Shown here: positions 1 to 35,682 of the stretch, in pieces
How the letters are laid out: each line of letters opens with the position of its first letter
Position numbering within the stretch: position 1 is the first letter of the stretch
Assembly: GCA_944389445.1 (NCBI GenBank)
Contig: CALXMJ010000326.1
Span: forward strand, 1 to 35,682
Reading direction: 5' to 3'
Length of the DNA: 35,682 nt
DNA from: an uncultured Victivallales bacterium
GTDB lineage: Bacteria > Verrucomicrobiota > Lentisphaeria > Victivallales > UBA1829
Program-made: the position numbers and the translations under genes
The notes under the pieces: model-generated
Seen by the model: the letters and a program-made list of their open reading frames with translations, nothing else
Database searches by the model: none
What the model was told of the DNA's origin: nothing

Positions 1-162
1 CAGATCCCGGGTGTAGAATGAAACGTCGAAGAGTTCTCGTTTTCCTTCCATCGGGGCGCCGAGGGTTCCCCCGATGTTCTTTCCGGTCCAGCAGCCGAGA
101 ACCTTGTCCCGGTATTCTCTGTAATTGATGAAACTTCTGCCCGGTTGTTTGTGATGAAACAT
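1..162 (-). CDS. ADP-ribosylglycohydrolase family protein, 5' fragment (54 codons; gene continues past the left window edge)
   Basis: Not in the ORF track because it has no stop in the window. ATG is the reverse complement of 160-162. AAGGAA (172-177, minus) lies 9 nt upstream. Hand translation MFHHKQPGRSFINYREYRDKVLGCWTGKNIGGTLGAPMEGKRELFDVSFYTRDL stays open to base 1. The DKVLGCW-GKNIGGTLGAP-EG block matches my recollection of the conserved N-terminus of this family. Confidence 0.6.
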   Translation of the reverse strand, partial: MFHHKQPGRSFINYREYRDKVLGCWTGKNIGGTLGAPMEGKRELFDVSFYTRDL

Positions 163-237
163 GTTTCTTGGTTCCTTGTTTTATTTCCATATAGGCTTGT
201 TGTGATGAGAAGGCTTTTTCATGCGTCCGGTTTTCTG

Positions 238-3200
238 TTACCGCCCCCCTTCATACGAGATTTCAAAGCAGGGGGTTCCGTATTTCAGTTTCGAGGTGTC
301 CAGACGGAGGGTCAGCACGCCGTCATGAAGGGAGCAGGAAAGCTCTTCGGCGCGGGTCCCGTCCATGTTCAGAGCATAGACTCTTGGCCGCGTTTTCCGT
401 TCGGAGCGGAATTTCAAATGGAATTTGCCGCTTTGGATCAGCGCCGGGCTTTCTCCGGGATCCGTCATGACGGAGAGGGTCGGATCGGTGAAGGTCTGTC
501 CGCTCGGATGCGAATCCGTGGCGATGATGAGAAGCACGCGCCGTGCCTGCTTCAGAGTCTCCTTCGGATCCAGACTCGCCGCCGCGATACAGGCGGGAAC
601 GGAGCTCTTCTTCACTTTCAGACACTCCAGGGAGACGATCTCGTGTTTCTTGACAATGCAGCCTTCCAGACGCGGTGTGACAACCCTCATGGTTTTCTTC
701 CGGGTGTTCAGCAGCAGTTCTCCGGTTTCGCTTTCATAAATGCCCTCGTGCGGACTGGTTCTGTTTCCCGGCGGCAGAATTCCTTTTTTCCGCAGGAGTT
801 CCGTGAATTCGGCGATTTCCCCGCTGCCGGAAGGATCAATTTGTGCAAAGAATCCCTGAATGGAAAGATTTCCGAATTTCGTCGGCGTGAGAACGAGATC
901 CGCCGCCGGAGCATCGGGATTGCGTTCAGGCGAGCAGGAAACCCCGATCCGGGTCAGCATGGCAAGGCGGTCGTAGTCATCGCTGACTTTGGCAATGCAG
1001 TATTTCGGATACATGATTTCGGGCCGCAGCTGCAGTTCCACCCGGTGCCGGGCCGGTTTGACATCGCCCCGGAGCCAGATCAGCGTTTCCAGAATTTCAT
1101 TGACCCGGCTCATCGGGTCCAGAGCGGAGTCAAAATGAAAATAGATGGGATCCGGATTCCTTTTCTGCACCAGATCCGAATGCACCGTCAGACAGTCCCA
1201 GTCCTGCAGAGCGGCATAGCTGCTGAAATACAGGCCCCGTTCATGCCGGAAACGGTTCGGCGCACTGTGGGAAAACTCCGTCACCAGAAACGGCCGGTCC
1301 GCAAAACGGGTGGAGGCAATCGCGCGCAGATACGGGGAATCCAGAGAGCTTCCCTGGCCGACGAACCGGTTCCGCTGATTCTTCGCCCAGCGGTATTTCG
1401 CATTCGGCCGGATCTCCGGAACCAGGGCGATCGGCATGGGATGATTGAAATAGGTATGGCTCATGATGACGGGCAATGTGTTCTGCACCGGCATGGAAAA
1501 ATTCCTTGTCACCATATCCCACTGGGAATAGAGGCCCAGGTAGCCGATTTCCTGAAGGATGCTCCGGTAGTAGTCGGTCATCTCCAGCATGGTCTCCCGG
1601 ATGAAGTCGCCGATGTCGCGGGAACGGCGCGATCCCTCCTTGAACACGGTCGCCGAGATGGAGACCGTGTCGATGGACGCTGTTTCTCCCCAGACGGCGC
1701 GGAATGCTTTCCCGTCCGGATATTTCCGTTTCAGATAGGCCCGGAACGGTTTCGTGAACAGAAGAGGGAAATTGACATTTTCCAGACGCAGATCCTGTTC
1801 GTTCAGCAATGTGACCACCGCAACCGCGGGATCCTCCTTCAGCGCAAGTCCGGTATAGGGATTGATCCGGTTCATCAGCCACGTGACCGTCATGCGGTAG
1901 TTTTCGCGATAGCGTTCGTTGAAAAAGAGATTCCATTTGAACCCGCTGTTCTCGCCCGGTGTGAGTCCGTCGCGGCCGAACTCGTATCCGTCCGCGGAGC
2001 TCATCAGATCCATGTGAGCGTAGATCCCCCGTTTTTTGAGCGCGTAAAACAAATAGGCGAAAGCGTCGTAGCATGTTTCATTGATTCTCAGGTCCGCTTC
2101 CGTCCGCGCCATTTTTTTCCAGTTGAATCCCTGGCCGAAGGCGAGTTTCGCCTCATGTCCCAGCAGGAAGCGATCCAGAAAATGGAAGCGGACCATGTTA
2201 TATCCGGCGACGGCGATCCGTTCGGCAAGATCCTCCAGTTCCTGATGGGAGAGCAGCTCATAGCGTCCGCGCCAGTCCGTAATCAGAAAATTGAAGGCTT
2301 TGAACCGGATGGGGCGGGGACGTTTTTCCAGCGCGAGATGTCCGTCCTTTCCGGCAATCACCCGGCCGAATTTTCCCGCCGGCGCATGATCCAGAAGAGA
2401 GGAAAAATCCAGCACGGTTCCTTTTCTGTATTCAAAATTCGCCATGTTCATCGGCTTGAATTCCGCAGAAGGAATGAAGCGGACCGGACGGTGAAGGCTC
2501 CCTTTGCTCCAGACAAGTCCGAATCCTCCGCTCCCCGAAAAGAGTCTCACGGCAAGCAGATTCTCCCCTTTTTTCAGCGGAAGAAAAAAACGGAAAAAGC
2601 GCGCCGGTTCCAGATTGCCTGTCTTCCGGGTGCTGTATATGATTTTCCCGTTCAGCCAGCACTCGAAATACCAGTCGGCTCGCATTGCCACTTCCATCCG
2701 GCCGTCCCTGTCGGACGGCAGTTTCATCCAGAGCATTGCGGGTTCCTTTTCAAACTTTGCTCGTCCGAAGACGAGACTTTCCCCTTTTCCCCGCTTCGCG
2801 TTTTCCGGAATGCGGTCCACGGGACCTTTCCCCCGCAGATAGAAATACTCGCGATTCAGCGAATAGGGAATTTCGGTCCGGACGGGGCGGAGTGTGACCG
2901 GACCGAGGTGAACCGTCGTATGATCGGGCAGGTGAAAGGTGACCTTGAAGTCCGTGACGGAGACTTGAAACTCCACTTTTTTCCATTCGGGCGACAGCGG
3001 AAACGTCTCTCCTTTCCCTCCGCCGCATCGGACTTCTCCTTTTCCCTTCCGGTCGGCCTTGATGAAAAAGGAGAGCCGGCAGCGGTCCGCCCGTTCCAAC
3101 GTCTGTTTGCCCGGCAGACAGGAAAACGCGGCGTCCGTTCCGGTTTTGATGCGGACCGATGTGTAATAATCCGGCGTTTTCTGCGATTCGTCAATCGCGC

Positions 3201-3321
3201 AGTCGGCGTTTCGCGAGGCCGTTTGTTTCAGTTCTCCCGTGAAGTCGAATCTCCATTCGGGAGTTTGCGCACAGAGCGATGCTGCAAGCAGCATGCTGGA
3301 GAAAATCAGTGATTTCAACAT
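238..3321 (-). CDS. Large secreted glycoside-hydrolase-like protein (TIM-barrel clan GH-A-like core plus beta-sandwich/jelly-roll segments), 1027 aa
   Basis: ORF 238..3453, trimmed to the ATG at 3319-3321. That start opens a textbook signal peptide (MLKSLIFSSMLLAASLCAQ) and has AAGGA 6 nt upstream. The core contains ...AVVTLLNEQDL..., an Asn-Glu acid/base-like strand end typical of GH5/GH42-type barrels. A jelly-roll-like segment is ADWYFECWLNGKIIY...LLAVRLFSG. The exact CAZy family is not assignable by eye. Confidence 0.8.
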   Translation of the reverse strand: MLKSLIFSSMLLAASLCAQTPEWRFDFTGELKQTASRNADCAIDESQKTPDYYTSVRIKTGTDAAFSCLPGKQTLERADRCRLSFFIKADRKGKGEVRCGGGKGETFPLSPEWKKVEFQVSVTDFKVTFHLPDHTTVHLGPVTLRPVRTEIPYSLNREYFYLRGKGPVDRIPENAKRGKGESLVFGRAKFEKEPAMLWMKLPSDRDGRMEVAMRADWYFECWLNGKIIYSTRKTGNLEPARFFRFFLPLKKGENLLAVRLFSGSGGFGLVWSKGSLHRPVRFIPSAEFKPMNMANFEYRKGTVLDFSSLLDHAPAGKFGRVIAGKDGHLALEKRPRPIRFKAFNFLITDWRGRYELLSHQELEDLAERIAVAGYNMVRFHFLDRFLLGHEAKLAFGQGFNWKKMARTEADLRINETCYDAFAYLFYALKKRGIYAHMDLMSSADGYEFGRDGLTPGENSGFKWNLFFNERYRENYRMTVTWLMNRINPYTGLALKEDPAVAVVTLLNEQDLRLENVNFPLLFTKPFRAYLKRKYPDGKAFRAVWGETASIDTVSISATVFKEGSRRSRDIGDFIRETMLEMTDYYRSILQEIGYLGLYSQWDMVTRNFSMPVQNTLPVIMSHTYFNHPMPIALVPEIRPNAKYRWAKNQRNRFVGQGSSLDSPYLRAIASTRFADRPFLVTEFSHSAPNRFRHERGLYFSSYAALQDWDCLTVHSDLVQKRNPDPIYFHFDSALDPMSRVNEILETLIWLRGDVKPARHRVELQLRPEIMYPKYCIAKVSDDYDRLAMLTRIGVSCSPERNPDAPAADLVLTPTKFGNLSIQGFFAQIDPSGSGEIAEFTELLRKKGILPPGNRTSPHEGIYESETGELLLNTRKKTMRVVTPRLEGCIVKKHEIVSLECLKVKKSSVPACIAAASLDPKETLKQARRVLLIIATDSHPSGQTFTDPTLSVMTDPGESPALIQSGKFHLKFRSERKTRPRVYALNMDGTRAEELSCSLHDGVLTLRLDTSKLKYGTPCFEISYEGGR

Positions 3322-3355
3322 GGAAGATCCTTTTGCGTTTGTGAGAAGAGCCCTG

Positions 3356-4099
3356 TCATTGCGGAATCCAGTTTTCATTGAAGGTGTCCCTCGGCTGATA
3401 CCGGAACGTCCTGACGCTGCTGTCCACAAACAGGAACGGGGAGGACAGTGCATGTTTCCAGCCGACCCCGTAGGGATTGGTCAGCATCCTTGTGACATAT
3501 CCGCCGACGGGGGAGGTGCAGTGGTAGGTTTTGATATCGCTTCTGATGTCAAACCAGTCCTGATCGGAAAGAATCGCGGAGCCGCGCATGACGGTGGAGA
3601 ACTTGCGGTAACGGGTCAGTTCGGCGGATTCATTGATCCATCCGCCGGCGTTCGGATTGGAGAAAAACGTTCCCAGAGTCCGGTTTGTCGTCGCCATGTA
3701 TGTGGTGTAATAACTGTTTCCTGTGGCGTCGCCGCCGAGCCAGGCGCGGGAGGTCGTCGGCCGGGTCTGCTCCGGGCAGAAGAAGACTCCCCTGGGTTGT
3801 CCGAACGAGGCTTGTTTGTAGATGAAATCGCCCTCGAATCCCCCATACAGATCCTGTTTGATATAGGCAAGGAGGCTGTAGGTATGTTCTCCGTAATCCT
3901 GTTTGGTGTAAGGCAGCCAGTCGTTGTTGTCGTTGATATAGGAGACCAGTCCCTGACCGATGGTTCGCATATTGTTGACGCAGCTGACCAGTCTGGCTTT
4001 CACCATGGCGGAATTCAGCGCCGGAAGCAGGAGCGAAGCTAAAATTGCAATAATTGCAATAACGACAAGAAGTTCTATCAATGTAAATTTCATTTTCAT
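3356..4099 (-). CDS. Prepilin-type N-terminal cleavage/methylation domain protein with C-terminal H-X9-D[GS] motif (DUF1559-like pseudopilin-like protein)
   Basis: N-terminus [28 protein letters not shown] is the type IV pilin / T2SS pseudopilin motif. The C-terminus has [15 protein letters not shown] (H-X9-DS). I prefer the ATG at 4097-4099, with GAGGAG 12 nt upstream. ATGs at 4120 and 4093 are alternatives. The gene sits 34 nt upstream of the secreted glycosidase-like gene. Confidence 0.85.
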
Positions 4100-4163
4100 T
4101 TTTTCTTTTCTTCTCCTCATTTTTCTTTTTTCCTTTTTGAACCGGTTCTTGTTCTTTGTTTTA

Positions 4164-4192
4164 ATTATAATTCAAAACAAAACAAGAGGCAA
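4164..4192 (-). promoter_or_regulatory. Candidate sigma70-type promoter for the pseudopilin-like/glycosidase operon (TTGCCT-N17-TATAAT)
   Basis: On the minus strand, -35 TTGCCT is the reverse complement of 4187-4192 and -10 TATAAT is the reverse complement of 4164-4169. The spacer was counted as 17 nt. Sequence match only. Confidence 0.35.
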
Positions 4193-4295
4193 CCCCTCAA
4201 AACAGAAAAAGACCGCAAAAAACCGCAAACAGGGTTCTATGCTTCATGATTCTCCGGAGGAAACATAAAAAAACAGTTTTTTTTGGGAATTGTAT

Positions 4296-4323
4296 TTGAC
4301 AAATTGCGAAAAGGCTGTATTTT
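4296..4323 (+). promoter_or_regulatory. Candidate promoter for tRNA-Lys (TTGACA-N16-TATTTT)
   Basis: Perfect -35 TTGACA at 4296-4301 and TATTTT at 4318-4323. The mature tRNA 5' end lies about 35 nt downstream. Confidence 0.4.
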
Positions 4324-4357
4324 ATACACATCTGCACAAGATAAGATGAACTCGAGT

Positions 4358-4433
4358 GAGTCGGTAGCTCAGTCGGTAGAGCATCGCCCTTTTAAGGCGG
4401 TGGTCCCGGGTTCGAGCCCCGGCCGACTCACCA
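4358..4433 (+). tRNA. tRNA-Lys (anticodon UUU), CCA encoded
   Basis: Cloverleaf folded by hand. Acceptor stem GAGTCGG/CCGACTC. D arm GCTC-AGTCGGTA-GAGC. Anticodon stem TCGCC/GGCGG with loop CTTTTAA (anticodon TTT). T arm CCGGG-TTCGAGC-CCCGG. Discriminator A followed by CCA, then a T7 run. Confidence 0.95.
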
Positions 4434-4538
4434 TTTTTTTCCAAATCTTATGAACCCTGCCGGTTATTCGCTTTTGCAGACAGTTCACCCTCTCCGCAAA
4501 ATCCGGAGCTCGGCTTTGATACGGAGAAAGTTTTCCTT

Positions 4539-5162
4539 ATGGAGATTCAGCGATTAGGGGTGGCTTTGATCCTTTCCGGTCCCAGCGGATCGGGAAAATC
4601 CAGCATCAGCAAAGAGGTGATGAAACAGCATCCGGAGGTTTGTTTTTCCATTTCCTGCACGACAAGGCCTCCGCGCGGAGCGGAGCGCGATGGCGTTGAT
4701 TATTATTTTCTTTCCCGCGGGGATTTTGAGAAAAAGATTGCGGAGGATGCGTTTATCGAGTATGCGGAGGTGCATGGCAATTTCTATGGGACGCTGAAGT
4801 CCGAGGTCGTTGACCGGGTCTCGCAGGGGGTTGACGTTATCCTGGACATTGATGTACAGGGGGCGGCGAAGGTCCGGGAGCTCTGCCGGAAGGATGCGCT
4901 TTTCGATGCCTGCGCTGAATTTGTTTTTGTTGCTCCGCCTTCCCATGCCGAACTGGAACGGAGACTCCGGGGGCGTGCCACTGATTCCGAAGAAGTCATT
5001 CAGAAGAGACTTTGCAATTCCAAACTTGAAATCAGCCGCTGGAGGGAGTATTCTTATTTGCTGATCAACGATGATTTCGCCGGAGCCGTGGAAAAGTTCG
5101 ACTCCCTGCTTCTGGCGTTCAGAATGTCCACCAAACGATGGAAAGAGGATGTCAATGGCTGA
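4539..5162 (+). CDS. gmk: Guanylate kinase
   Basis: P-loop GPSGSGKSS, then CTTRPPRGAERDGVDYYF and EYAEVHGNFYGT, which are classic Gmk motifs. ATG at 4539 with GGAGAAAG upstream. Confidence 0.95.
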   Translation: MEIQRLGVALILSGPSGSGKSSISKEVMKQHPEVCFSISCTTRPPRGAERDGVDYYFLSRGDFEKKIAEDAFIEYAEVHGNFYGTLKSEVVDRVSQGVDVILDIDVQGAAKVRELCRKDALFDACAEFVFVAPPSHAELERRLRGRATDSEEVIQKRLCNSKLEISRWREYSYLLINDDFAGAVEKFDSLLLAFRMSTKRWKEDVNG

Positions 5163-5691
5163 AAAAAACGCGATCCTGCTCGGAGTCACCGGCGGAATTG
5201 CCGCATACAAAGCGGCGGATCTCTGCTCCAAACTGACCACCCTGAATTACGACGTGCATGTGATGATGACCGATGCGGCGCGTCATCTGATTTCCGACAA
5301 ACTTTTTTTTACGCTTTCCCGCAACCCTGTGATCTTCGATCTCTGGCAGACTCCCACCTGGCGGCCGGGCCACATTGAGATTTCAGAGCTCTGTTCCCTG
5401 ATGGTCATTGCTCCGTGCACCGCGAATTTCCTCGGCAAGTACGCCAACGGAATCGCGGATGACGCCCTGACCACGACCGCAATGGCGTACAACGGTCCCG
5501 TTCTCCTTGCTCCTGCGATGAATACCCGCATGTGGCACAGTCCTGCTGTTCAGCGCAACTGCGCCGCGCTGAGAAGCTGGGGCGTCAATTTTGTCGGGCC
5601 GGGATCGGGTCGGCTTGCCTGCGGCGACAACGGCGAGGGACGCATGGCGGAAGTCCCGGAAATCCTGGAAAAAATCCGCGAACTGCTCTGA
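5155..5691 (+). CDS. coaC: Phosphopantothenoylcysteine decarboxylase-type flavoprotein (CoaC domain only, 178 aa)
   Basis: Motifs GVTGGIAAYKAADLCSKL, PCTANFLGKYANGIADD, LAPAMNTRMW and GRLACGDNGEGRMAE match the CoaC half of Dfp/CoaBC. No CoaB (CTP-ligase) half follows. I chose the ATG at 5155, which overlaps the gmk stop (ATGGCTGA). Confidence 0.85.
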   Translation: MAEKNAILLGVTGGIAAYKAADLCSKLTTLNYDVHVMMTDAARHLISDKLFFTLSRNPVIFDLWQTPTWRPGHIEISELCSLMVIAPCTANFLGKYANGIADDALTTTAMAYNGPVLLAPAMNTRMWHSPAVQRNCAALRSWGVNFVGPGSGRLACGDNGEGRMAEVPEILEKIRELL

Positions 5692-5698
5692 GCCTCAT

Positions 5699-6532
5699 AT
5701 GATCCCGGCGGCAGATACCAGACTGTTCTCGTTTCCGGAGCTCCATCTTGAAACCGTGACATGCACCAGGCTGGGGGAGGCATGGAATGGAATCCGGCTC
5801 GGCGGTTATTACTGGCGATTGTACCATCATGATTCCGGCGGGGCAGGGGTTTATCTGCGGGGCCGGAAAGTGGAGCTGCGTCCAGATCGTCTTTATCTTC
5901 TGCCGCCGAATTGCGATCTGCTCACATGGAATGCCGGCAGTCCTCTTCAAGTTTATCTGCATTTCGAATTGACGGGTGTGGTCGGAAGCGGGGTGCGGCT
6001 GCTGAACGAACTGCCGCTGGAGGGGGCGTTGCGGGAGCTTTATCTGGAGCTGGAACGGAATCTGACATCGCCCGGTGCGGATTTTTTCCGGCGCAGTTTC
6101 CTTGCGTCTGCACTGGCCGCCGCTGCCGCCGCGAGATTGCCGGAGGATGCCTTCTGTGAAATCACGTCCGATTCCCGTATTATTGAACTTTGTGCCATGA
6201 TGCGTGAAAAACTTGCTCTGCCCCTGAATGTGGAGGCGATGGGACGTTCCATCGGGCTTTCGGAAAATGCGTTTCTCCGCCTGTTCCGGGAGCAGACAGG
6301 CGTAACTCCCTACCAGTATCTTCTCCACCTGCGTTATTCCCGGGCGGCCCATCTGCTGGTTTCCGGGATGTCGACCATTGATGGCATCTGCGAAGCGGTC
6401 GGCATCAGGGATCGCTTTCATTTTTCCAGAACGTTTAAAAAACTGTACGGCACATCGCCTGGCGAGTATCGGAAAAACGTCATCGGCATTATGAAGCGTT
6501 TCCGGGATGAAAACGGTGCGAGGCTTCCATGA
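5699..6532 (+). CDS. AraC family transcriptional regulator (N-terminal cupin-like sensor, C-terminal double HTH)
   Basis: C-terminal region: MGRSIGLSENAFLRLFREQTGVTPYQYLLHLRYSRAAHLL...GIRDRFHFSRTFKKLYGTSPGEYRK. Trimmed to the ATG at 5699 (MIPAADTRLF), 8 nt after the coaC stop. Confidence 0.85.
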   Translation: MIPAADTRLFSFPELHLETVTCTRLGEAWNGIRLGGYYWRLYHHDSGGAGVYLRGRKVELRPDRLYLLPPNCDLLTWNAGSPLQVYLHFELTGVVGSGVRLLNELPLEGALRELYLELERNLTSPGADFFRRSFLASALAAAAAARLPEDAFCEITSDSRIIELCAMMREKLALPLNVEAMGRSIGLSENAFLRLFREQTGVTPYQYLLHLRYSRAAHLLVSGMSTIDGICEAVGIRDRFHFSRTFKKLYGTSPGEYRKNVIGIMKRFRDENGARLP

Positions 6533-7485
6533 GCCCGGCGAGGAAAACGACTTTGCGTGATATCGCCGGGGAACTTGGAATTTCCATTTCCCAGGCATCC
6601 AGGGCGTTGAACCGGAAGCCGGATGTCGCTCCCGAGATTCGAGCGAAGGTCCTTGCTCTGGCAAATCAGCGCAACTATCGGAACATATCTGGAAAACACA
6701 CGAAAACCATCGGTGTGCTTGTCCCCTGGATGAGTGCATCGCTGGTTCCCTATTTCAACCAGTTGATTGTGCAGACAAAGGCTCGGAACCTGCAGCTGCT
6801 TTTCATTCCGCCGAATGGTCTTGGGCTTCTTGACAGCCAGCTGATTGACGGTGCTGTCACGATTGATTCCCGGATTCCCTCCGAATGGAGCAGCTGGTAT
6901 AATATTCCGCTGGTTGTTGTCAACCACTTCGGCTGGGCGCTGGACAATATCTGCAGTGTTTTTCCCGATGCGGATGGAGAAAGCAGACTTGTCATGGAGC
7001 ATCTCATCCAGCTTGGTCACCGGAAAATCGCCCGGTTACGGCGAACGGCTGCCACCGAGCGGGAGTTGAACCGGGGGCTCGGAGAATTTTACCGGATCGC
7101 GGATCAATATGGAATTCGGGAGAGCGTCTGCAATCTCTGTCTGGAGCAGGAGGAGGATTATGTGCAGGCTCTCCGCCATTTGCTGGCGGAAGGCTTTACC
7201 GCGTTCATCGTTATTCCGATGGAATGGACTGCTCTGTCCATGAAGACGATTTATGATTCGGGAAAGGAGATCCCGCGGGATGTTTCGCTGATTACTTATG
7301 AGGACAGCCGATTTTCTCCATTTCAGACTCCGCCGCTGACCACTCTTGAGTTCGATTACCCGGAACTTGTACGGAACGCGCTGGATCAGCTTCTTCTGGA
7401 AATGCGCGGACAGAATGGAAAAAGCCAGATCATTGTGCCGACAAAACTGCTGGTTCGCGGTTCCACGGGATTGTGTCCGCAGTGA
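6529..7485 (+). CDS. LacI family transcriptional regulator
   Basis: N-terminal HTH TLRDIAGELGISISQASRALNRKPDVAPEIRAKVLALANQRNY, followed by a periplasmic-binding-protein-like fold. The start ATG overlaps the AraC stop (ATGA at 6529-6532). Confidence 0.9.
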   Translation: MSPARKTTLRDIAGELGISISQASRALNRKPDVAPEIRAKVLALANQRNYRNISGKHTKTIGVLVPWMSASLVPYFNQLIVQTKARNLQLLFIPPNGLGLLDSQLIDGAVTIDSRIPSEWSSWYNIPLVVVNHFGWALDNICSVFPDADGESRLVMEHLIQLGHRKIARLRRTAATERELNRGLGEFYRIADQYGIRESVCNLCLEQEEDYVQALRHLLAEGFTAFIVIPMEWTALSMKTIYDSGKEIPRDVSLITYEDSRFSPFQTPPLTTLEFDYPELVRNALDQLLLEMRGQNGKSQIIVPTKLLVRGSTGLCPQ

Positions 7486-7552
7486 ACCGCTCTTTTCGTT
7501 GCTTTTTTTTTCACAAAAATATCAATGATGTATCTTTTTTTTTCGACAGGTC

Positions 7553-7581
7553 TTGTTTCCCGGAGGAATGCGCGGTATAAT
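7553..7581 (+). promoter_or_regulatory. Candidate promoter for the isomerase gene (TTGTTT-N17-TATAAT)
   Basis: TTGTTT at 7553-7558 and TATAAT at 7576-7581. TAAGGAG Shine-Dalgarno at 7599-7605, 8 nt before the ATG at 7614. Confidence 0.35.
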
Positions 7582-7613
7582 ACAGGCAGTCACTAAAATA
7601 AGGAGTTGTTCTT

Positions 7614-8327
7614 ATGCTGACATCCCGACTTGGCATTCAAAGCTGGTGTTTCCGGTCCTACAAGGAGACCGGGAAACTGATTGAGGCGCTGAAACTCTGC
7701 GGCGTCGACCGGATCGAACTGTGCGGAATCCACATTGATCTCAACCATCCGCAGGAGACTTTGAAGCAGTTCTCCGACAACGGCATCCGGATTTCCTCAT
7801 TCGGCGTGAACGGATTTACCACGGATGAGGCGGCGGCAAGGAAGGTTTTTGAATTCGCCGTCATGGCGGATTTTCCCGTGATCAGTGCGGATCTTGCTTC
7901 CGGCGCGCTGGATCTGGTGGAGAAGCTCTGTGCCGAATACGGCAGGAAAATCGCGATTCACAATCATGGACGCAAACACAAACTGGGACCGGTTTGGGCT
8001 CTGGAGGATCTGTTCCGCCGTTCCAGCGAGAACATCGGGCTCTGTCTTGATACGGCCTGGATGCTGGATTCCGGAGAGAATCCGCTTGAGATCGCCAGAA
8101 AATACCGTTCCCGTCTCTATGGAACCCATATCAAGGATTTCGTCTTCGACCGGGCGGGAAAACCGGAGGATGTCGTCGTCGGTACGGGAAATCTGGATCT
8201 TCCCGCATATCTTGCGTATCTGCGCGAGACGGATTATCAGGGCTATCTGACTCTGGAATACGAAGGGGATGCGGACAATCCGGTTCCTGCGCTCAAGCAG
8301 TGTGTCGAAGCGATCCGAAAGGCGTAA
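7614..8327 (+). CDS. Sugar phosphate isomerase/epimerase (xylose-isomerase-like TIM barrel)
   Basis: Family-typical strand-end motifs: IELCG, IAIHNHG, LCLDTAWM, THIKD, LTLEYEG. Strong Shine-Dalgarno. Confidence 0.85.
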   Translation: MLTSRLGIQSWCFRSYKETGKLIEALKLCGVDRIELCGIHIDLNHPQETLKQFSDNGIRISSFGVNGFTTDEAAARKVFEFAVMADFPVISADLASGALDLVEKLCAEYGRKIAIHNHGRKHKLGPVWALEDLFRRSSENIGLCLDTAWMLDSGENPLEIARKYRSRLYGTHIKDFVFDRAGKPEDVVVGTGNLDLPAYLAYLRETDYQGYLTLEYEGDADNPVPALKQCVEAIRKA

Positions 8328-8486
8328 TTTGATCTGCCAGGCGGCGGTTCCGATCTCCGGTTCCTGCCGCGCGCAAGGTCTGATTCCGGAAAAGACATTC
8401 CGTCTGTCCATGAAACTGGTGGATGGCGGAATGTTTTTTTATGGGCTCCGGATCCTCCTGATGCGGACAGGGAATGGAGAAAGGTC

Positions 8487-8510
8487 CCCCGAAGTTTTCC
8501 TTTTTCGGGG
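8487..8510 (+). terminator. Hairpin CCCCGAA-N10-TTCGGGG followed at a distance by three T6-8 tracts (8521-8550); weak terminator candidate
   Basis: 7-bp GC-rich stem paired by hand. The T tracts start 10 nt after the stem, so it is not a canonical intrinsic terminator. An alternative pairing GAGAAAGG (8477-8484) / CCTTTTTC (8499-8506) competes with it. Confidence 0.3.
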
Positions 8511-8633
8511 AAAGCGGATGTTTTTTCTGATTTTTTTTGATTTTTTTTCAAGAATGCCTTTGTTTATTTGAAGAATGAACATAAGTTACAGGAATGGAAG
8601 CCGCCGTTCAATGGCGGCAGGGAGCTTTGGAAC

Positions 8634-9470
8634 GTGATTCAGGACAATTTTTATCCGGTTGCTATGACGATTGCCGGAAGCGACAGCGGCGGTGGAGCCG
8701 GAATTCAGGCGGATTTGAGGACATTTGCCGCTTTTGGCGTCTTCGGATGTTCCGCCGTGACTGCGCTGACGGCGCAGAATCCTCTCCGCGTTTCGGGAAT
8801 TATGCCGGTCTCTCCCGGGAACGTGAAGGCGCAGATCGAAGCGGTCCTTTCGGAATTCGAGGTAAAGGCGATTAAAACAGGGATGCTTTTTTCGCGGGAA
8901 ATCATTGAAACCGTTGCGGACTGCCTTGTGGAATTCAAAGGCGCGGTGATTGTCGATCCGGTGATGGTTTCAACCAGCGGATCGCGTCTTTTGCGAGACG
9001 ATGCCGTGGAGACGCTGATGAAGCGGCTTCTGCCGCTTGCAACGGTTGTGACGCCGAATCTTTTTGAAGCGGAAATCCTTGCCGGTCAAACCATTGCGAC
9101 AGAGGAGGATACGAAATTCGCCGCGGAATTCTGCCGCAGGAGATTCGGTTGCGGAATCATCATCAAGGGGGGACACTCCCCGGATGCGGAAGAGGCTTCC
9201 GATTATGTGCTGCTGGAAGACGGCGCTTTCACGCTTTCAACAAAACGGCTGCCTCTGCCGGAGTTGACAACCCACGGAACGGGATGTACATTCAGTGCGG
9301 CGATTGCCGCCGGAATCGCGAATGGATTGTCGCTGAAGGAGGCGGTTGCTGGTGCGAAGGATTTTGTCCAGTCGTTGCTGGAGCACAACGTGAGAACCGG
9401 AAAGAGGTTCCGTTCCATGTTTCCCGCCGGATTTGTAAAAAAGGAAAATACTGATGTTTTGGAGCCGTAA
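8634..9470 (+). CDS. thiD: Hydroxymethylpyrimidine/phosphomethylpyrimidine kinase
   Basis: MTIAGSDSGGGAGIQADLRTFAAFGVFGCSAVTALTAQN is the ThiD signature. A C-terminal THGTGCTFSAAIAAG anion hole is present. The ORF opens at TTG 8568. I prefer GTG 8634, which has AGGGAG 9 nt upstream and gives an N-terminal length like E. coli ThiD. ATG 8664 is also possible. Confidence 0.88.
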   Translation: MIQDNFYPVAMTIAGSDSGGGAGIQADLRTFAAFGVFGCSAVTALTAQNPLRVSGIMPVSPGNVKAQIEAVLSEFEVKAIKTGMLFSREIIETVADCLVEFKGAVIVDPVMVSTSGSRLLRDDAVETLMKRLLPLATVVTPNLFEAEILAGQTIATEEDTKFAAEFCRRRFGCGIIIKGGHSPDAEEASDYVLLEDGAFTLSTKRLPLPELTTHGTGCTFSAAIAAGIANGLSLKEAVAGAKDFVQSLLEHNVRTGKRFRSMFPAGFVKKENTDVLEP

Positions 9471-10434
9471 ACTTCTTTTTCTCCTGCTTGCCCTACTGCC
9501 CGTTTTCTGGTTCTCTCCGGAGCTTTCCGCACAGGAGAAAAACAGAATCCGTTATCAATGGAATGCTGGCCGCCGGTATGTGTACCTGTATGATGTCGCG
9601 GCTTTTTACGGAATGACCGTGTCAAAGGATGGAAACCGTTATGTTCTTTCCTCCAGGTATTCCCGTCTGGTCTTCACCATCAACAAGCGTTTCGGCTCCA
9701 TCAACGGTACCGGAGTGACTTATCTGTTTGCTCCGGTTCTGCGCCGCGGGCTGCCATTCATTTCGGAGTTGGATTTTTCTCTGGTGGTTGATCCCGTGCT
9801 CCGCAAAAATGTTCTTCCCCGGAAACGGGTCAGGACCATCATGATTGATCCCGGACACGGCGGCAAGGATAAAGGAGCTCCCGGTCCGCGGGGCGTCTGG
9901 GAAAAGCAGATAGCGCTCTCCATGGCAAAACAGCTTCAGACGGCGCTGAGGGCAAAAGGCTACACCGTGATGATGACCCGTTCCACCGATCGTTATCCGA
10001 CTCTCGAAGACCGGGTCAATATGCATGCCAGAACCAAAGCCGATCTCTTTATTTCCATTCACTGCAATGCTTCCGTGATAAAGAGCATTTCAGGGATCGA
10101 GACGTTTGCCATGACGCCGGTCGGGGCGCCGTCTTCCAGCGATACGAAGGCGAGCTTCGTCAAAGGCCGCGGCAACAATTTCGACAAGCAGAACTATCGG
10201 CTCGCCTACGAGATCCAGCGGCAGCTGATCGCTCGCACCGGAGCCGCTGACAGGGGCGTGAAGCATGCTCGGTTCTATGTGATCAAAAACGTCAACTGTC
10301 CCGCGGTCCTGATCGAAACCGGATTCCTTTCGAATTACCGGGAGGGGAACGCTCTGCTGACTTCGAAACGGCAGAAGGCCACCGTGGATGCCATCGTCGC
10401 CGGAATTCTCTGCTATACCGCCGCGGTGAAATAA
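9454..10434 (+). CDS. N-acetylmuramoyl-L-alanine amidase (Amidase_3), secreted
   Basis: Signal peptide MFWSRKLLFLLLALLPVFWFSPELSAQ. Catalytic-domain motifs IMIDPGHGGKDKGA, FISIHCNA and LIETGFLSN. Overlaps the thiD 3' end by 17 nt. Confidence 0.9.
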   Translation: MFWSRKLLFLLLALLPVFWFSPELSAQEKNRIRYQWNAGRRYVYLYDVAAFYGMTVSKDGNRYVLSSRYSRLVFTINKRFGSINGTGVTYLFAPVLRRGLPFISELDFSLVVDPVLRKNVLPRKRVRTIMIDPGHGGKDKGAPGPRGVWEKQIALSMAKQLQTALRAKGYTVMMTRSTDRYPTLEDRVNMHARTKADLFISIHCNASVIKSISGIETFAMTPVGAPSSSDTKASFVKGRGNNFDKQNYRLAYEIQRQLIARTGAADRGVKHARFYVIKNVNCPAVLIETGFLSNYREGNALLTSKRQKATVDAIVAGILCYTAAVK

Positions 10435-10443
10435 AACAGACAG

Positions 10444-10471
10444 TTGATTTTTTTGCTGCTCACTGTATATT
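10444..10471 (+). promoter_or_regulatory. Candidate promoter upstream of the GH2 gene (TTGATT-N16-TATATT)
   Basis: TTGATT at 10444-10449 and TATATT at 10466-10471. This implies a leader of about 200 nt before the ATG at 10679. Confidence 0.3.
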
Positions 10472-10572
10472 AGCTTTGCAACGTAGAAAGAGTGATTCGG
10501 AATTTTTCAAATGACCGGAGAAAAGAAGCCCTCCTCGAAAGATATTGCAGAAGATGCACCTTTCAGCATGCC

Positions 10573-10609
10573 GGCCGTCAGTCGTGGTGTCGACGGCCTG
10601 TCCGTTTTT
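10573..10609 (+). terminator. Terminator-like hairpin inside the GH2 leader (possible attenuator, or terminator of the amidase gene)
   Basis: GGCCGTC (10573-10579) pairs with GACGGCC (10592-10598) around a 12-nt loop. TGTCCG and then a T5 run (10605-10609) follow. Confidence 0.4.
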
Positions 10610-10678
10610 CTGATTGGGGACAGAGAGGCGCCAGGAGATTTTTTTTGTTGCATTTCATTACTATAAAAGGAGTTAAAT

Positions 10679-13012
10679 ATGCGTAAGACCATTCTTCTGA
10701 AAGATAACTGGCAATTCAGAAAGTCCGCTTCCCGGAAATGGACGCCGGTTCGTGTTCCTCATGATTTCGCCATCAGGGAGAACTTTGATCGCAATAGCGA
10801 TAACACGTTCATAGTCAAGGAATTCATGGGGAAAAAGACGACGGTTGAGCGTCCTGGAAATACCGGAGGGCTTCCCTTCTGCGGGAGGTTTATCTATCGC
10901 AGGGAAATTGAAATTGAATCACTCGAAAAGGACGAGATGGCGCGTCTGGAGTTTGATGGCGTTATGAGCCATGCGGAAGTCTCCTGCAATGGAGTCCGGG
11001 TTGGCGGAAACAGTTACGGCTACTCCCCGTTTGCCTGCAATCTGACGGGTGTCCTGAAAAAAGGGAAGAACATTATTACGGTTGAAGGGGAAAACTATCA
11101 TCATATGAGCCGATGGTATCCCGGCGGAGGCATCTACCGCGAGGTCCGGCTGGTGATTTTCAATCAGACGCATATTCTCCGCAACGGTGTGAAAATTACA
11201 ACGGAGAAGGTTTCGGAGGAATCCGCCGAGGTCCGTTTCCGGGTTGCCGTACACGATTTCCCGACCGAGAAAAAAGAGGTCGCTCTGGAAGCGGAAGTCG
11301 TTGATCCGGAAGGAAAAACAATCGGTAAATACAAGCATCAGCAGACGCTCTGGTCTTTTTCGCACAAATATATGGAGTATCAGGGATGCATTCCGGTGAG
11401 AAATCCGAAGCTCTGGGGGATTGAAACCCCGGTCCGGTATTCTCTGCGTCTGCGTCTGAAGCGAGCCGGGAAGCCTGTCGATGAACTGACCGTTCCCTTC
11501 GGAATCCGTTCGATCCGGCTGGAACAGGGCAAGGGGTTCCTTCTGAATGAAAAACCGATTGTCTTCAAGGGGGTCTGTCTTCATCACGATCTGGGACCTC
11601 TCGGAGCGGCGTTCAACAAGGCGCTGCTGCGGGAACGGTTCAAGCTGCTGAAAGAGATGGGATGCAACGCAATCCGGACCAGTCACAATCCTGCTGCTTC
11701 GGGATTTCTGGACCTTTGCGACGAGATGGGGTTCGTTGTGATAGAGGAGGCGTTTGACAAGTGGGAAACCGGTCCTGATCCCGATTTTGCCTCCTATGCG
11801 GAAACCTCTCTGCGGGAGATGATTCAGCGGGACTGGAACCGTCCGTCGATTATCATGTGGAGCATCGGAAACGAGGTCGGAGAGCAGGAACCTGCGAATA
11901 TCCGCATGGCTCATAAACTGGCGGCGATTACCCGGGCGGAGGATCCGACCCGTCCGATTACGGTCGGCTGCTGCTGCGGTCTTGCCGTTTGTTTGAACGG
12001 GATGGCGGAAGCTGTGGATGTCGTCGGGTTCAATTATCACCTTCATCTGTTTCCTCAGATTCACGATCTGCATCCGGAGTATTTTCTGGTGGCGACTGAA
12101 AGCGCTTCGACCGTCAGCAGCAACGGCGAATATTATTTCCCGGTCGGCGAGGAGCGTCCGCCCCGCCGGAAAAACCTTCAGGTCAACGGATACGATCTTG
12201 CCGCTCCGCCGTGGGGGGTGCTGCCGGATATGGAATTCGGATATCTGGACTATCTGCCCTATGCCCTGGGAGAGTTCGTCTGGACCGGATTCGACTATCT
12301 CGGGGAAACGACCCCTTACGACGACTGGCCGGCGCGCAGTTCCTATTTCGGAATCAACGATCTCGCCGGATTCCCGAAGGACCGTTTCTATCTGTATCAG
12401 AGCCGCTGGGCGCCGGAAAAGGAGACGCTGCATCTGCTGCCGCACTGGACCTGGCCCGGACGGGAAGGCGAGATTACACCGGTGCACTGCTATACGTCGT
12501 TCCGATTTGCGGAACTTTTTGTAAATGGAAAATCGCAGGGCGTGCGGGAGAAATCCATCAAGCCGAGCGCGTGCGCGTACCGGCTCATCTGGGACGATGT
12601 CCGGTATGAACCCGGAGAGCTGAAGGTGGTGGCTTATGATGACAACTTCAAGCCGGTCAAGGAGGAGATCGTCGTGACCGCGGGAGAGCCGTATGCCGTT
12701 GAGGCGATCCCTTCGAAGAAGACGTTTGAGGATGCCGATGATATGATTTTTGTTGAACTGCGGATCGTGGATCGGAAGGGAAATCGTTGTCCGGAGGCGT
12801 CGAACCGGGTGGAGTTCAAAGTGACGGGAGGAGCGGAGCTTGCCGCCTGCGGCAACGGCGATGCCACATCGCTGGAACCGTTCTCCGGAACCGGATACCG
12901 TGCATTCCACGGTCTCTGCGCCGCGTATCTGAGACCCGCCGGGAAAGGTGGTAAATTTACGTTTACTGCTGAAGCCGAAGGACTTAAGAAGGCTACGTTT
13001 CAAGGGAAATAA
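10679..13012 (+). CDS. Glycoside hydrolase family 2 protein (beta-galactosidase/beta-glucuronidase-like)
   Basis: N-terminal LKDNWQFRK...VPHDF sugar-binding domain. TIM barrel with NAIRTSHNP and acid/base WSIGNEV, and a VATESAST nucleophile-region motif. C-terminal Ig-like domains. AAAGGAG Shine-Dalgarno 6 nt before the ATG. No signal peptide. Confidence 0.93.
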   Translation: MRKTILLKDNWQFRKSASRKWTPVRVPHDFAIRENFDRNSDNTFIVKEFMGKKTTVERPGNTGGLPFCGRFIYRREIEIESLEKDEMARLEFDGVMSHAEVSCNGVRVGGNSYGYSPFACNLTGVLKKGKNIITVEGENYHHMSRWYPGGGIYREVRLVIFNQTHILRNGVKITTEKVSEESAEVRFRVAVHDFPTEKKEVALEAEVVDPEGKTIGKYKHQQTLWSFSHKYMEYQGCIPVRNPKLWGIETPVRYSLRLRLKRAGKPVDELTVPFGIRSIRLEQGKGFLLNEKPIVFKGVCLHHDLGPLGAAFNKALLRERFKLLKEMGCNAIRTSHNPAASGFLDLCDEMGFVVIEEAFDKWETGPDPDFASYAETSLREMIQRDWNRPSIIMWSIGNEVGEQEPANIRMAHKLAAITRAEDPTRPITVGCCCGLAVCLNGMAEAVDVVGFNYHLHLFPQIHDLHPEYFLVATESASTVSSNGEYYFPVGEERPPRRKNLQVNGYDLAAPPWGVLPDMEFGYLDYLPYALGEFVWTGFDYLGETTPYDDWPARSSYFGINDLAGFPKDRFYLYQSRWAPEKETLHLLPHWTWPGREGEITPVHCYTSFRFAELFVNGKSQGVREKSIKPSACAYRLIWDDVRYEPGELKVVAYDDNFKPVKEEIVVTAGEPYAVEAIPSKKTFEDADDMIFVELRIVDRKGNRCPEASNRVEFKVTGGAELAACGNGDATSLEPFSGTGYRAFHGLCAAYLRPAGKGGKFTFTAEAEGLKKATFQGK

Positions 13013-13027
13013 GTGAAAAAGACTCCT

Positions 13028-13060
13028 GGGGAAATTCCACTCTATTGCTGGAATCTCCCC
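13028..13060 (+). terminator. Hairpin 16 nt after the GH2 stop (12-bp stem with 1 mismatch, 9-nt loop, no U tract)
   Basis: GGGGAAATTCCA (13028-13039) pairs with TGGAATCTCCCC (13049-13060). It sits exactly where base composition drops from high to low GC. Confidence 0.35.
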
Positions 13061-13158
13061 ATCCGTCCCTGATGCCGTTGCGCGCTTTACTACAAGCTGC
13101 CAGAGGCGTGAAAGGATATTCCGCCGAACCGGAATTCTATATGGAAAATCTCTGAGCA

Positions 13159-14103
13159 ATGAGACGAAATGCGGACATTGATATTCTATTAGCCACATAC
13201 AATTCTCTGCCGTATCTGCGCGATCAGCTGGATTCTCTGCTGAAGCAGAATGCACAGGGAATTCTTTTTCGCATCTTGATTCGGGATGATCTTTCAACAG
13301 ATGGCACTGGAGAGCTCCTTCAAGAATATGCGGAGAAATTTCCGGATAAGATAACTGTGCTGGATTCTCAAAATAAAAGACTGGGATTTGTCGGGAATTT
13401 TGAATATCTGCTTTCCTATTCGCAGGCTCCTTATGCAATGCTCTGTGACCATGATGACGTCTGGCTGCCGGAGAAAGTGTCCGGAGAATTCAAAGCCATG
13501 AAAGAGGCGGAACAACAGACTCCCGGTATGCCGATACTGGTCTATACTGACCTCTGTACGGTTGACAGCAGCTTGAATTTGATCAATGAATCCAAATTTC
13601 AAGTATGCGGACAGCGGCATTGGGTTCATTCTCCTGCCTCGGTAGTTTTATGCAACTGTCTTTCCGGCTGCACTATGATGCTGAACAGAAAACTGATAGA
13701 CCTCTCTCTGCCATTTCCTCAGGGATTGGGTATGCATGATTCTTATATTCACATGGTGGCTGCTGCGTATGAGAGTCGTTTTGTATTTTTGCCAGGGAAG
13801 TATATTTTGTGGCGGCAGTCCGAACGGAATACGACGGCAAAAGGGTCTTCTTTTCTGGCCCATAAGATTTCTCTTTTGAGAAATTTGCGGAAGGAAAGTG
13901 CTGTGTTTTGCAGTCTTCTGGCGGCGGCTGTATTCCTCTCCGGGAAAGCGGATCTTCCGGTTTCAAACAAGCCGATTTTGAAAAATCTGGGAAATCTGGA
14001 GAAGTATCCGCTCTGGAAACGCTGTTTCCTGATCTGGAAATTCGGGCACAGGGAACTTTCCGTAAGAACTTTGCTGTTCAGGATGCTGATGCTGCTGCAT
14101 TGA
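13159..14103 (+). CDS. Glycosyltransferase family 2
   Basis: DILLATYNSLPYLRDQLDSLLKQ...IRDDLSTDGTGELLQEY...LCDHDDVW, a GT-A fold with a DxD-type motif. Low GC. Confidence 0.85.
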   Translation: MRRNADIDILLATYNSLPYLRDQLDSLLKQNAQGILFRILIRDDLSTDGTGELLQEYAEKFPDKITVLDSQNKRLGFVGNFEYLLSYSQAPYAMLCDHDDVWLPEKVSGEFKAMKEAEQQTPGMPILVYTDLCTVDSSLNLINESKFQVCGQRHWVHSPASVVLCNCLSGCTMMLNRKLIDLSLPFPQGLGMHDSYIHMVAAAYESRFVFLPGKYILWRQSERNTTAKGSSFLAHKISLLRNLRKESAVFCSLLAAAVFLSGKADLPVSNKPILKNLGNLEKYPLWKRCFLIWKFGHRELSVRTLLFRMLMLLH

Positions 14104-14136
14104 CGCGTTCTCTCATCCTGGCGGAAAGACGCTCCT

Positions 14137-15198
14137 TCATTTTCCGGAGACCCTGTGAAATACGGTTCGCAGGAAGCCGAAAAGAGTATAGCGGAAGAAA
14201 TCGAATGGAATCCGCAGAAATGTTTCGAGTCCGGCAGGAAGGATATATCGGACCGTGTCATATTTCGCCTGCCAGAAAAGGAAGCGGTCTTCCAGAGCTT
14301 TTATGCGGATCTTATCAATAAACGGCAACTGTTCCGCATAAAACCACCATCTCTCCGCAAGTTTCAGTTGAGGACTGTTCCAGGGCTTTTTATCCGATGC
14401 GTAGTGAATGAGTGCCGGATTTTTCTGGACTTCCTTGTATTCTTTTTCCACGTTTCTGTATTTCCGTGGAAAGTGGGGACGAAAACAGAAGTTCCAATGC
14501 CAGCAGACATTCCATTCCGGTGGAAGATAGCAAATATTTTCCCCGCAGACCAGATTTAAAATATCCTGATCTGGCGCAATAAATTTCTGATTTGATTTTA
14601 TTTTTTCAGCAAACAGCCGGATAAAAGAATCTTCTCTGATCTTTTTCAGATTCATGAGAAGCTGGCTGGAAATAAAATAGTCGATTGGGTTTCGAATGCC
14701 GAGAGTTCCTTTTAAATACCAGTAAAAAAAAGGCTTCAGACAGACCCATTCATGTCCAGCCGCCAGATAACAGTCTTTCAGATCCATCCGGAAGAGTTCC
14801 GCAACATCTTTTTCTACAATAAGATCAGAATCCAGATATAGAATTTTATCAAAGTCCGGCAGCAGTTCTGCGATAAAAAGACGGTAATAGATAGCCTTCG
14901 TAAAATAAGAACGCAGATAGAAAGAGTTCTGGTACTCGTTTAAGCATGATCGCATATTCAGGAATCGAAGAGAAACATGTCGTTTCCCCTGTAAAACAGA
15001 AGAAAGCAGTTGTTTTTCTTCTTCCGAGAGCTCTTCCTCCAGAATAATGATATCATAATTGTTTGCTGCGGAAGCGTTTGCCAAAATGGATTTTATTGTG
15101 ACGGCCAGATAGAAAACATAATTTCTATCCACCGCAAAAACAATGGGAATGTTGTTTTCCGTAAATGCCGGAGTCAGGCGGTTGAGTGAATGGGTCAT
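14137..15198 (-). CDS. Glycosyltransferase family 8 (LPS alpha-1,3-galactosyl/glucosyltransferase-like), paralog 1
   Basis: IPIVFAVDRNYVFYLAVTIKSI, DxD motif YLDSDLIV, and HYASDKKPW. The ORF opens at 15213. I prefer the ATG at 15198 because it forms an ATGA overlap with the upstream GT2 stop, the pattern used throughout this locus. Confidence 0.85.
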   Translation of the reverse strand: MTHSLNRLTPAFTENNIPIVFAVDRNYVFYLAVTIKSILANASAANNYDIIILEEELSEEEKQLLSSVLQGKRHVSLRFLNMRSCLNEYQNSFYLRSYFTKAIYYRLFIAELLPDFDKILYLDSDLIVEKDVAELFRMDLKDCYLAAGHEWVCLKPFFYWYLKGTLGIRNPIDYFISSQLLMNLKKIREDSFIRLFAEKIKSNQKFIAPDQDILNLVCGENICYLPPEWNVCWHWNFCFRPHFPRKYRNVEKEYKEVQKNPALIHYASDKKPWNSPQLKLAERWWFYAEQLPFIDKIRIKALEDRFLFWQAKYDTVRYILPAGLETFLRIPFDFFRYTLFGFLRTVFHRVSGK

Positions 15199-16241
15199 CT
15201 GGATATCCTCCATTCGAAATGGTTGAGCAGACTGGGAATATAATATTTTCCCAGATCATAAAGAACACAAAGAGCGCTTCTGATTCTTCCTGGGATGGAA
15301 TGGGCGATTTTCATATATTGCTGCAGAAATGTTTTGGAAATTTCTTCTTTTTCCCATGCATCAAAGAGAAGAGTCATTCCCTGTTCCTGCTGATCGTTCG
15401 GCAAACGGCTTAGTATTTCGAGAGTATAAAGACAGTTTTCCCGTTTTTTTGCTTCCAGCGCTTCATGATAAACCGGAGGCAGGGAAACTCTATGGAAAAA
15501 ACAGGAAAGTTCCCGGAAGGATTCTATGTTGTTTACAAATTGCCGGAATTGACTTAAAGTATATGTCTTTTTTCCGTAAGTTCCTGCTCCGTAATGATAT
15601 CGGTAAACTCGTTTACGGATGTACAGCATGGTGTTTACATAATACATCAGATGTGTCATGATTAAGAAATCATCATTGATGCAGTGGGGAATTTCTGATG
15701 GAAGATGTTGTTTGAGCAGAGAGGCATTCCATAAGTTCCCCCATAAATGAGGAATAAACTTATTTTCAAGAAAATAAGTATCAAAGATCTTGTCTTTATG
15801 CAGAATTTTTCCATGTGGTAAAGTATAACGTTCAAAAATAGCATGGATTCTTAAGGATGAGGTATCCGCTACTTGCGTACCGAAGTGAATCAGATCAAAG
15901 GGTCCGGAAGATGAATATGCAAATGCTTTTTGAAGAAAAGAAGGAAGCAGCTCATCATCTGCATCGCAGAAGGCAATATAAGTTCCGCAAGCAGCATTAA
16001 TTGCGGTTTTTCTTGCTTTTACCCTTCCGTAATTCTGGTCATGTTGAATGATTTTGAAGCGGGAATCCTTTGCTGCGTACTCTTCCATTATCGAAAGAGA
16101 AGCATCCGGAGAAGCATCGTTGACGAGAATGACTTCCATATCCTCAAAGTCCTGATTGAGAATGGAGTCGAGACAGCGCCGCAGATACTTTTCCGCGCCG
16201 TAGACTGGAATCAGGATGGAGACGAATGGTTTGTTGTTCAT
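15195..16241 (-). CDS. Glycosyltransferase family 2, paralog A
   Basis: VSILIPVYGAEKYLRRCLDSILNQDFEDMEVILVNDASPD...FCDADDEL. ATGA overlap with the upstream GT8 gene (16238-16241). Confidence 0.9.
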   Translation of the reverse strand: MNNKPFVSILIPVYGAEKYLRRCLDSILNQDFEDMEVILVNDASPDASLSIMEEYAAKDSRFKIIQHDQNYGRVKARKTAINAACGTYIAFCDADDELLPSFLQKAFAYSSSGPFDLIHFGTQVADTSSLRIHAIFERYTLPHGKILHKDKIFDTYFLENKFIPHLWGNLWNASLLKQHLPSEIPHCINDDFLIMTHLMYYVNTMLYIRKRVYRYHYGAGTYGKKTYTLSQFRQFVNNIESFRELSCFFHRVSLPPVYHEALEAKKRENCLYTLEILSRLPNDQQEQGMTLLFDAWEKEEISKTFLQQYMKIAHSIPGRIRSALCVLYDLGKYYIPSLLNHFEWRISR

Positions 16242-17287
16242 TTGCCCTTCCTTTGTCCAGTTAGCAGTTTTAAAATTTCAGGAAGATCGAATTTCAGAAA
16301 ATCATAAAAGTTCCGCAGAGGCTTTGTCATTTTCCAGGGAATGGAATTGACGACCATATCATAATTTTTCTGAAGGAAACGACATCTGTCTTCCAGAGCC
16401 TTCCTCTGAATTTTTTCTTTGAACGGAAGCTTATTTGCATAGAACCACCAAAGATCTGCCAGTTCTTTCTCCGGGCTGTTCCATGGTTTTCGATCGGATG
16501 CATAGTGAATTAGAGCCGGTGGATTTGTTCCAGTTTCATATACACGATATTTTTTTAACAGCCGAGGCGATATATAGTCCTTCCAATGCCAGCAGACATT
16601 CCATTCCGGCGGCAGAAATGTGACTTTTCCCTGACAAACAATATTGAGAACATCCTGATCCGGAGTCCGCAATTTTTTGTTTTTGCGCAGAACGCTTATG
16701 AACTTCGGGATCAGATTTGTGTTCCTGATTTGATTTAAGTTCATTACCATGTGTCCGGATGCAAAATAAGTTTTCCAAGGTGTTTTCATTTTCAGATTCG
16801 CATTCAAATACATTCTGGCAGAGTGCAGCAGACAGATCCATTCATGACCCGCTGCAAGATAGCAGTTTTCAATATTTATATCAAAAAGTCCTGCAATATC
16901 TTTTTGTATAATGAGATCGGAATCCAGATAGATGACTTTATCATAATCAGGCAGAATTTCTGCAAGAAACAGACGGTAGTAAATGGCCGGAGAAAAATGA
17001 AAACAAGTATACAGATTATTTTTGCCATATTTTTCTGTCAGAGAGGCGATGTTTAAGAATTGAATGGAAAAATTGGTGTTCCCTTCGATAACAGAGGATA
17101 GGAGACGTTTGCTGGCACTCGAAAGATTTTCTTCCAGCACAATGAGTTCATAGAAGTTTTCCTCGGAGGAATTTTCAACAATGGATTGGATTGTCACAGC
17201 TAAGTACAACGCGTATTGGTCATCCACGGAGAATACAACAGGAATCTTGTTTTTTAAATGTGTTTGACCGGTTTCAGGCTGATTCAT
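16238..17287 (-). CDS. Glycosyltransferase family 8, paralog 2
   Basis: IPVVFSVDDQYALYLAVTIQSI, YLDSDLII, HYASDRKPW. Alignable by eye along its whole length with 14137-15198. Confidence 0.9.
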   Translation of the reverse strand: MNQPETGQTHLKNKIPVVFSVDDQYALYLAVTIQSIVENSSEENFYELIVLEENLSSASKRLLSSVIEGNTNFSIQFLNIASLTEKYGKNNLYTCFHFSPAIYYRLFLAEILPDYDKVIYLDSDLIIQKDIAGLFDINIENCYLAAGHEWICLLHSARMYLNANLKMKTPWKTYFASGHMVMNLNQIRNTNLIPKFISVLRKNKKLRTPDQDVLNIVCQGKVTFLPPEWNVCWHWKDYISPRLLKKYRVYETGTNPPALIHYASDRKPWNSPEKELADLWWFYANKLPFKEKIQRKALEDRCRFLQKNYDMVVNSIPWKMTKPLRNFYDFLKFDLPEILKLLTGQRKGK

Positions 17288-17356
17288 GTTTGCTGTATCC
17301 CTTTACTCAAAATTTATTATACTATAGCGCCATTTATGAAAAATAACAGCATGAGC

Positions 17357-18100
17357 TTAAATCACGTGTAAGAATTTCAGAATCCGCCCGATCAAGTAAC
17401 GACAATAAAGGAGAAAATAAACTGGACGTGATATGAGTGCATGTGCAAATTGGACTCGTCTGGCATCCATCAGAGTTTTTCTCCAGTCAGCCGAACTGAT
17501 CCCGTCGCTTTCCATAAAATTGGATACGATGAAATCCATTGGCAGAAATCGGGCGCTCTGCAGATGAAGACGCAGTAGGAAATCATAGTCCGCAGCAATT
17601 TTGAATTGCGGTCGGAACATGCCGTATTTTCGGTAAGCATCCCTGTGAACAAAACAACCGGGATGAGCCATCGGCGTTTCCGGTAGAAAAAGATCGGAAT
17701 GACGGAGAAGTTTTTTTTCCATTCCCCGGCTGTCCAAAAATCGGACGATTCCATAATAGACATCAATATTACAGTGCTTTTCTGCTACAGTTTTTATGTT
17801 TTGCAGGGTTCCCGGTTCATAGAAATCATCGCTGTTGCAGATGCCGATGATTTCTCCTTTTGCCATACGGATTCCTTTGTTCATGGCATCATAAAGTCCA
17901 TTGTCATGTTCTGAAATCCATCGCATCCGTCCTTCGAAGCGCGGTTCATATTCCCGGATGATATCGAGAGTGGAATCGCCGGATGCTCCGTCAATGACAA
18001 GGTATTCATAATCCCGGCATGACTGTGAGAGGATTGATTCGAATGTCCTTCGAATTGTTTTTTCACTGTTTTTGCAGACGGTTATGATGGTGAATTTCAT
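17357..18100 (-). CDS. Glycosyltransferase family 2 (small WcaA-like type, 247 aa)
   Basis: MKFTIITVCKNSEKTIRRTFESILSQSCRDYEYLVIDGASGDST...ICNSDDFY. Trimmed to the ATG at 18100, which overlaps the upstream stop (ATGA at 18097-18100). The 45-aa extension in the track has no family resemblance. Confidence 0.88.
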   Translation of the reverse strand: MKFTIITVCKNSEKTIRRTFESILSQSCRDYEYLVIDGASGDSTLDIIREYEPRFEGRMRWISEHDNGLYDAMNKGIRMAKGEIIGICNSDDFYEPGTLQNIKTVAEKHCNIDVYYGIVRFLDSRGMEKKLLRHSDLFLPETPMAHPGCFVHRDAYRKYGMFRPQFKIAADYDFLLRLHLQSARFLPMDFIVSNFMESDGISSADWRKTLMDARRVQFAHALISRPVYFLLYCRYLIGRILKFLHVI

Positions 18101-19653
18101 TTTTTGTCCTTTTGCATTTGCATGATTTTCCGTTTCTGAACAAGCAGAAGCATTTTCTGTTTTTGCTGTTTGAGCCGAATGTTTTTTTCTGTAAAGAAAG
18201 AATACAGCTGCCGAGGAAAATAGGTAAGAAAGCAACCTAAAGAATAGGAGAAACTGTTAAAATTACTTAAGAAGATATGTCGATCGAAGTTTTGCTTGAA
18301 ACAGGTTGCGTTCCATAAGGAAAACTCCAGAAAGATTCTTCCGATTTTATTAGTTTTCCCGATATCGGGGAAAAACAGTTTCATATGGGAACCAAATGGT
18401 AAGAAGTAATATCCTGAATTCAGAGTGAAATAGACAGCTCCTTCTATTTTGGGAAAATCATTGACGTCCCCTGATGATTTCCAGATGCAGCTCCCTTTTT
18501 CATCATAAATAGCGAGTTCTCTAAATTGATAAATAAAATCCGAACTTTCAAAATCCAGATATAAAGATTCAAGGAAAGAATCGTTCGGAAGCTGGAAATT
18601 TATTTGATAAAAACGATTGTCCATTAAAATTAGACGTTCTAGTTTTTCCCATTTCCCCTCCGATTCAGATTTTTGGTAAAGTAATTTGATATTTCGGACG
18701 GCTGAATATATCACTTTTGAGATGATTTCCTGGTGAGCGGAATCTTTATCCGGTTCTGGGATTTCGACGATATTGGGCAGAAGAACTGTTTCAGGTTTTG
18801 CAAGTTCCCGCTGAACAGCAGCAAGAATTGCTTCAAAAGGAATTGCATCCGAACAGGAAAAATCCTGAGTACAAGCAACAGCATAGCATTCCTCATCGCA
18901 GCATTTTGTACAGGATTTGGAAGAGGTAACCCGTTCGAATTCAGGATAATGAGAATTAATATCTTCCGCAGATGCATGAATAATCACACCGGGACATTTC
19001 ACCGCACGGGCCACATGCATGATTCCTCCAATCGGTCCTATAAATAAACGCGAATGAAATAGTACTGCGGCGGTATCCCGGATCGCCAGCCTTCCGCGCA
19101 GATCCAGAACTCCTTCCAGAAGGGTGTCGTCAGAAGAACCTACTTGGATAATATGATAGTCGGTTTTCAGGAGATTTACTAATTTCTGGATTTGTTCTAT
19201 ATTCAGGCGTTTGTAGAATCCGGATCCCATGGTGATTACGATCTGTTTTTTATAGAAAGAACCAAAAGATTTTTCTTTAGCAGTTAAATAAATTTCCGGT
19301 TCCAATATCATTTTCCCAGTGAGACCTGCTTGAATGCATAATCTCAGGAGAAGATTTTCTCTGGCAAAATAGGAATATGGCTCGCCCTTTATTGTATATT
19401 TGACATGAGCAGAGGAAAGAGAGGTAATCGACAGACCCAGACGTTTTAGAAATATTTGTCTTCTGGGAGAAAAAAAATATGGTGAAATTCCGTTTATAGG
19501 GAAAATATAGGGATTATGTTTTAAGATATCCTGATTCGAATGGATGATAGAACATTTTTTTCCGCTTCGCTGAAAGTAATTCCTGGCAACAACAGTTGCC
19601 ATGACACAATCGCCCAATCCGTCATCCGTAATGAAAATCTGGGAGATTCCCAT
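18097..19653 (-). CDS. Glycosyltransferase family 9 (heptosyltransferase-like) fused to a Cys-rich linker and a C-terminal domain of about 190 aa with unknown function
   Basis: The N-terminus MGISQIFITDDGLGDCVMATVVA resembles the GT9 start (..LGD..). The GT9 C-lobe is LDLRGRLAIRDTAAVLFHSRLFIGPIGGIMHVARAVKCPGVII. A Cys-rich stretch SCTKCCDEECYAVACTQDFSCSD follows, then sequence I cannot assign. Start trimmed to the ATG at 19653. Confidence 0.75.
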   Translation of the reverse strand: MGISQIFITDDGLGDCVMATVVARNYFQRSGKKCSIIHSNQDILKHNPYIFPINGISPYFFSPRRQIFLKRLGLSITSLSSAHVKYTIKGEPYSYFARENLLLRLCIQAGLTGKMILEPEIYLTAKEKSFGSFYKKQIVITMGSGFYKRLNIEQIQKLVNLLKTDYHIIQVGSSDDTLLEGVLDLRGRLAIRDTAAVLFHSRLFIGPIGGIMHVARAVKCPGVIIHASAEDINSHYPEFERVTSSKSCTKCCDEECYAVACTQDFSCSDAIPFEAILAAVQRELAKPETVLLPNIVEIPEPDKDSAHQEIISKVIYSAVRNIKLLYQKSESEGKWEKLERLILMDNRFYQINFQLPNDSFLESLYLDFESSDFIYQFRELAIYDEKGSCIWKSSGDVNDFPKIEGAVYFTLNSGYYFLPFGSHMKLFFPDIGKTNKIGRIFLEFSLWNATCFKQNFDRHIFLSNFNSFSYSLGCFLTYFPRQLYSFFTEKNIRLKQQKQKMLLLVQKRKIMQMQKDKK

Positions 19654-19877
19654 TATTTTCAGATAAAATAGTTTCAGATAAATGAAAATATGCACATTGA
19701 ATTTCCTTCGAGTGAATATGGTTAAAAGGTTTATTCTGCAGTCAGTTGCATATTTTGAATCATCCTGTTTTTCCATTATCTCTCATATGGGGAATCTGCA
19801 GAGTCCTGTTGAAAATGGAAATAGATCAGTTTTGTCCCGGAGGATTTTGCCGGAAAGTTGTAGATACGCGTGCATTG

Positions 19878-20930
19878 TCATTGAAAAGATTTCCTTTTTC
19901 TGCTGGGGAATATATTGTTACAGAGATCGTATAGCTTTCGCAAAGGGTATGTCGCTTTCCAGGGCAGGGATGTCGCAATGAGTTCGTATTTCTCTTCCAG
20001 ATTTGCAATGTAATGCGTTTGTATGGAGATATAATTTTCCTTCCCCCAGTTGTCCATCAGTATTTGATGCCCTTGGAGCAGAAGATCTGGAACAAGCCGT
20101 TTCAACGATTCAAATGTTTCCAACATGTATTCCGTTTTCAGAAAATCCAGACGTTTCCTGTATTGTTCCGGTAAATGAGCCTGCTGGAAAAATGAAGATA
20201 AAATATCAAAAATTTTAATAGCGGAGGCTTTTTGTCGAAATTGAAAGACGGATAGTTGTGGTATTCCGGATGGTCCATTCTCAAAACAGTAATAATATAC
20301 CTTGTCATGAACGTATAAAAGATTTTTTGCATAATACATGATGACAGTCATCCGCAGAAGATCTTCGCAGGAACAATTCGGAGTCTCAATAAAATTGCAT
20401 TGTTTCAGCAGCGAGGTCCGAAATACATTGCCGCAGAGATTCCAGCGTATTTTACCTTCCAGGAAATATGTTTGGAATAAACAGTCCTTATTAAAAACTG
20501 TTTTATGGGGAAATAGACGATGCTCATAATGATTTTTTATCATGGAGGGAATCTTTTTGCCAATAAGAGTTGTGGCAAAATGGACAATATCATATTCCGT
20601 ATCCGAGAGATATTCAGAAGCTTTCCTTAGATAATTTTGATCCAAGTAATCATCAGAATCACAAAAGACGCAGTATTTCCCTGTTGCCAGATCAATTCCC
20701 GTTTTTCTTGCCATAACCATCCCATAATTCTGTGGGTGACAGTAAATACGAATTCGAGAATCCTTGGCAAGATATTCTTCCATGATTTCCTGACTTTTAT
20801 CTGGGGATGCATCATTGACAAGAATGAGTTCAAAGTCTGTAAAGGTTTGATGAATCAGGGAATCCAGACAGCGACGAAGATAACGTTCTACATTATATAC
20901 CGGAACTAAAATAGAAAAAAATGGTTTCAT
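19878..20930 (-). CDS. Glycosyltransferase family 2, paralog B
   Basis: FSILVPVYNVERYLRRCLDSLIHQTFTDFELILVNDASPD...FCDSDDYL. Collinear similarity to 15195-16241. Confidence 0.9.
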   Translation of the reverse strand: MKPFFSILVPVYNVERYLRRCLDSLIHQTFTDFELILVNDASPDKSQEIMEEYLAKDSRIRIYCHPQNYGMVMARKTGIDLATGKYCVFCDSDDYLDQNYLRKASEYLSDTEYDIVHFATTLIGKKIPSMIKNHYEHRLFPHKTVFNKDCLFQTYFLEGKIRWNLCGNVFRTSLLKQCNFIETPNCSCEDLLRMTVIMYYAKNLLYVHDKVYYYCFENGPSGIPQLSVFQFRQKASAIKIFDILSSFFQQAHLPEQYRKRLDFLKTEYMLETFESLKRLVPDLLLQGHQILMDNWGKENYISIQTHYIANLEEKYELIATSLPWKATYPLRKLYDLCNNIFPSRKRKSFQ

Positions 20931-21090
20931 AATAGTCGTTGCAATTTCCAGAAAGTTCTTGTTTTCTTTTTGCTGCCTTTGAGATCAATGTGCATTTCCC
21001 TAATTATCTATTCGTAAAAAAGGGGAAGACAATGCCGTTTTCCTGCATCTGTAATTTATGACTAAAAAAATCAAAGACCCCTTTTATATT

Positions 21091-21119
21091 ATAATAGCAT
21101 AAAAATAAATAGAAAGCAA
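21091..21119 (-). promoter_or_regulatory. Candidate promoter for the minus-strand glycosyltransferase operon (TTGCTT-N17-TATTAT with TGn extension)
   Basis: On the minus strand, TTGCTT is the reverse complement of 21114-21119 and TATTAT is the reverse complement of 21091-21096. It lies in an AT-rich divergent intergenic region. Confidence 0.35.
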
Positions 21120-21171
21120 ATAGTTTATTTTTTGTAATCGGGGATCTTCGAGCCTTTTTTTACTTTTTTTC

Positions 21172-21200
21172 TTGACAGGTACTCTAAATAGAATTATTTT
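21172..21200 (+). promoter_or_regulatory. Candidate promoter for the radical SAM gene (TTGACA-N17-TATTTT)
   Basis: Perfect -35 at 21172-21177 and TATTTT at 21195-21200. The first ATG (21207) is only 6 nt after the -10. Either the mRNA is leaderless or the real start is the ATG at 21222, behind AAGGTGG (21211-21217). Confidence 0.4.
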
Positions 21201-21206
21201 AATTCT

Positions 21207-22223
21207 ATGGAAGGTGGTCGTATGGTTGTAAAAATGTCTTTCGCGTGTTTGCGGGAAATGTTCCGCTCCTTTCTGGATGTTTTCTGGCTTCGTTTTCTGC
21301 AGACATCTTTTCTGCATAAATTCATCGCATATTGTTTCAAGATTCTCTTGGCGCCCTTTATCTTTTTGAGATTTTTTTATTTGAGATTCCTCCTGTTGCG
21401 AATTCCATATTTGCCCCAGCTTTCACTGGATATAACGAGTCATTGCACTTTAAATTGCCGCTATTGTTGTGCGTTGCTTCCCTATGACAAAAATAGAAGG
21501 CATTCTTCCAAGGAAGAAATTCTTGAAGATATTCACTGTTTGCTTCAGGTAGTACAAAAGATCGGAAGTTTGCATATTCTGGGAGGAGAAGCCTTGCTTC
21601 ACCCGGATCTGCCTGAGATTATGGAAAATTTAATCAAGATTGCCCGGATTAATGAAATTCATCTGATCACCAATGGTTCACTGCTGCCTTCTGCAGAGTT
21701 ACTGAATGTCCTTAGAAATCCCAAGGTTTCGGTAGAAATCAGCGATTATATTAATGTCCAGAATCGTTGCAATGAGGTCTTCCAATGTTTTAAAAAGGAG
21801 TCGATTCATGTTTCGTTTCGAATCCTCAGTTGGCAAAATCTGCATTTCTCTCCATCAAAGAAGCGAACCGGGAAACAGTTGAAAGAGATTTTTGACAGAT
21901 GTTGCAGCAAGACATGTCTTAATTTGCGTGACGGGATATTTACCCGCTGTCAAAGCGCCTGCCATCTTATGGAAATTGGAATGGTTCCCTATAAGCCTGG
22001 TGATTTTGTCAATATACGCCATTCAGGTTCTCGAGAAGAAAGAAAAAGAATACTTCGCGAGTTGGAAAACCTCCTTTTTAATAAAAAATTCCTTCAGGCT
22101 TGTGATTATTGTGATGGTTATTATAAAGATGGCGATTTAATTCCTGTTGCGGAGCAGCTCCCTTTCGGAACTTTTCTTTCTTTGCAGGATGAGAATTCAG
22201 AAGGTGTCCGAGATAACGGCTAG
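21207..22223 (+). CDS. Radical SAM enzyme with hydrophobic N-terminal segment and Cys-rich C-terminal region
   Basis: CX3CX2C motif in LDITSHCTLNCRYCC. GGEALL SAM-binding motif. Seven Cys in the last ~110 residues (RCCSKTC...RCQSAC...ACDYCDG). The start is ambiguous between 21207, 21222 and 21234. Confidence 0.85.
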   Translation: MEGGRMVVKMSFACLREMFRSFLDVFWLRFLQTSFLHKFIAYCFKILLAPFIFLRFFYLRFLLLRIPYLPQLSLDITSHCTLNCRYCCALLPYDKNRRHSSKEEILEDIHCLLQVVQKIGSLHILGGEALLHPDLPEIMENLIKIARINEIHLITNGSLLPSAELLNVLRNPKVSVEISDYINVQNRCNEVFQCFKKESIHVSFRILSWQNLHFSPSKKRTGKQLKEIFDRCCSKTCLNLRDGIFTRCQSACHLMEIGMVPYKPGDFVNIRHSGSREERKRILRELENLLFNKKFLQACDYCDGYYKDGDLIPVAEQLPFGTFLSLQDENSEGVRDNG

Positions 22224-22999
22224 TTTTTTTGATAGAGATCCAATACGTCGTTTATTTTTCCAGCGGCCGCCAGTTTTCCTGCTTTTAACAAGATTCCAGT
22301 CTTGCATAAAGATTGTATTGCTGACGTATTATGGCTGATAAACAGGATGGTGCGTCCTTCACTGCGGGAGATGTCGTTCATTTTTGCAATACATTTTTTC
22401 TGGAACTCGGAATCCCCGACCGCGAGGACCTCATCGATCAGAAGAATCTCCGGGTCCAGATGCGCCGCTACCGCGAACGCCAGCCGGACATACATTCCGC
22501 TCGAATAACGTTTGACCGGCGTATCCAGAAATTTTTCCACGCCGGAAAACGCCACAATCTCATCAAATTTCGCTTTGACCTCCGCGCGTTTCATTCCCAG
22601 AATCGCACCGTTCAGATAAATGTTTTCCCGTCCGTTCAGCTCCGGATGAAATCCCGTTCCGACCTCCAGAAGACTTGCCGCACGGCCGCGCATGATGATA
22701 CGTCCCCTGGTCGGTTCCGTGATCCGGCTGAGAAGCTTCAGAAGGGTCGATTTGCCTGCCCCGTTCCGTCCGATGATGCCGACCCTGTCACCCGGTTCGA
22801 TTTCGAAGGAGACATCCTCCAGCGCATGGAACTCCTCAAGATCAACATGGGCCCGGTTCAGGCTGAATGGATGCCGGAACCGTTCAATCAGTCCCTTTCC
22901 GAACATGGTTGCCGATTCGACAAAGGTATCCACACCCCGTTTCTGGTGACTGATTTCGTAATATTTGCTCAGATGTTCTACTGTGATAATCGGCTTCAT
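22220..22999 (-). CDS. wzt: Polysaccharide-export ABC transporter ATP-binding protein (Wzt/TagH/KpsT-like, nucleotide-binding domain only)
   Basis: Walker A GRNGAGKST, signature-like YSSGMYVRLAFA, Walker B LLIDEVLAVGD. At 259 aa there is no C-terminal carbohydrate-binding extension. High GC. Confidence 0.92.
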   Translation of the reverse strand: MKPIITVEHLSKYYEISHQKRGVDTFVESATMFGKGLIERFRHPFSLNRAHVDLEEFHALEDVSFEIEPGDRVGIIGRNGAGKSTLLKLLSRITEPTRGRIIMRGRAASLLEVGTGFHPELNGRENIYLNGAILGMKRAEVKAKFDEIVAFSGVEKFLDTPVKRYSSGMYVRLAFAVAAHLDPEILLIDEVLAVGDSEFQKKCIAKMNDISRSEGRTILFISHNTSAIQSLCKTGILLKAGKLAAAGKINDVLDLYQKN

Positions 23000-23886
23000 T
23001 GCTTTTTCTCCCGCAGAAACGGCAGATAGCCAAGGATAAAAGCCCTGAAATGTTCCGGAATCAGAATATGAATAATCTGACGGAACTTTGTCGATTTGAA
23101 TTCTTTGTATCTGAAATCGAACATGAAATTCACGATCTGCGGCATTTGTGTCCCATAATGCTGTAACAGAAATGGTTTCAGCCGTTGTTTTTGTTTTTCA
23201 TTAGGATAATAACTCCAGTACAAAGTCAGCATCCAGAAAATTCCAAGCAAATCATCATCAGACAAATCCGCAAGATGAACCATTCCAATATTCGGAATGG
23301 TATTCCCGGAGAGTGTCTGAGGAATAAATTTTTCTCCTTTCAAGGCAGAAAAAAGCGTTGCGCATGTGTAGCCGAATTTTAGGGAGAAATTCAGATGATA
23401 GGCAATATCATGCAGCACAACAACAGCATTTTTTTTCAGATACGGATAAATCATCAGAAAATCCAGCAGTTCGCCCGGATTTGTATGAGCTGTATCGAGA
23501 AGACAGAGATCGATATCAGAACCAATGGTATCCATAAAATCCAGTGCGATACTTCCAGTAGAAAGGGTCCATTTGCTCATAAGTTCCGGGAATGACTTTT
23601 TGACAAGAAAGCCGGTTTTTAAAGTAGCATTTTTATAATAGGACTGACTCAAATCAATCGAATAAAGATGGGCACCGGGAATATCCTTGATTGCATTCAG
23701 AATCAGGGCACTGGATGCTCCGGCGGCGACTCCGATCTCTAAAATTTTCCTAGGCCTGTGTTTTCGTATGATCCCGTTTAAAAATGCCGATTCCACTGGC
23801 AGCATTTCTGAATATATTTGAAAATCGGTATGGCGGATCACTTCCAATACGGATGTTTCATAGTTTTCATAGATAAATTTCCTCAT
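22996..23886 (-). CDS. Class I SAM-dependent methyltransferase (Methyltransf_24/O-methyltransferase-like)
   Basis: Motif I ILEIGVAAGASSALIL, an acidic loop YSIDLS, and LLDTAHTNPGELLDF...VVVLHD. Its stop overlaps the wzt start (ATGA at 22996-22999). Low GC, unlike both neighbours. Confidence 0.85.
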   Translation of the reverse strand: MRKFIYENYETSVLEVIRHTDFQIYSEMLPVESAFLNGIIRKHRPRKILEIGVAAGASSALILNAIKDIPGAHLYSIDLSQSYYKNATLKTGFLVKKSFPELMSKWTLSTGSIALDFMDTIGSDIDLCLLDTAHTNPGELLDFLMIYPYLKKNAVVVLHDIAYHLNFSLKFGYTCATLFSALKGEKFIPQTLSGNTIPNIGMVHLADLSDDDLLGIFWMLTLYWSYYPNEKQKQRLKPFLLQHYGTQMPQIVNFMFDFRYKEFKSTKFRQIIHILIPEHFRAFILGYLPFLREKKQ

Positions 23887-23902
23887 AAAAATCCCTTTTG
23901 GC

Positions 23903-24748
23903 TTAGATCACATCCGCGAATTCGCGCTCCATGAAACGAAAGATAAAATATCCACCCAGCAGGAGCAGAAGGGAGATCGCCGCGGACATTACCAGCGATG
24001 GCAGGTAGAGCTGCGTTCCGAACAGTGACCACCGGACTCCGTCAATAATTCCAGCCAGCGGATTCAGACTGAACAGCAGTCGCCAGTTTCCAGGCACAAC
24101 CGAGCTGATGAATCCCACCGGTGAAACATACATCCCCAGCTGAAGTGCAAAAGGAACCGCAAAACGGAAATCCCGGAATTTGACGTTTAACGCTGAAATG
24201 ATGTAAGTGGCTCCGAGGGAAGTAATTGCTGTTAAAAAAATGAAAAAAGGAAGAAATACAATCCGCCAGTTCGGGAAAACTCGATAGTAGAAGAACAGCG
24301 GGATGAATACAATGGCCGAAATCAGAAAATCCGTCAGGCTTACCGTCATACTGGTGGACGGAATGATCAGCCGGGGAAAATAGACCTTTGAAATCAGATT
24401 GGAATTGTTCAGCAGGGATTCGCTCCCGATGGAGACCGTGTTGTTGAAGAACTGCCAGACCAGCATTGCGGCATAGACGGTCAACGGATACGGCACATTG
24501 TCCGACGGCAGATTCGCGATCTTGCTGAAGACAATCGTAAATGCGATCATTCCCAGCAGCGGACGGATGATGCTCCATGTGATTCCGATTACCGTCTGCT
24601 TGTACCGGACAATGATATCCCGCCACGCCAGAATCAGAAACAGCTCCCGGTACAGCCACAGATCATGCAGGTAGCGGGAATGTGTTCGTCCAGCCTCAAT
24701 TATCAGAATATGTTCTTCCGATTCTCCATTCATACCGTTTGTCCGCAC
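23903..24748 (-). CDS. wzm: ABC-2 type polysaccharide-export permease
   Basis: LWLYRELFLILAWRDIIVRYKQTVIGITWSIIRPLL is the typical Wzm/TagG N-terminal motif, followed by about 6 hydrophobic helices. GTG at 24748 has GAGAGGAAG 7 nt upstream. ATG at 24733 is an alternative. Confidence 0.9.
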   Translation of the reverse strand: MRTNGMNGESEEHILIIEAGRTHSRYLHDLWLYRELFLILAWRDIIVRYKQTVIGITWSIIRPLLGMIAFTIVFSKIANLPSDNVPYPLTVYAAMLVWQFFNNTVSIGSESLLNNSNLISKVYFPRLIIPSTSMTVSLTDFLISAIVFIPLFFYYRVFPNWRIVFLPFFIFLTAITSLGATYIISALNVKFRDFRFAVPFALQLGMYVSPVGFISSVVPGNWRLLFSLNPLAGIIDGVRWSLFGTQLYLPSLVMSAAISLLLLLGGYFIFRFMEREFADVI

Positions 24749-24934
24749 CTGTTTTCTTCCTCTCTTGTTCGGAGAAACATAACATCTTTTTCCCTTTTTT
24801 CAATGGGTGGGGACAAATTAAGAAGAAGATTAGCCGTGCCGATTGGCGTTGTTGCCGTGATCGGACAGGAGAATGGATTTCCGGCTTCCCGGTTTTCTGT
24901 GGAGATGCTCTGATTCGGACCGGTGTATTCTCTG

Positions 24935-26221
24935 TCAGGATTCCAAGTCGTGACGGACACGCTTCAGCAGTTCGGGTATATTGAGCTTCTGCGGGCATTT
25001 GGAAAGACACGCGCCGCAGTTCACACATGCCGACGCCGGTGATCCGCGCTGAATCGGCGACATGGAAACCGTATAATCGAAAAGCGCCCTCTTTTTATCC
25101 CTGTGCACCAGATAATTGTTGTAAACATAGGCAAATATATATCCAATCGCCACGTTATGCGGGCAGGGGATGCATTGATAACAGCCGGTGCAGTCGATGT
25201 GCCCCGGGGTCCGGCGGAAAGCTCGGATTGCGACTCCGAGCGCCTTCCTCTCATCCGGAGTAAGCATGTTCGGTTTCGCTTTCGACGCATAACGCAGGTT
25301 CGCTTCGACATCGGCCATCGACCCCATGCCGCTCACTGCGACGCTGACTTCCGGGATGTCCCAGAGATAATCCAAAGCCCATTCTGTATCGGGCTTCTCG
25401 ACTCCGGTTGAACGGAGTGCCGCTCGCATGGAGGACGGCAGATTCGCCAGGAATCCGGTTCGTACCGGTTTCATCACGGCAAGTCCCATTCCATTGGCCG
25501 CGGCGTACTTTGGGCCGAGACAGCCGGCTTCATATTCATAGTCGAGGTAGTTGTGCTGGATCAGACAGAAATCCCAGGGCGCGGATTCCACCACTTCTTT
25601 GAACAGCTGGAGACGGTCATGAAACGAAAAACCAGCAAAACGGATTTTTCCCTGATCCTTGAGCTTCATGATCTTATCTATCAGTTTGAATGGGATCACT
25701 TTCTCTTTCCAGCCGCGATGCATAATCATGTGGATATGATAAAAATCAATGACATCGGTTCCGATTGTTCTCCGGGATTCGTCGAAAAGTCTTTCGAAAT
25801 CTTCCGGAGCCTTCATGATCCACCATGGGGCTTTGGATGTCACGTAAACCCGGCTGCGCCAGTGCCCTCTGAGGGCTCTTCCGGCGACTTCCTCGCTTTG
25901 TCCGCCGAGATAGACCCGTCCCGTGTCGATGTAGTTCACTCCGCCCTCAATGGCGCGATGGATCATCGCGACGCTCTGATCGAAGTCCACGTTTTTTCCA
26001 TTGGAGAGCATCGGCAGTCTCAGAAGTCCGAAGCCGAGAGCCGAGACATTTACTCCTGTTCGCCCCATCGGTCGATACTGCATTCGGGGATTGAAGTTCA
26101 AGATCGACCCTTCTGGTTTGAGCAATGGCGTTTTCGCCGCTTTCAGAAGGGCACCCTTGCCGAACACGGCACTGGCGGCTGCTGCCGCTGCCGCGGATTT
26201 GAGAAAATCACGTCTGTTCAT
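24935..26221 (-). CDS. Aldo/keto reductase fused to a C-terminal 2x[4Fe-4S] ferredoxin-like domain, with a twin-arginine signal
   Basis: Tat motif MNRRDFLKSAAAAAAASAVFG. AKR core (GFGLLRLP, YIDTGRVY...). C-terminal CTGCYQCIPCP and CVNCGACLSKCP cluster motifs. AAGGAAAC Shine-Dalgarno. Confidence 0.88.
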   Translation of the reverse strand: MNRRDFLKSAAAAAAASAVFGKGALLKAAKTPLLKPEGSILNFNPRMQYRPMGRTGVNVSALGFGLLRLPMLSNGKNVDFDQSVAMIHRAIEGGVNYIDTGRVYLGGQSEEVAGRALRGHWRSRVYVTSKAPWWIMKAPEDFERLFDESRRTIGTDVIDFYHIHMIMHRGWKEKVIPFKLIDKIMKLKDQGKIRFAGFSFHDRLQLFKEVVESAPWDFCLIQHNYLDYEYEAGCLGPKYAAANGMGLAVMKPVRTGFLANLPSSMRAALRSTGVEKPDTEWALDYLWDIPEVSVAVSGMGSMADVEANLRYASKAKPNMLTPDERKALGVAIRAFRRTPGHIDCTGCYQCIPCPHNVAIGYIFAYVYNNYLVHRDKKRALFDYTVSMSPIQRGSPASACVNCGACLSKCPQKLNIPELLKRVRHDLES

Positions 26222-26230
26222 GATGTTTCC

Positions 26231-26710
26231 TTAATTTGACGGAGAAGTCGCAAGGCGGATTGTGATTTCCCGATTGTCTGCCCGCTGGAGGATTTTTATG
26301 CCGTCCCCGTCGATTTTTCCGAGAAGAATCAGATTTTTCGAATATCGGAAATCGCGATAGAATATAGCCAGATTTCCCCATGGCGCGTAATAGGCGATAT
26401 CCCCGGTGACAGGGGAGAATCCTTCCGGAGCGCCGTCTGAGGGAAGTTTTTCCGGCAGATCGGCAATTTTTTCGGTGCCGTTGAAGTCGCTCAGACGCAG
26501 TGTGAGCGGCAACTGTGCCAGAAACTTCCTTGCGGACGCATTGTCATACAGGACAGCGTGGAGAAGATGACCGTCCACATGGATCTGCAGTTTCTGATTC
26601 ATTGTTTTTCTTTCTGGCGCTGGCGATGCGCCGGGCGTTCCGGAATTTCCGCAGGCGTTCATCGCAGACATCAGGATTCCGGAGAGGAGAAAAAGTGGAA
26701 GAGTTTTCAT
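26231..26710 (-). CDS. Cyclophilin-like fold protein (exported, possible lipoprotein)
   Basis: Signal MKTLPLFLLSGILMSAMNACG. Body LYDNASARKFLAQLPLTLRLSDFNGTEKIADLP...GDIAYYAPWGNLAIFY matches my recollection of the cyclophilin-like family found beside flavodoxins. AAGGAG Shine-Dalgarno. Confidence 0.75.
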   Translation of the reverse strand: MKTLPLFLLSGILMSAMNACGNSGTPGASPAPERKTMNQKLQIHVDGHLLHAVLYDNASARKFLAQLPLTLRLSDFNGTEKIADLPEKLPSDGAPEGFSPVTGDIAYYAPWGNLAIFYRDFRYSKNLILLGKIDGDGIKILQRADNREITIRLATSPSN

Positions 26711-26735
26711 TCTGACTCCTTATTGTTCCGCATAG

Positions 26736-27233
26736 TTATTTCATTTTCATTTCCGGTACGAGCGGATTCTGGTCAATCAGTTCCAGTTTCCGAACCATTG
26801 CGAGAGAGTTTTGTTTGTATTTCCGGAAATGAGACGTTTTGATATGATGCTCATAGGCGGCGCGGTCCGCGTAGATTTCCAGAACGGCAATCCGCTCCGG
26901 GTGTCTCTTCTCCTGCATGGAATACATCAGCAATACGCCGGATTCCTGCGCCATTGATTTGCGCCCGCACTCCGCAACGAGTACAAGATACTCTGAAATT
27001 CGTGCCGGATCGACCTCGATCCGTGAAATCCGGACAATGCTTTCCGGAGTGACAGCCCTTCCTGATTTCCGTTGTTCCTTCTTCGCTTTTCCCCGAGGCA
27101 TGGACATACCGGCACGGCTGATTGCGGAGCTGGCGGAATGCGGCGCCTGTCCCGGGGAATTCCCCGGAAGAGCAAACGGAACCAGCAATGCTGCGATTCC
27201 GATTCTTATGCAGGAGAAGGAAGATTGCCTCAT
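26736..27233 (-). CDS. Antibiotic-biosynthesis-monooxygenase (ABM) domain protein with signal peptide
   Basis: Signal-like MRQSSFSCIRIGIAALLVPFALPG. ABM ferredoxin-like fold: VRISRIEVDP...VLEIYADRAAYEHHIKTSHFRKY. AGAGGAG Shine-Dalgarno. Confidence 0.78.
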   Translation of the reverse strand: MRQSSFSCIRIGIAALLVPFALPGNSPGQAPHSASSAISRAGMSMPRGKAKKEQRKSGRAVTPESIVRISRIEVDPARISEYLVLVAECGRKSMAQESGVLLMYSMQEKRHPERIAVLEIYADRAAYEHHIKTSHFRKYKQNSLAMVRKLELIDQNPLVPEMKMK

Positions 27234-27247
27234 TCCGCTCTCCTCTT

Positions 27248-28294
27248 TTATTTCCCCGCGGTTGCGGTTTGATAGTCCGAGTCGGAGACCGGCTCAAGCC
27301 ATGTGTTTTTATTGGTTTCCGGATTGCACTCAATGGCAAGATGTGCGAACCAGTGGTCGGGGGATGCTCCGTGCCAGTGATCGACATCCGGGGGGATTTC
27401 AACCACATCGCCGGGCAGCAGTTTCCGTGCCTCTCTGCCGCGTTCCTGGTAAAAGCCGATGCCGCCGACTGCGATCAGAAGCTGTCCTCCGGTATGACGA
27501 TGCCAGTTGTTCCGGCATCCCGGTTCGAAGGTGACGTTGGAGAGGGGAACCCCGAGCCGTTTGTCTTTTGTCAATGGAGCAAGATACGATTTCCCGCTGA
27601 AATATCTGGCATAGGCCGTGTTCTCGCCTCCGCGGGGAAAGTGGCTGACGGCATTGCTTTTGACAATCGCCAGGATTTCATTGATCTGCTCGTCCTTCAC
27701 TCCGTTGCGTTTGCCGATTCCGATATGGGATTTCAGCTGGCTGTCGACTCCATCCATGGCTGCGAGGGCGGCAATGGTTGCGATTTCGCGGGTTCGCCAG
27801 TCGAGATTGTCGCGGCTGAAAATATCGCCGAAGAGATGCGCTTTCAAGTATTCGTCAATCGCCGGAGCGAACTCAAAAAGCGCACCTTTGACCGGCGCTC
27901 CGCAGAGTTTTGTCTGGTTTGCTGTTCCGAAGTCGATGCTTTTTCCCTCCGGGAGCGGGCCGGGAAGTCTTCCGATGGCGTCCTTGACGCCTTTTGCTTC
28001 GCGTTCCCGCAGGAGCGCCATAAAGTTTCCAAGCGCATTGAGGCTGCGCGGAAAACCGCAATAGGCATAAAGCTGAACGAGGATTTCCCTGATCTCATTC
28101 ACGGTTGTTCCGGAGTCGAGTCCGGCGGCCAGTGCGGTTTTCAGGTTCGGCATGTCGCCGCGCGCAGTGTGCATCGCGATGCAGACGATTTGCCGTTCTT
28201 TTTCCTTCAGAGTTGTCATGGGATTTTTTGCCTCCAGTTGATTTATGCAGCAGAAAAGGGCGATGAATATTCCGGATAAGATGATTCTGCGCAT
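27248..28294 (-). CDS. Carboxymuconolactone decarboxylase (AhpD-like) x2 fused to a cupin domain, with signal peptide
   Basis: Two CMD repeats (...NEIREILVQLYAYCGFPRSLNAL and ...DEQINEILAIV). C-terminal cupin NNWHRHTGGQLLIAVGG...GDVVEIPPDVDHWHGA. Trimmed to the ATG at 28294 (MRRIILSGIFIALFCCINQLEA), 7 nt after the flavodoxin stop. Confidence 0.82.
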   Translation of the reverse strand: MRRIILSGIFIALFCCINQLEAKNPMTTLKEKERQIVCIAMHTARGDMPNLKTALAAGLDSGTTVNEIREILVQLYAYCGFPRSLNALGNFMALLREREAKGVKDAIGRLPGPLPEGKSIDFGTANQTKLCGAPVKGALFEFAPAIDEYLKAHLFGDIFSRDNLDWRTREIATIAALAAMDGVDSQLKSHIGIGKRNGVKDEQINEILAIVKSNAVSHFPRGGENTAYARYFSGKSYLAPLTKDKRLGVPLSNVTFEPGCRNNWHRHTGGQLLIAVGGIGFYQERGREARKLLPGDVVEIPPDVDHWHGASPDHWFAHLAIECNPETNKNTWLEPVSDSDYQTATAGK

Positions 28295-28301
28295 ATTCCC
28301 C

Positions 28302-28886
28302 TCACTTTTGAATGTCTGCCGCTTCACCGACCCATTTTTTCAATGCGGCTTCGGCATTCCGGATGCTTCCGCCGGAAAATGCTCCGGCTTTGCCGAAGTT
28401 TGCTTTCGGACATGTTTTCCGCATATCCCGTTCGCAATTCGCCATTCCGCCTCCGCCGTGCGTGACAAAGGGAATGACGGTTTTGCCGCTGAAGTCATAT
28501 TCGGAGAGAAAACTGCGGACCGGCGGAGCCATTGTACTCCACCAGTTCGGAGTCCCGACAAAAATGACATTGTATTTTGCAAAATCCTGGACTTTTGCGG
28601 CGAGTTCCGGTCTGGTTCCTTCCCGGCACTCTTTTTTCGCCTGATCGACACATGCGCTGTAATTCGACGGATACGGCTTGAGCGGTTTGATTTCAAACAA
28701 CGTTCCTCCGGTGAGTTTCTGAATCTGTTCCGCCGCGAACCGGGTGTTTCCGCTCCACGAGTAGTACGCGATCAGGACTCTGCCGGATTCCGTGTGGATC
28801 TTTTGCGCGGCGGCGTTCTCCGCGGAACAGCCTGCCGCTCCGAAAAAAGATGCCGCCATTACGAGTGCCATTGTTCTCTTTTTCAT
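28302..28886 (-). CDS. Flavodoxin (flavodoxin_4-like), exported/lipoprotein-type N-terminus
   Basis: MKKRTMALVMAASFFGAAGC, then VLIAYYSWSGNTRFAAEQI...IFVGTPNWW...IPFVTHGGGG. Trimmed to the ATG at 28886, with AGGAGG 6 nt upstream. Confidence 0.85.
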   Translation of the reverse strand: MKKRTMALVMAASFFGAAGCSAENAAAQKIHTESGRVLIAYYSWSGNTRFAAEQIQKLTGGTLFEIKPLKPYPSNYSACVDQAKKECREGTRPELAAKVQDFAKYNVIFVGTPNWWSTMAPPVRSFLSEYDFSGKTVIPFVTHGGGGMANCERDMRKTCPKANFGKAGAFSGGSIRNAEAALKKWVGEAADIQK

Positions 28887-29134
28887 TGCTGCCTCCTTGA
28901 TTTGGTTGAGTTTTCCTGTTTTATTTGAAATACGAGATAATCCAGACAATCGACTTTTTGCTGTGCCGCATGGAGCTTCGACAGCAGGGAAAAACGCTGA
29001 TGCGTGAGAAGTCGCAGCTGCTCCCGGATGTCGCCGTTTTTCCGCAGAATGAGGATTTTCGCAATCAGCTGCGAACCGCATCCCGCATCCCGCAGATTGC
29101 GGACCAGCAGTGTCGTTTCATCAGAACCACCCAT
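28883..29134 (-). CDS. Small helical protein of unknown function (83 aa), first gene of the flavodoxin operon
   Basis: MGGSDETTLLVRNLRDAGCGSQLIAKILILRKNGDIREQLRLLTHQRFSLLSKLHAAQQKVDCLDYLVFQI... Its TGA overlaps the flavodoxin ATG (ATGA at 28883-28886). It resembles small conserved hypothetical proteins I recall from anaerobe flavodoxin clusters. ATG at 29134 has GGAG 12 nt upstream. Confidence 0.6.
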   Translation of the reverse strand: MGGSDETTLLVRNLRDAGCGSQLIAKILILRKNGDIREQLRLLTHQRFSLLSKLHAAQQKVDCLDYLVFQIKQENSTKSRRQQ

Positions 29135-29179
29135 AAGATTTCCCAACTCCGATTTTCCTTGTTTTTTTGTTCTGCTGTC

Positions 29180-29208
29180 ATTATAATCGATTTTTGCAAA
29201 AATAACAA
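29180..29208 (-). promoter_or_regulatory. Candidate promoter of the exported-redox operon (TTGTTA-N17-TATAAT)
   Basis: On the minus strand, TTGTTA is the reverse complement of 29203-29208 and TATAAT is the reverse complement of 29180-29185. Confidence 0.4.
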
Positions 29209-29220
29209 ATACTTATTTAT
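29202..29220. promoter_or_regulatory. Candidate LysR-type box (ATAA-N11-TTAT) overlapping the -35 of the operon promoter
   Basis: ATAACAAATACTTATTTAT is an imperfect dyad of T-N11-A type. It lies between the divergent promoters. Confidence 0.3.
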
Positions 29221-29235
29221 TATGGGTTCCAATGC

Positions 29236-29264
29236 TTGACAGGCATGGATTTCCGTGTTATGTT
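29236..29264 (+). promoter_or_regulatory. Candidate lysR promoter (TTGACA-N17-TATGTT with TGn extension)
   Basis: Perfect -35 at 29236-29241, and TGTTATGTT at 29256-29264. AAAGGAGG Shine-Dalgarno at 29277-29284. Confidence 0.4.
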
Positions 29265-29291
29265 GGAAGTGGAATGAAAGGAGGCTCCTGT

Positions 29292-30200
29292 ATGGAAATC
29301 CGGGTACTGCGTTATTTTCTTGCTGTGGCACGCGAAGGGACGATTGTTGGTGCGGCGAAGTTTCTGCATGTGACCCAGCCGACTCTGTCACGGCAGCTTC
29401 AGGATCTGGAGGAGGAACTCGGACAGCAGCTTTTCCTTCGCAGCAACCGTTCCATTACCTTGACTCCGGAAGGGATGCTTCTGAGGAAACGGGCGGAGGA
29501 AATCCTGGAGATTGTCAGTCGGACCGAGGCCGATTTCAATTCGATGGGAGAGAATATTGGCGGCAGTGTCCATATCGGCGGGGGGGAATCCCGGGCGATG
29601 AAGCTGATTGCCGAAACCATCCGGGAACTGCGCGGCGAATATCCTGATATCCGATGCAATCTTTACAGCGGCAATGCCGAGGATGTCGTGGAGCGGCTCG
29701 ACAAGGGAATCCTGGATTTCGGAATTCTGATTCAGCCGGTCGATATTTCCAGATATGATTCCATCACCCTGCCGGTCAGGGATGTATGGGGGGTGGTCAT
29801 GCGGAAGGACAGTCCTCTGGCGGCAAAGAAGTCCATTTCCCTTCGCGATCTGCAGAAACTTCCTTTGATCTGTTCCCGGATCAGTATCCGGCAGAGCTCC
29901 GTGAAAAACGCGTATGCCGAATGGTTCGGCAGAAGTTTTGAGAAACTGAATATTGTCGCGACCTACAATCTGATTTACAATGCCGCATTGATGGTGGAGG
30001 CCGGGATCGGTTATGCACTCGCCCTTGATGGCCTTGTCGATGCGCTCGGAAACCGGACGCTTTGTTTCCGGCCGCTGGAACCGAAGCTGGAGTCCGGATT
30101 GAATATTGTCTGGAAAAAGTACCAGGTCTTCTCCAAAGCCGCCGAGGTTTTTCTGGAGAAAATCCGGGAGCGCTTCCCCGAAGCGGATTCCGACGCCTGA
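29292..30200 (+). CDS. LysR family transcriptional regulator
   Basis: MEIRVLRYFLAVAREGTIVGAAKFLHVTQPTLSRQLQDLEEELGQQLFLRSNRSITLTPEG. Divergent from the flavodoxin operon. Trimmed to the ATG at 29292. Confidence 0.92.
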   Translation: MEIRVLRYFLAVAREGTIVGAAKFLHVTQPTLSRQLQDLEEELGQQLFLRSNRSITLTPEGMLLRKRAEEILEIVSRTEADFNSMGENIGGSVHIGGGESRAMKLIAETIRELRGEYPDIRCNLYSGNAEDVVERLDKGILDFGILIQPVDISRYDSITLPVRDVWGVVMRKDSPLAAKKSISLRDLQKLPLICSRISIRQSSVKNAYAEWFGRSFEKLNIVATYNLIYNAALMVEAGIGYALALDGLVDALGNRTLCFRPLEPKLESGLNIVWKKYQVFSKAAEVFLEKIRERFPEADSDA

Positions 30201-30281
30201 GTCCCGGACCGGAGACCTTCCGGAAGAAGGGACGTCCTCCGGGCAGAAAACGGAAATTTTCCGGAAATTCATTTTCAGGGA

Positions 30282-30309
30282 TTGACTTTTTTTGAAAATT
30301 TGTTATAAT
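30282..30309 (+). promoter_or_regulatory. Near-consensus extended -10 promoter (TTGACT-N16-TGtTATAAT)
   Basis: TTGACT at 30282-30287, TG at 30301-30302, TATAAT at 30304-30309. About 43 nt upstream of the LacI ATG. Confidence 0.5.
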
Positions 30310-30313
30310 TATA

Positions 30314-30325
30314 TTAACGCGTTTA
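30314..30325. promoter_or_regulatory. Candidate LacI-family operator (TTAACGCGTTTA; perfect 8-bp palindrome AACGCGTT with central CG)
   Basis: It lies 5 nt downstream of the -10, around the expected transcription start. LacI/GalR operators are CG-centred palindromes. Confidence 0.4.
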
Positions 30326-30351
30326 GATGAATATTGTTAAAAGGTTCTGAA

Positions 30352-31386
30352 ATGGCACAGTCTTATATTTCCATGCGTTCTTTCGCTAAGATGGCCGGTG
30401 TTTCCGTGGCGACCGTCTCGCATGTTTATTCCAATCCGGACAGTGTTTCAAAAGCAACAGCTAAACGTGTTTTGGAACTTGCGGAAACGGTTGGTTTTTC
30501 TCCGAATGCCGTTGCCAAAGCCGCCTTCGGGGAATCGACCCAGAGCATCGGCATCCTTCTTCCGAGTCTTTCCGACAGTTATTTCGGGGGAATTGCCCGG
30601 GCGATTCAGAAACGCTTGATTCAGGCCGATTATCTGCCGATTTTCATTGATTCCGTCGATTCGTCGGAAGATTCTCTCAGCCGTCTTCTGAAGCACAAGG
30701 TGGATGCGCTTGTCATCGGCTGTTCCGATGAAAATCTCAACATTCCCAAAATCTGCCGGAATCAGATGACACGGCTGCCGATCGTTGCCATTGAACAGAT
30801 GCGTCCGGGTGTTTGCTCGGACTCTGTGCTCAACGATGATTACGATGGAGGTTTTCAGGCGGGAAAACATCTGATTTCTCTGGGGCACCGGCGATTCGGA
30901 GCCTGCACCTATGGCGAGGAACGGAGCAACTGCATTCCGCGAATCATCGGTTTCCGCGATGCCATCCGCCACTCCGGAGGGACTCTGGAAGATCGTTTCA
31001 TTACACACCTGACGATTCACGGAGCGGAGAACGACGGAGACAGGAAGATGCGGAAGGAGCTGGAGAAAATTCTTTCCGCATCGGATGCCCCCACCGCTAT
31101 TTTTGCCACAACGGATTACCTTGCTCTCCATGTTTATGATGCTGCAAAAAAAATCGGACTGCGGATTCCGGAGGATGTCAGTGTCGTCGGGTTCGGCGAT
31201 CTTCAGTTCTCGCCATACGTCAATCCTCCGTTGACGACCATTCGTCAGAATCCGGCGCTCATCGGTACAAAAACGGCGGAGCTGCTGCTGAAACGGCTGA
31301 AACATCCGGATCGAAATATGGAAAACATCTGCGTACCGGTGGCGCTGCTGGTTCGCGGTTCAACAAAGGAGAGAACGATAAAATGA
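30352..31386 (+). CDS. LacI family transcriptional regulator
   Basis: HTH MRSFAKMAGVSVATVSHVYSNPDSVSKATAKRVLELAETVGFSPNAVAKA plus a sugar-binding core. ATG at 30352 (the track start 30334 is TTG). Confidence 0.9.
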   Translation: MAQSYISMRSFAKMAGVSVATVSHVYSNPDSVSKATAKRVLELAETVGFSPNAVAKAAFGESTQSIGILLPSLSDSYFGGIARAIQKRLIQADYLPIFIDSVDSSEDSLSRLLKHKVDALVIGCSDENLNIPKICRNQMTRLPIVAIEQMRPGVCSDSVLNDDYDGGFQAGKHLISLGHRRFGACTYGEERSNCIPRIIGFRDAIRHSGGTLEDRFITHLTIHGAENDGDRKMRKELEKILSASDAPTAIFATTDYLALHVYDAAKKIGLRIPEDVSVVGFGDLQFSPYVNPPLTTIRQNPALIGTKTAELLLKRLKHPDRNMENICVPVALLVRGSTKERTIK

Positions 31387-32096
31387 AGGTAAAATTTTTC
31401 ACACTTATAGAGCTTCTGATCGTTGTTGCAATCATAGCAGTTCTTTGCGCATTGCTGCTGCCGGCATTGAACGGCGCAAGAAGCAAGGCCAATATCATCT
31501 CCTGTCTGAACAATGCGAAGGAGTGCGGGAGGCAGATGCTGATGTATGCGAACGATTCTCATGCCTGGATTCCGGTCGGAGTCAATACGGGAGATCCACA
31601 CTCCAACTGGCACGAGACTTTGCTGGCATTCGGTTATCATGGGAAAAAGAAATCCAATTGTCAGAAAAACGCGATTTGCCGCTGTCCGGGGGATCCCGAT
31701 TTCGGCATCGCCTACTGGACCATCGACGGAGCAAAGCTGACGGAAAAAGGAGGAAAGAAAACCAGTCTGGCCCCAGGTTCGGGGTTCAACTCGGACGGAA
31801 TCAATATCGCCTCTTTTCCCTCTCCTTCCACGACGGTTATGTTCACAGAGGGGGCGTGGATGAATGGAGAAGGAAAACCGGTATACCGTTATTTTCCCAG
31901 TGGTGTCTGGAGCACATATTATGTCTATCTCCGCCATCAGCGGAAGGCGACATTTTATTGGATGGATGGTCACGCAACCAACGGCGTGGTAGATGCCTAT
32001 GCAAGGGCAACCCAGCCGTGGAACGGTCTCTGGAATAGCAATGGTTTTATTGATCCGGCCGGAATCCTGTACCCGTTCAGTGCGTTTCGAAAATAA
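31383..32096 (+). CDS. Prepilin-type N-terminal cleavage/methylation domain protein with H-X9-DG motif (DUF1559-like)
   Basis: MKVKFFTLIELLIVVAIIAVLCALLLPALNGAR, and near the C-terminus RHQRKATFYWMDGH (H-X9-DG). The ATG overlaps the LacI stop (ATGA at 31383-31386). AAAGGAGAG Shine-Dalgarno lies inside the LacI 3' end. Confidence 0.88.
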   Translation: MKVKFFTLIELLIVVAIIAVLCALLLPALNGARSKANIISCLNNAKECGRQMLMYANDSHAWIPVGVNTGDPHSNWHETLLAFGYHGKKKSNCQKNAICRCPGDPDFGIAYWTIDGAKLTEKGGKKTSLAPGSGFNSDGINIASFPSPSTTVMFTEGAWMNGEGKPVYRYFPSGVWSTYYVYLRHQRKATFYWMDGHATNGVVDAYARATQPWNGLWNSNGFIDPAGILYPFSAFRK

Positions 32097-32124
32097 ACAC
32101 TGTTTTTCAAGAAGGGAGTTTTTC

Positions 32125-35100
32125 ATGAATCTTTCGTTTTCGTTCGTTTTGAGTGCGGGACTTGCGGCGGCGGTTCCTGTTGTTTCTTCTGCGTTTGTAC
32201 TGGAACGCAGAGCGGCGGATTTCAATCGTTTTGAAGGGCAGAGCGGATATGCGGAACTGGTCGGAAAGGCCGGAAATCTCAGTGGAAAAATCAAAGCGGG
32301 TGACAAGACTCGTCTGCTCGGGAAATTCGAATATGACTTCATGATTCCGCAGTCCGGCTGGTATGTTTTCACAATCCCGGCGGGAATCGGCCAGCTGGAG
32401 AGCTGGATCGACGGCAGACACTATTCCGTCGGAGAAACCGGAACGCGAATCGGAAGTTTTTATCTTGAGAAAGGCAAACATACGCTCACATTGCAGAAAC
32501 GGAACTGGTTCCATCCGTTTGGAAAGATCGACAAAATTATCATTTCCGATGCCGCCGCCCGGCCGGAGGAGAGAATCAACGTTTCAGGAGAACGTTTCGT
32601 AAACGAGGGTATCCTCCGGAAAGGCGGACACTACACGCTCAACATCTCCGCGGGAATGCCTGCGGATTCCACGCTGGAGGCTCTGGTCATCGACCGGAAA
32701 CAGCGGAAAGAGACAGCCCGCGTTTCCATAAAACTGCCGAAAACGGACCGGGGCGCGTTCTCCGGCAAACTCCGGATTCCGGCAAAGGAGGAAGGTTTGT
32801 TTGACATTCGCCTTCTTCTGAACGGAAAGCCTCTCCCGAAAGGAACGCTTCCCGTCTTTTCCATGGCGGTCATTGATGCGACTCCCCGCCGTATGGAACC
32901 GGAGAACCTGAAAAAGGCTCTGCTCTTTGAAATCGACTGCGTCAAACAGAACCCTGATTATTTCGGCGGAGGAAGTACCGGAGTCGTCAAAAAGGGATTC
33001 GGGGCCTACCGGGAGTCGGGCGATGTAAGCTGGCTTTCGCATATGAATTCCCATGAACCTTCCTGGTTTGCCTATCGGATTGAGGTCCCGGAAGCGCAGA
33101 AACCGTATCTGGTGGAAATTGACTATCCCGACGACGCGTTCCGGACGTTTGCCATTTCCCTGCGCAATCAGGGCGACACCAGCTATCCTGCCGCCGCAGG
33201 AGTCGAGACCGGACACGAATATCCGCTTTCCAACCGCATGCTGACCCATACGATTCTTTCCTGGTTCAAAGAGAAAAATTCGCGACTCATTGTCGCAAAC
33301 GCCTGCGACGGACAGCGCGGCGCCATTTCAAAGATCCGCGTTTACCGGATTGAAAATGCGGTTCTTCCTCCCTTGAAAAAAGCGGTCCCGGCGGAACGCG
33401 GATTCAGCAACTGGTACGAGGAGGGCAGCGGTTTCATGGGACTGTACGGATGCGACAGCCGCCGGAAAAGCCTTGACGATATGATTGTCGGCGCGGACCG
33501 CTGGGCGCAGACGATCGCTTTTATCGGCGGCACTACACTCTATCCGACTCTGATGGTCTATCAGTTCGGTCTCTCCCCGAGCCATTACAATGTGTTCGCC
33601 ACCGGAGCCACCCGCGATCTGGCGGAAGTGATTCTGCTCTCCGCGGAGAAATACGGAATGAATGTCCTCTTCGATTTTCACCCTGAAGCCCGCGACCTTC
33701 AGCTATTTGAGGATCAGGAGAACCGTCTCCGGAACCGGGAGGGGTTTGTAAGCACTTTTGCTCCGATGCACGGTCCTCTTCATCCGCGGAATCAGGCATG
33801 GCTCTGCGGAATGATTTCGGAATTCGTCAACCGCTACAAGAGTTCTCCCGCTCTGAAAGGGATCTCCCTGCGGCACATGACCTGGTTCAATCATGCGCTG
33901 GTCAACTTCAACGATCTTTCCTGGGGATATGATGATTACACCGTCAAACTTTTTGAACGTGAAACAGGCATGAAGATTCCAGACTGCGCAGACAAAGATC
34001 CGGCCAGATTTGCAAAACGCTACCGCTTCCTCGCGGAACAGAACCGTGAAACATGGATTGCGTGGAGATGCCGGAAAATCGCGGAACTTTATGCAAAACT
34101 GGCAAAGATCGTCCGGGATGCCCGTCCCGATCTTGTGATCCTTTCAAGCGTCTTCAACCGGGAAGCGGGTGTTGATCCGGAACTTCTCCGCAAGATCAGG
34201 AATGTCGTTGTGACGGACGGCTGCACCTACGGACGGCGCGGCCGCGGAGAGAACAATCGCGCAAACTTTCTGAAAAAAATGGGTTCGCTGGATCCGAATG
34301 TCTCCGCATTCACCTCCGGCGCCGCTTATTTTGAGGCCACGGAAAAAGTCATTCCTCCGGACCAGCTGGGCTATCCGAAGGGGACCCGGGCAACATGGAT
34401 GAGCGCAGTCATCAATCCTCCGGGCAGACTTGCCCTTGAGCGTTTTGCCGTGGCGCTTGCGAAAACCGATGCGAAACTGCTCGGCGACGGTGGAAATGCC
34501 TATACAGTCGGACAACCGGAACTTCGTCCGTTCCTGAAACAGTTCCGCTCCATTCCGAAGAAAAATTTCACGCTTCGGGATGACGCTTCGGAACCCGTTG
34601 CCGTTCGAACTTCCGGCAATGATTTTTATGCTGTCAATCTGATGCCGTTCCCTGTGAAAACCGTTCTCCGTTTTTCCGGAAACGGAAATGTGACCGGTCT
34701 TGCCGACGGCAAAAAGTATCCTTTGAAAGATCATTCACTGGAACTGAACTTGAACGCGTTCGAGCTGCTTGCGTTCCGGGCGGATCAGCCGATCAAAAGC
34801 GTCACCTCGGAAATTCCGACCGGAGAGTTCCGGAAATTCAAAGCGCAAACAGAGGCAATCCGTGACGTCCTGCCGAATGTGGATAAAAAATACCGGGAAA
34901 AAGTCGGAGCTCTGCTTGCCGGACTGGAAAATGATCTGAACGCCCGGAAATTCTGGACCTTCCGAAAAGAGCTGGAACTGGCGGATCCTTTGCTGAAATC
35001 GGCAGGGATTCTTCCCCCCTATTATTACAATGACGGCTGGCCGATCACTCCGCAGAATGCTATTCCGGCGGAAAAATTGAAGCAATATGCGACCGGCGGA

Positions 35101-35682
35101 ACCGAACTCATGAAAAGTGCCGATTTCGCCCCCGACTGGAACGGTGAACAGATCATTTTTTCCGAACCGGAAAAAACGCTGCGTTTCAAACTGCATCTGC
35201 CGGCGACAGGAGAGTATCGTTTGCAGGCGGGATTCGTCTCGGGCGGGAAATTCGGCAGTGCAGAAGTGAAAAGCGGAGGAAAAGTCATAGGAGTTCTTTC
35301 CTCCTCCGGCAAGGAAAATTCCGCTCGGAACGTGCTTCTTACTACGGCGATTCCGTTCCGGGCGGGAGAGAATATGCTGGAACTGGTTCCGGAAAAAGGG
35401 AAATCCGTCGCGGTCAGTTATCTCATGCTGACGCCTGTTTACACAGTGATTCCTCCGATGCGCTGGAAAGTCAGTGAAGTTTTCCCGAAGCAATCCATGG
35501 AAACGGTTCTTGATCCGGAACGCAATCGGGATTTCCGCAAGTGGATGCCCTTGAAAGGATTTAATGCCTTTACGGACCTTTCCTGCGGACATCCGGTGAA
35601 GGATGGAATCATCCGCTACGCGGTCACCTGCATCCATTCGCCGGACGATCGTACGGTCCGTCTTTCCTATGGAATCGACTAT
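32125..35682 (+). CDS. Very large secreted multidomain protein (at least 1186 aa, 3' end beyond the window) with CBM-like beta-sandwich segments and a putative glycoside-hydrolase-like core
   Basis: Not in the ORF track because it has no stop in the window. ATG at 32125 with AAGGGAG 6 nt upstream. I translated all 1186 codons by hand and found no in-frame stop. Signal peptide MNLSFSFVLSAGLAAAVPVVSSA. All listed minus-strand ORFs from 32584 to 35637 are codon-aligned antisense shadows of this frame. Confidence 0.85.
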   Translation, partial: MNLSFSFVLSAGLAAAVPVVSSAFVLERRAADFNRFEGQSGYAELVGKAGNLSGKIKAGDKTRLLGKFEYDFMIPQSGWYVFTIPAGIGQLESWIDGRHYSVGETGTRIGSFYLEKGKHTLTLQKRNWFHPFGKIDKIIISDAAARPEERINVSGERFVNEGILRKGGHYTLNISAGMPADSTLEALVIDRKQRKETARVSIKLPKTDRGAFSGKLRIPAKEEGLFDIRLLLNGKPLPKGTLPVFSMAVIDATPRRMEPENLKKALLFEIDCVKQNPDYFGGGSTGVVKKGFGAYRESGDVSWLSHMNSHEPSWFAYRIEVPEAQKPYLVEIDYPDDAFRTFAISLRNQGDTSYPAAAGVETGHEYPLSNRMLTHTILSWFKEKNSRLIVANACDGQRGAISKIRVYRIENAVLPPLKKAVPAERGFSNWYEEGSGFMGLYGCDSRRKSLDDMIVGADRWAQTIAFIGGTTLYPTLMVYQFGLSPSHYNVFATGATRDLAEVILLSAEKYGMNVLFDFHPEARDLQLFEDQENRLRNREGFVSTFAPMHGPLHPRNQAWLCGMISEFVNRYKSSPALKGISLRHMTWFNHALVNFNDLSWGYDDYTVKLFERETGMKIPDCADKDPARFAKRYRFLAEQNRETWIAWRCRKIAELYAKLAKIVRDARPDLVILSSVFNREAGVDPELLRKIRNVVVTDGCTYGRRGRGENNRANFLKKMGSLDPNVSAFTSGAAYFEATEKVIPPDQLGYPKGTRATWMSAVINPPGRLALERFAVALAKTDAKLLGDGGNAYTVGQPELRPFLKQFRSIPKKNFTLRDDASEPVAVRTSGNDFYAVNLMPFPVKTVLRFSGNGNVTGLADGKKYPLKDHSLELNLNAFELLAFRADQPIKSVTSEIPTGEFRKFKAQTEAIRDVLPNVDKKYREKVGALLAGLENDLNARKFWTFRKELELADPLLKSAGILPPYYYNDGWPITPQNAIPAEKLKQYATGGTELMKSADFAPDWNGEQIIFSEPEKTLRFKLHLPATGEYRLQAGFVSGGKFGSAEVKSGGKVIGVLSSSGKENSARNVLLTTAIPFRAGENMLELVPEKGKSVAVSYLMLTPVYTVIPPMRWKVSEVFPKQSMETVLDPERNRDFRKWMPLKGFNAFTDLSCGHPVKDGIIRYAVTCIHSPDDRTVRLSYGIDY

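What the first reader, a model, noticed from the sequence alone, without database searches (positions are those of the whole stretch)
24935..29134. LysR-linked six-gene operon in which every enzyme of a normally cytoplasmic redox toolkit carries an export signal
Seen in sequence. Six minus-strand genes are separated by a 4-nt overlap or gaps of 7-25 nt. In order they are: a small helical protein, a flavodoxin, a CMD-CMD-cupin fusion, an ABM monooxygenase-like protein, a cyclophilin-like protein, and an AKR fused to 2x[4Fe-4S]. The five enzymes begin with the following. Flavodoxin: MKKRTMALVMAASFFGAAGC (lipobox-like). CMD-CMD-cupin: MRRIILSGIFIALFCCINQLEA. ABM: MRQSSFSCIRIGIAALLVPFALPG. Cyclophilin-like: MKTLPLFLLSGILMSAMNAC. 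AKR: MNRRDFLKSAAAAAAASAVFG (RRxFLK Tat motif). Established knowledge: these families are usually cytoplasmic. From my recollection, which needs checking, similar flavodoxin / cyclophilin-like / CMD / cupin / AKR sets occur next to LysR genes in anaerobes with no assigned pathway. Inference: this is a complete periplasmic electron-transfer or detoxification pathway, in which the flavodoxin and the Fe-S domain could replace NAD(P)H. Possible substrates are quinones, aromatic compounds or reactive carbonyls, or sugar-derived aldehydes, given the surrounding glycan genes.
Basis: partly seen in the sequence, partly recalled or inferred. Interest (0 to 1): 0.7.

Follow-up and report, generated by a model that had tools for sequence, protein, structure and literature searches.

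The report
LysR-controlled operon of exported redox-type enzymes
A gut Victivallales bacterium carries a LysR-switched six-gene operon whose five enzymes (a flavodoxin, a decarboxylase-like/cupin fusion, a small ABM protein, a cyclophilin-like protein and an iron-sulfur aldo-keto reductase) all carry conserved export signals, one local version of a widespread gene set whose chemistry is unknown.

Summary
Six minus-strand genes (24935-29134) are spaced by -4, 7, 14, 25 and 9 nt. They lie behind one sigma-70-like promoter and two conserved LysR-type boxes at about -66 and -36, divergent from a LysR gene. Pfam confirms every family call. All five enzymes start at ATGs preceded by a Shine-Dalgarno-like (ribosome-binding) sequence, and each has an N-terminal extension before its domain: two with a lipobox-type Cys, two Sec-type, one RRDFLK Tat signal. 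These extensions persist in orthologues across several phyla. LysR and the small protein, used as controls, have none.

Fusion proteins with a single signal peptide tie the parts together: flavodoxin with CMD-CMD-cupin in both orders, cupin-ABM, hydrolase-ABM and flavodoxin-cyclophilin-like.

The "complete pathway" reading is only partly supported. Relatives almost always place a Tat-FMN reductase and Tat-DUF6282 before the reductase, and this window lacks both. No membrane electron-entry module is present. The flavodoxin has no ApbE flavinylation motif. The neighbouring glycan genes are an unrelated low-GC island.

The best reading is an inducible periplasmic small-molecule redox or detoxification module. 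The substrate and electron source are unknown. I found no paper describing it. The closest known system is extracytosolic flavinylated Flavodoxin_4/FMN_red electron transfer.

The parts
29292..30200 (+). LysR-type transcriptional regulator, divergent from the operon. The likely start is MEIRVL; the ORF could begin at 29232.
   Evidence: Pfam HTH_1 1.5e-22 and LysR_substrate 1.8e-30. No NCBIfam equivalog cut-off is reached. Orthologues at 61-88% identity sit divergently next to the cluster in 24 non-redundant loci (28 of the 80 CMD-cupin loci have a LysR hit within 6 kb), and their conserved start is ME(I/L)R(V/L)L.
29232..29246 (.). LysR-type box 1, ATGCCTGTCAAGCAT (ATGC-N7-GCAT, i.e. T-N11-A), centred about -66 from the inferred operon start site. 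It contains the -35 TTGACA of the lysR promoter on the other strand.
   Evidence: Present at a fixed distance from the lysR start in 24/24 aligned intergenic regions, whichever gene comes first. The plus-strand promoter-like site TTGACA-17-TATGTT lies at 29236-29264.
29201..29217 (.). LysR-type box 2, AATAAGTATTTGTTATT (AATAA-N7-TTATT), overlapping the operon -35 hexamer (about -36).
   Evidence: Conserved in 21/24 intergenic regions, at about 29 nt (28-29) from box 1.
29180..29208 (-). Operon promoter, TTGTTA-17-TATAAT.
   Evidence: Best promoter-like site in the region, 10 of 12 matches. It lies about 45 nt upstream of the first ATG.
28883..29134 (-). Small cytoplasmic helical protein (83 aa) with no signal peptide. 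Conserved motifs are NL(K/R)DAGC and (I/V)DCLDYL. It resembles the C-terminal half of MerR regulators without the helix-turn-helix. Its stop overlaps the flavodoxin ATG (ATGA).
   Evidence: No Pfam or NCBIfam hit. It lies immediately upstream of the flavodoxin gene in nearly all loci that carry both, in both gene orders; a few loci differ (L021 and the type strain L007 have no flavodoxin hit). It belongs to a family of 1259 representative clusters of stand-alone 70-100 aa proteins. A family profile hits residues 54-113 of the MerR regulator 3gp4 with E = 0.0066.
28302..28886 (-). Flavodoxin_4 with a lipoprotein-type signal (MKKRTMALVMAASFFGAAG|C). The domain starts at residue 36. The FMN loops are intact. 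It is the non-covalent FMN type, with no ApbE motif.
   Evidence: Pfam 1e-33. PDB 3klb, 4j8p and 4ici align from residue 31-36 onward. YYSWSGNT, PNWW and THGGGG are present and there is no [ST]GA[ST] motif. 53/58 orthologues have a signal and 33/53 have [GAS]C after the hydrophobic core (h-region). AGGAGG lies 5 nt upstream of the ATG.
27248..28294 (-). Sec-type signal (MRRIILSGIFIALFCCINQLEA|K), then two PcaC-like CMD domains without CxxC, then a metal cupin (HxH...Q...H).
   Evidence: Pfam CMD x2 and Cupin_2. The cupin aligns with TM1010 (2f4p, 2.8e-31) and with the Mn hydroxynitrile lyases 4bif and 4uxa. NCBIfam MandnitrLy scores 122 bits against a cut-off of 140, and PcaC 72 against 155.7. 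75/79 orthologues have a signal. Fusions to flavodoxin (both orders) and to ABM exist, each with one signal peptide.
26736..27233 (-). ABM-fold protein with an N-terminal signal (h-region IRIGIAALLVPFALPG) and a basic linker. The domain starts at about residue 63.
   Evidence: Pfam ABM 3.5e-12. PDB 3kkf scores 1.2e-28 over residues 65-165. Orthologues either have their own signal or are fused behind a signal-bearing alpha/beta hydrolase.
26231..26710 (-). Cyclophilin-like (Cyclophil_like2) protein with a signal and a conserved Cys (…SAMNA|C), then a Gly/Pro/Ser linker. The domain starts at about residue 37.
   Evidence: Pfam 1.9e-35. The AF2 model has pLDDT 85.6, with residues 1-30 at low confidence (48-57). 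Foldseek matches TM1367 (TMt 0.75), AF2241 and the cyclophilin-like domains of the Pictet-Spenglerases KslB and McbB. 87/97 homologues of 140 aa or more have signals. A flavodoxin-Cyclophil_like2 lipoprotein fusion occurs in L090.
24935..26221 (-). Tat-signal (MNRRDFLKSAAAAAAASAVFG…) aldo-keto reductase with a C-terminal two-cluster Fe-S domain (CxxCxxCxxCP … CxxCxxCxxxCP).
   Evidence: Pfam Aldo_ket_red 7.4e-31, Fer4_9 5.3e-08 and TAT_signal 26.8 bits. 92/120 homologues match a twin-arginine-like pattern. D99 is nearly invariant; Y104, K130, H164 and all eight Cys are invariant, as is Phe200 in place of the canonical Asn. AF2 pLDDT is 85.5 with residues 20-38 disordered. Only the AKR barrel matches solved structures (TMq at most 0.56).

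Best explanation
This is a LysR-activated operon of a Victivallales (Lentisphaerota) gut bacterium. It places a small set of cofactor-dependent small-molecule enzymes outside the cytoplasm.

Regulation (sequence-supported, not experimentally shown). The divergent LysR protein would bind two conserved dyads at about -66 and -36 of a sigma-70 promoter, and box 1 overlaps its own -35. This is the classical layout for effector-dependent activation with autorepression.

Products. One transcript would encode:
- a cytoplasmic MerR-C-terminal-like mini-protein, possibly translationally coupled to the flavodoxin gene (4-nt ATGA overlap);
- a membrane-anchored Flavodoxin_4 lipoprotein of the non-covalent FMN type;
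- a Sec-exported CMD-CMD-cupin protein;
- a Sec-exported ABM protein;
- a cyclophilin-like lipoprotein;
- a Tat-exported aldo-keto reductase carrying two [4Fe-4S] clusters.

Function (inferred). Together they form an inducible periplasmic module that reduces or otherwise transforms a reactive or aromatic small molecule (quinone, carbonyl or lactone type) before it reaches the cytoplasm. Electrons would be relayed by flavin and Fe-S carriers rather than by free NAD(P)H. They would enter from membrane components encoded elsewhere in the genome.

Context. The window holds a trimmed member of a modular, horizontally shuffled gene set found in Victivallales and Desulfovibrio, in a sequence named Cloacibacillus (Synergistota), and in contigs that look Bacteroidota-like or Negativicutes-like. 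In most relatives that set also includes a Tat-FMN reductase and a Tat-DUF6282 protein.
For: Operon and regulation:
- Tight spacing on one strand.
- One strong promoter-like site.
- An ATGC-N7-GCAT box in 24/24 and an AATAA-N7-TTATT box in 21/24 orthologous intergenic regions, at fixed spacing, regardless of which gene is first.

Export:
- SD-like sequences sit in front of the signal-encoding ATGs only.
- The N-terminal extensions lie before the domain boundaries defined by PDB homologues.
- The extensions are conserved across phyla, with clean negative controls.
- A Pfam TAT_signal hit.
- The N-termini have low pLDDT in the AF2 models.

Functional coupling:
- Fusions, each with one signal peptide: SP-flavodoxin-CMD-CMD-cupin (5 loci), SP-CMD-CMD-cupin-flavodoxin, SP-CMD-CMD-cupin-ABM, SP-hydrolase-ABM, and flavodoxin-Cyclophil_like2.
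- A flavodoxin gene lies within 300 nt of CMD-cupin in 44/80 loci.

Redox and extracytoplasmic theme in relatives:
- Tat-FMN reductase, Tat-DUF6282, a signal-bearing nitroreductase and a second Tat-AKR-Fe-S.
- DUF4405 lies next to DUF6282-AKR-Fe-S in the Cloacibacillus-named contig. DUF4405 was shown to be a haem-b protein, a new class of cytochromes proposed to act in transmembrane electron transfer (PMC11334425).
- A Tat-Fer4 protein and a small hydrophobic protein (no Pfam hit) lie upstream in Desulfovibrio.
- An RND efflux pump and an AraC gene lie next to the set in L090.

Cofactor hint: the AKR catalytic tetrad is conserved (three residues invariant, the Asp nearly so), but the canonical nicotinamide-contact Asn is an invariant Phe and the 2'-phosphate Lys/Arg are absent.
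Against: - There is no experimental evidence for export, co-transcription, inducer or substrate.
- The signal calls rest on a home-made rule and on motif conservation, not on SignalP or TatP.
- The window lacks the Tat-FMN reductase and DUF6282 partners that accompany the AKR elsewhere. It also lacks any membrane electron donor.
- The flavodoxin has a Sec/SPII-type signal and no flavinylation motif, so how it would acquire FMN outside the cell is unexplained.
- The Desulfovibrio flavodoxin homologue has no signal, and the Victivallis vadensis type strain has lost the flavodoxin gene.
- Electron transfer from Fe-S directly into AKR chemistry has no precedent that I know of.
- Retained Met codons at the domain starts (CMD M26 has a GGAGG 11 nt upstream) leave cytoplasmic isoforms possible.
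- No terminator is predicted after the last gene.
Confidence: 0.5

Rival explanations
1. Respiratory reading. The exported AKR-Fe-S, with flavodoxin and partners, is the terminal reductase of an anaerobic respiration on a dietary or host-derived organic acceptor. It would be fed from the quinone pool by a membrane cytochrome, so it conserves energy rather than detoxifies.
For: - The architecture (Tat signal plus Fe-S domain) is typical of respiratory reductase subunits.
- A DUF4405 haem-b protein lies adjacent in the Cloacibacillus-named contig (PMC11334425).
- A Tat-Fer4 protein plus a small hydrophobic protein lie upstream in Desulfovibrio.
- Tat-FMN reductase is present in most relatives.
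Against: - No membrane quinol dehydrogenase or cytochrome is encoded in this window or in the Victivallales loci examined.
- Control by LysR, AraC or MerR regulators and the mix of hydrolases, cupins and ABM proteins look more like a xenobiotic response.
- Victivallis is known as a fermenter (my own knowledge, not tested).
Confidence: 0.2
2. Periplasmic oxidant defence. The LysR regulator acts like OxyR and the exported proteins scavenge O2, peroxides or radicals in the periplasm of a strict anaerobe. In this reading CMD would act as AhpD-like, the ABM protein and the cupin as O2-consuming enzymes, and the flavodoxin as reductant.
For: - The CMD family includes AhpD-type peroxidases.
- ABM and cupin folds often use O2.
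- A ferritin gene follows the cluster in Desulfovibrio.
- The LysR protein gives partial OxyR-model matches.
Against: - Both CMD domains are PcaC-like and lack the AhpD CxxC motif (sequence; NCBIfam).
- The OxyR models score far below their cut-offs (84 bits against 329).
- No peroxiredoxin, rubrerythrin or catalase gene accompanies the set in any locus examined.
Confidence: 0.12
3. A co-regulated toolbox, not a pathway. The genes are independent exported enzymes that are shuffled between genomes and share only a regulator and a compartment. Each would act on a different compound.
For: - Gene content and order vary widely between close relatives.
- Individual members are lost: flavodoxin in the V. 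vadensis type strain, and FMN reductase plus DUF6282 here.
- A phage-type integrase flanks the cluster in some loci.
- The AKR is 81% identical to a sequence named Cloacibacillus sp. An23, which points to transfer between phyla.
Against: - Repeated gene fusions link flavodoxin, CMD-cupin, ABM and cyclophilin-like domains into single exported polypeptides.
- The small-protein/flavodoxin pair and the DUF6282/AKR pair are nearly invariant units.
Confidence: 0.13
4. The hydrophobic N-termini are not functional export signals. Either the true starts are downstream or the proteins stay in the cytoplasm, and this is an ordinary cytoplasmic redox operon.
For: - Met codons are retained at the domain starts of CMD (M26), cyclophilin-like (M37) and AKR (M47).
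- CMD M26 has a GGAGG 11 nt upstream.
- Some database homologues are annotated from the internal Met.
- No dedicated signal predictor could be run.
Against: - SD-like sequences precede the upstream ATGs and not the internal ones, with one exception.
- The extensions stay in frame, hydrophobic, positively charged at the N-terminus, and keep the Cys or the RR motif across orthologues down to 33-60% identity, while their sequence drifts.
- Fusion proteins carry exactly one such segment, at the extreme N-terminus.
Confidence: 0.05

Closest known systems
Extracytosolic flavinylated Flavodoxin_4 / FMN_red electron-transfer systems with ApbE and DUF4405 haem-b proteins (Huang et al., mSystems 2024, PMC11334425)
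   Same: Both involve Flavodoxin_4 (and, in relatives of the window, FMN_red) proteins located outside the cytoplasm and implicated in extracytosolic electron transfer. A DUF4405 gene lies beside the orthologous DUF6282-AKR-Fe-S pair in a Cloacibacillus-named contig.
   Different: The window flavodoxin has no insertion and no [ST]GA[ST] flavinylation motif; the same holds for 58/59 orthologues. No ApbE or DUF4405 gene lies in the window. The published systems are mostly in Firmicutes. The paper does not mention CMD, cupin, AKR or LysR.
Tat-exported, cofactor-loaded periplasmic oxidoreductases, e.g. Zymomonas mobilis glucose-fructose oxidoreductase with tightly bound NADP, or the Fe-S subunits of DMSO-reductase-type enzymes (my own knowledge)
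   Same: A twin-arginine signal sits on a cofactor-containing redox enzyme. This would allow the folded, Fe-S-loaded (and possibly nucleotide-loaded) AKR to reach the periplasm.
   Different: The passenger here is an aldo-keto reductase barrel fused to an HdrC/GlpC-like two-cluster domain. Neither the sequence search nor the fold search found a solved structure with this architecture. No molybdopterin or flavin catalytic partner is encoded.
Classical LysR-type divergent operons such as the CatR/BenM/HcaR-type aromatic catabolic operons (my own knowledge; HcaR, CatM, BenM and PcaQ models are)
   Same: A divergent regulator gene, a T-N11-A dyad near -65, a second site overlapping -35, and the regulator's own promoter inside box 1.
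   Different: No NCBIfam equivalog cut-off is reached (best is CidR, 147 bits against 415). The effector is unknown, and the regulated products are exported rather than cytoplasmic.
Bacillus subtilis quinone/electrophile detoxification regulons (MhqR, YodB, CatR: nitroreductases, azoreductase-type FMN reductases, alpha/beta hydrolases, dioxygenases) (my own knowledge)
   Same: The enzyme repertoire is similar once relatives are included: nitroreductase, FMN reductase, alpha/beta hydrolase, cupin, AKR.
   Different: Those systems are cytoplasmic, NAD(P)H-driven and MarR-controlled. This one is signal-tagged and LysR-controlled. The resemblance is functional analogy only.
Cupin Mn-dependent hydroxynitrile lyases (GtHNL 4bif/4uxa, AcHNL 8oz8) and TM1010 (2f4p)
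   Same: The cupin domain aligns over its full length (E from 2.8e-31 to 5.5e-19), and the His/His/Gln/His metal-ligand pattern is present (sequence).
   Different: Here the cupin is fused behind two CMD domains and a signal peptide. It scores below the NCBIfam mandelonitrile-lyase cut-off (122 against 140 bits).

Membership tests
LysR-type regulated divergent operon | A divergently transcribed LTTR gene with HTH_1 and LysR_substrate domains | tested here: met
   Orientation and the roughly 157-nt intergenic region are shown.
LysR-type regulated divergent operon | A T-N11-A dyad near -65 plus a second site near -35 of the target promoter, conserved in orthologous loci | tested here: met
   ATGC-N7-GCAT at 29246-29232 in 24/24 regions. 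AATAAGTATTTGTTATT at 29217-29201 in 21/24. The promoter lies at 29208-29180. Protein binding was not tested.
Tat substrates | An (S/T)-R-R-x-F-L-K motif, a mildly hydrophobic h-region and a cofactor-binding passenger | tested here: met
   The AKR starts MNRRDFLKSAAAAAAASAVFG. Pfam TAT_signal scores 26.8 bits (cut-off 22.7) and TIGR01409 18.2 (cut-off 16.7). 92/120 homologues match a twin-arginine-like pattern. All eight Fe-S Cys are invariant. Actual Tat dependence cannot be tested with these tools.
Bacterial lipoproteins (SPII) | A lipobox [LVI][ASTVI][GAS]C at the end of the h-region | tested here: inconclusive
   The flavodoxin has AAG|C, which fits the looser PROSITE-type rule (pattern recalled from memory, not run here). 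The Cys is conserved in 33/53 orthologues. The cyclophilin-like protein has MNA|C, with an atypical Asn at -2, though a Cys at this position is common in its homologues, and a loose lipobox pattern matches 30 of 120. LipoP was not available.
ApbE-flavinylated extracytosolic Flavodoxin_4 (PMC11334425) | An insertion between beta-1 and alpha-1 carrying the [ST]GA[ST] flavinylation motif | tested here: not met
   The loop is the short canonical YYSWSGNT and no motif is present in the window protein or in 58/59 orthologues.
ApbE-flavinylated extracytosolic Flavodoxin_4 (PMC11334425) | An apbE gene (and often DUF4405) in the gene neighbourhood | tested here: not met
   Neither was found among the window ORFs I scanned against Pfam; five glycan-cluster ORFs at 13159-19776 were not scanned. 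DUF4405 was seen only in the Cloacibacillus-named contig L083.
Aldo-keto reductase superfamily | The catalytic tetrad Asp-Tyr-Lys-His | tested here: met
   D99 is nearly invariant (at least 90%); Y104, K130 and H164 are invariant in 53 homologues. The AF2 model matches AKR structures with TMt up to 0.82.
Aldo-keto reductase superfamily | The NAD(P)H-binding residues (Ser-Asn on beta-5, Gln, and the C-terminal Lys/Ser/Arg for the 2'-phosphate) | tested here: inconclusive
   GVSNF is replaced by an invariant GFSFHD (Asn to Phe), and IPK/IPG…R by VSGMGS. A Gln (Q222) is conserved nearby.
4-carboxymuconolactone decarboxylase (PcaC, TIGR02425) | A score above the equivalog cut-off | tested here: not met
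   72.4 bits against a cut-off of 155.7. The protein has the CMD fold only.
Cupin (R)-mandelonitrile lyase (NF049940) | A score above the equivalog cut-off | tested here: not met
   122.1 bits against a cut-off of 140. The metal-ligand pattern is conserved.
MerR-family regulators (for the small protein) | An N-terminal helix-turn-helix DNA-binding domain plus a C-terminal coiled-coil/effector region | tested here: not met
   Only the region equivalent to 3gp4 residues 54-113 is present (E = 0.0066 with a family profile). There is no HTH and no MerR Pfam hit. The closest relatives listed (best 150 of 1259) are with few exceptions stand-alone 70-100 aa proteins.

The most novel reading that the evidence does not exclude
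Diderm gut anaerobes (Victivallales and Desulfovibrionaceae, plus a Cloacibacillus-named sequence and contigs that look Bacteroidota-like or Negativicutes-like) share an unrecognised, mobile periplasmic small-molecule redox system. In it a Tat-exported aldo-keto reductase takes electrons through its own Fe-S domain from exported flavodoxin or FMN-reductase carriers instead of from NAD(P)H. This would be the first nicotinamide-independent AKR. Its partners, CMD-cupin, ABM and cyclophilin-like proteins, would form a physically coupled exported enzyme complex acting on dietary or host xenobiotics.
Probability: 0.15. Interest if true: 0.8.

Novelty: new variant of a known kind. Interest (0 to 1): 0.55.

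Why it matters
If these enzymes do act in the periplasm, many abundant gut diderm bacteria carry an uncharacterised, regulator-controlled extracytoplasmic chemistry. Its families (AKR, flavodoxin, CMD, cupin, ABM) are normally treated as cytoplasmic when metagenomes are annotated or metabolism is modelled.

It would extend the recently described extracytosolic flavoprotein electron-transfer systems beyond ApbE-flavinylated proteins and beyond Firmicutes. It would also raise concrete biochemical questions: how a non-covalent flavodoxin gets FMN outside the cell, what reduces an AKR where there is no NAD(P)H, and which dietary, host or drug molecules are transformed before uptake.

The system is testable. 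Victivallis vadensis DSM 14823 is cultured and carries a version of the cluster, and the conserved LysR boxes give a ready reporter.

Tried and rejected
- Literature. Searches for 'periplasmic flavodoxin', for the family set plus LysR, for twin-arginine plus aldo-keto reductase, for periplasmic or exported AKR and nitroreductase, for COG1453, and for Victivallis plus flavodoxin found nothing describing this system. Only PMC11334425 was relevant.
- Flavinylated-flavodoxin membership was rejected because there is no motif.
- A link to the adjacent glycan genes was rejected. They form a separate low-GC island and the flanks are not conserved.
- A riboswitch or other RNA element in the region: no credible Rfam hit.
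- The idea that the window ABM gene is an in-frame deletion derivative of the hydrolase-ABM fusion: a global alignment shows no homology upstream of the ABM domain.
- The idea that the flavodoxin signal is a degenerate Tat signal: dibasic N-regions occur in 30/53, but CMD-cupin signals show them at a broadly similar rate (29/75, 39% vs 57%), and strict RR occurs in only 1/53. This does not discriminate, so the export route is left open.
- The word-indexed homologue search for the 83-aa protein gave only 6 hits. The exhaustive profile search was needed.
- Sequence search of the PDB for the cyclophilin-like protein found nothing. A fold search was needed.
- AF2 plus Foldseek for the AKR-Fe-S confirmed the AKR barrel but gave no template for the Fe-S fusion.
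- My signal-peptide rule applied to whole N-termini flags Rossmann beta-1 strands such as guanylate kinase and GT2. Only the version restricted to pre-domain extensions, with controls, is used as evidence.

Full report
**1. What is there**

The window comes from a Victivallales/Lentisphaeria-type bacterium. The CMD-CMD-cupin protein has 76-82% identical orthologues in Victivallis and uncultured Lentisphaeria genomes.

Six ORFs lie head-to-tail on the minus strand between 29134 and 24935:
- an 83-aa protein (29134-28883);
- a Flavodoxin_4 protein (28886-28302);
- a CMD-CMD-Cupin_2 fusion (28294-27248);
- an ABM protein (27233-26736);
- a Cyclophil_like2 protein (26710-26231);
- an aldo-keto reductase with a C-terminal two-cluster Fe-S domain (26221-24935).

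The junctions are a 4-nt ATGA overlap followed by gaps of 7, 14, 25 and 9 nt.

A LysR-type regulator gene (29292-30200) is divergent. Downstream there is a 186-nt gap, and then an ABC-2/Wzm-Wzt glycan export cluster with its own promoter-like site. That cluster has a much lower G+C content (0.37-0.43 against 0.51-0.56).

**2. Regulation**

The best promoter-like site in the region is TTGTTA-17-TATAAT at 29208-29180 on the minus strand.

I aligned the lysR-operon intergenic regions of 24 related loci. Two dyads stand out:
- ATGC-N7-GCAT (29246-29232) is present in 24/24.
- AATAAGTATTTGTTATT (29217-29201) is present in 21/24, at about 29 nt (28-29) from the first dyad.

Both are conserved whether the first operon gene is the small protein, CMD-cupin or the flavodoxin. 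Relative to the inferred start site they centre at about -66 and -36. This is the textbook arrangement for LysR-type activators. The -35 hexamer (TTGACA) of the lysR promoter lies inside box 1 on the other strand, which fits autorepression. No Rfam element and no convincing internal terminator was found. Co-transcription and LysR control are therefore well supported at the sequence level, but they are not shown experimentally.

**3. Are the N-termini export signals?**

No dedicated predictor was available, so I used four independent lines of evidence.

(a) Every signal-encoding ATG has a Shine-Dalgarno-like (SD-like) ribosome-binding sequence 5-6 nt upstream. In-frame downstream starts have none. 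The one exception is CMD codon 26, which has GGAGG 11 nt upstream.

(b) The hydrophobic segments lie in extensions that precede the domain boundaries seen in solved homologues. The domains start at residue 36 (flavodoxin), about 29 (CMD), about 63 (ABM), about 37 (cyclophilin-like) and 47 (AKR). In the AF2 models these stretches have low confidence.

(c) I scored only those extensions in orthologues, using a simple rule: a nine-residue uncharged window with mean Kyte-Doolittle hydropathy of at least 1.7, lying within about 15 residues of a start codon. The counts of signal-like N-termini were:
- flavodoxin 53/58;
- CMD-cupin 75/79;
- ABM 22/22;
- cyclophilin-like 3/4;
- AKR 19/19;
- LysR 0/30 and small protein 0/24 (controls).

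The sequences drift while the characteristic features persist. The flavodoxin keeps …FFGAxG|C, the cyclophilin-like protein keeps a Cys, and the AKR keeps M(N/D)RR(D/E)FLK. In the protein database, 92/120 AKR-Fe-S homologues match a twin-arginine-like pattern ([RK]R-x-hydrophobic-hydrophobic). These include sequences named Desulfovibrio and Cloacibacillus. Most of the remaining homologues start inside the hydrophobic core (h-region), which points to miscalled starts. Among cyclophilin-like homologues of 140 aa or more, 87/97 have signals.

(d) Natural fusion proteins carry exactly one such segment, at the extreme N-terminus.

The rule is crude. Applied to whole N-termini it also flags Rossmann beta-1 strands. 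That is why I rely only on the extension-restricted version together with its controls.

Conserved Met codons sit at the ancestral domain starts: CMD M26, cyclophilin-like M37, AKR M47, and the Tat-FMN reductase of relatives. This suggests the exported forms arose by N-terminal extension of cytoplasmic ancestors. It also leaves minor cytoplasmic isoforms possible, mainly for CMD-cupin.

**4. The parts**

*Flavodoxin.* The FMN phosphate loop (YYSWSGNT), PNWW and THGGGG are intact, and the protein aligns with the FMN-bound structures 3klb and 4j8p. It lacks the insertion and the [ST]GA[ST] motif that mark the ApbE-flavinylated extracytosolic Flavodoxin_4 proteins described by Huang et al. 2024 (PMC11334425). 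Its signal is of the Sec/SPII type with a weakly hydrophobic core. Dibasic N-regions are common but do not discriminate between export routes.

*CMD-CMD-cupin.* Both CMD domains are PcaC-like, score below the equivalog cut-off, and lack the AhpD CxxC motif. The cupin is close to TM1010 and to the Mn-dependent hydroxynitrile lyases, but scores below that family's cut-off.

*ABM.* The domain matches 3kkf.

*Cyclophilin-like protein.* The model is confident (pLDDT 85.6). It matches TM1367 and AF2241, and more distantly the small-molecule-binding cyclophilin-like domains of the Pictet-Spenglerases KslB and McbB. No function follows from this.

*AKR-Fe-S.* The catalytic tetrad is kept: Y104, K130 and H164 are invariant and D99 nearly so (at least 90%). 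All eight cluster Cys are also invariant (CxxCxxCxxCP and CxxCxxCxxxCP). The canonical nicotinamide-contact Asn is an invariant Phe (GFSFHD), and the 2'-phosphate Lys/Arg are missing. Only the barrel has structural relatives in the PDB.

*Small protein.* It has no signal. It lies immediately upstream of the flavodoxin gene in nearly all loci that carry both, in both gene orders; exceptions are L021 and the V. vadensis type strain L007, which have no flavodoxin hit. The 4-nt ATGA overlap in the window could allow translational coupling. It carries the conserved motifs NL(K/R)DAGC and DCLDYL. It belongs to a large family of stand-alone 70-100 aa proteins (1259 representative clusters). It weakly resembles the C-terminal half of MerR regulators, without the DNA-binding helix-turn-helix.

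**5. Comparative context**

The set is modular.

In Victivallales the usual cluster is LysR | CMD-cupin, small protein, flavodoxin, (hydrolase-)ABM, (nitroreductase), (cyclophilin-like), Tat-FMN reductase, Tat-DUF6282, AKR-Fe-S, (second Tat-AKR-Fe-S). It occurs in two alternative gene orders. The window lacks the Tat-FMN reductase and DUF6282 genes that precede the AKR almost everywhere else, so it is a trimmed variant. The V. vadensis type strain has lost the flavodoxin gene, leaving only a remnant that encodes the signal peptide.

Outside the order, the same families recur next to LysR, AraC or MerR regulators:
- Desulfovibrio (L081): flavodoxin without a signal, CMD with a signal, Tat-AKR-Fe-S and Tat-FMN reductase. 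A Tat-Fer4 protein and a small hydrophobic protein (no Pfam hit) lie upstream.
- A contig whose AKR carries the name Cloacibacillus sp. An23 (L083): DUF4405, DUF6282 and AKR-Fe-S.
- An organism encoding an SLH-domain protein, possibly Negativicutes (L088).
- A contig (L090) whose lipoprotein signals look Bacteroidota-like. It has a flavodoxin-cyclophilin-like lipoprotein, an ABM lipoprotein, a signal-bearing metallo-beta-lactamase-cupin and a Tat-AKR, all next to an RND efflux pump.
- Further loci L092 and L093.

Gene fusions connect the families, each fusion having a single signal peptide:
- SP-flavodoxin-CMD-CMD-cupin (5 loci);
- SP-CMD-CMD-cupin-flavodoxin;
- SP-CMD-CMD-cupin-ABM;
- SP-hydrolase-ABM;
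- flavodoxin-Cyclophil_like2.

A flavodoxin gene lies within 300 nt of CMD-cupin in 44 of 80 loci. The AKR is 81% identical to the sequence named Cloacibacillus sp. An23, and an integrase flanks some clusters. Both point to horizontal spread.

**6. Interpretation**

*Shown at the sequence level:* a LysR-boxed operon whose five enzymes are targeted outside the cytoplasm, and which belongs to a widespread, shuffled and physically linked gene set.

*Inferred:* the products work together in the periplasm on a small molecule, using flavin and Fe-S carriers. The repertoire in relatives (nitroreductase, FMN reductase, hydrolases, cupins, AKRs), the type of regulators and the efflux neighbour resemble electrophile, quinone or xenobiotic responses. 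[quoted passage not shown] Its presence next to the orthologous AKR in one phylum gives a plausible electron entry route.

*Unexplained:*
- the source of electrons in this organism;
- how a Sec-type, non-flavinylated flavodoxin obtains FMN;
- how Fe-S clusters would feed AKR chemistry;
- the substrate.

I put about 0.85 on 'exported, LysR-controlled operon'. I put about 0.5 on the full periplasmic redox/detoxification reading. The rivals are a respiratory reductase, an oxidant defence, an uncoupled toolbox, and non-functional signals. They are listed with their evidence in the rival explanations.

**7. Novelty**

Eight full-text searches found no description of exported AKR-Fe-S, CMD-cupin or non-flavinylated Flavodoxin_4 systems, or of this gene set. 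Databases name the proteins only generically, for example 'aldo/keto reductase' and 'cyclophilin-like fold protein'.

The nearest described system is ApbE-dependent extracytosolic flavoprotein electron transfer, and two of its defining features are not met here. I therefore rate this a new variant of a known kind (extracytoplasmic cofactor-dependent redox modules under LysR control). It is of moderate-to-good interest, mainly because it is widespread in gut diderm bacteria and is experimentally tractable.

Noticed in passing
window 13000-24750: A low-GC block (0.37-0.43 against 0.51-0.57 elsewhere). It holds a GT2 glycosyltransferase, a radical-SAM protein, a Methyltransf_24 protein and a Wzm/Wzt-type ABC-2 permease plus ATPase. 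It is probably a horizontally acquired surface-glycan export cluster unrelated to the operon.
   Followed up: partly
window 31383-32096 (+): The ORF begins MKVKFFTLIELLIVVAIIAVL…, a prepilin-type N-terminal cleavage/methylation segment that I recall (own knowledge, untested here) as typical of the many DUF1559-like proteins of the PVC (Planctomycetes-Verrucomicrobia-Chlamydiae) group. It has no Pfam hit at E <= 0.001. It sits just after a LacI-type regulator (30334-31386).
   Followed up: partly
window 145-3453: Two ORFs of more than 1000 aa overlap almost fully on opposite strands (145-3312 on plus, 238-3453 on minus). Neither has any Pfam hit. Which one is real, and what it encodes, was not resolved.
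   Followed up: partly
L007 (Victivallis vadensis DSM 14823, NZ_QEKH01000023.1), between lysR and CMD-cupin (about locus 5860-5980): A short ORF (MNKKAVACMMASAVFSMFGSPAEA…) matches the flavodoxin signal peptide of relatives but is followed by no flavodoxin domain. It looks like a remnant of a deleted flavodoxin gene in the type strain.
   Followed up: partly
window 28219-28217 (CMD codon 26), 26602-26600 (cyclophilin-like codon 37), 26083-26081 (AKR codon 47): Met codons are conserved exactly where cytoplasmic homologues start, e.g. AKR M-x-YR-x-(M/L)G. This suggests the exported forms evolved by N-terminal extension. Only CMD M26 has an SD-like GGAGG (11 nt upstream), so dual localisation of that protein is conceivable.
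   Followed up: partly
P0008 / L083 (AKR sequence named Cloacibacillus sp. An23), compared with window 24935-26221: The AKR-Fe-S is 81% identical to a sequence named after a Synergistota genus and 86-89% identical within Victivallales. This is far closer than expected between phyla and suggests recent horizontal transfer among gut bacteria. A phage-type integrase flanks the cluster in L085 and L086.
   Followed up: partly
L090 13484-14545: A flavodoxin_4-Cyclophil_like2 fusion lipoprotein has the signal …TTAC|SEDD followed by an acidic low-complexity linker. This resembles the Bacteroidota lipoprotein surface-export signal, so in that lineage the protein may be exposed on the cell surface or on outer-membrane vesicles rather than in the periplasm.
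   Followed up: no
L074, L079, L080 (bins labelled unclassified bacterium, Anaerovoracaceae and Gemmiger respectively), flavodoxin genes: The flavodoxin homologues there start MNRKEFI(K/Q)…(A/G)C, a Tat-like R-K motif combined with a lipobox Cys. This differs from the K-K-R Sec-like signal of Victivallales and hints that the export route of this flavodoxin differs between lineages.
   Followed up: partly
L084 3666-4274: A DHBP synthase gene (ribB, riboflavin biosynthesis) lies next to the lysR gene of the orthologous cluster in one Victivallis contig. This could be coincidence or a link to flavin supply. No counterpart exists in the window.
   Followed up: no
L092 8314-8673: A full-length MerR_1 regulator (119 aa) directly follows the DUF6282-AKR-Fe-S pair in that locus. 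The Victivallales clusters instead carry the HTH-less, MerR-C-terminal-like mini-protein. This may be a clue to the mini-protein's role as a partner or decoy of a MerR-type sensor.
   Followed up: no

What the first reader, a model, noticed from the sequence alone, without database searches (positions are those of the whole stretch)
30352..35682. LacI -> H-X9-DG pseudopilin-like -> giant secreted CBM-rich protein: an uncharacterised glycan-acquisition module, with its largest gene missed by the ORF track
Seen in sequence. A near-consensus promoter with a CG-centred palindrome drives a LacI-family gene (30352-31386). The LacI stop overlaps (ATGA) the start of a 237-aa protein. That protein has a type IV pilin / T2SS pseudopilin N-terminus (FTLIELLIVVAIIAVL) and a C-terminal H-X9-DG motif (HQRKATFYWMDG). 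28 nt later an ORF opens with a signal peptide and stays open for 1186 codons to the window end. The large protein has at least two beta-sandwich, CBM-like segments (GWYVFTIPAG...KGKHTLTLQ near the N-terminus; GEYRLQAGF...GENMLELVP near residue 1050). Between them lie about 700 residues I cannot place in a CAZy family. Established knowledge: the prepilin-type H-X9-DG/DUF1559 family is massively expanded in Planctomycetota, Verrucomicrobiota and Lentisphaerota and has no demonstrated function. Inference: a sugar-responsive repressor, a pseudopilin-like envelope protein and a secreted glycan-active enzyme form one co-translated, co-regulated unit. This would be a PUL-like system. The pseudopilin-like protein either captures substrate, in the position SusC/D-type proteins hold in Bacteroidota, or routes the enzyme through a T2SS/pilus-like export path.
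Basis: partly seen in the sequence, partly recalled or inferred. Interest (0 to 1): 0.72.

Follow-up and report, generated by a model that had tools for sequence, protein, structure and literature searches.

The report
Sugar-regulated pilin-plus-glycan-enzyme operon
A gut Victivallales bacterium puts a sugar-sensing repressor, a pilin-like envelope protein of a huge uncharacterised family and a giant secreted glycan-cleaving enzyme in one operon, and this layout recurs across the phylum, which gives a testable clue to what these pilin-like proteins do.

Summary
A LacI gene (30352-31386) overlaps by ATGA a 237-aa pilin-like gene (31383-32096). 28 nt later an ORF runs open to the window end. It is 1413 aa in full and intact in independent assemblies.

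The pilin-like protein is a divergent DUF1559/H-X9-DG member: profile-profile probability 100%, although the curated HMMs miss it. The giant protein models confidently (pLDDT 86) as a signal peptide, beta-sandwiches and a GHL10-type TIM barrel, and its fold resembles multidomain glycoside hydrolases. Downstream, outside the window, lie two acetyl-esterases and a 310-aa exported protein.

The layout recurs. In Lentisphaerota, 17-23 of 34 genes directly upstream of pilin-like genes are LacI/GntR/AraC regulators, against 7-10 of 117 control genes. Downstream neighbours are mostly glycan-active. One pilin head clade occurs only beside homologues of this enzyme (7/22 vs 0/95).

The enzyme family also exists without any pilin, inside proteobacterial exopolysaccharide clusters. 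Lentisphaerota pilin-likes have lost the Gly/Ala normally required before the cleavage site.

The unit is supported. The pilin-like protein's role (glycan capture or import, versus enzyme export) remains inference. I found no paper describing this architecture.

The parts
30251..30267 (+). Conserved CGGAAATTTTCCGGAAA element (TTTCCGGAAA palindrome) about 15 nt upstream of the -35 hexamer. Role unknown.
   Evidence: CCGGAAA is invariant in 4 orthologous loci whose flanks differ. The scan also flags it as a weak minus-strand hairpin.
30282..30309 (+). Sigma-70-type promoter: TTGACT, 16-nt spacer, extended -10 TGtTATAAT.
   Evidence: 11 of 12 matches, with TG. Invariant in orthologous loci L005, L007 and L010.
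30314..30325 (+). Candidate LacI operator TTAACGCGTTTA (TWAAC-NN-GTTTA), placed just downstream of the -10 hexamer.
   Evidence: 2 hits in the window against 0.05 expected. Conserved as T[AT]AAC-NN-GTTTA in orthologues. A second module in L004 has the same layout with a different palindrome, TGTAAACAGTTACA. Binding has not been tested.
30352..31386 (+). LacI-family repressor gene (344 aa), first gene of the operon. Its stop overlaps the next start codon (ATGA).
   Evidence: PF00356 47.4 bits, PF13377 121 bits, PF00532 94 bits. Below every NCBIfam equivalog cut-off, so the effector is unknown.
31383..32096 (+). Pilin-like protein (237 aa), a divergent DUF1559/H-X9-DG family member. Leader MKVKF (nt 31383-31397); alpha-1 helix aa 6-58; R184-H185-x9-D195-G196-H197 at nt 31932-31973.
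   Evidence: TIGR02532 scores 18.0 bits against a cut-off of 16.3. PDB pilins align from their residue 1. hhalign against bona fide PF07596 members gives probability 100%, E 2e-48. Invariant F1, E5, P22, two Cys, H185 and G196. AF2 gives a pilin-type helix plus beta-sheet, pLDDT 68.6.
32125..35682 (+). 5' 84% of the gene for a 1413-aa exported multidomain glycoside-hydrolase-like protein (truncated by the window end).
   Evidence: Open frame. Full-length P0001. AF2 pLDDT 86.1, pTM 0.84. Foldseek top hits are GH2 enzymes, E 1e-17. 1141 family representatives at E<=1e-10.
32125..32193 (+). Predicted Sec signal peptide (aa 1-23, ...VVSSA|F). No lipobox Cys.
   Evidence: Read directly from the sequence. 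pLDDT is below 50 for residues 1-20. No signal-peptide predictor was available.
32197..32550 (+). N-terminal beta-sandwich (aa 25-142), CBM6-like at best.
   Evidence: Beta-strands in the AF2 model. Marginal profile hit to the CBM6 of beta-agarase 2cdo, E 0.07.
33400..34554 (+). (beta/alpha)8 TIM-barrel catalytic-type domain (aa ~426-810). The Pfam GHL10 hit covers aa 496-672 (nt 33610-34140).
   Evidence: PF02638 scores 32.6 bits against a gathering threshold of 27.9. Alternating strand/helix pattern in the model. Invariant acidic residues E432, E433, D498, E508, E566, E737 and E772.
35092..35436 (+).
   Evidence: Beta-strands 1009-1104 at pLDDT about 90. Only non-significant similarity to CBM6-like repeats.

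Best explanation
**What it is**
- This is the 5' part of a six-gene, sugar-responsive glycan-processing operon of an uncultured gut-type Victivallales bacterium (Lentisphaerota).
- One near-consensus promoter carries a LacI-type operator just after the -10 hexamer. It drives lacI, so the repressor is autoregulated.
- After lacI come a translationally coupled DUF1559-type pilin-like gene and a 1413-aa Sec-exported enzyme (beta-sandwiches plus a GHL10-type TIM barrel).
- Beyond the window come two AXE1/CE7-like acetyl-esterases and a 310-aa exported protein.

**Probable substrate (inference)**
- The probable substrate is an acetylated polysaccharide, possibly a microbial exopolysaccharide.

**Role of the pilin-like protein**
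- The pilin-like protein is the module's own envelope component.
- Its N-terminal helix is highly conserved and keeps the residues needed for assembly into a type IV filament.
- Its head is variable and module-specific.

**Committed mechanism (inferred, not shown)**
- The head gives a shared type-IV-filament machine specificity for this module's glycan.
- It captures the glycan and delivers it to the periplasm, where the Sec-exported enzymes act.
- This is the position SusC/SusD hold in Bacteroidota PULs, and it is mechanistically analogous to DNA uptake by competence pseudopili.

**Status of each step**
- Shown: gene content, family memberships, folds, promoter/operator conservation, recurrence of the layout, and co-inheritance of head type with enzyme family.
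- Inferred: co-transcription, repression by LacI, substrate, localisation, filament assembly, and glycan binding.
For: **Operon structure and regulation**
- Gene structure, overlaps and spacing.
- Downstream genes and conservation of the cassette in L005, L007, L008 and L010.
- Promoter and operator conserved while the flanks diverge.
- The same '-10 plus palindrome' layout occurs at a second module.

**Pilin-like protein**
- Profile-profile probability 100% against DUF1559 members.
- F1, E5 and P22 invariant across paralogues, with two conserved Cys.
- Pilin fold in the AF2 model.

**Enzyme**
- Confident multidomain model.
- Glycoside-hydrolase fold matches, E 1e-17.
- GHL10 hit above the gathering threshold.
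- AXE1 esterases with CBM_4_9-like tails downstream.

**Recurrence of the layout**
- In 30 Lentisphaerota genome loci, 17-23 of 34 upstream neighbours of pilin-like genes are LacI/GntR-PBP/AraC regulators.
- The control is 7-10 of 117 other genes in the same loci (Fisher p 3e-8 to 4e-7).
- With a sandbox classifier for PBP-type regulators only, the counts are 11/34 vs 5/117 (p 3e-5).
- Downstream neighbours carry DUF4838, CBM9, sulfatase, GH78, polysaccharide lyase, heparinase, GH123 and GH2 domains.

**Specificity**
- One head clade, from 6 genomes, occurs only within a few kb of homologues of this enzyme: 7/22 vs 0/95, p 3.4e-6.

**Operon content and precedents**
- No transporter gene is in the operon.
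- Dextran binds pili-like fibres of Planctomycetes (PMC5394234).
- A Pil-family cellulose-binding protein exists in R. albus (cited in PMC4300822).
- N_methyl+SBP_bac_10 proteins fractionate with membranes and are flanked by signal-peptide genes in Tuwongella (PMC8567305).
Against: - There is no direct evidence for glycan binding, filament assembly or co-expression.
- The residue before the predicted cleavage site is Phe. In Lentisphaerota only 3 of 37 pilin-likes have Gly there, against Gly/Ala in 52 of 52 from other phyla. By established knowledge, prepilin peptidases need Gly (or Ala) at -1, so processing is doubtful.
- The enzyme family works without pilin partners elsewhere.
- The window's pilin head belongs to a different clade from the one that accompanies more distant homologues of the same enzyme. 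It shows no similarity to that clade, and the L008 orthologous cassette uses a GntR regulator and a different head.
- The pilin model is only moderately confident (pLDDT 68.6), and Foldseek found no significant structural relative.
- The census used a home-made gene caller, 80 loci chosen by similarity to the query, and small counts.
- The substrate is unknown. The GHL10 score is marginal, and characterised GHL10 members do unrelated chemistry.
Confidence: 0.5

Rival explanations
1. Secretion adaptor. The pilin-like protein is a module-specific minor pseudopilin. It joins a type II secretion endopilus and selects the operon's Sec-exported enzymes for transport across the outer membrane or for retention at the surface. 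It does not capture substrate.
For: - Best family-level similarities are to GspG/GspH/ComGC N-termini.
- All non-regulatory products of the operon carry signal peptides, and there is no transporter.
- The head type is co-inherited with the enzyme family, which fits enzyme recognition as well as glycan recognition.
- In Planctomycetes the genes are often flanked by signal-peptide genes (PMC8567305).
Against: - All T2SS pseudopilin equivalog models score far below cut-off, for example GspG 24 bits against 88.85.
- Gly is missing at -1.
- The same enzyme family is exported in Proteobacteria and Armatimonadota without such a partner.
- Head and enzyme are not strictly paired: the window clade and L008 carry unrelated heads with 53%-identical enzymes.
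Confidence: 0.2
2. Not a filament subunit. Because Gly/Ala at -1 is lost, the protein is not processed and stays as a bitopic inner-membrane protein with a periplasmic head. There it acts as a scaffold or chaperone for the enzymes, or as a periplasmic sensing partner of the adjacent regulator.
For: - The -1 residue is effectively random in Lentisphaerota: 3/37 Gly against 52/52 Gly/Ala elsewhere.
- The tightest linkage is to the regulator, with ATGA overlaps in many modules.
- Membrane fractionation in Tuwongella.
Against: - F1, E5 and P22 of the mature helix are invariant across paralogues. By established knowledge of type IV pilins, these residues matter for processing, methylation and filament assembly, not for simple membrane anchoring.
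- LacI, GntR and AraC regulators are cytoplasmic and bind small effectors, so they have no obvious need for a membrane partner.
- Regulator type and head type are not co-inherited: LacI pairs with clade X in L012, GntR pairs with clade X in L008, and LacI pairs with another head in the window.
Confidence: 0.15
3. Self-directed enzyme. The operon trims or remodels the bacterium's own exopolysaccharide or cell-surface glycan rather than acquiring nutrients.
For: - In 7 proteobacterial loci, neighbours of the enzyme's homologues are Wzy (5), Wzx (3), GT2/GT1/GT4, methyltransferases, an O-acyltransferase and GDSL esterases.
- The window carries a glycosyltransferase/ABC-transporter cluster at about 13.1-24.7 kb.
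- GHL10 member Cwp19 acts on the cell's own wall.
Against: - The operon sits under a LacI-type repressor with two esterases, which is a catabolic layout.
- It is about 5.6 kb from the glycosyltransferase cluster, separated by unrelated redox genes and a LysR gene.
- Orthologous operons in L005 and L007 have no such cluster nearby.
Confidence: 0.12
4. Meaningless adjacency. Pilin-like genes are so numerous in these genomes that lying between a regulator and an enzyme is chance or hitch-hiking.
For: - The family has dozens to about 100 copies per genome in Planctomycetes (PMC8567305).
- The enzyme family functions without it elsewhere.
Against: - Regulators are 5-10 times enriched directly upstream relative to other genes of the same loci.
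- Start/stop overlaps recur.
- The gene keeps its position, length and Cys pattern over 70-97% identical orthologues.
- A head clade is restricted to loci with the enzyme family.
Confidence: 0.03

Closest known systems
Bacteroidota polysaccharide utilisation loci (regulator - SusC/SusD - CAZymes)
   Same: - One dedicated regulator, one module-specific envelope component placed directly after it, then exported glycan-active enzymes.
- Many paralogous modules per genome. Three modules lie within 24 kb in L005 and three in L010.
   Different: - No TonB-dependent transporter and no SusD-like lipoprotein; a pilin-like protein takes that position.
- The regulators are cytoplasmic LacI/GntR/AraC types rather than hybrid two-component or ECF/anti-sigma systems.
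- The regulator is co-transcribed as the first gene of the operon.
DUF1559 / prepilin-type H-X9-DG family (Pfam PF07596 SBP_bac_10; TIGR04294), expanded in Planctomycetota, Verrucomicrobiota and Lentisphaerota; function unknown
   Same: - N-terminal FTLIELL helix, 'LLPAL..AR', a conserved Cys pair, and a C-terminal RH-x9-DGH motif.
- Profile-profile probability 100%.
   Different: - The curated HMMs do not reach this protein.
- Its head has no detectable similarity to other heads.
- Phe replaces Gly at -1.
Type II secretion pseudopilins (GspG-K) and competence pseudopilins (ComGC and related)
   Same: - Class III-type N-terminus with F1, E5 and P22.
- Best NCBIfam similarities are ComGC, PpdD-like and GspG, through the helix only.
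- The competence pilus is a precedent for macromolecule import by a type IV filament (my own knowledge).
   Different: - All scores are far below the equivalog cut-offs.
- The gene is not in a gsp, pil or com cluster.
- The head is larger (about 180 aa) and unrelated.
- No Gly at -1.
Pilin-family glycan adhesins: R. albus CbpC/PilA1; dextran-binding pili-like fibres of Planctomycetes
   Same: - Pilin-type proteins or fibres implicated in binding polysaccharide (PMC4300822; PMC5394234).
   Different: - Those cases are not encoded inside regulator-CAZyme operons.
- The protein subunits of the planctomycete fibres are unidentified.
- No sequence relation was tested beyond the pilin helix.
GHL10 (PF02638) TIM-barrel proteins (C. 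difficile Cwp19, D. radiodurans DogH) and multidomain GH2 enzymes
   Same: - GHL10 hit above the gathering threshold over part of the barrel.
- Overall architecture of beta-sandwiches plus TIM barrel matches GH2 enzymes by Foldseek (E 1e-17).
   Different: - No PDB relative by sequence.
- TM-scores are only 0.2-0.3.
- Only 158 of 311 GHL10 profile positions are matched.
- The family of about 1100 representatives has no characterised member that I could find.
LacI-controlled CAZyme gene clusters of Gram-positive and other bacteria
   Same: - LacI-family repressor, an operator overlapping the promoter, and exported hydrolases and esterases.
   Different: - Those clusters usually carry an ABC or PTS transporter with a solute-binding protein. 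Here there is none, and a pilin-like gene follows the repressor.

Membership tests
LacI family transcription regulators | N-terminal LacI-type HTH plus a periplasmic-binding-protein-like effector domain | tested here: met
   PF00356 47.4 bits (GA 27), PF13377 121.4 bits, PF00532 94 bits.
LacI family transcription regulators | Assignment to a specific characterised orthologue (effector known) | tested here: not met
   The best NCBIfam equivalog is RbsR at 220 bits against a cut-off of 382. All others are lower.
LacI family transcription regulators | Binds a palindromic operator at its target promoter | not testable with these tools
   A conserved candidate TWAAC-NN-GTTTA lies just after the -10 hexamer. 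EMSA is needed.
Type IV pilin / pseudopilin superfamily (class III signal peptide) | Prepilin N-terminal cleavage/methylation domain | tested here: met
   TIGR02532 scores 18.0 bits against a cut-off of 16.3. Pfam N_methyl scores 17.7 bits, below GA 21.2. PDB pilins align from mature residue 1.
Type IV pilin / pseudopilin superfamily (class III signal peptide) | Gly (rarely Ala) at position -1 of the prepilin peptidase site | tested here: not met
   The leader is MKVKF|F, so -1 is Phe. In Lentisphaerota only 3/37 have Gly, against 52/52 Gly/Ala in other phyla.
Type IV pilin / pseudopilin superfamily (class III signal peptide) | Phe1, Glu5 and Pro22 of the mature alpha-1 helix, followed by a beta-sheet head | tested here: met
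   F6, E10 and P27 of the precursor are invariant in 41 sequences. AF2 gives helix 8-58 plus a beta-sheet.
Type IV pilin / pseudopilin superfamily (class III signal peptide) | Processing by a prepilin peptidase and assembly into a filament | not testable with these tools
   Needs N-terminal mass spectrometry or filament isolation. No genome was available to inspect the peptidase.
DUF1559 / H-X9-DG prepilin-type family | Match to the curated models PF07596 (SBP_bac_10) or TIGR04294 | tested here: not met
   No PF07596 hit at E<=0.01. No TIGR04294 hit at E<=10, although a paralogue in L005 scores 26.5 bits.
DUF1559 / H-X9-DG prepilin-type family | C-terminal His-x9-Asp-Gly motif in register with family members | tested here: met
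   H185 and G196 are invariant. R184, D195 and H197 are conserved at 90% or more in an alignment with PF07596-annotated proteins.
DUF1559 / H-X9-DG prepilin-type family | Full-length homology to family members | tested here: met
   hhalign of the orthologue profile against 28 PF07596 members: probability 100%, E 2e-48, 181 columns including RH..DGH. phmmer hits at about 30% identity over 80-90% of the protein.
T2SS pseudopilins GspG/H/I/J/K | Score above the equivalog cut-off; location in a gsp cluster | tested here: not met
   GspG 24.0 against 88.85; GspH 20.4 against 80; GspI and GspJ about 12. The neighbours are a regulator and enzymes.
Polysaccharide utilisation locus sensu stricto | Adjacent susC-like TonB-dependent transporter and susD-like genes | tested here: not met
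   The Pfam content of all six operon genes shows neither.
Glycoside hydrolase-like family GHL10 (PF02638) | Match above the Pfam gathering score | tested here: met
   32.6 bits against 27.9, but only profile positions 68-225 of 311 are matched. Many homologues carry the same precomputed hit.
Glycoside hydrolase (any CAZy family) | CAZy/dbCAN family assignment and catalytic residues | not testable with these tools
   No dbCAN was available. The fold matches GH2/GH13/GH31-type enzymes. Invariant acidic residues are listed. Activity is untested.
Carbohydrate-binding modules (CBM6/35-like) | Significant sequence or structural match of the two beta-sandwich segments to a CBM family | tested here: inconclusive
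   The beta-sandwich fold is confident. The CBM6 hit for aa 75-144 is E 0.07 only, and aa 1048-1119 is not significant. There are no Pfam CBM hits.
Acetyl xylan esterase AXE1 / CE7-like (downstream genes, outside the window) | PF05448 above the gathering score | tested here: met
   57.2 and 37.7 bits against GA 21. The first also has a weak CBM_4_9 hit.

The most novel reading that the evidence does not exclude
DUF1559/H-X9-DG pilin-like proteins are the interchangeable, substrate-specific subunits of a retractile type-IV-filament glycan-uptake machine in PVC bacteria. One is encoded per catabolic module, directly behind the module's sugar-responsive regulator. This would make them the functional counterpart of SusC/SusD pairs, with a mechanism analogous to DNA uptake by competence pili. 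In Lentisphaerota the system would additionally have escaped the universal Gly(-1) rule of prepilin processing.
Probability: 0.2. Interest if true: 0.9.

Novelty: new variant of a known kind. Interest (0 to 1): 0.62.

Why it matters
- DUF1559/H-X9-DG proteins are among the largest paralogous families of unknown function in Planctomycetota, Verrucomicrobiota and Lentisphaerota, with dozens to about 100 copies per genome. How these phyla, which lack SusC/D, take up polysaccharides is an open question.
- Three findings turn 'function unknown' into specific experiments in cultivable relatives such as Victivallis vadensis:
  - In Lentisphaerota these genes sit, often translationally coupled, between a sugar-type regulator and exported glycan enzymes.
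  - A head clade tracks an enzyme family.
  - The head has no detectable sequence similarity between paralogues, while the assembly helix is invariant.
- The loss of Gly at -1 in a whole phylum is also of interest to the type IV filament field.
- The 1413-aa enzyme represents a family of more than 1000 representative clusters. It is a candidate new glycoside hydrolase family and also appears in proteobacterial exopolysaccharide clusters.

Tried and rejected
- **Pilin-like protein against curated HMMs.** PF07596 and TIGR04294 give no hit even at E<=10. Membership had to be shown by alignment and hhalign.
- **Foldseek of the pilin-like model against PDB.** Nothing significant; the best E is 0.57. 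The model is only moderately confident.
- **Giant protein against PDB by sequence.** Single sequence: zero hits. Profile: only a marginal CBM6 hit.
- **Domain-level fold search.** The Foldseek TM-scores (0.2-0.3) therefore reflect multidomain alignment.
- **Gene callers.** A longest-ORF caller failed because this genome has very long antisense shadow ORFs. An amino-acid-composition score was still poor. A self-trained codon model reproduced most reference calls and was used.
- **Apparent in-frame break of the big gene in assembly L001.** This is a run of N.
- **Is the pilin-like gene obligately linked to the enzyme family?** Rejected. It is absent from proteobacterial, Armatimonadota and Kiritimatiellia loci.
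- **Are regulator and pilin head inherited as a fixed pair?** Rejected.
- **Sandbox jackhmmer classification of regulators.** It recovered only the PBP-type ones, 11/34. The Pfam aggregate counts were used for the full range.
- **Rfam and tRNA scans.** No RNA element was found in the finding region.
- **Literature.** Seven searches found no paper linking DUF1559 proteins to CAZyme operons.

Full report

Yes.
- The window holds a 344-aa LacI-family ORF (ATG 30352, TGA 31386). Its stop overlaps, as ATGA, the start of a 237-aa ORF (31383-32096).
- After a 28-nt spacer that carries a Shine-Dalgarno-like AAGGGAG, an ATG at 32125 opens a frame with no stop for 1186 codons, up to the last base of the window.
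- The ORF listing omits this frame only because it does not list ORFs that run off the source.
- The complete protein is 1413 aa (P0001).
- A different assembly appeared to split the gene, but the break is a scaffold gap of N.
- Orthologues of 1409-1413 aa at 74-86% identity are intact in four other assemblies.
- Closest genomes are uncultured Lentisphaeria/Victivallales MAGs.

**2. Promoter and operator**

- TTGACT-16-TGtTATAAT (30282-30309) matches 11 of 12 consensus positions and has an extended -10.
- Four bases downstream lies TTAACGCGTTTA (30314-30325).
- The pattern TWAACNNGTTWA occurs twice in the window, against 0.05 expected.
- In the orthologous loci L005, L007 and L010, the -35, the -10 and a T[AT]AAC-NN-GTTTA core are conserved, while sequence further upstream diverges.
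- A second LacI/pilin-like module 9 kb downstream on the source contig has the same design with a different palindrome: TGcTATAAT followed by TGTAAACAGTTACA.
- The inference, not shown, is that each module is autorepressed by its own first gene.
- No terminator-like site exceeds chance between the three genes.
- No Rfam element lies in the region.

**3. The pilin-like protein**

- Its N-terminus aligns to residue 1 of mature pilins in solved structures.
- It passes the TIGR02532 cut-off (18.0 bits against 16.3).
- The curated DUF1559 (PF07596) and H-X9-DG (TIGR04294) models do not hit it, even at E<=10. A paralogue in L005 is hit.
- Of 2655 database relatives, the closest non-orthologous ones (about 30% identity over 80-90% of the length) are mostly annotated PF07596 or 'H-X9-DG protein', from Victivallales/Lentisphaerae.
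- In a 41-sequence alignment, F1, E5 and P22 of the mature helix, two cysteines, H185 and G196 are invariant. R184, D195 and H197 are conserved at 90% or more.
- Profile-profile comparison of the five-orthologue profile with 28 bona fide members gives probability 100%, E 2e-48, running through RH..DGH.
- AlphaFold gives a pilin-type 50-residue helix packed on a beta-sheet (pLDDT 68.6). Foldseek finds no solved relative of the head.

**4. The giant protein and the rest of the operon**

- Pfam gives only a marginal, partial GHL10 hit (32.6 bits against 27.9; aa 496-672).
- PDB has no sequence relative.
- With a 42-sequence alignment, AlphaFold gives a confident model (pLDDT 86.1, pTM 0.84). The domain order is:
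  - a disordered signal peptide;
  - three beta-sandwiches (aa 25-142, 151-250, 264-409);
  - a (beta/alpha)8 barrel (aa ~426-810);
  - a beta-sandwich (aa 825-896);
  - a helical bundle;
  - another beta-sandwich (aa ~990-1104);
  - the start of a further beta domain.
- Foldseek's best matches are multidomain GH2 beta-glucuronidases and beta-galactosidases (E 1e-17, probability 1.0, TM 0.2-0.3), then GH31-like and GH13 enzymes.
CBM identity is only hinted at (CBM6, E 0.07).
- The family has 1141 representative clusters at E<=1e-10.
- Downstream, outside the window, the contig encodes two AXE1/CE7-like esterases with CBM_4_9-like tails and a 310-aa exported protein of unknown family. Another LacI/pilin-like/AXE1 module follows.
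- The cassette 'giant enzyme - esterase(s) - ~310-aa protein' is conserved down to 53% enzyme identity in L008.
- There is no transporter gene in the operon.

**5. Is the unit more than chance?**

I fetched 80 genome loci centred on relatives of the pilin-like protein. I called genes with a self-trained codon model that reproduces most of the reference calls of the window.

| Set | Regulators among upstream neighbours | Source |
|---|---|---|
| 30 Lentisphaerota loci, genes directly upstream of pilin-like genes | Peripla_BP_3 (LacI/GntR-PBP) 11, AraC 5, GntR-FCD 1, up to 7 GntR HTH in all: 17-23 of 34 | |
| 117 other genes of the same loci (control) | 7-10 of 117 (Fisher p 3e-8 to 4e-7) | |
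| PBP-type regulators only, sandbox classifier | 11/34 vs 5/117 (p 3e-5) | |
| Verrucomicrobiota/Planctomycetota loci | 6 of 51 | |

- Start/stop overlaps of -4 between regulator and pilin-like gene recur in many modules.
- Same-strand downstream neighbours carry DUF4838, CBM9, Laminin_G_3, sulfatase, GH78, polysaccharide-lyase, heparinase, GH123 and GH2 domains.
- Caveats:
  - The loci were chosen by similarity to the query.
  - The counts are small.
  - The gene caller is home-made.
  - My pilin regex misses variants such as FSLIELL in L007. This makes the control conservative.

**6. Specificity**

- Clustering the head domains (residues after the helix) of 123 pilin-like genes shows that most heads are unrelated to each other.
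- One clade (37-65% identity; L008, L012, L014, L015 twice, L027, L028; six genomes) occurs only in loci that I had retrieved through the giant enzyme. It always lies within a few kb and on the same strand: 7 of 22 against 0 of 95 in the pilin-centred sample (p 3.4e-6).
- Head type is therefore co-inherited with an enzyme family over long distances (enzyme identity 38-53%).
- Against a rigid pairing:
  - The window's own head clade (five orthologues) is unrelated to that clade.
  - L008 combines the conserved enzyme cassette with a GntR regulator instead of LacI.
  - Proteobacterial, Armatimonadota and Kiritimatiellia homologues of the enzyme have no pilin-like neighbour at all.

**7. What the enzyme may act on**

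- In seven proteobacterial loci the enzyme's homologues sit among Wzy (5), Wzx (3), GT2/GT1/GT4, methyltransferases, an O-acyltransferase and GDSL esterases. These are exopolysaccharide or O-antigen-type clusters.
- Together with the two acetyl-esterases in the Victivallales operon, this suggests an acetylated, possibly microbial, polysaccharide as substrate. This is inference.
- It also raises the rival that the operon remodels the cell's own glycan. Two points argue against that rival:
  - The orthologous operons L005 and L007 are not near glycosyltransferase clusters.
  - The LacI control and the esterases look catabolic.

**8. An unexpected feature**

- The residue before the conserved FTLIELL is Gly or Ala in 52 of 52 pilin-like genes from Verrucomicrobiota/Planctomycetota loci.
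- It is Gly in only 3 of 37 from Lentisphaerota. Elsewhere in that phylum it is almost any residue: R, K, S, T, I, P, D, N and others (p 2e-21).
- Among 114 database relatives of the query, only 13 have Gly or Ala there. The window protein has Phe.
- Established knowledge says that Gly at -1 is the key determinant for prepilin peptidase.
- F1, E5 and P22 nevertheless stay invariant, which argues that processing and assembly are still selected.
- Either the Lentisphaerota peptidase has relaxed specificity, or these proteins are not processed. This decides between the filament and membrane-anchor models and can be tested by N-terminal mass spectrometry.

**9. Mechanism**

- I consider the following established at the sequence level:
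  - It is a LacI-autoregulated operon.
  - Apart from the repressor, all its products are exported.
  - It carries a module-specific pilin-like envelope protein.
- My preferred mechanism is that the head confers glycan specificity on a shared type-IV-filament machine, which captures or imports the polymer to periplasmic enzymes.
- This reading rests on five points:
  - The gene sits in a SusC/D-like position.
  - There is one gene per module.
  - The operon has no transporter.
  - The enzymes carry only Sec signal peptides.
  - There are published precedents: dextran on planctomycete fibres (PMC5394234), a Pil-family cellulose-binding protein in R. albus, and membrane localisation with signal-peptide neighbours in Tuwongella (PMC8567305).
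- The secretion-adaptor and unprocessed-anchor rivals remain open.

**10. Novelty**

- LacI-controlled CAZyme operons and the DUF1559 family are both known.
- In seven full-text searches I found no description of three things:
  - their systematic combination in Lentisphaerota;
  - the head-enzyme co-inheritance;
  - the phylum-wide loss of Gly at -1.
- A 2025 review of Planctomycetota does not mention the family.
- I rate this a new variant of a known kind (a PUL-like module with a pilin-like specificity component), interest 0.62.

Noticed in passing
window 238-4120 (- strand): A second pilin-like gene (254 aa, [11 protein letters not shown]|FTLIELL, 3356-4120) is directly followed by a 1071-aa ORF (238-3453) with no Pfam hit. 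Here no regulator is adjacent: the upstream neighbours are a tRNA-Lys (4358-4433) and a divergent guanylate kinase gene.
   Followed up: partly
L087-L166 and window 31383-31400: The residue at -1 of the prepilin-type site is Gly/Ala in 52/52 pilin-like genes of Verrucomicrobiota/Planctomycetota loci. It is Gly in only 3/37 in Lentisphaerota, where almost any residue occurs (p 2e-21). F1, E5 and P22 stay invariant.
   Followed up: partly
L030, L031, L032, L035, L039, L041, L047: Proteobacterial homologues (33-40% identity) of the giant enzyme lie inside exopolysaccharide/O-antigen-type clusters with Wzy, Wzx, glycosyltransferases, methyltransferases, GDSL esterases and an O-acyltransferase.
   Followed up: partly
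window 30251-30267: A CGGAAATTTTCCGGAAA element (TTTCCGGAAA palindrome) upstream of the -35 hexamer is conserved in four orthologous loci with different upstream genes. It may be a second regulator site or an UP-like element.
   Followed up: no
window 145-3453, 10679-13438, 30448-32372 and elsewhere: There are very long antisense 'shadow' ORFs opposite real genes, for example 1055 aa opposite 1071 aa and 839 aa opposite the 777-aa GH2 gene. They defeat longest-ORF gene calling.
   Followed up: partly
window 13159-24748: A cell-surface polysaccharide biosynthesis cluster: several GT2 and GT8 glycosyltransferases, a 559-aa protein without Pfam hits, a radical SAM enzyme, a methyltransferase and two ABC-transporter genes, one an ATPase with a faint Wzt_C hit.
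   Followed up: no
window 5591-8327: An AraC-family gene and a second LacI-family gene overlap end to start (about 5698-6531 and 6529-7485). A xylose-isomerase-like TIM-barrel gene follows (7614-8327). This is a regulator pair without a pilin-like gene.
   Followed up: no
L004 18860-18900: The next module on the source contig (LacI -> 249-aa pilin-like with Asp at -1 -> AXE1-like protein) has its own TGcTATAAT box followed by the palindrome TGTAAACAGTTACA.
   Followed up: partly
L007 16997-24087: A pilin-like variant with FSLIELL instead of FTLIELL (279 aa) is followed by a 1710-aa ORF. It lies next to a divergently oriented GntR-type regulator. My pilin regex missed it.
   Followed up: no
window 15604-15615: The only other match to the operator pattern (TAAACTCGTTTA) lies inside a glycosyltransferase gene on the opposite strand. 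It is probably chance.
   Followed up: no
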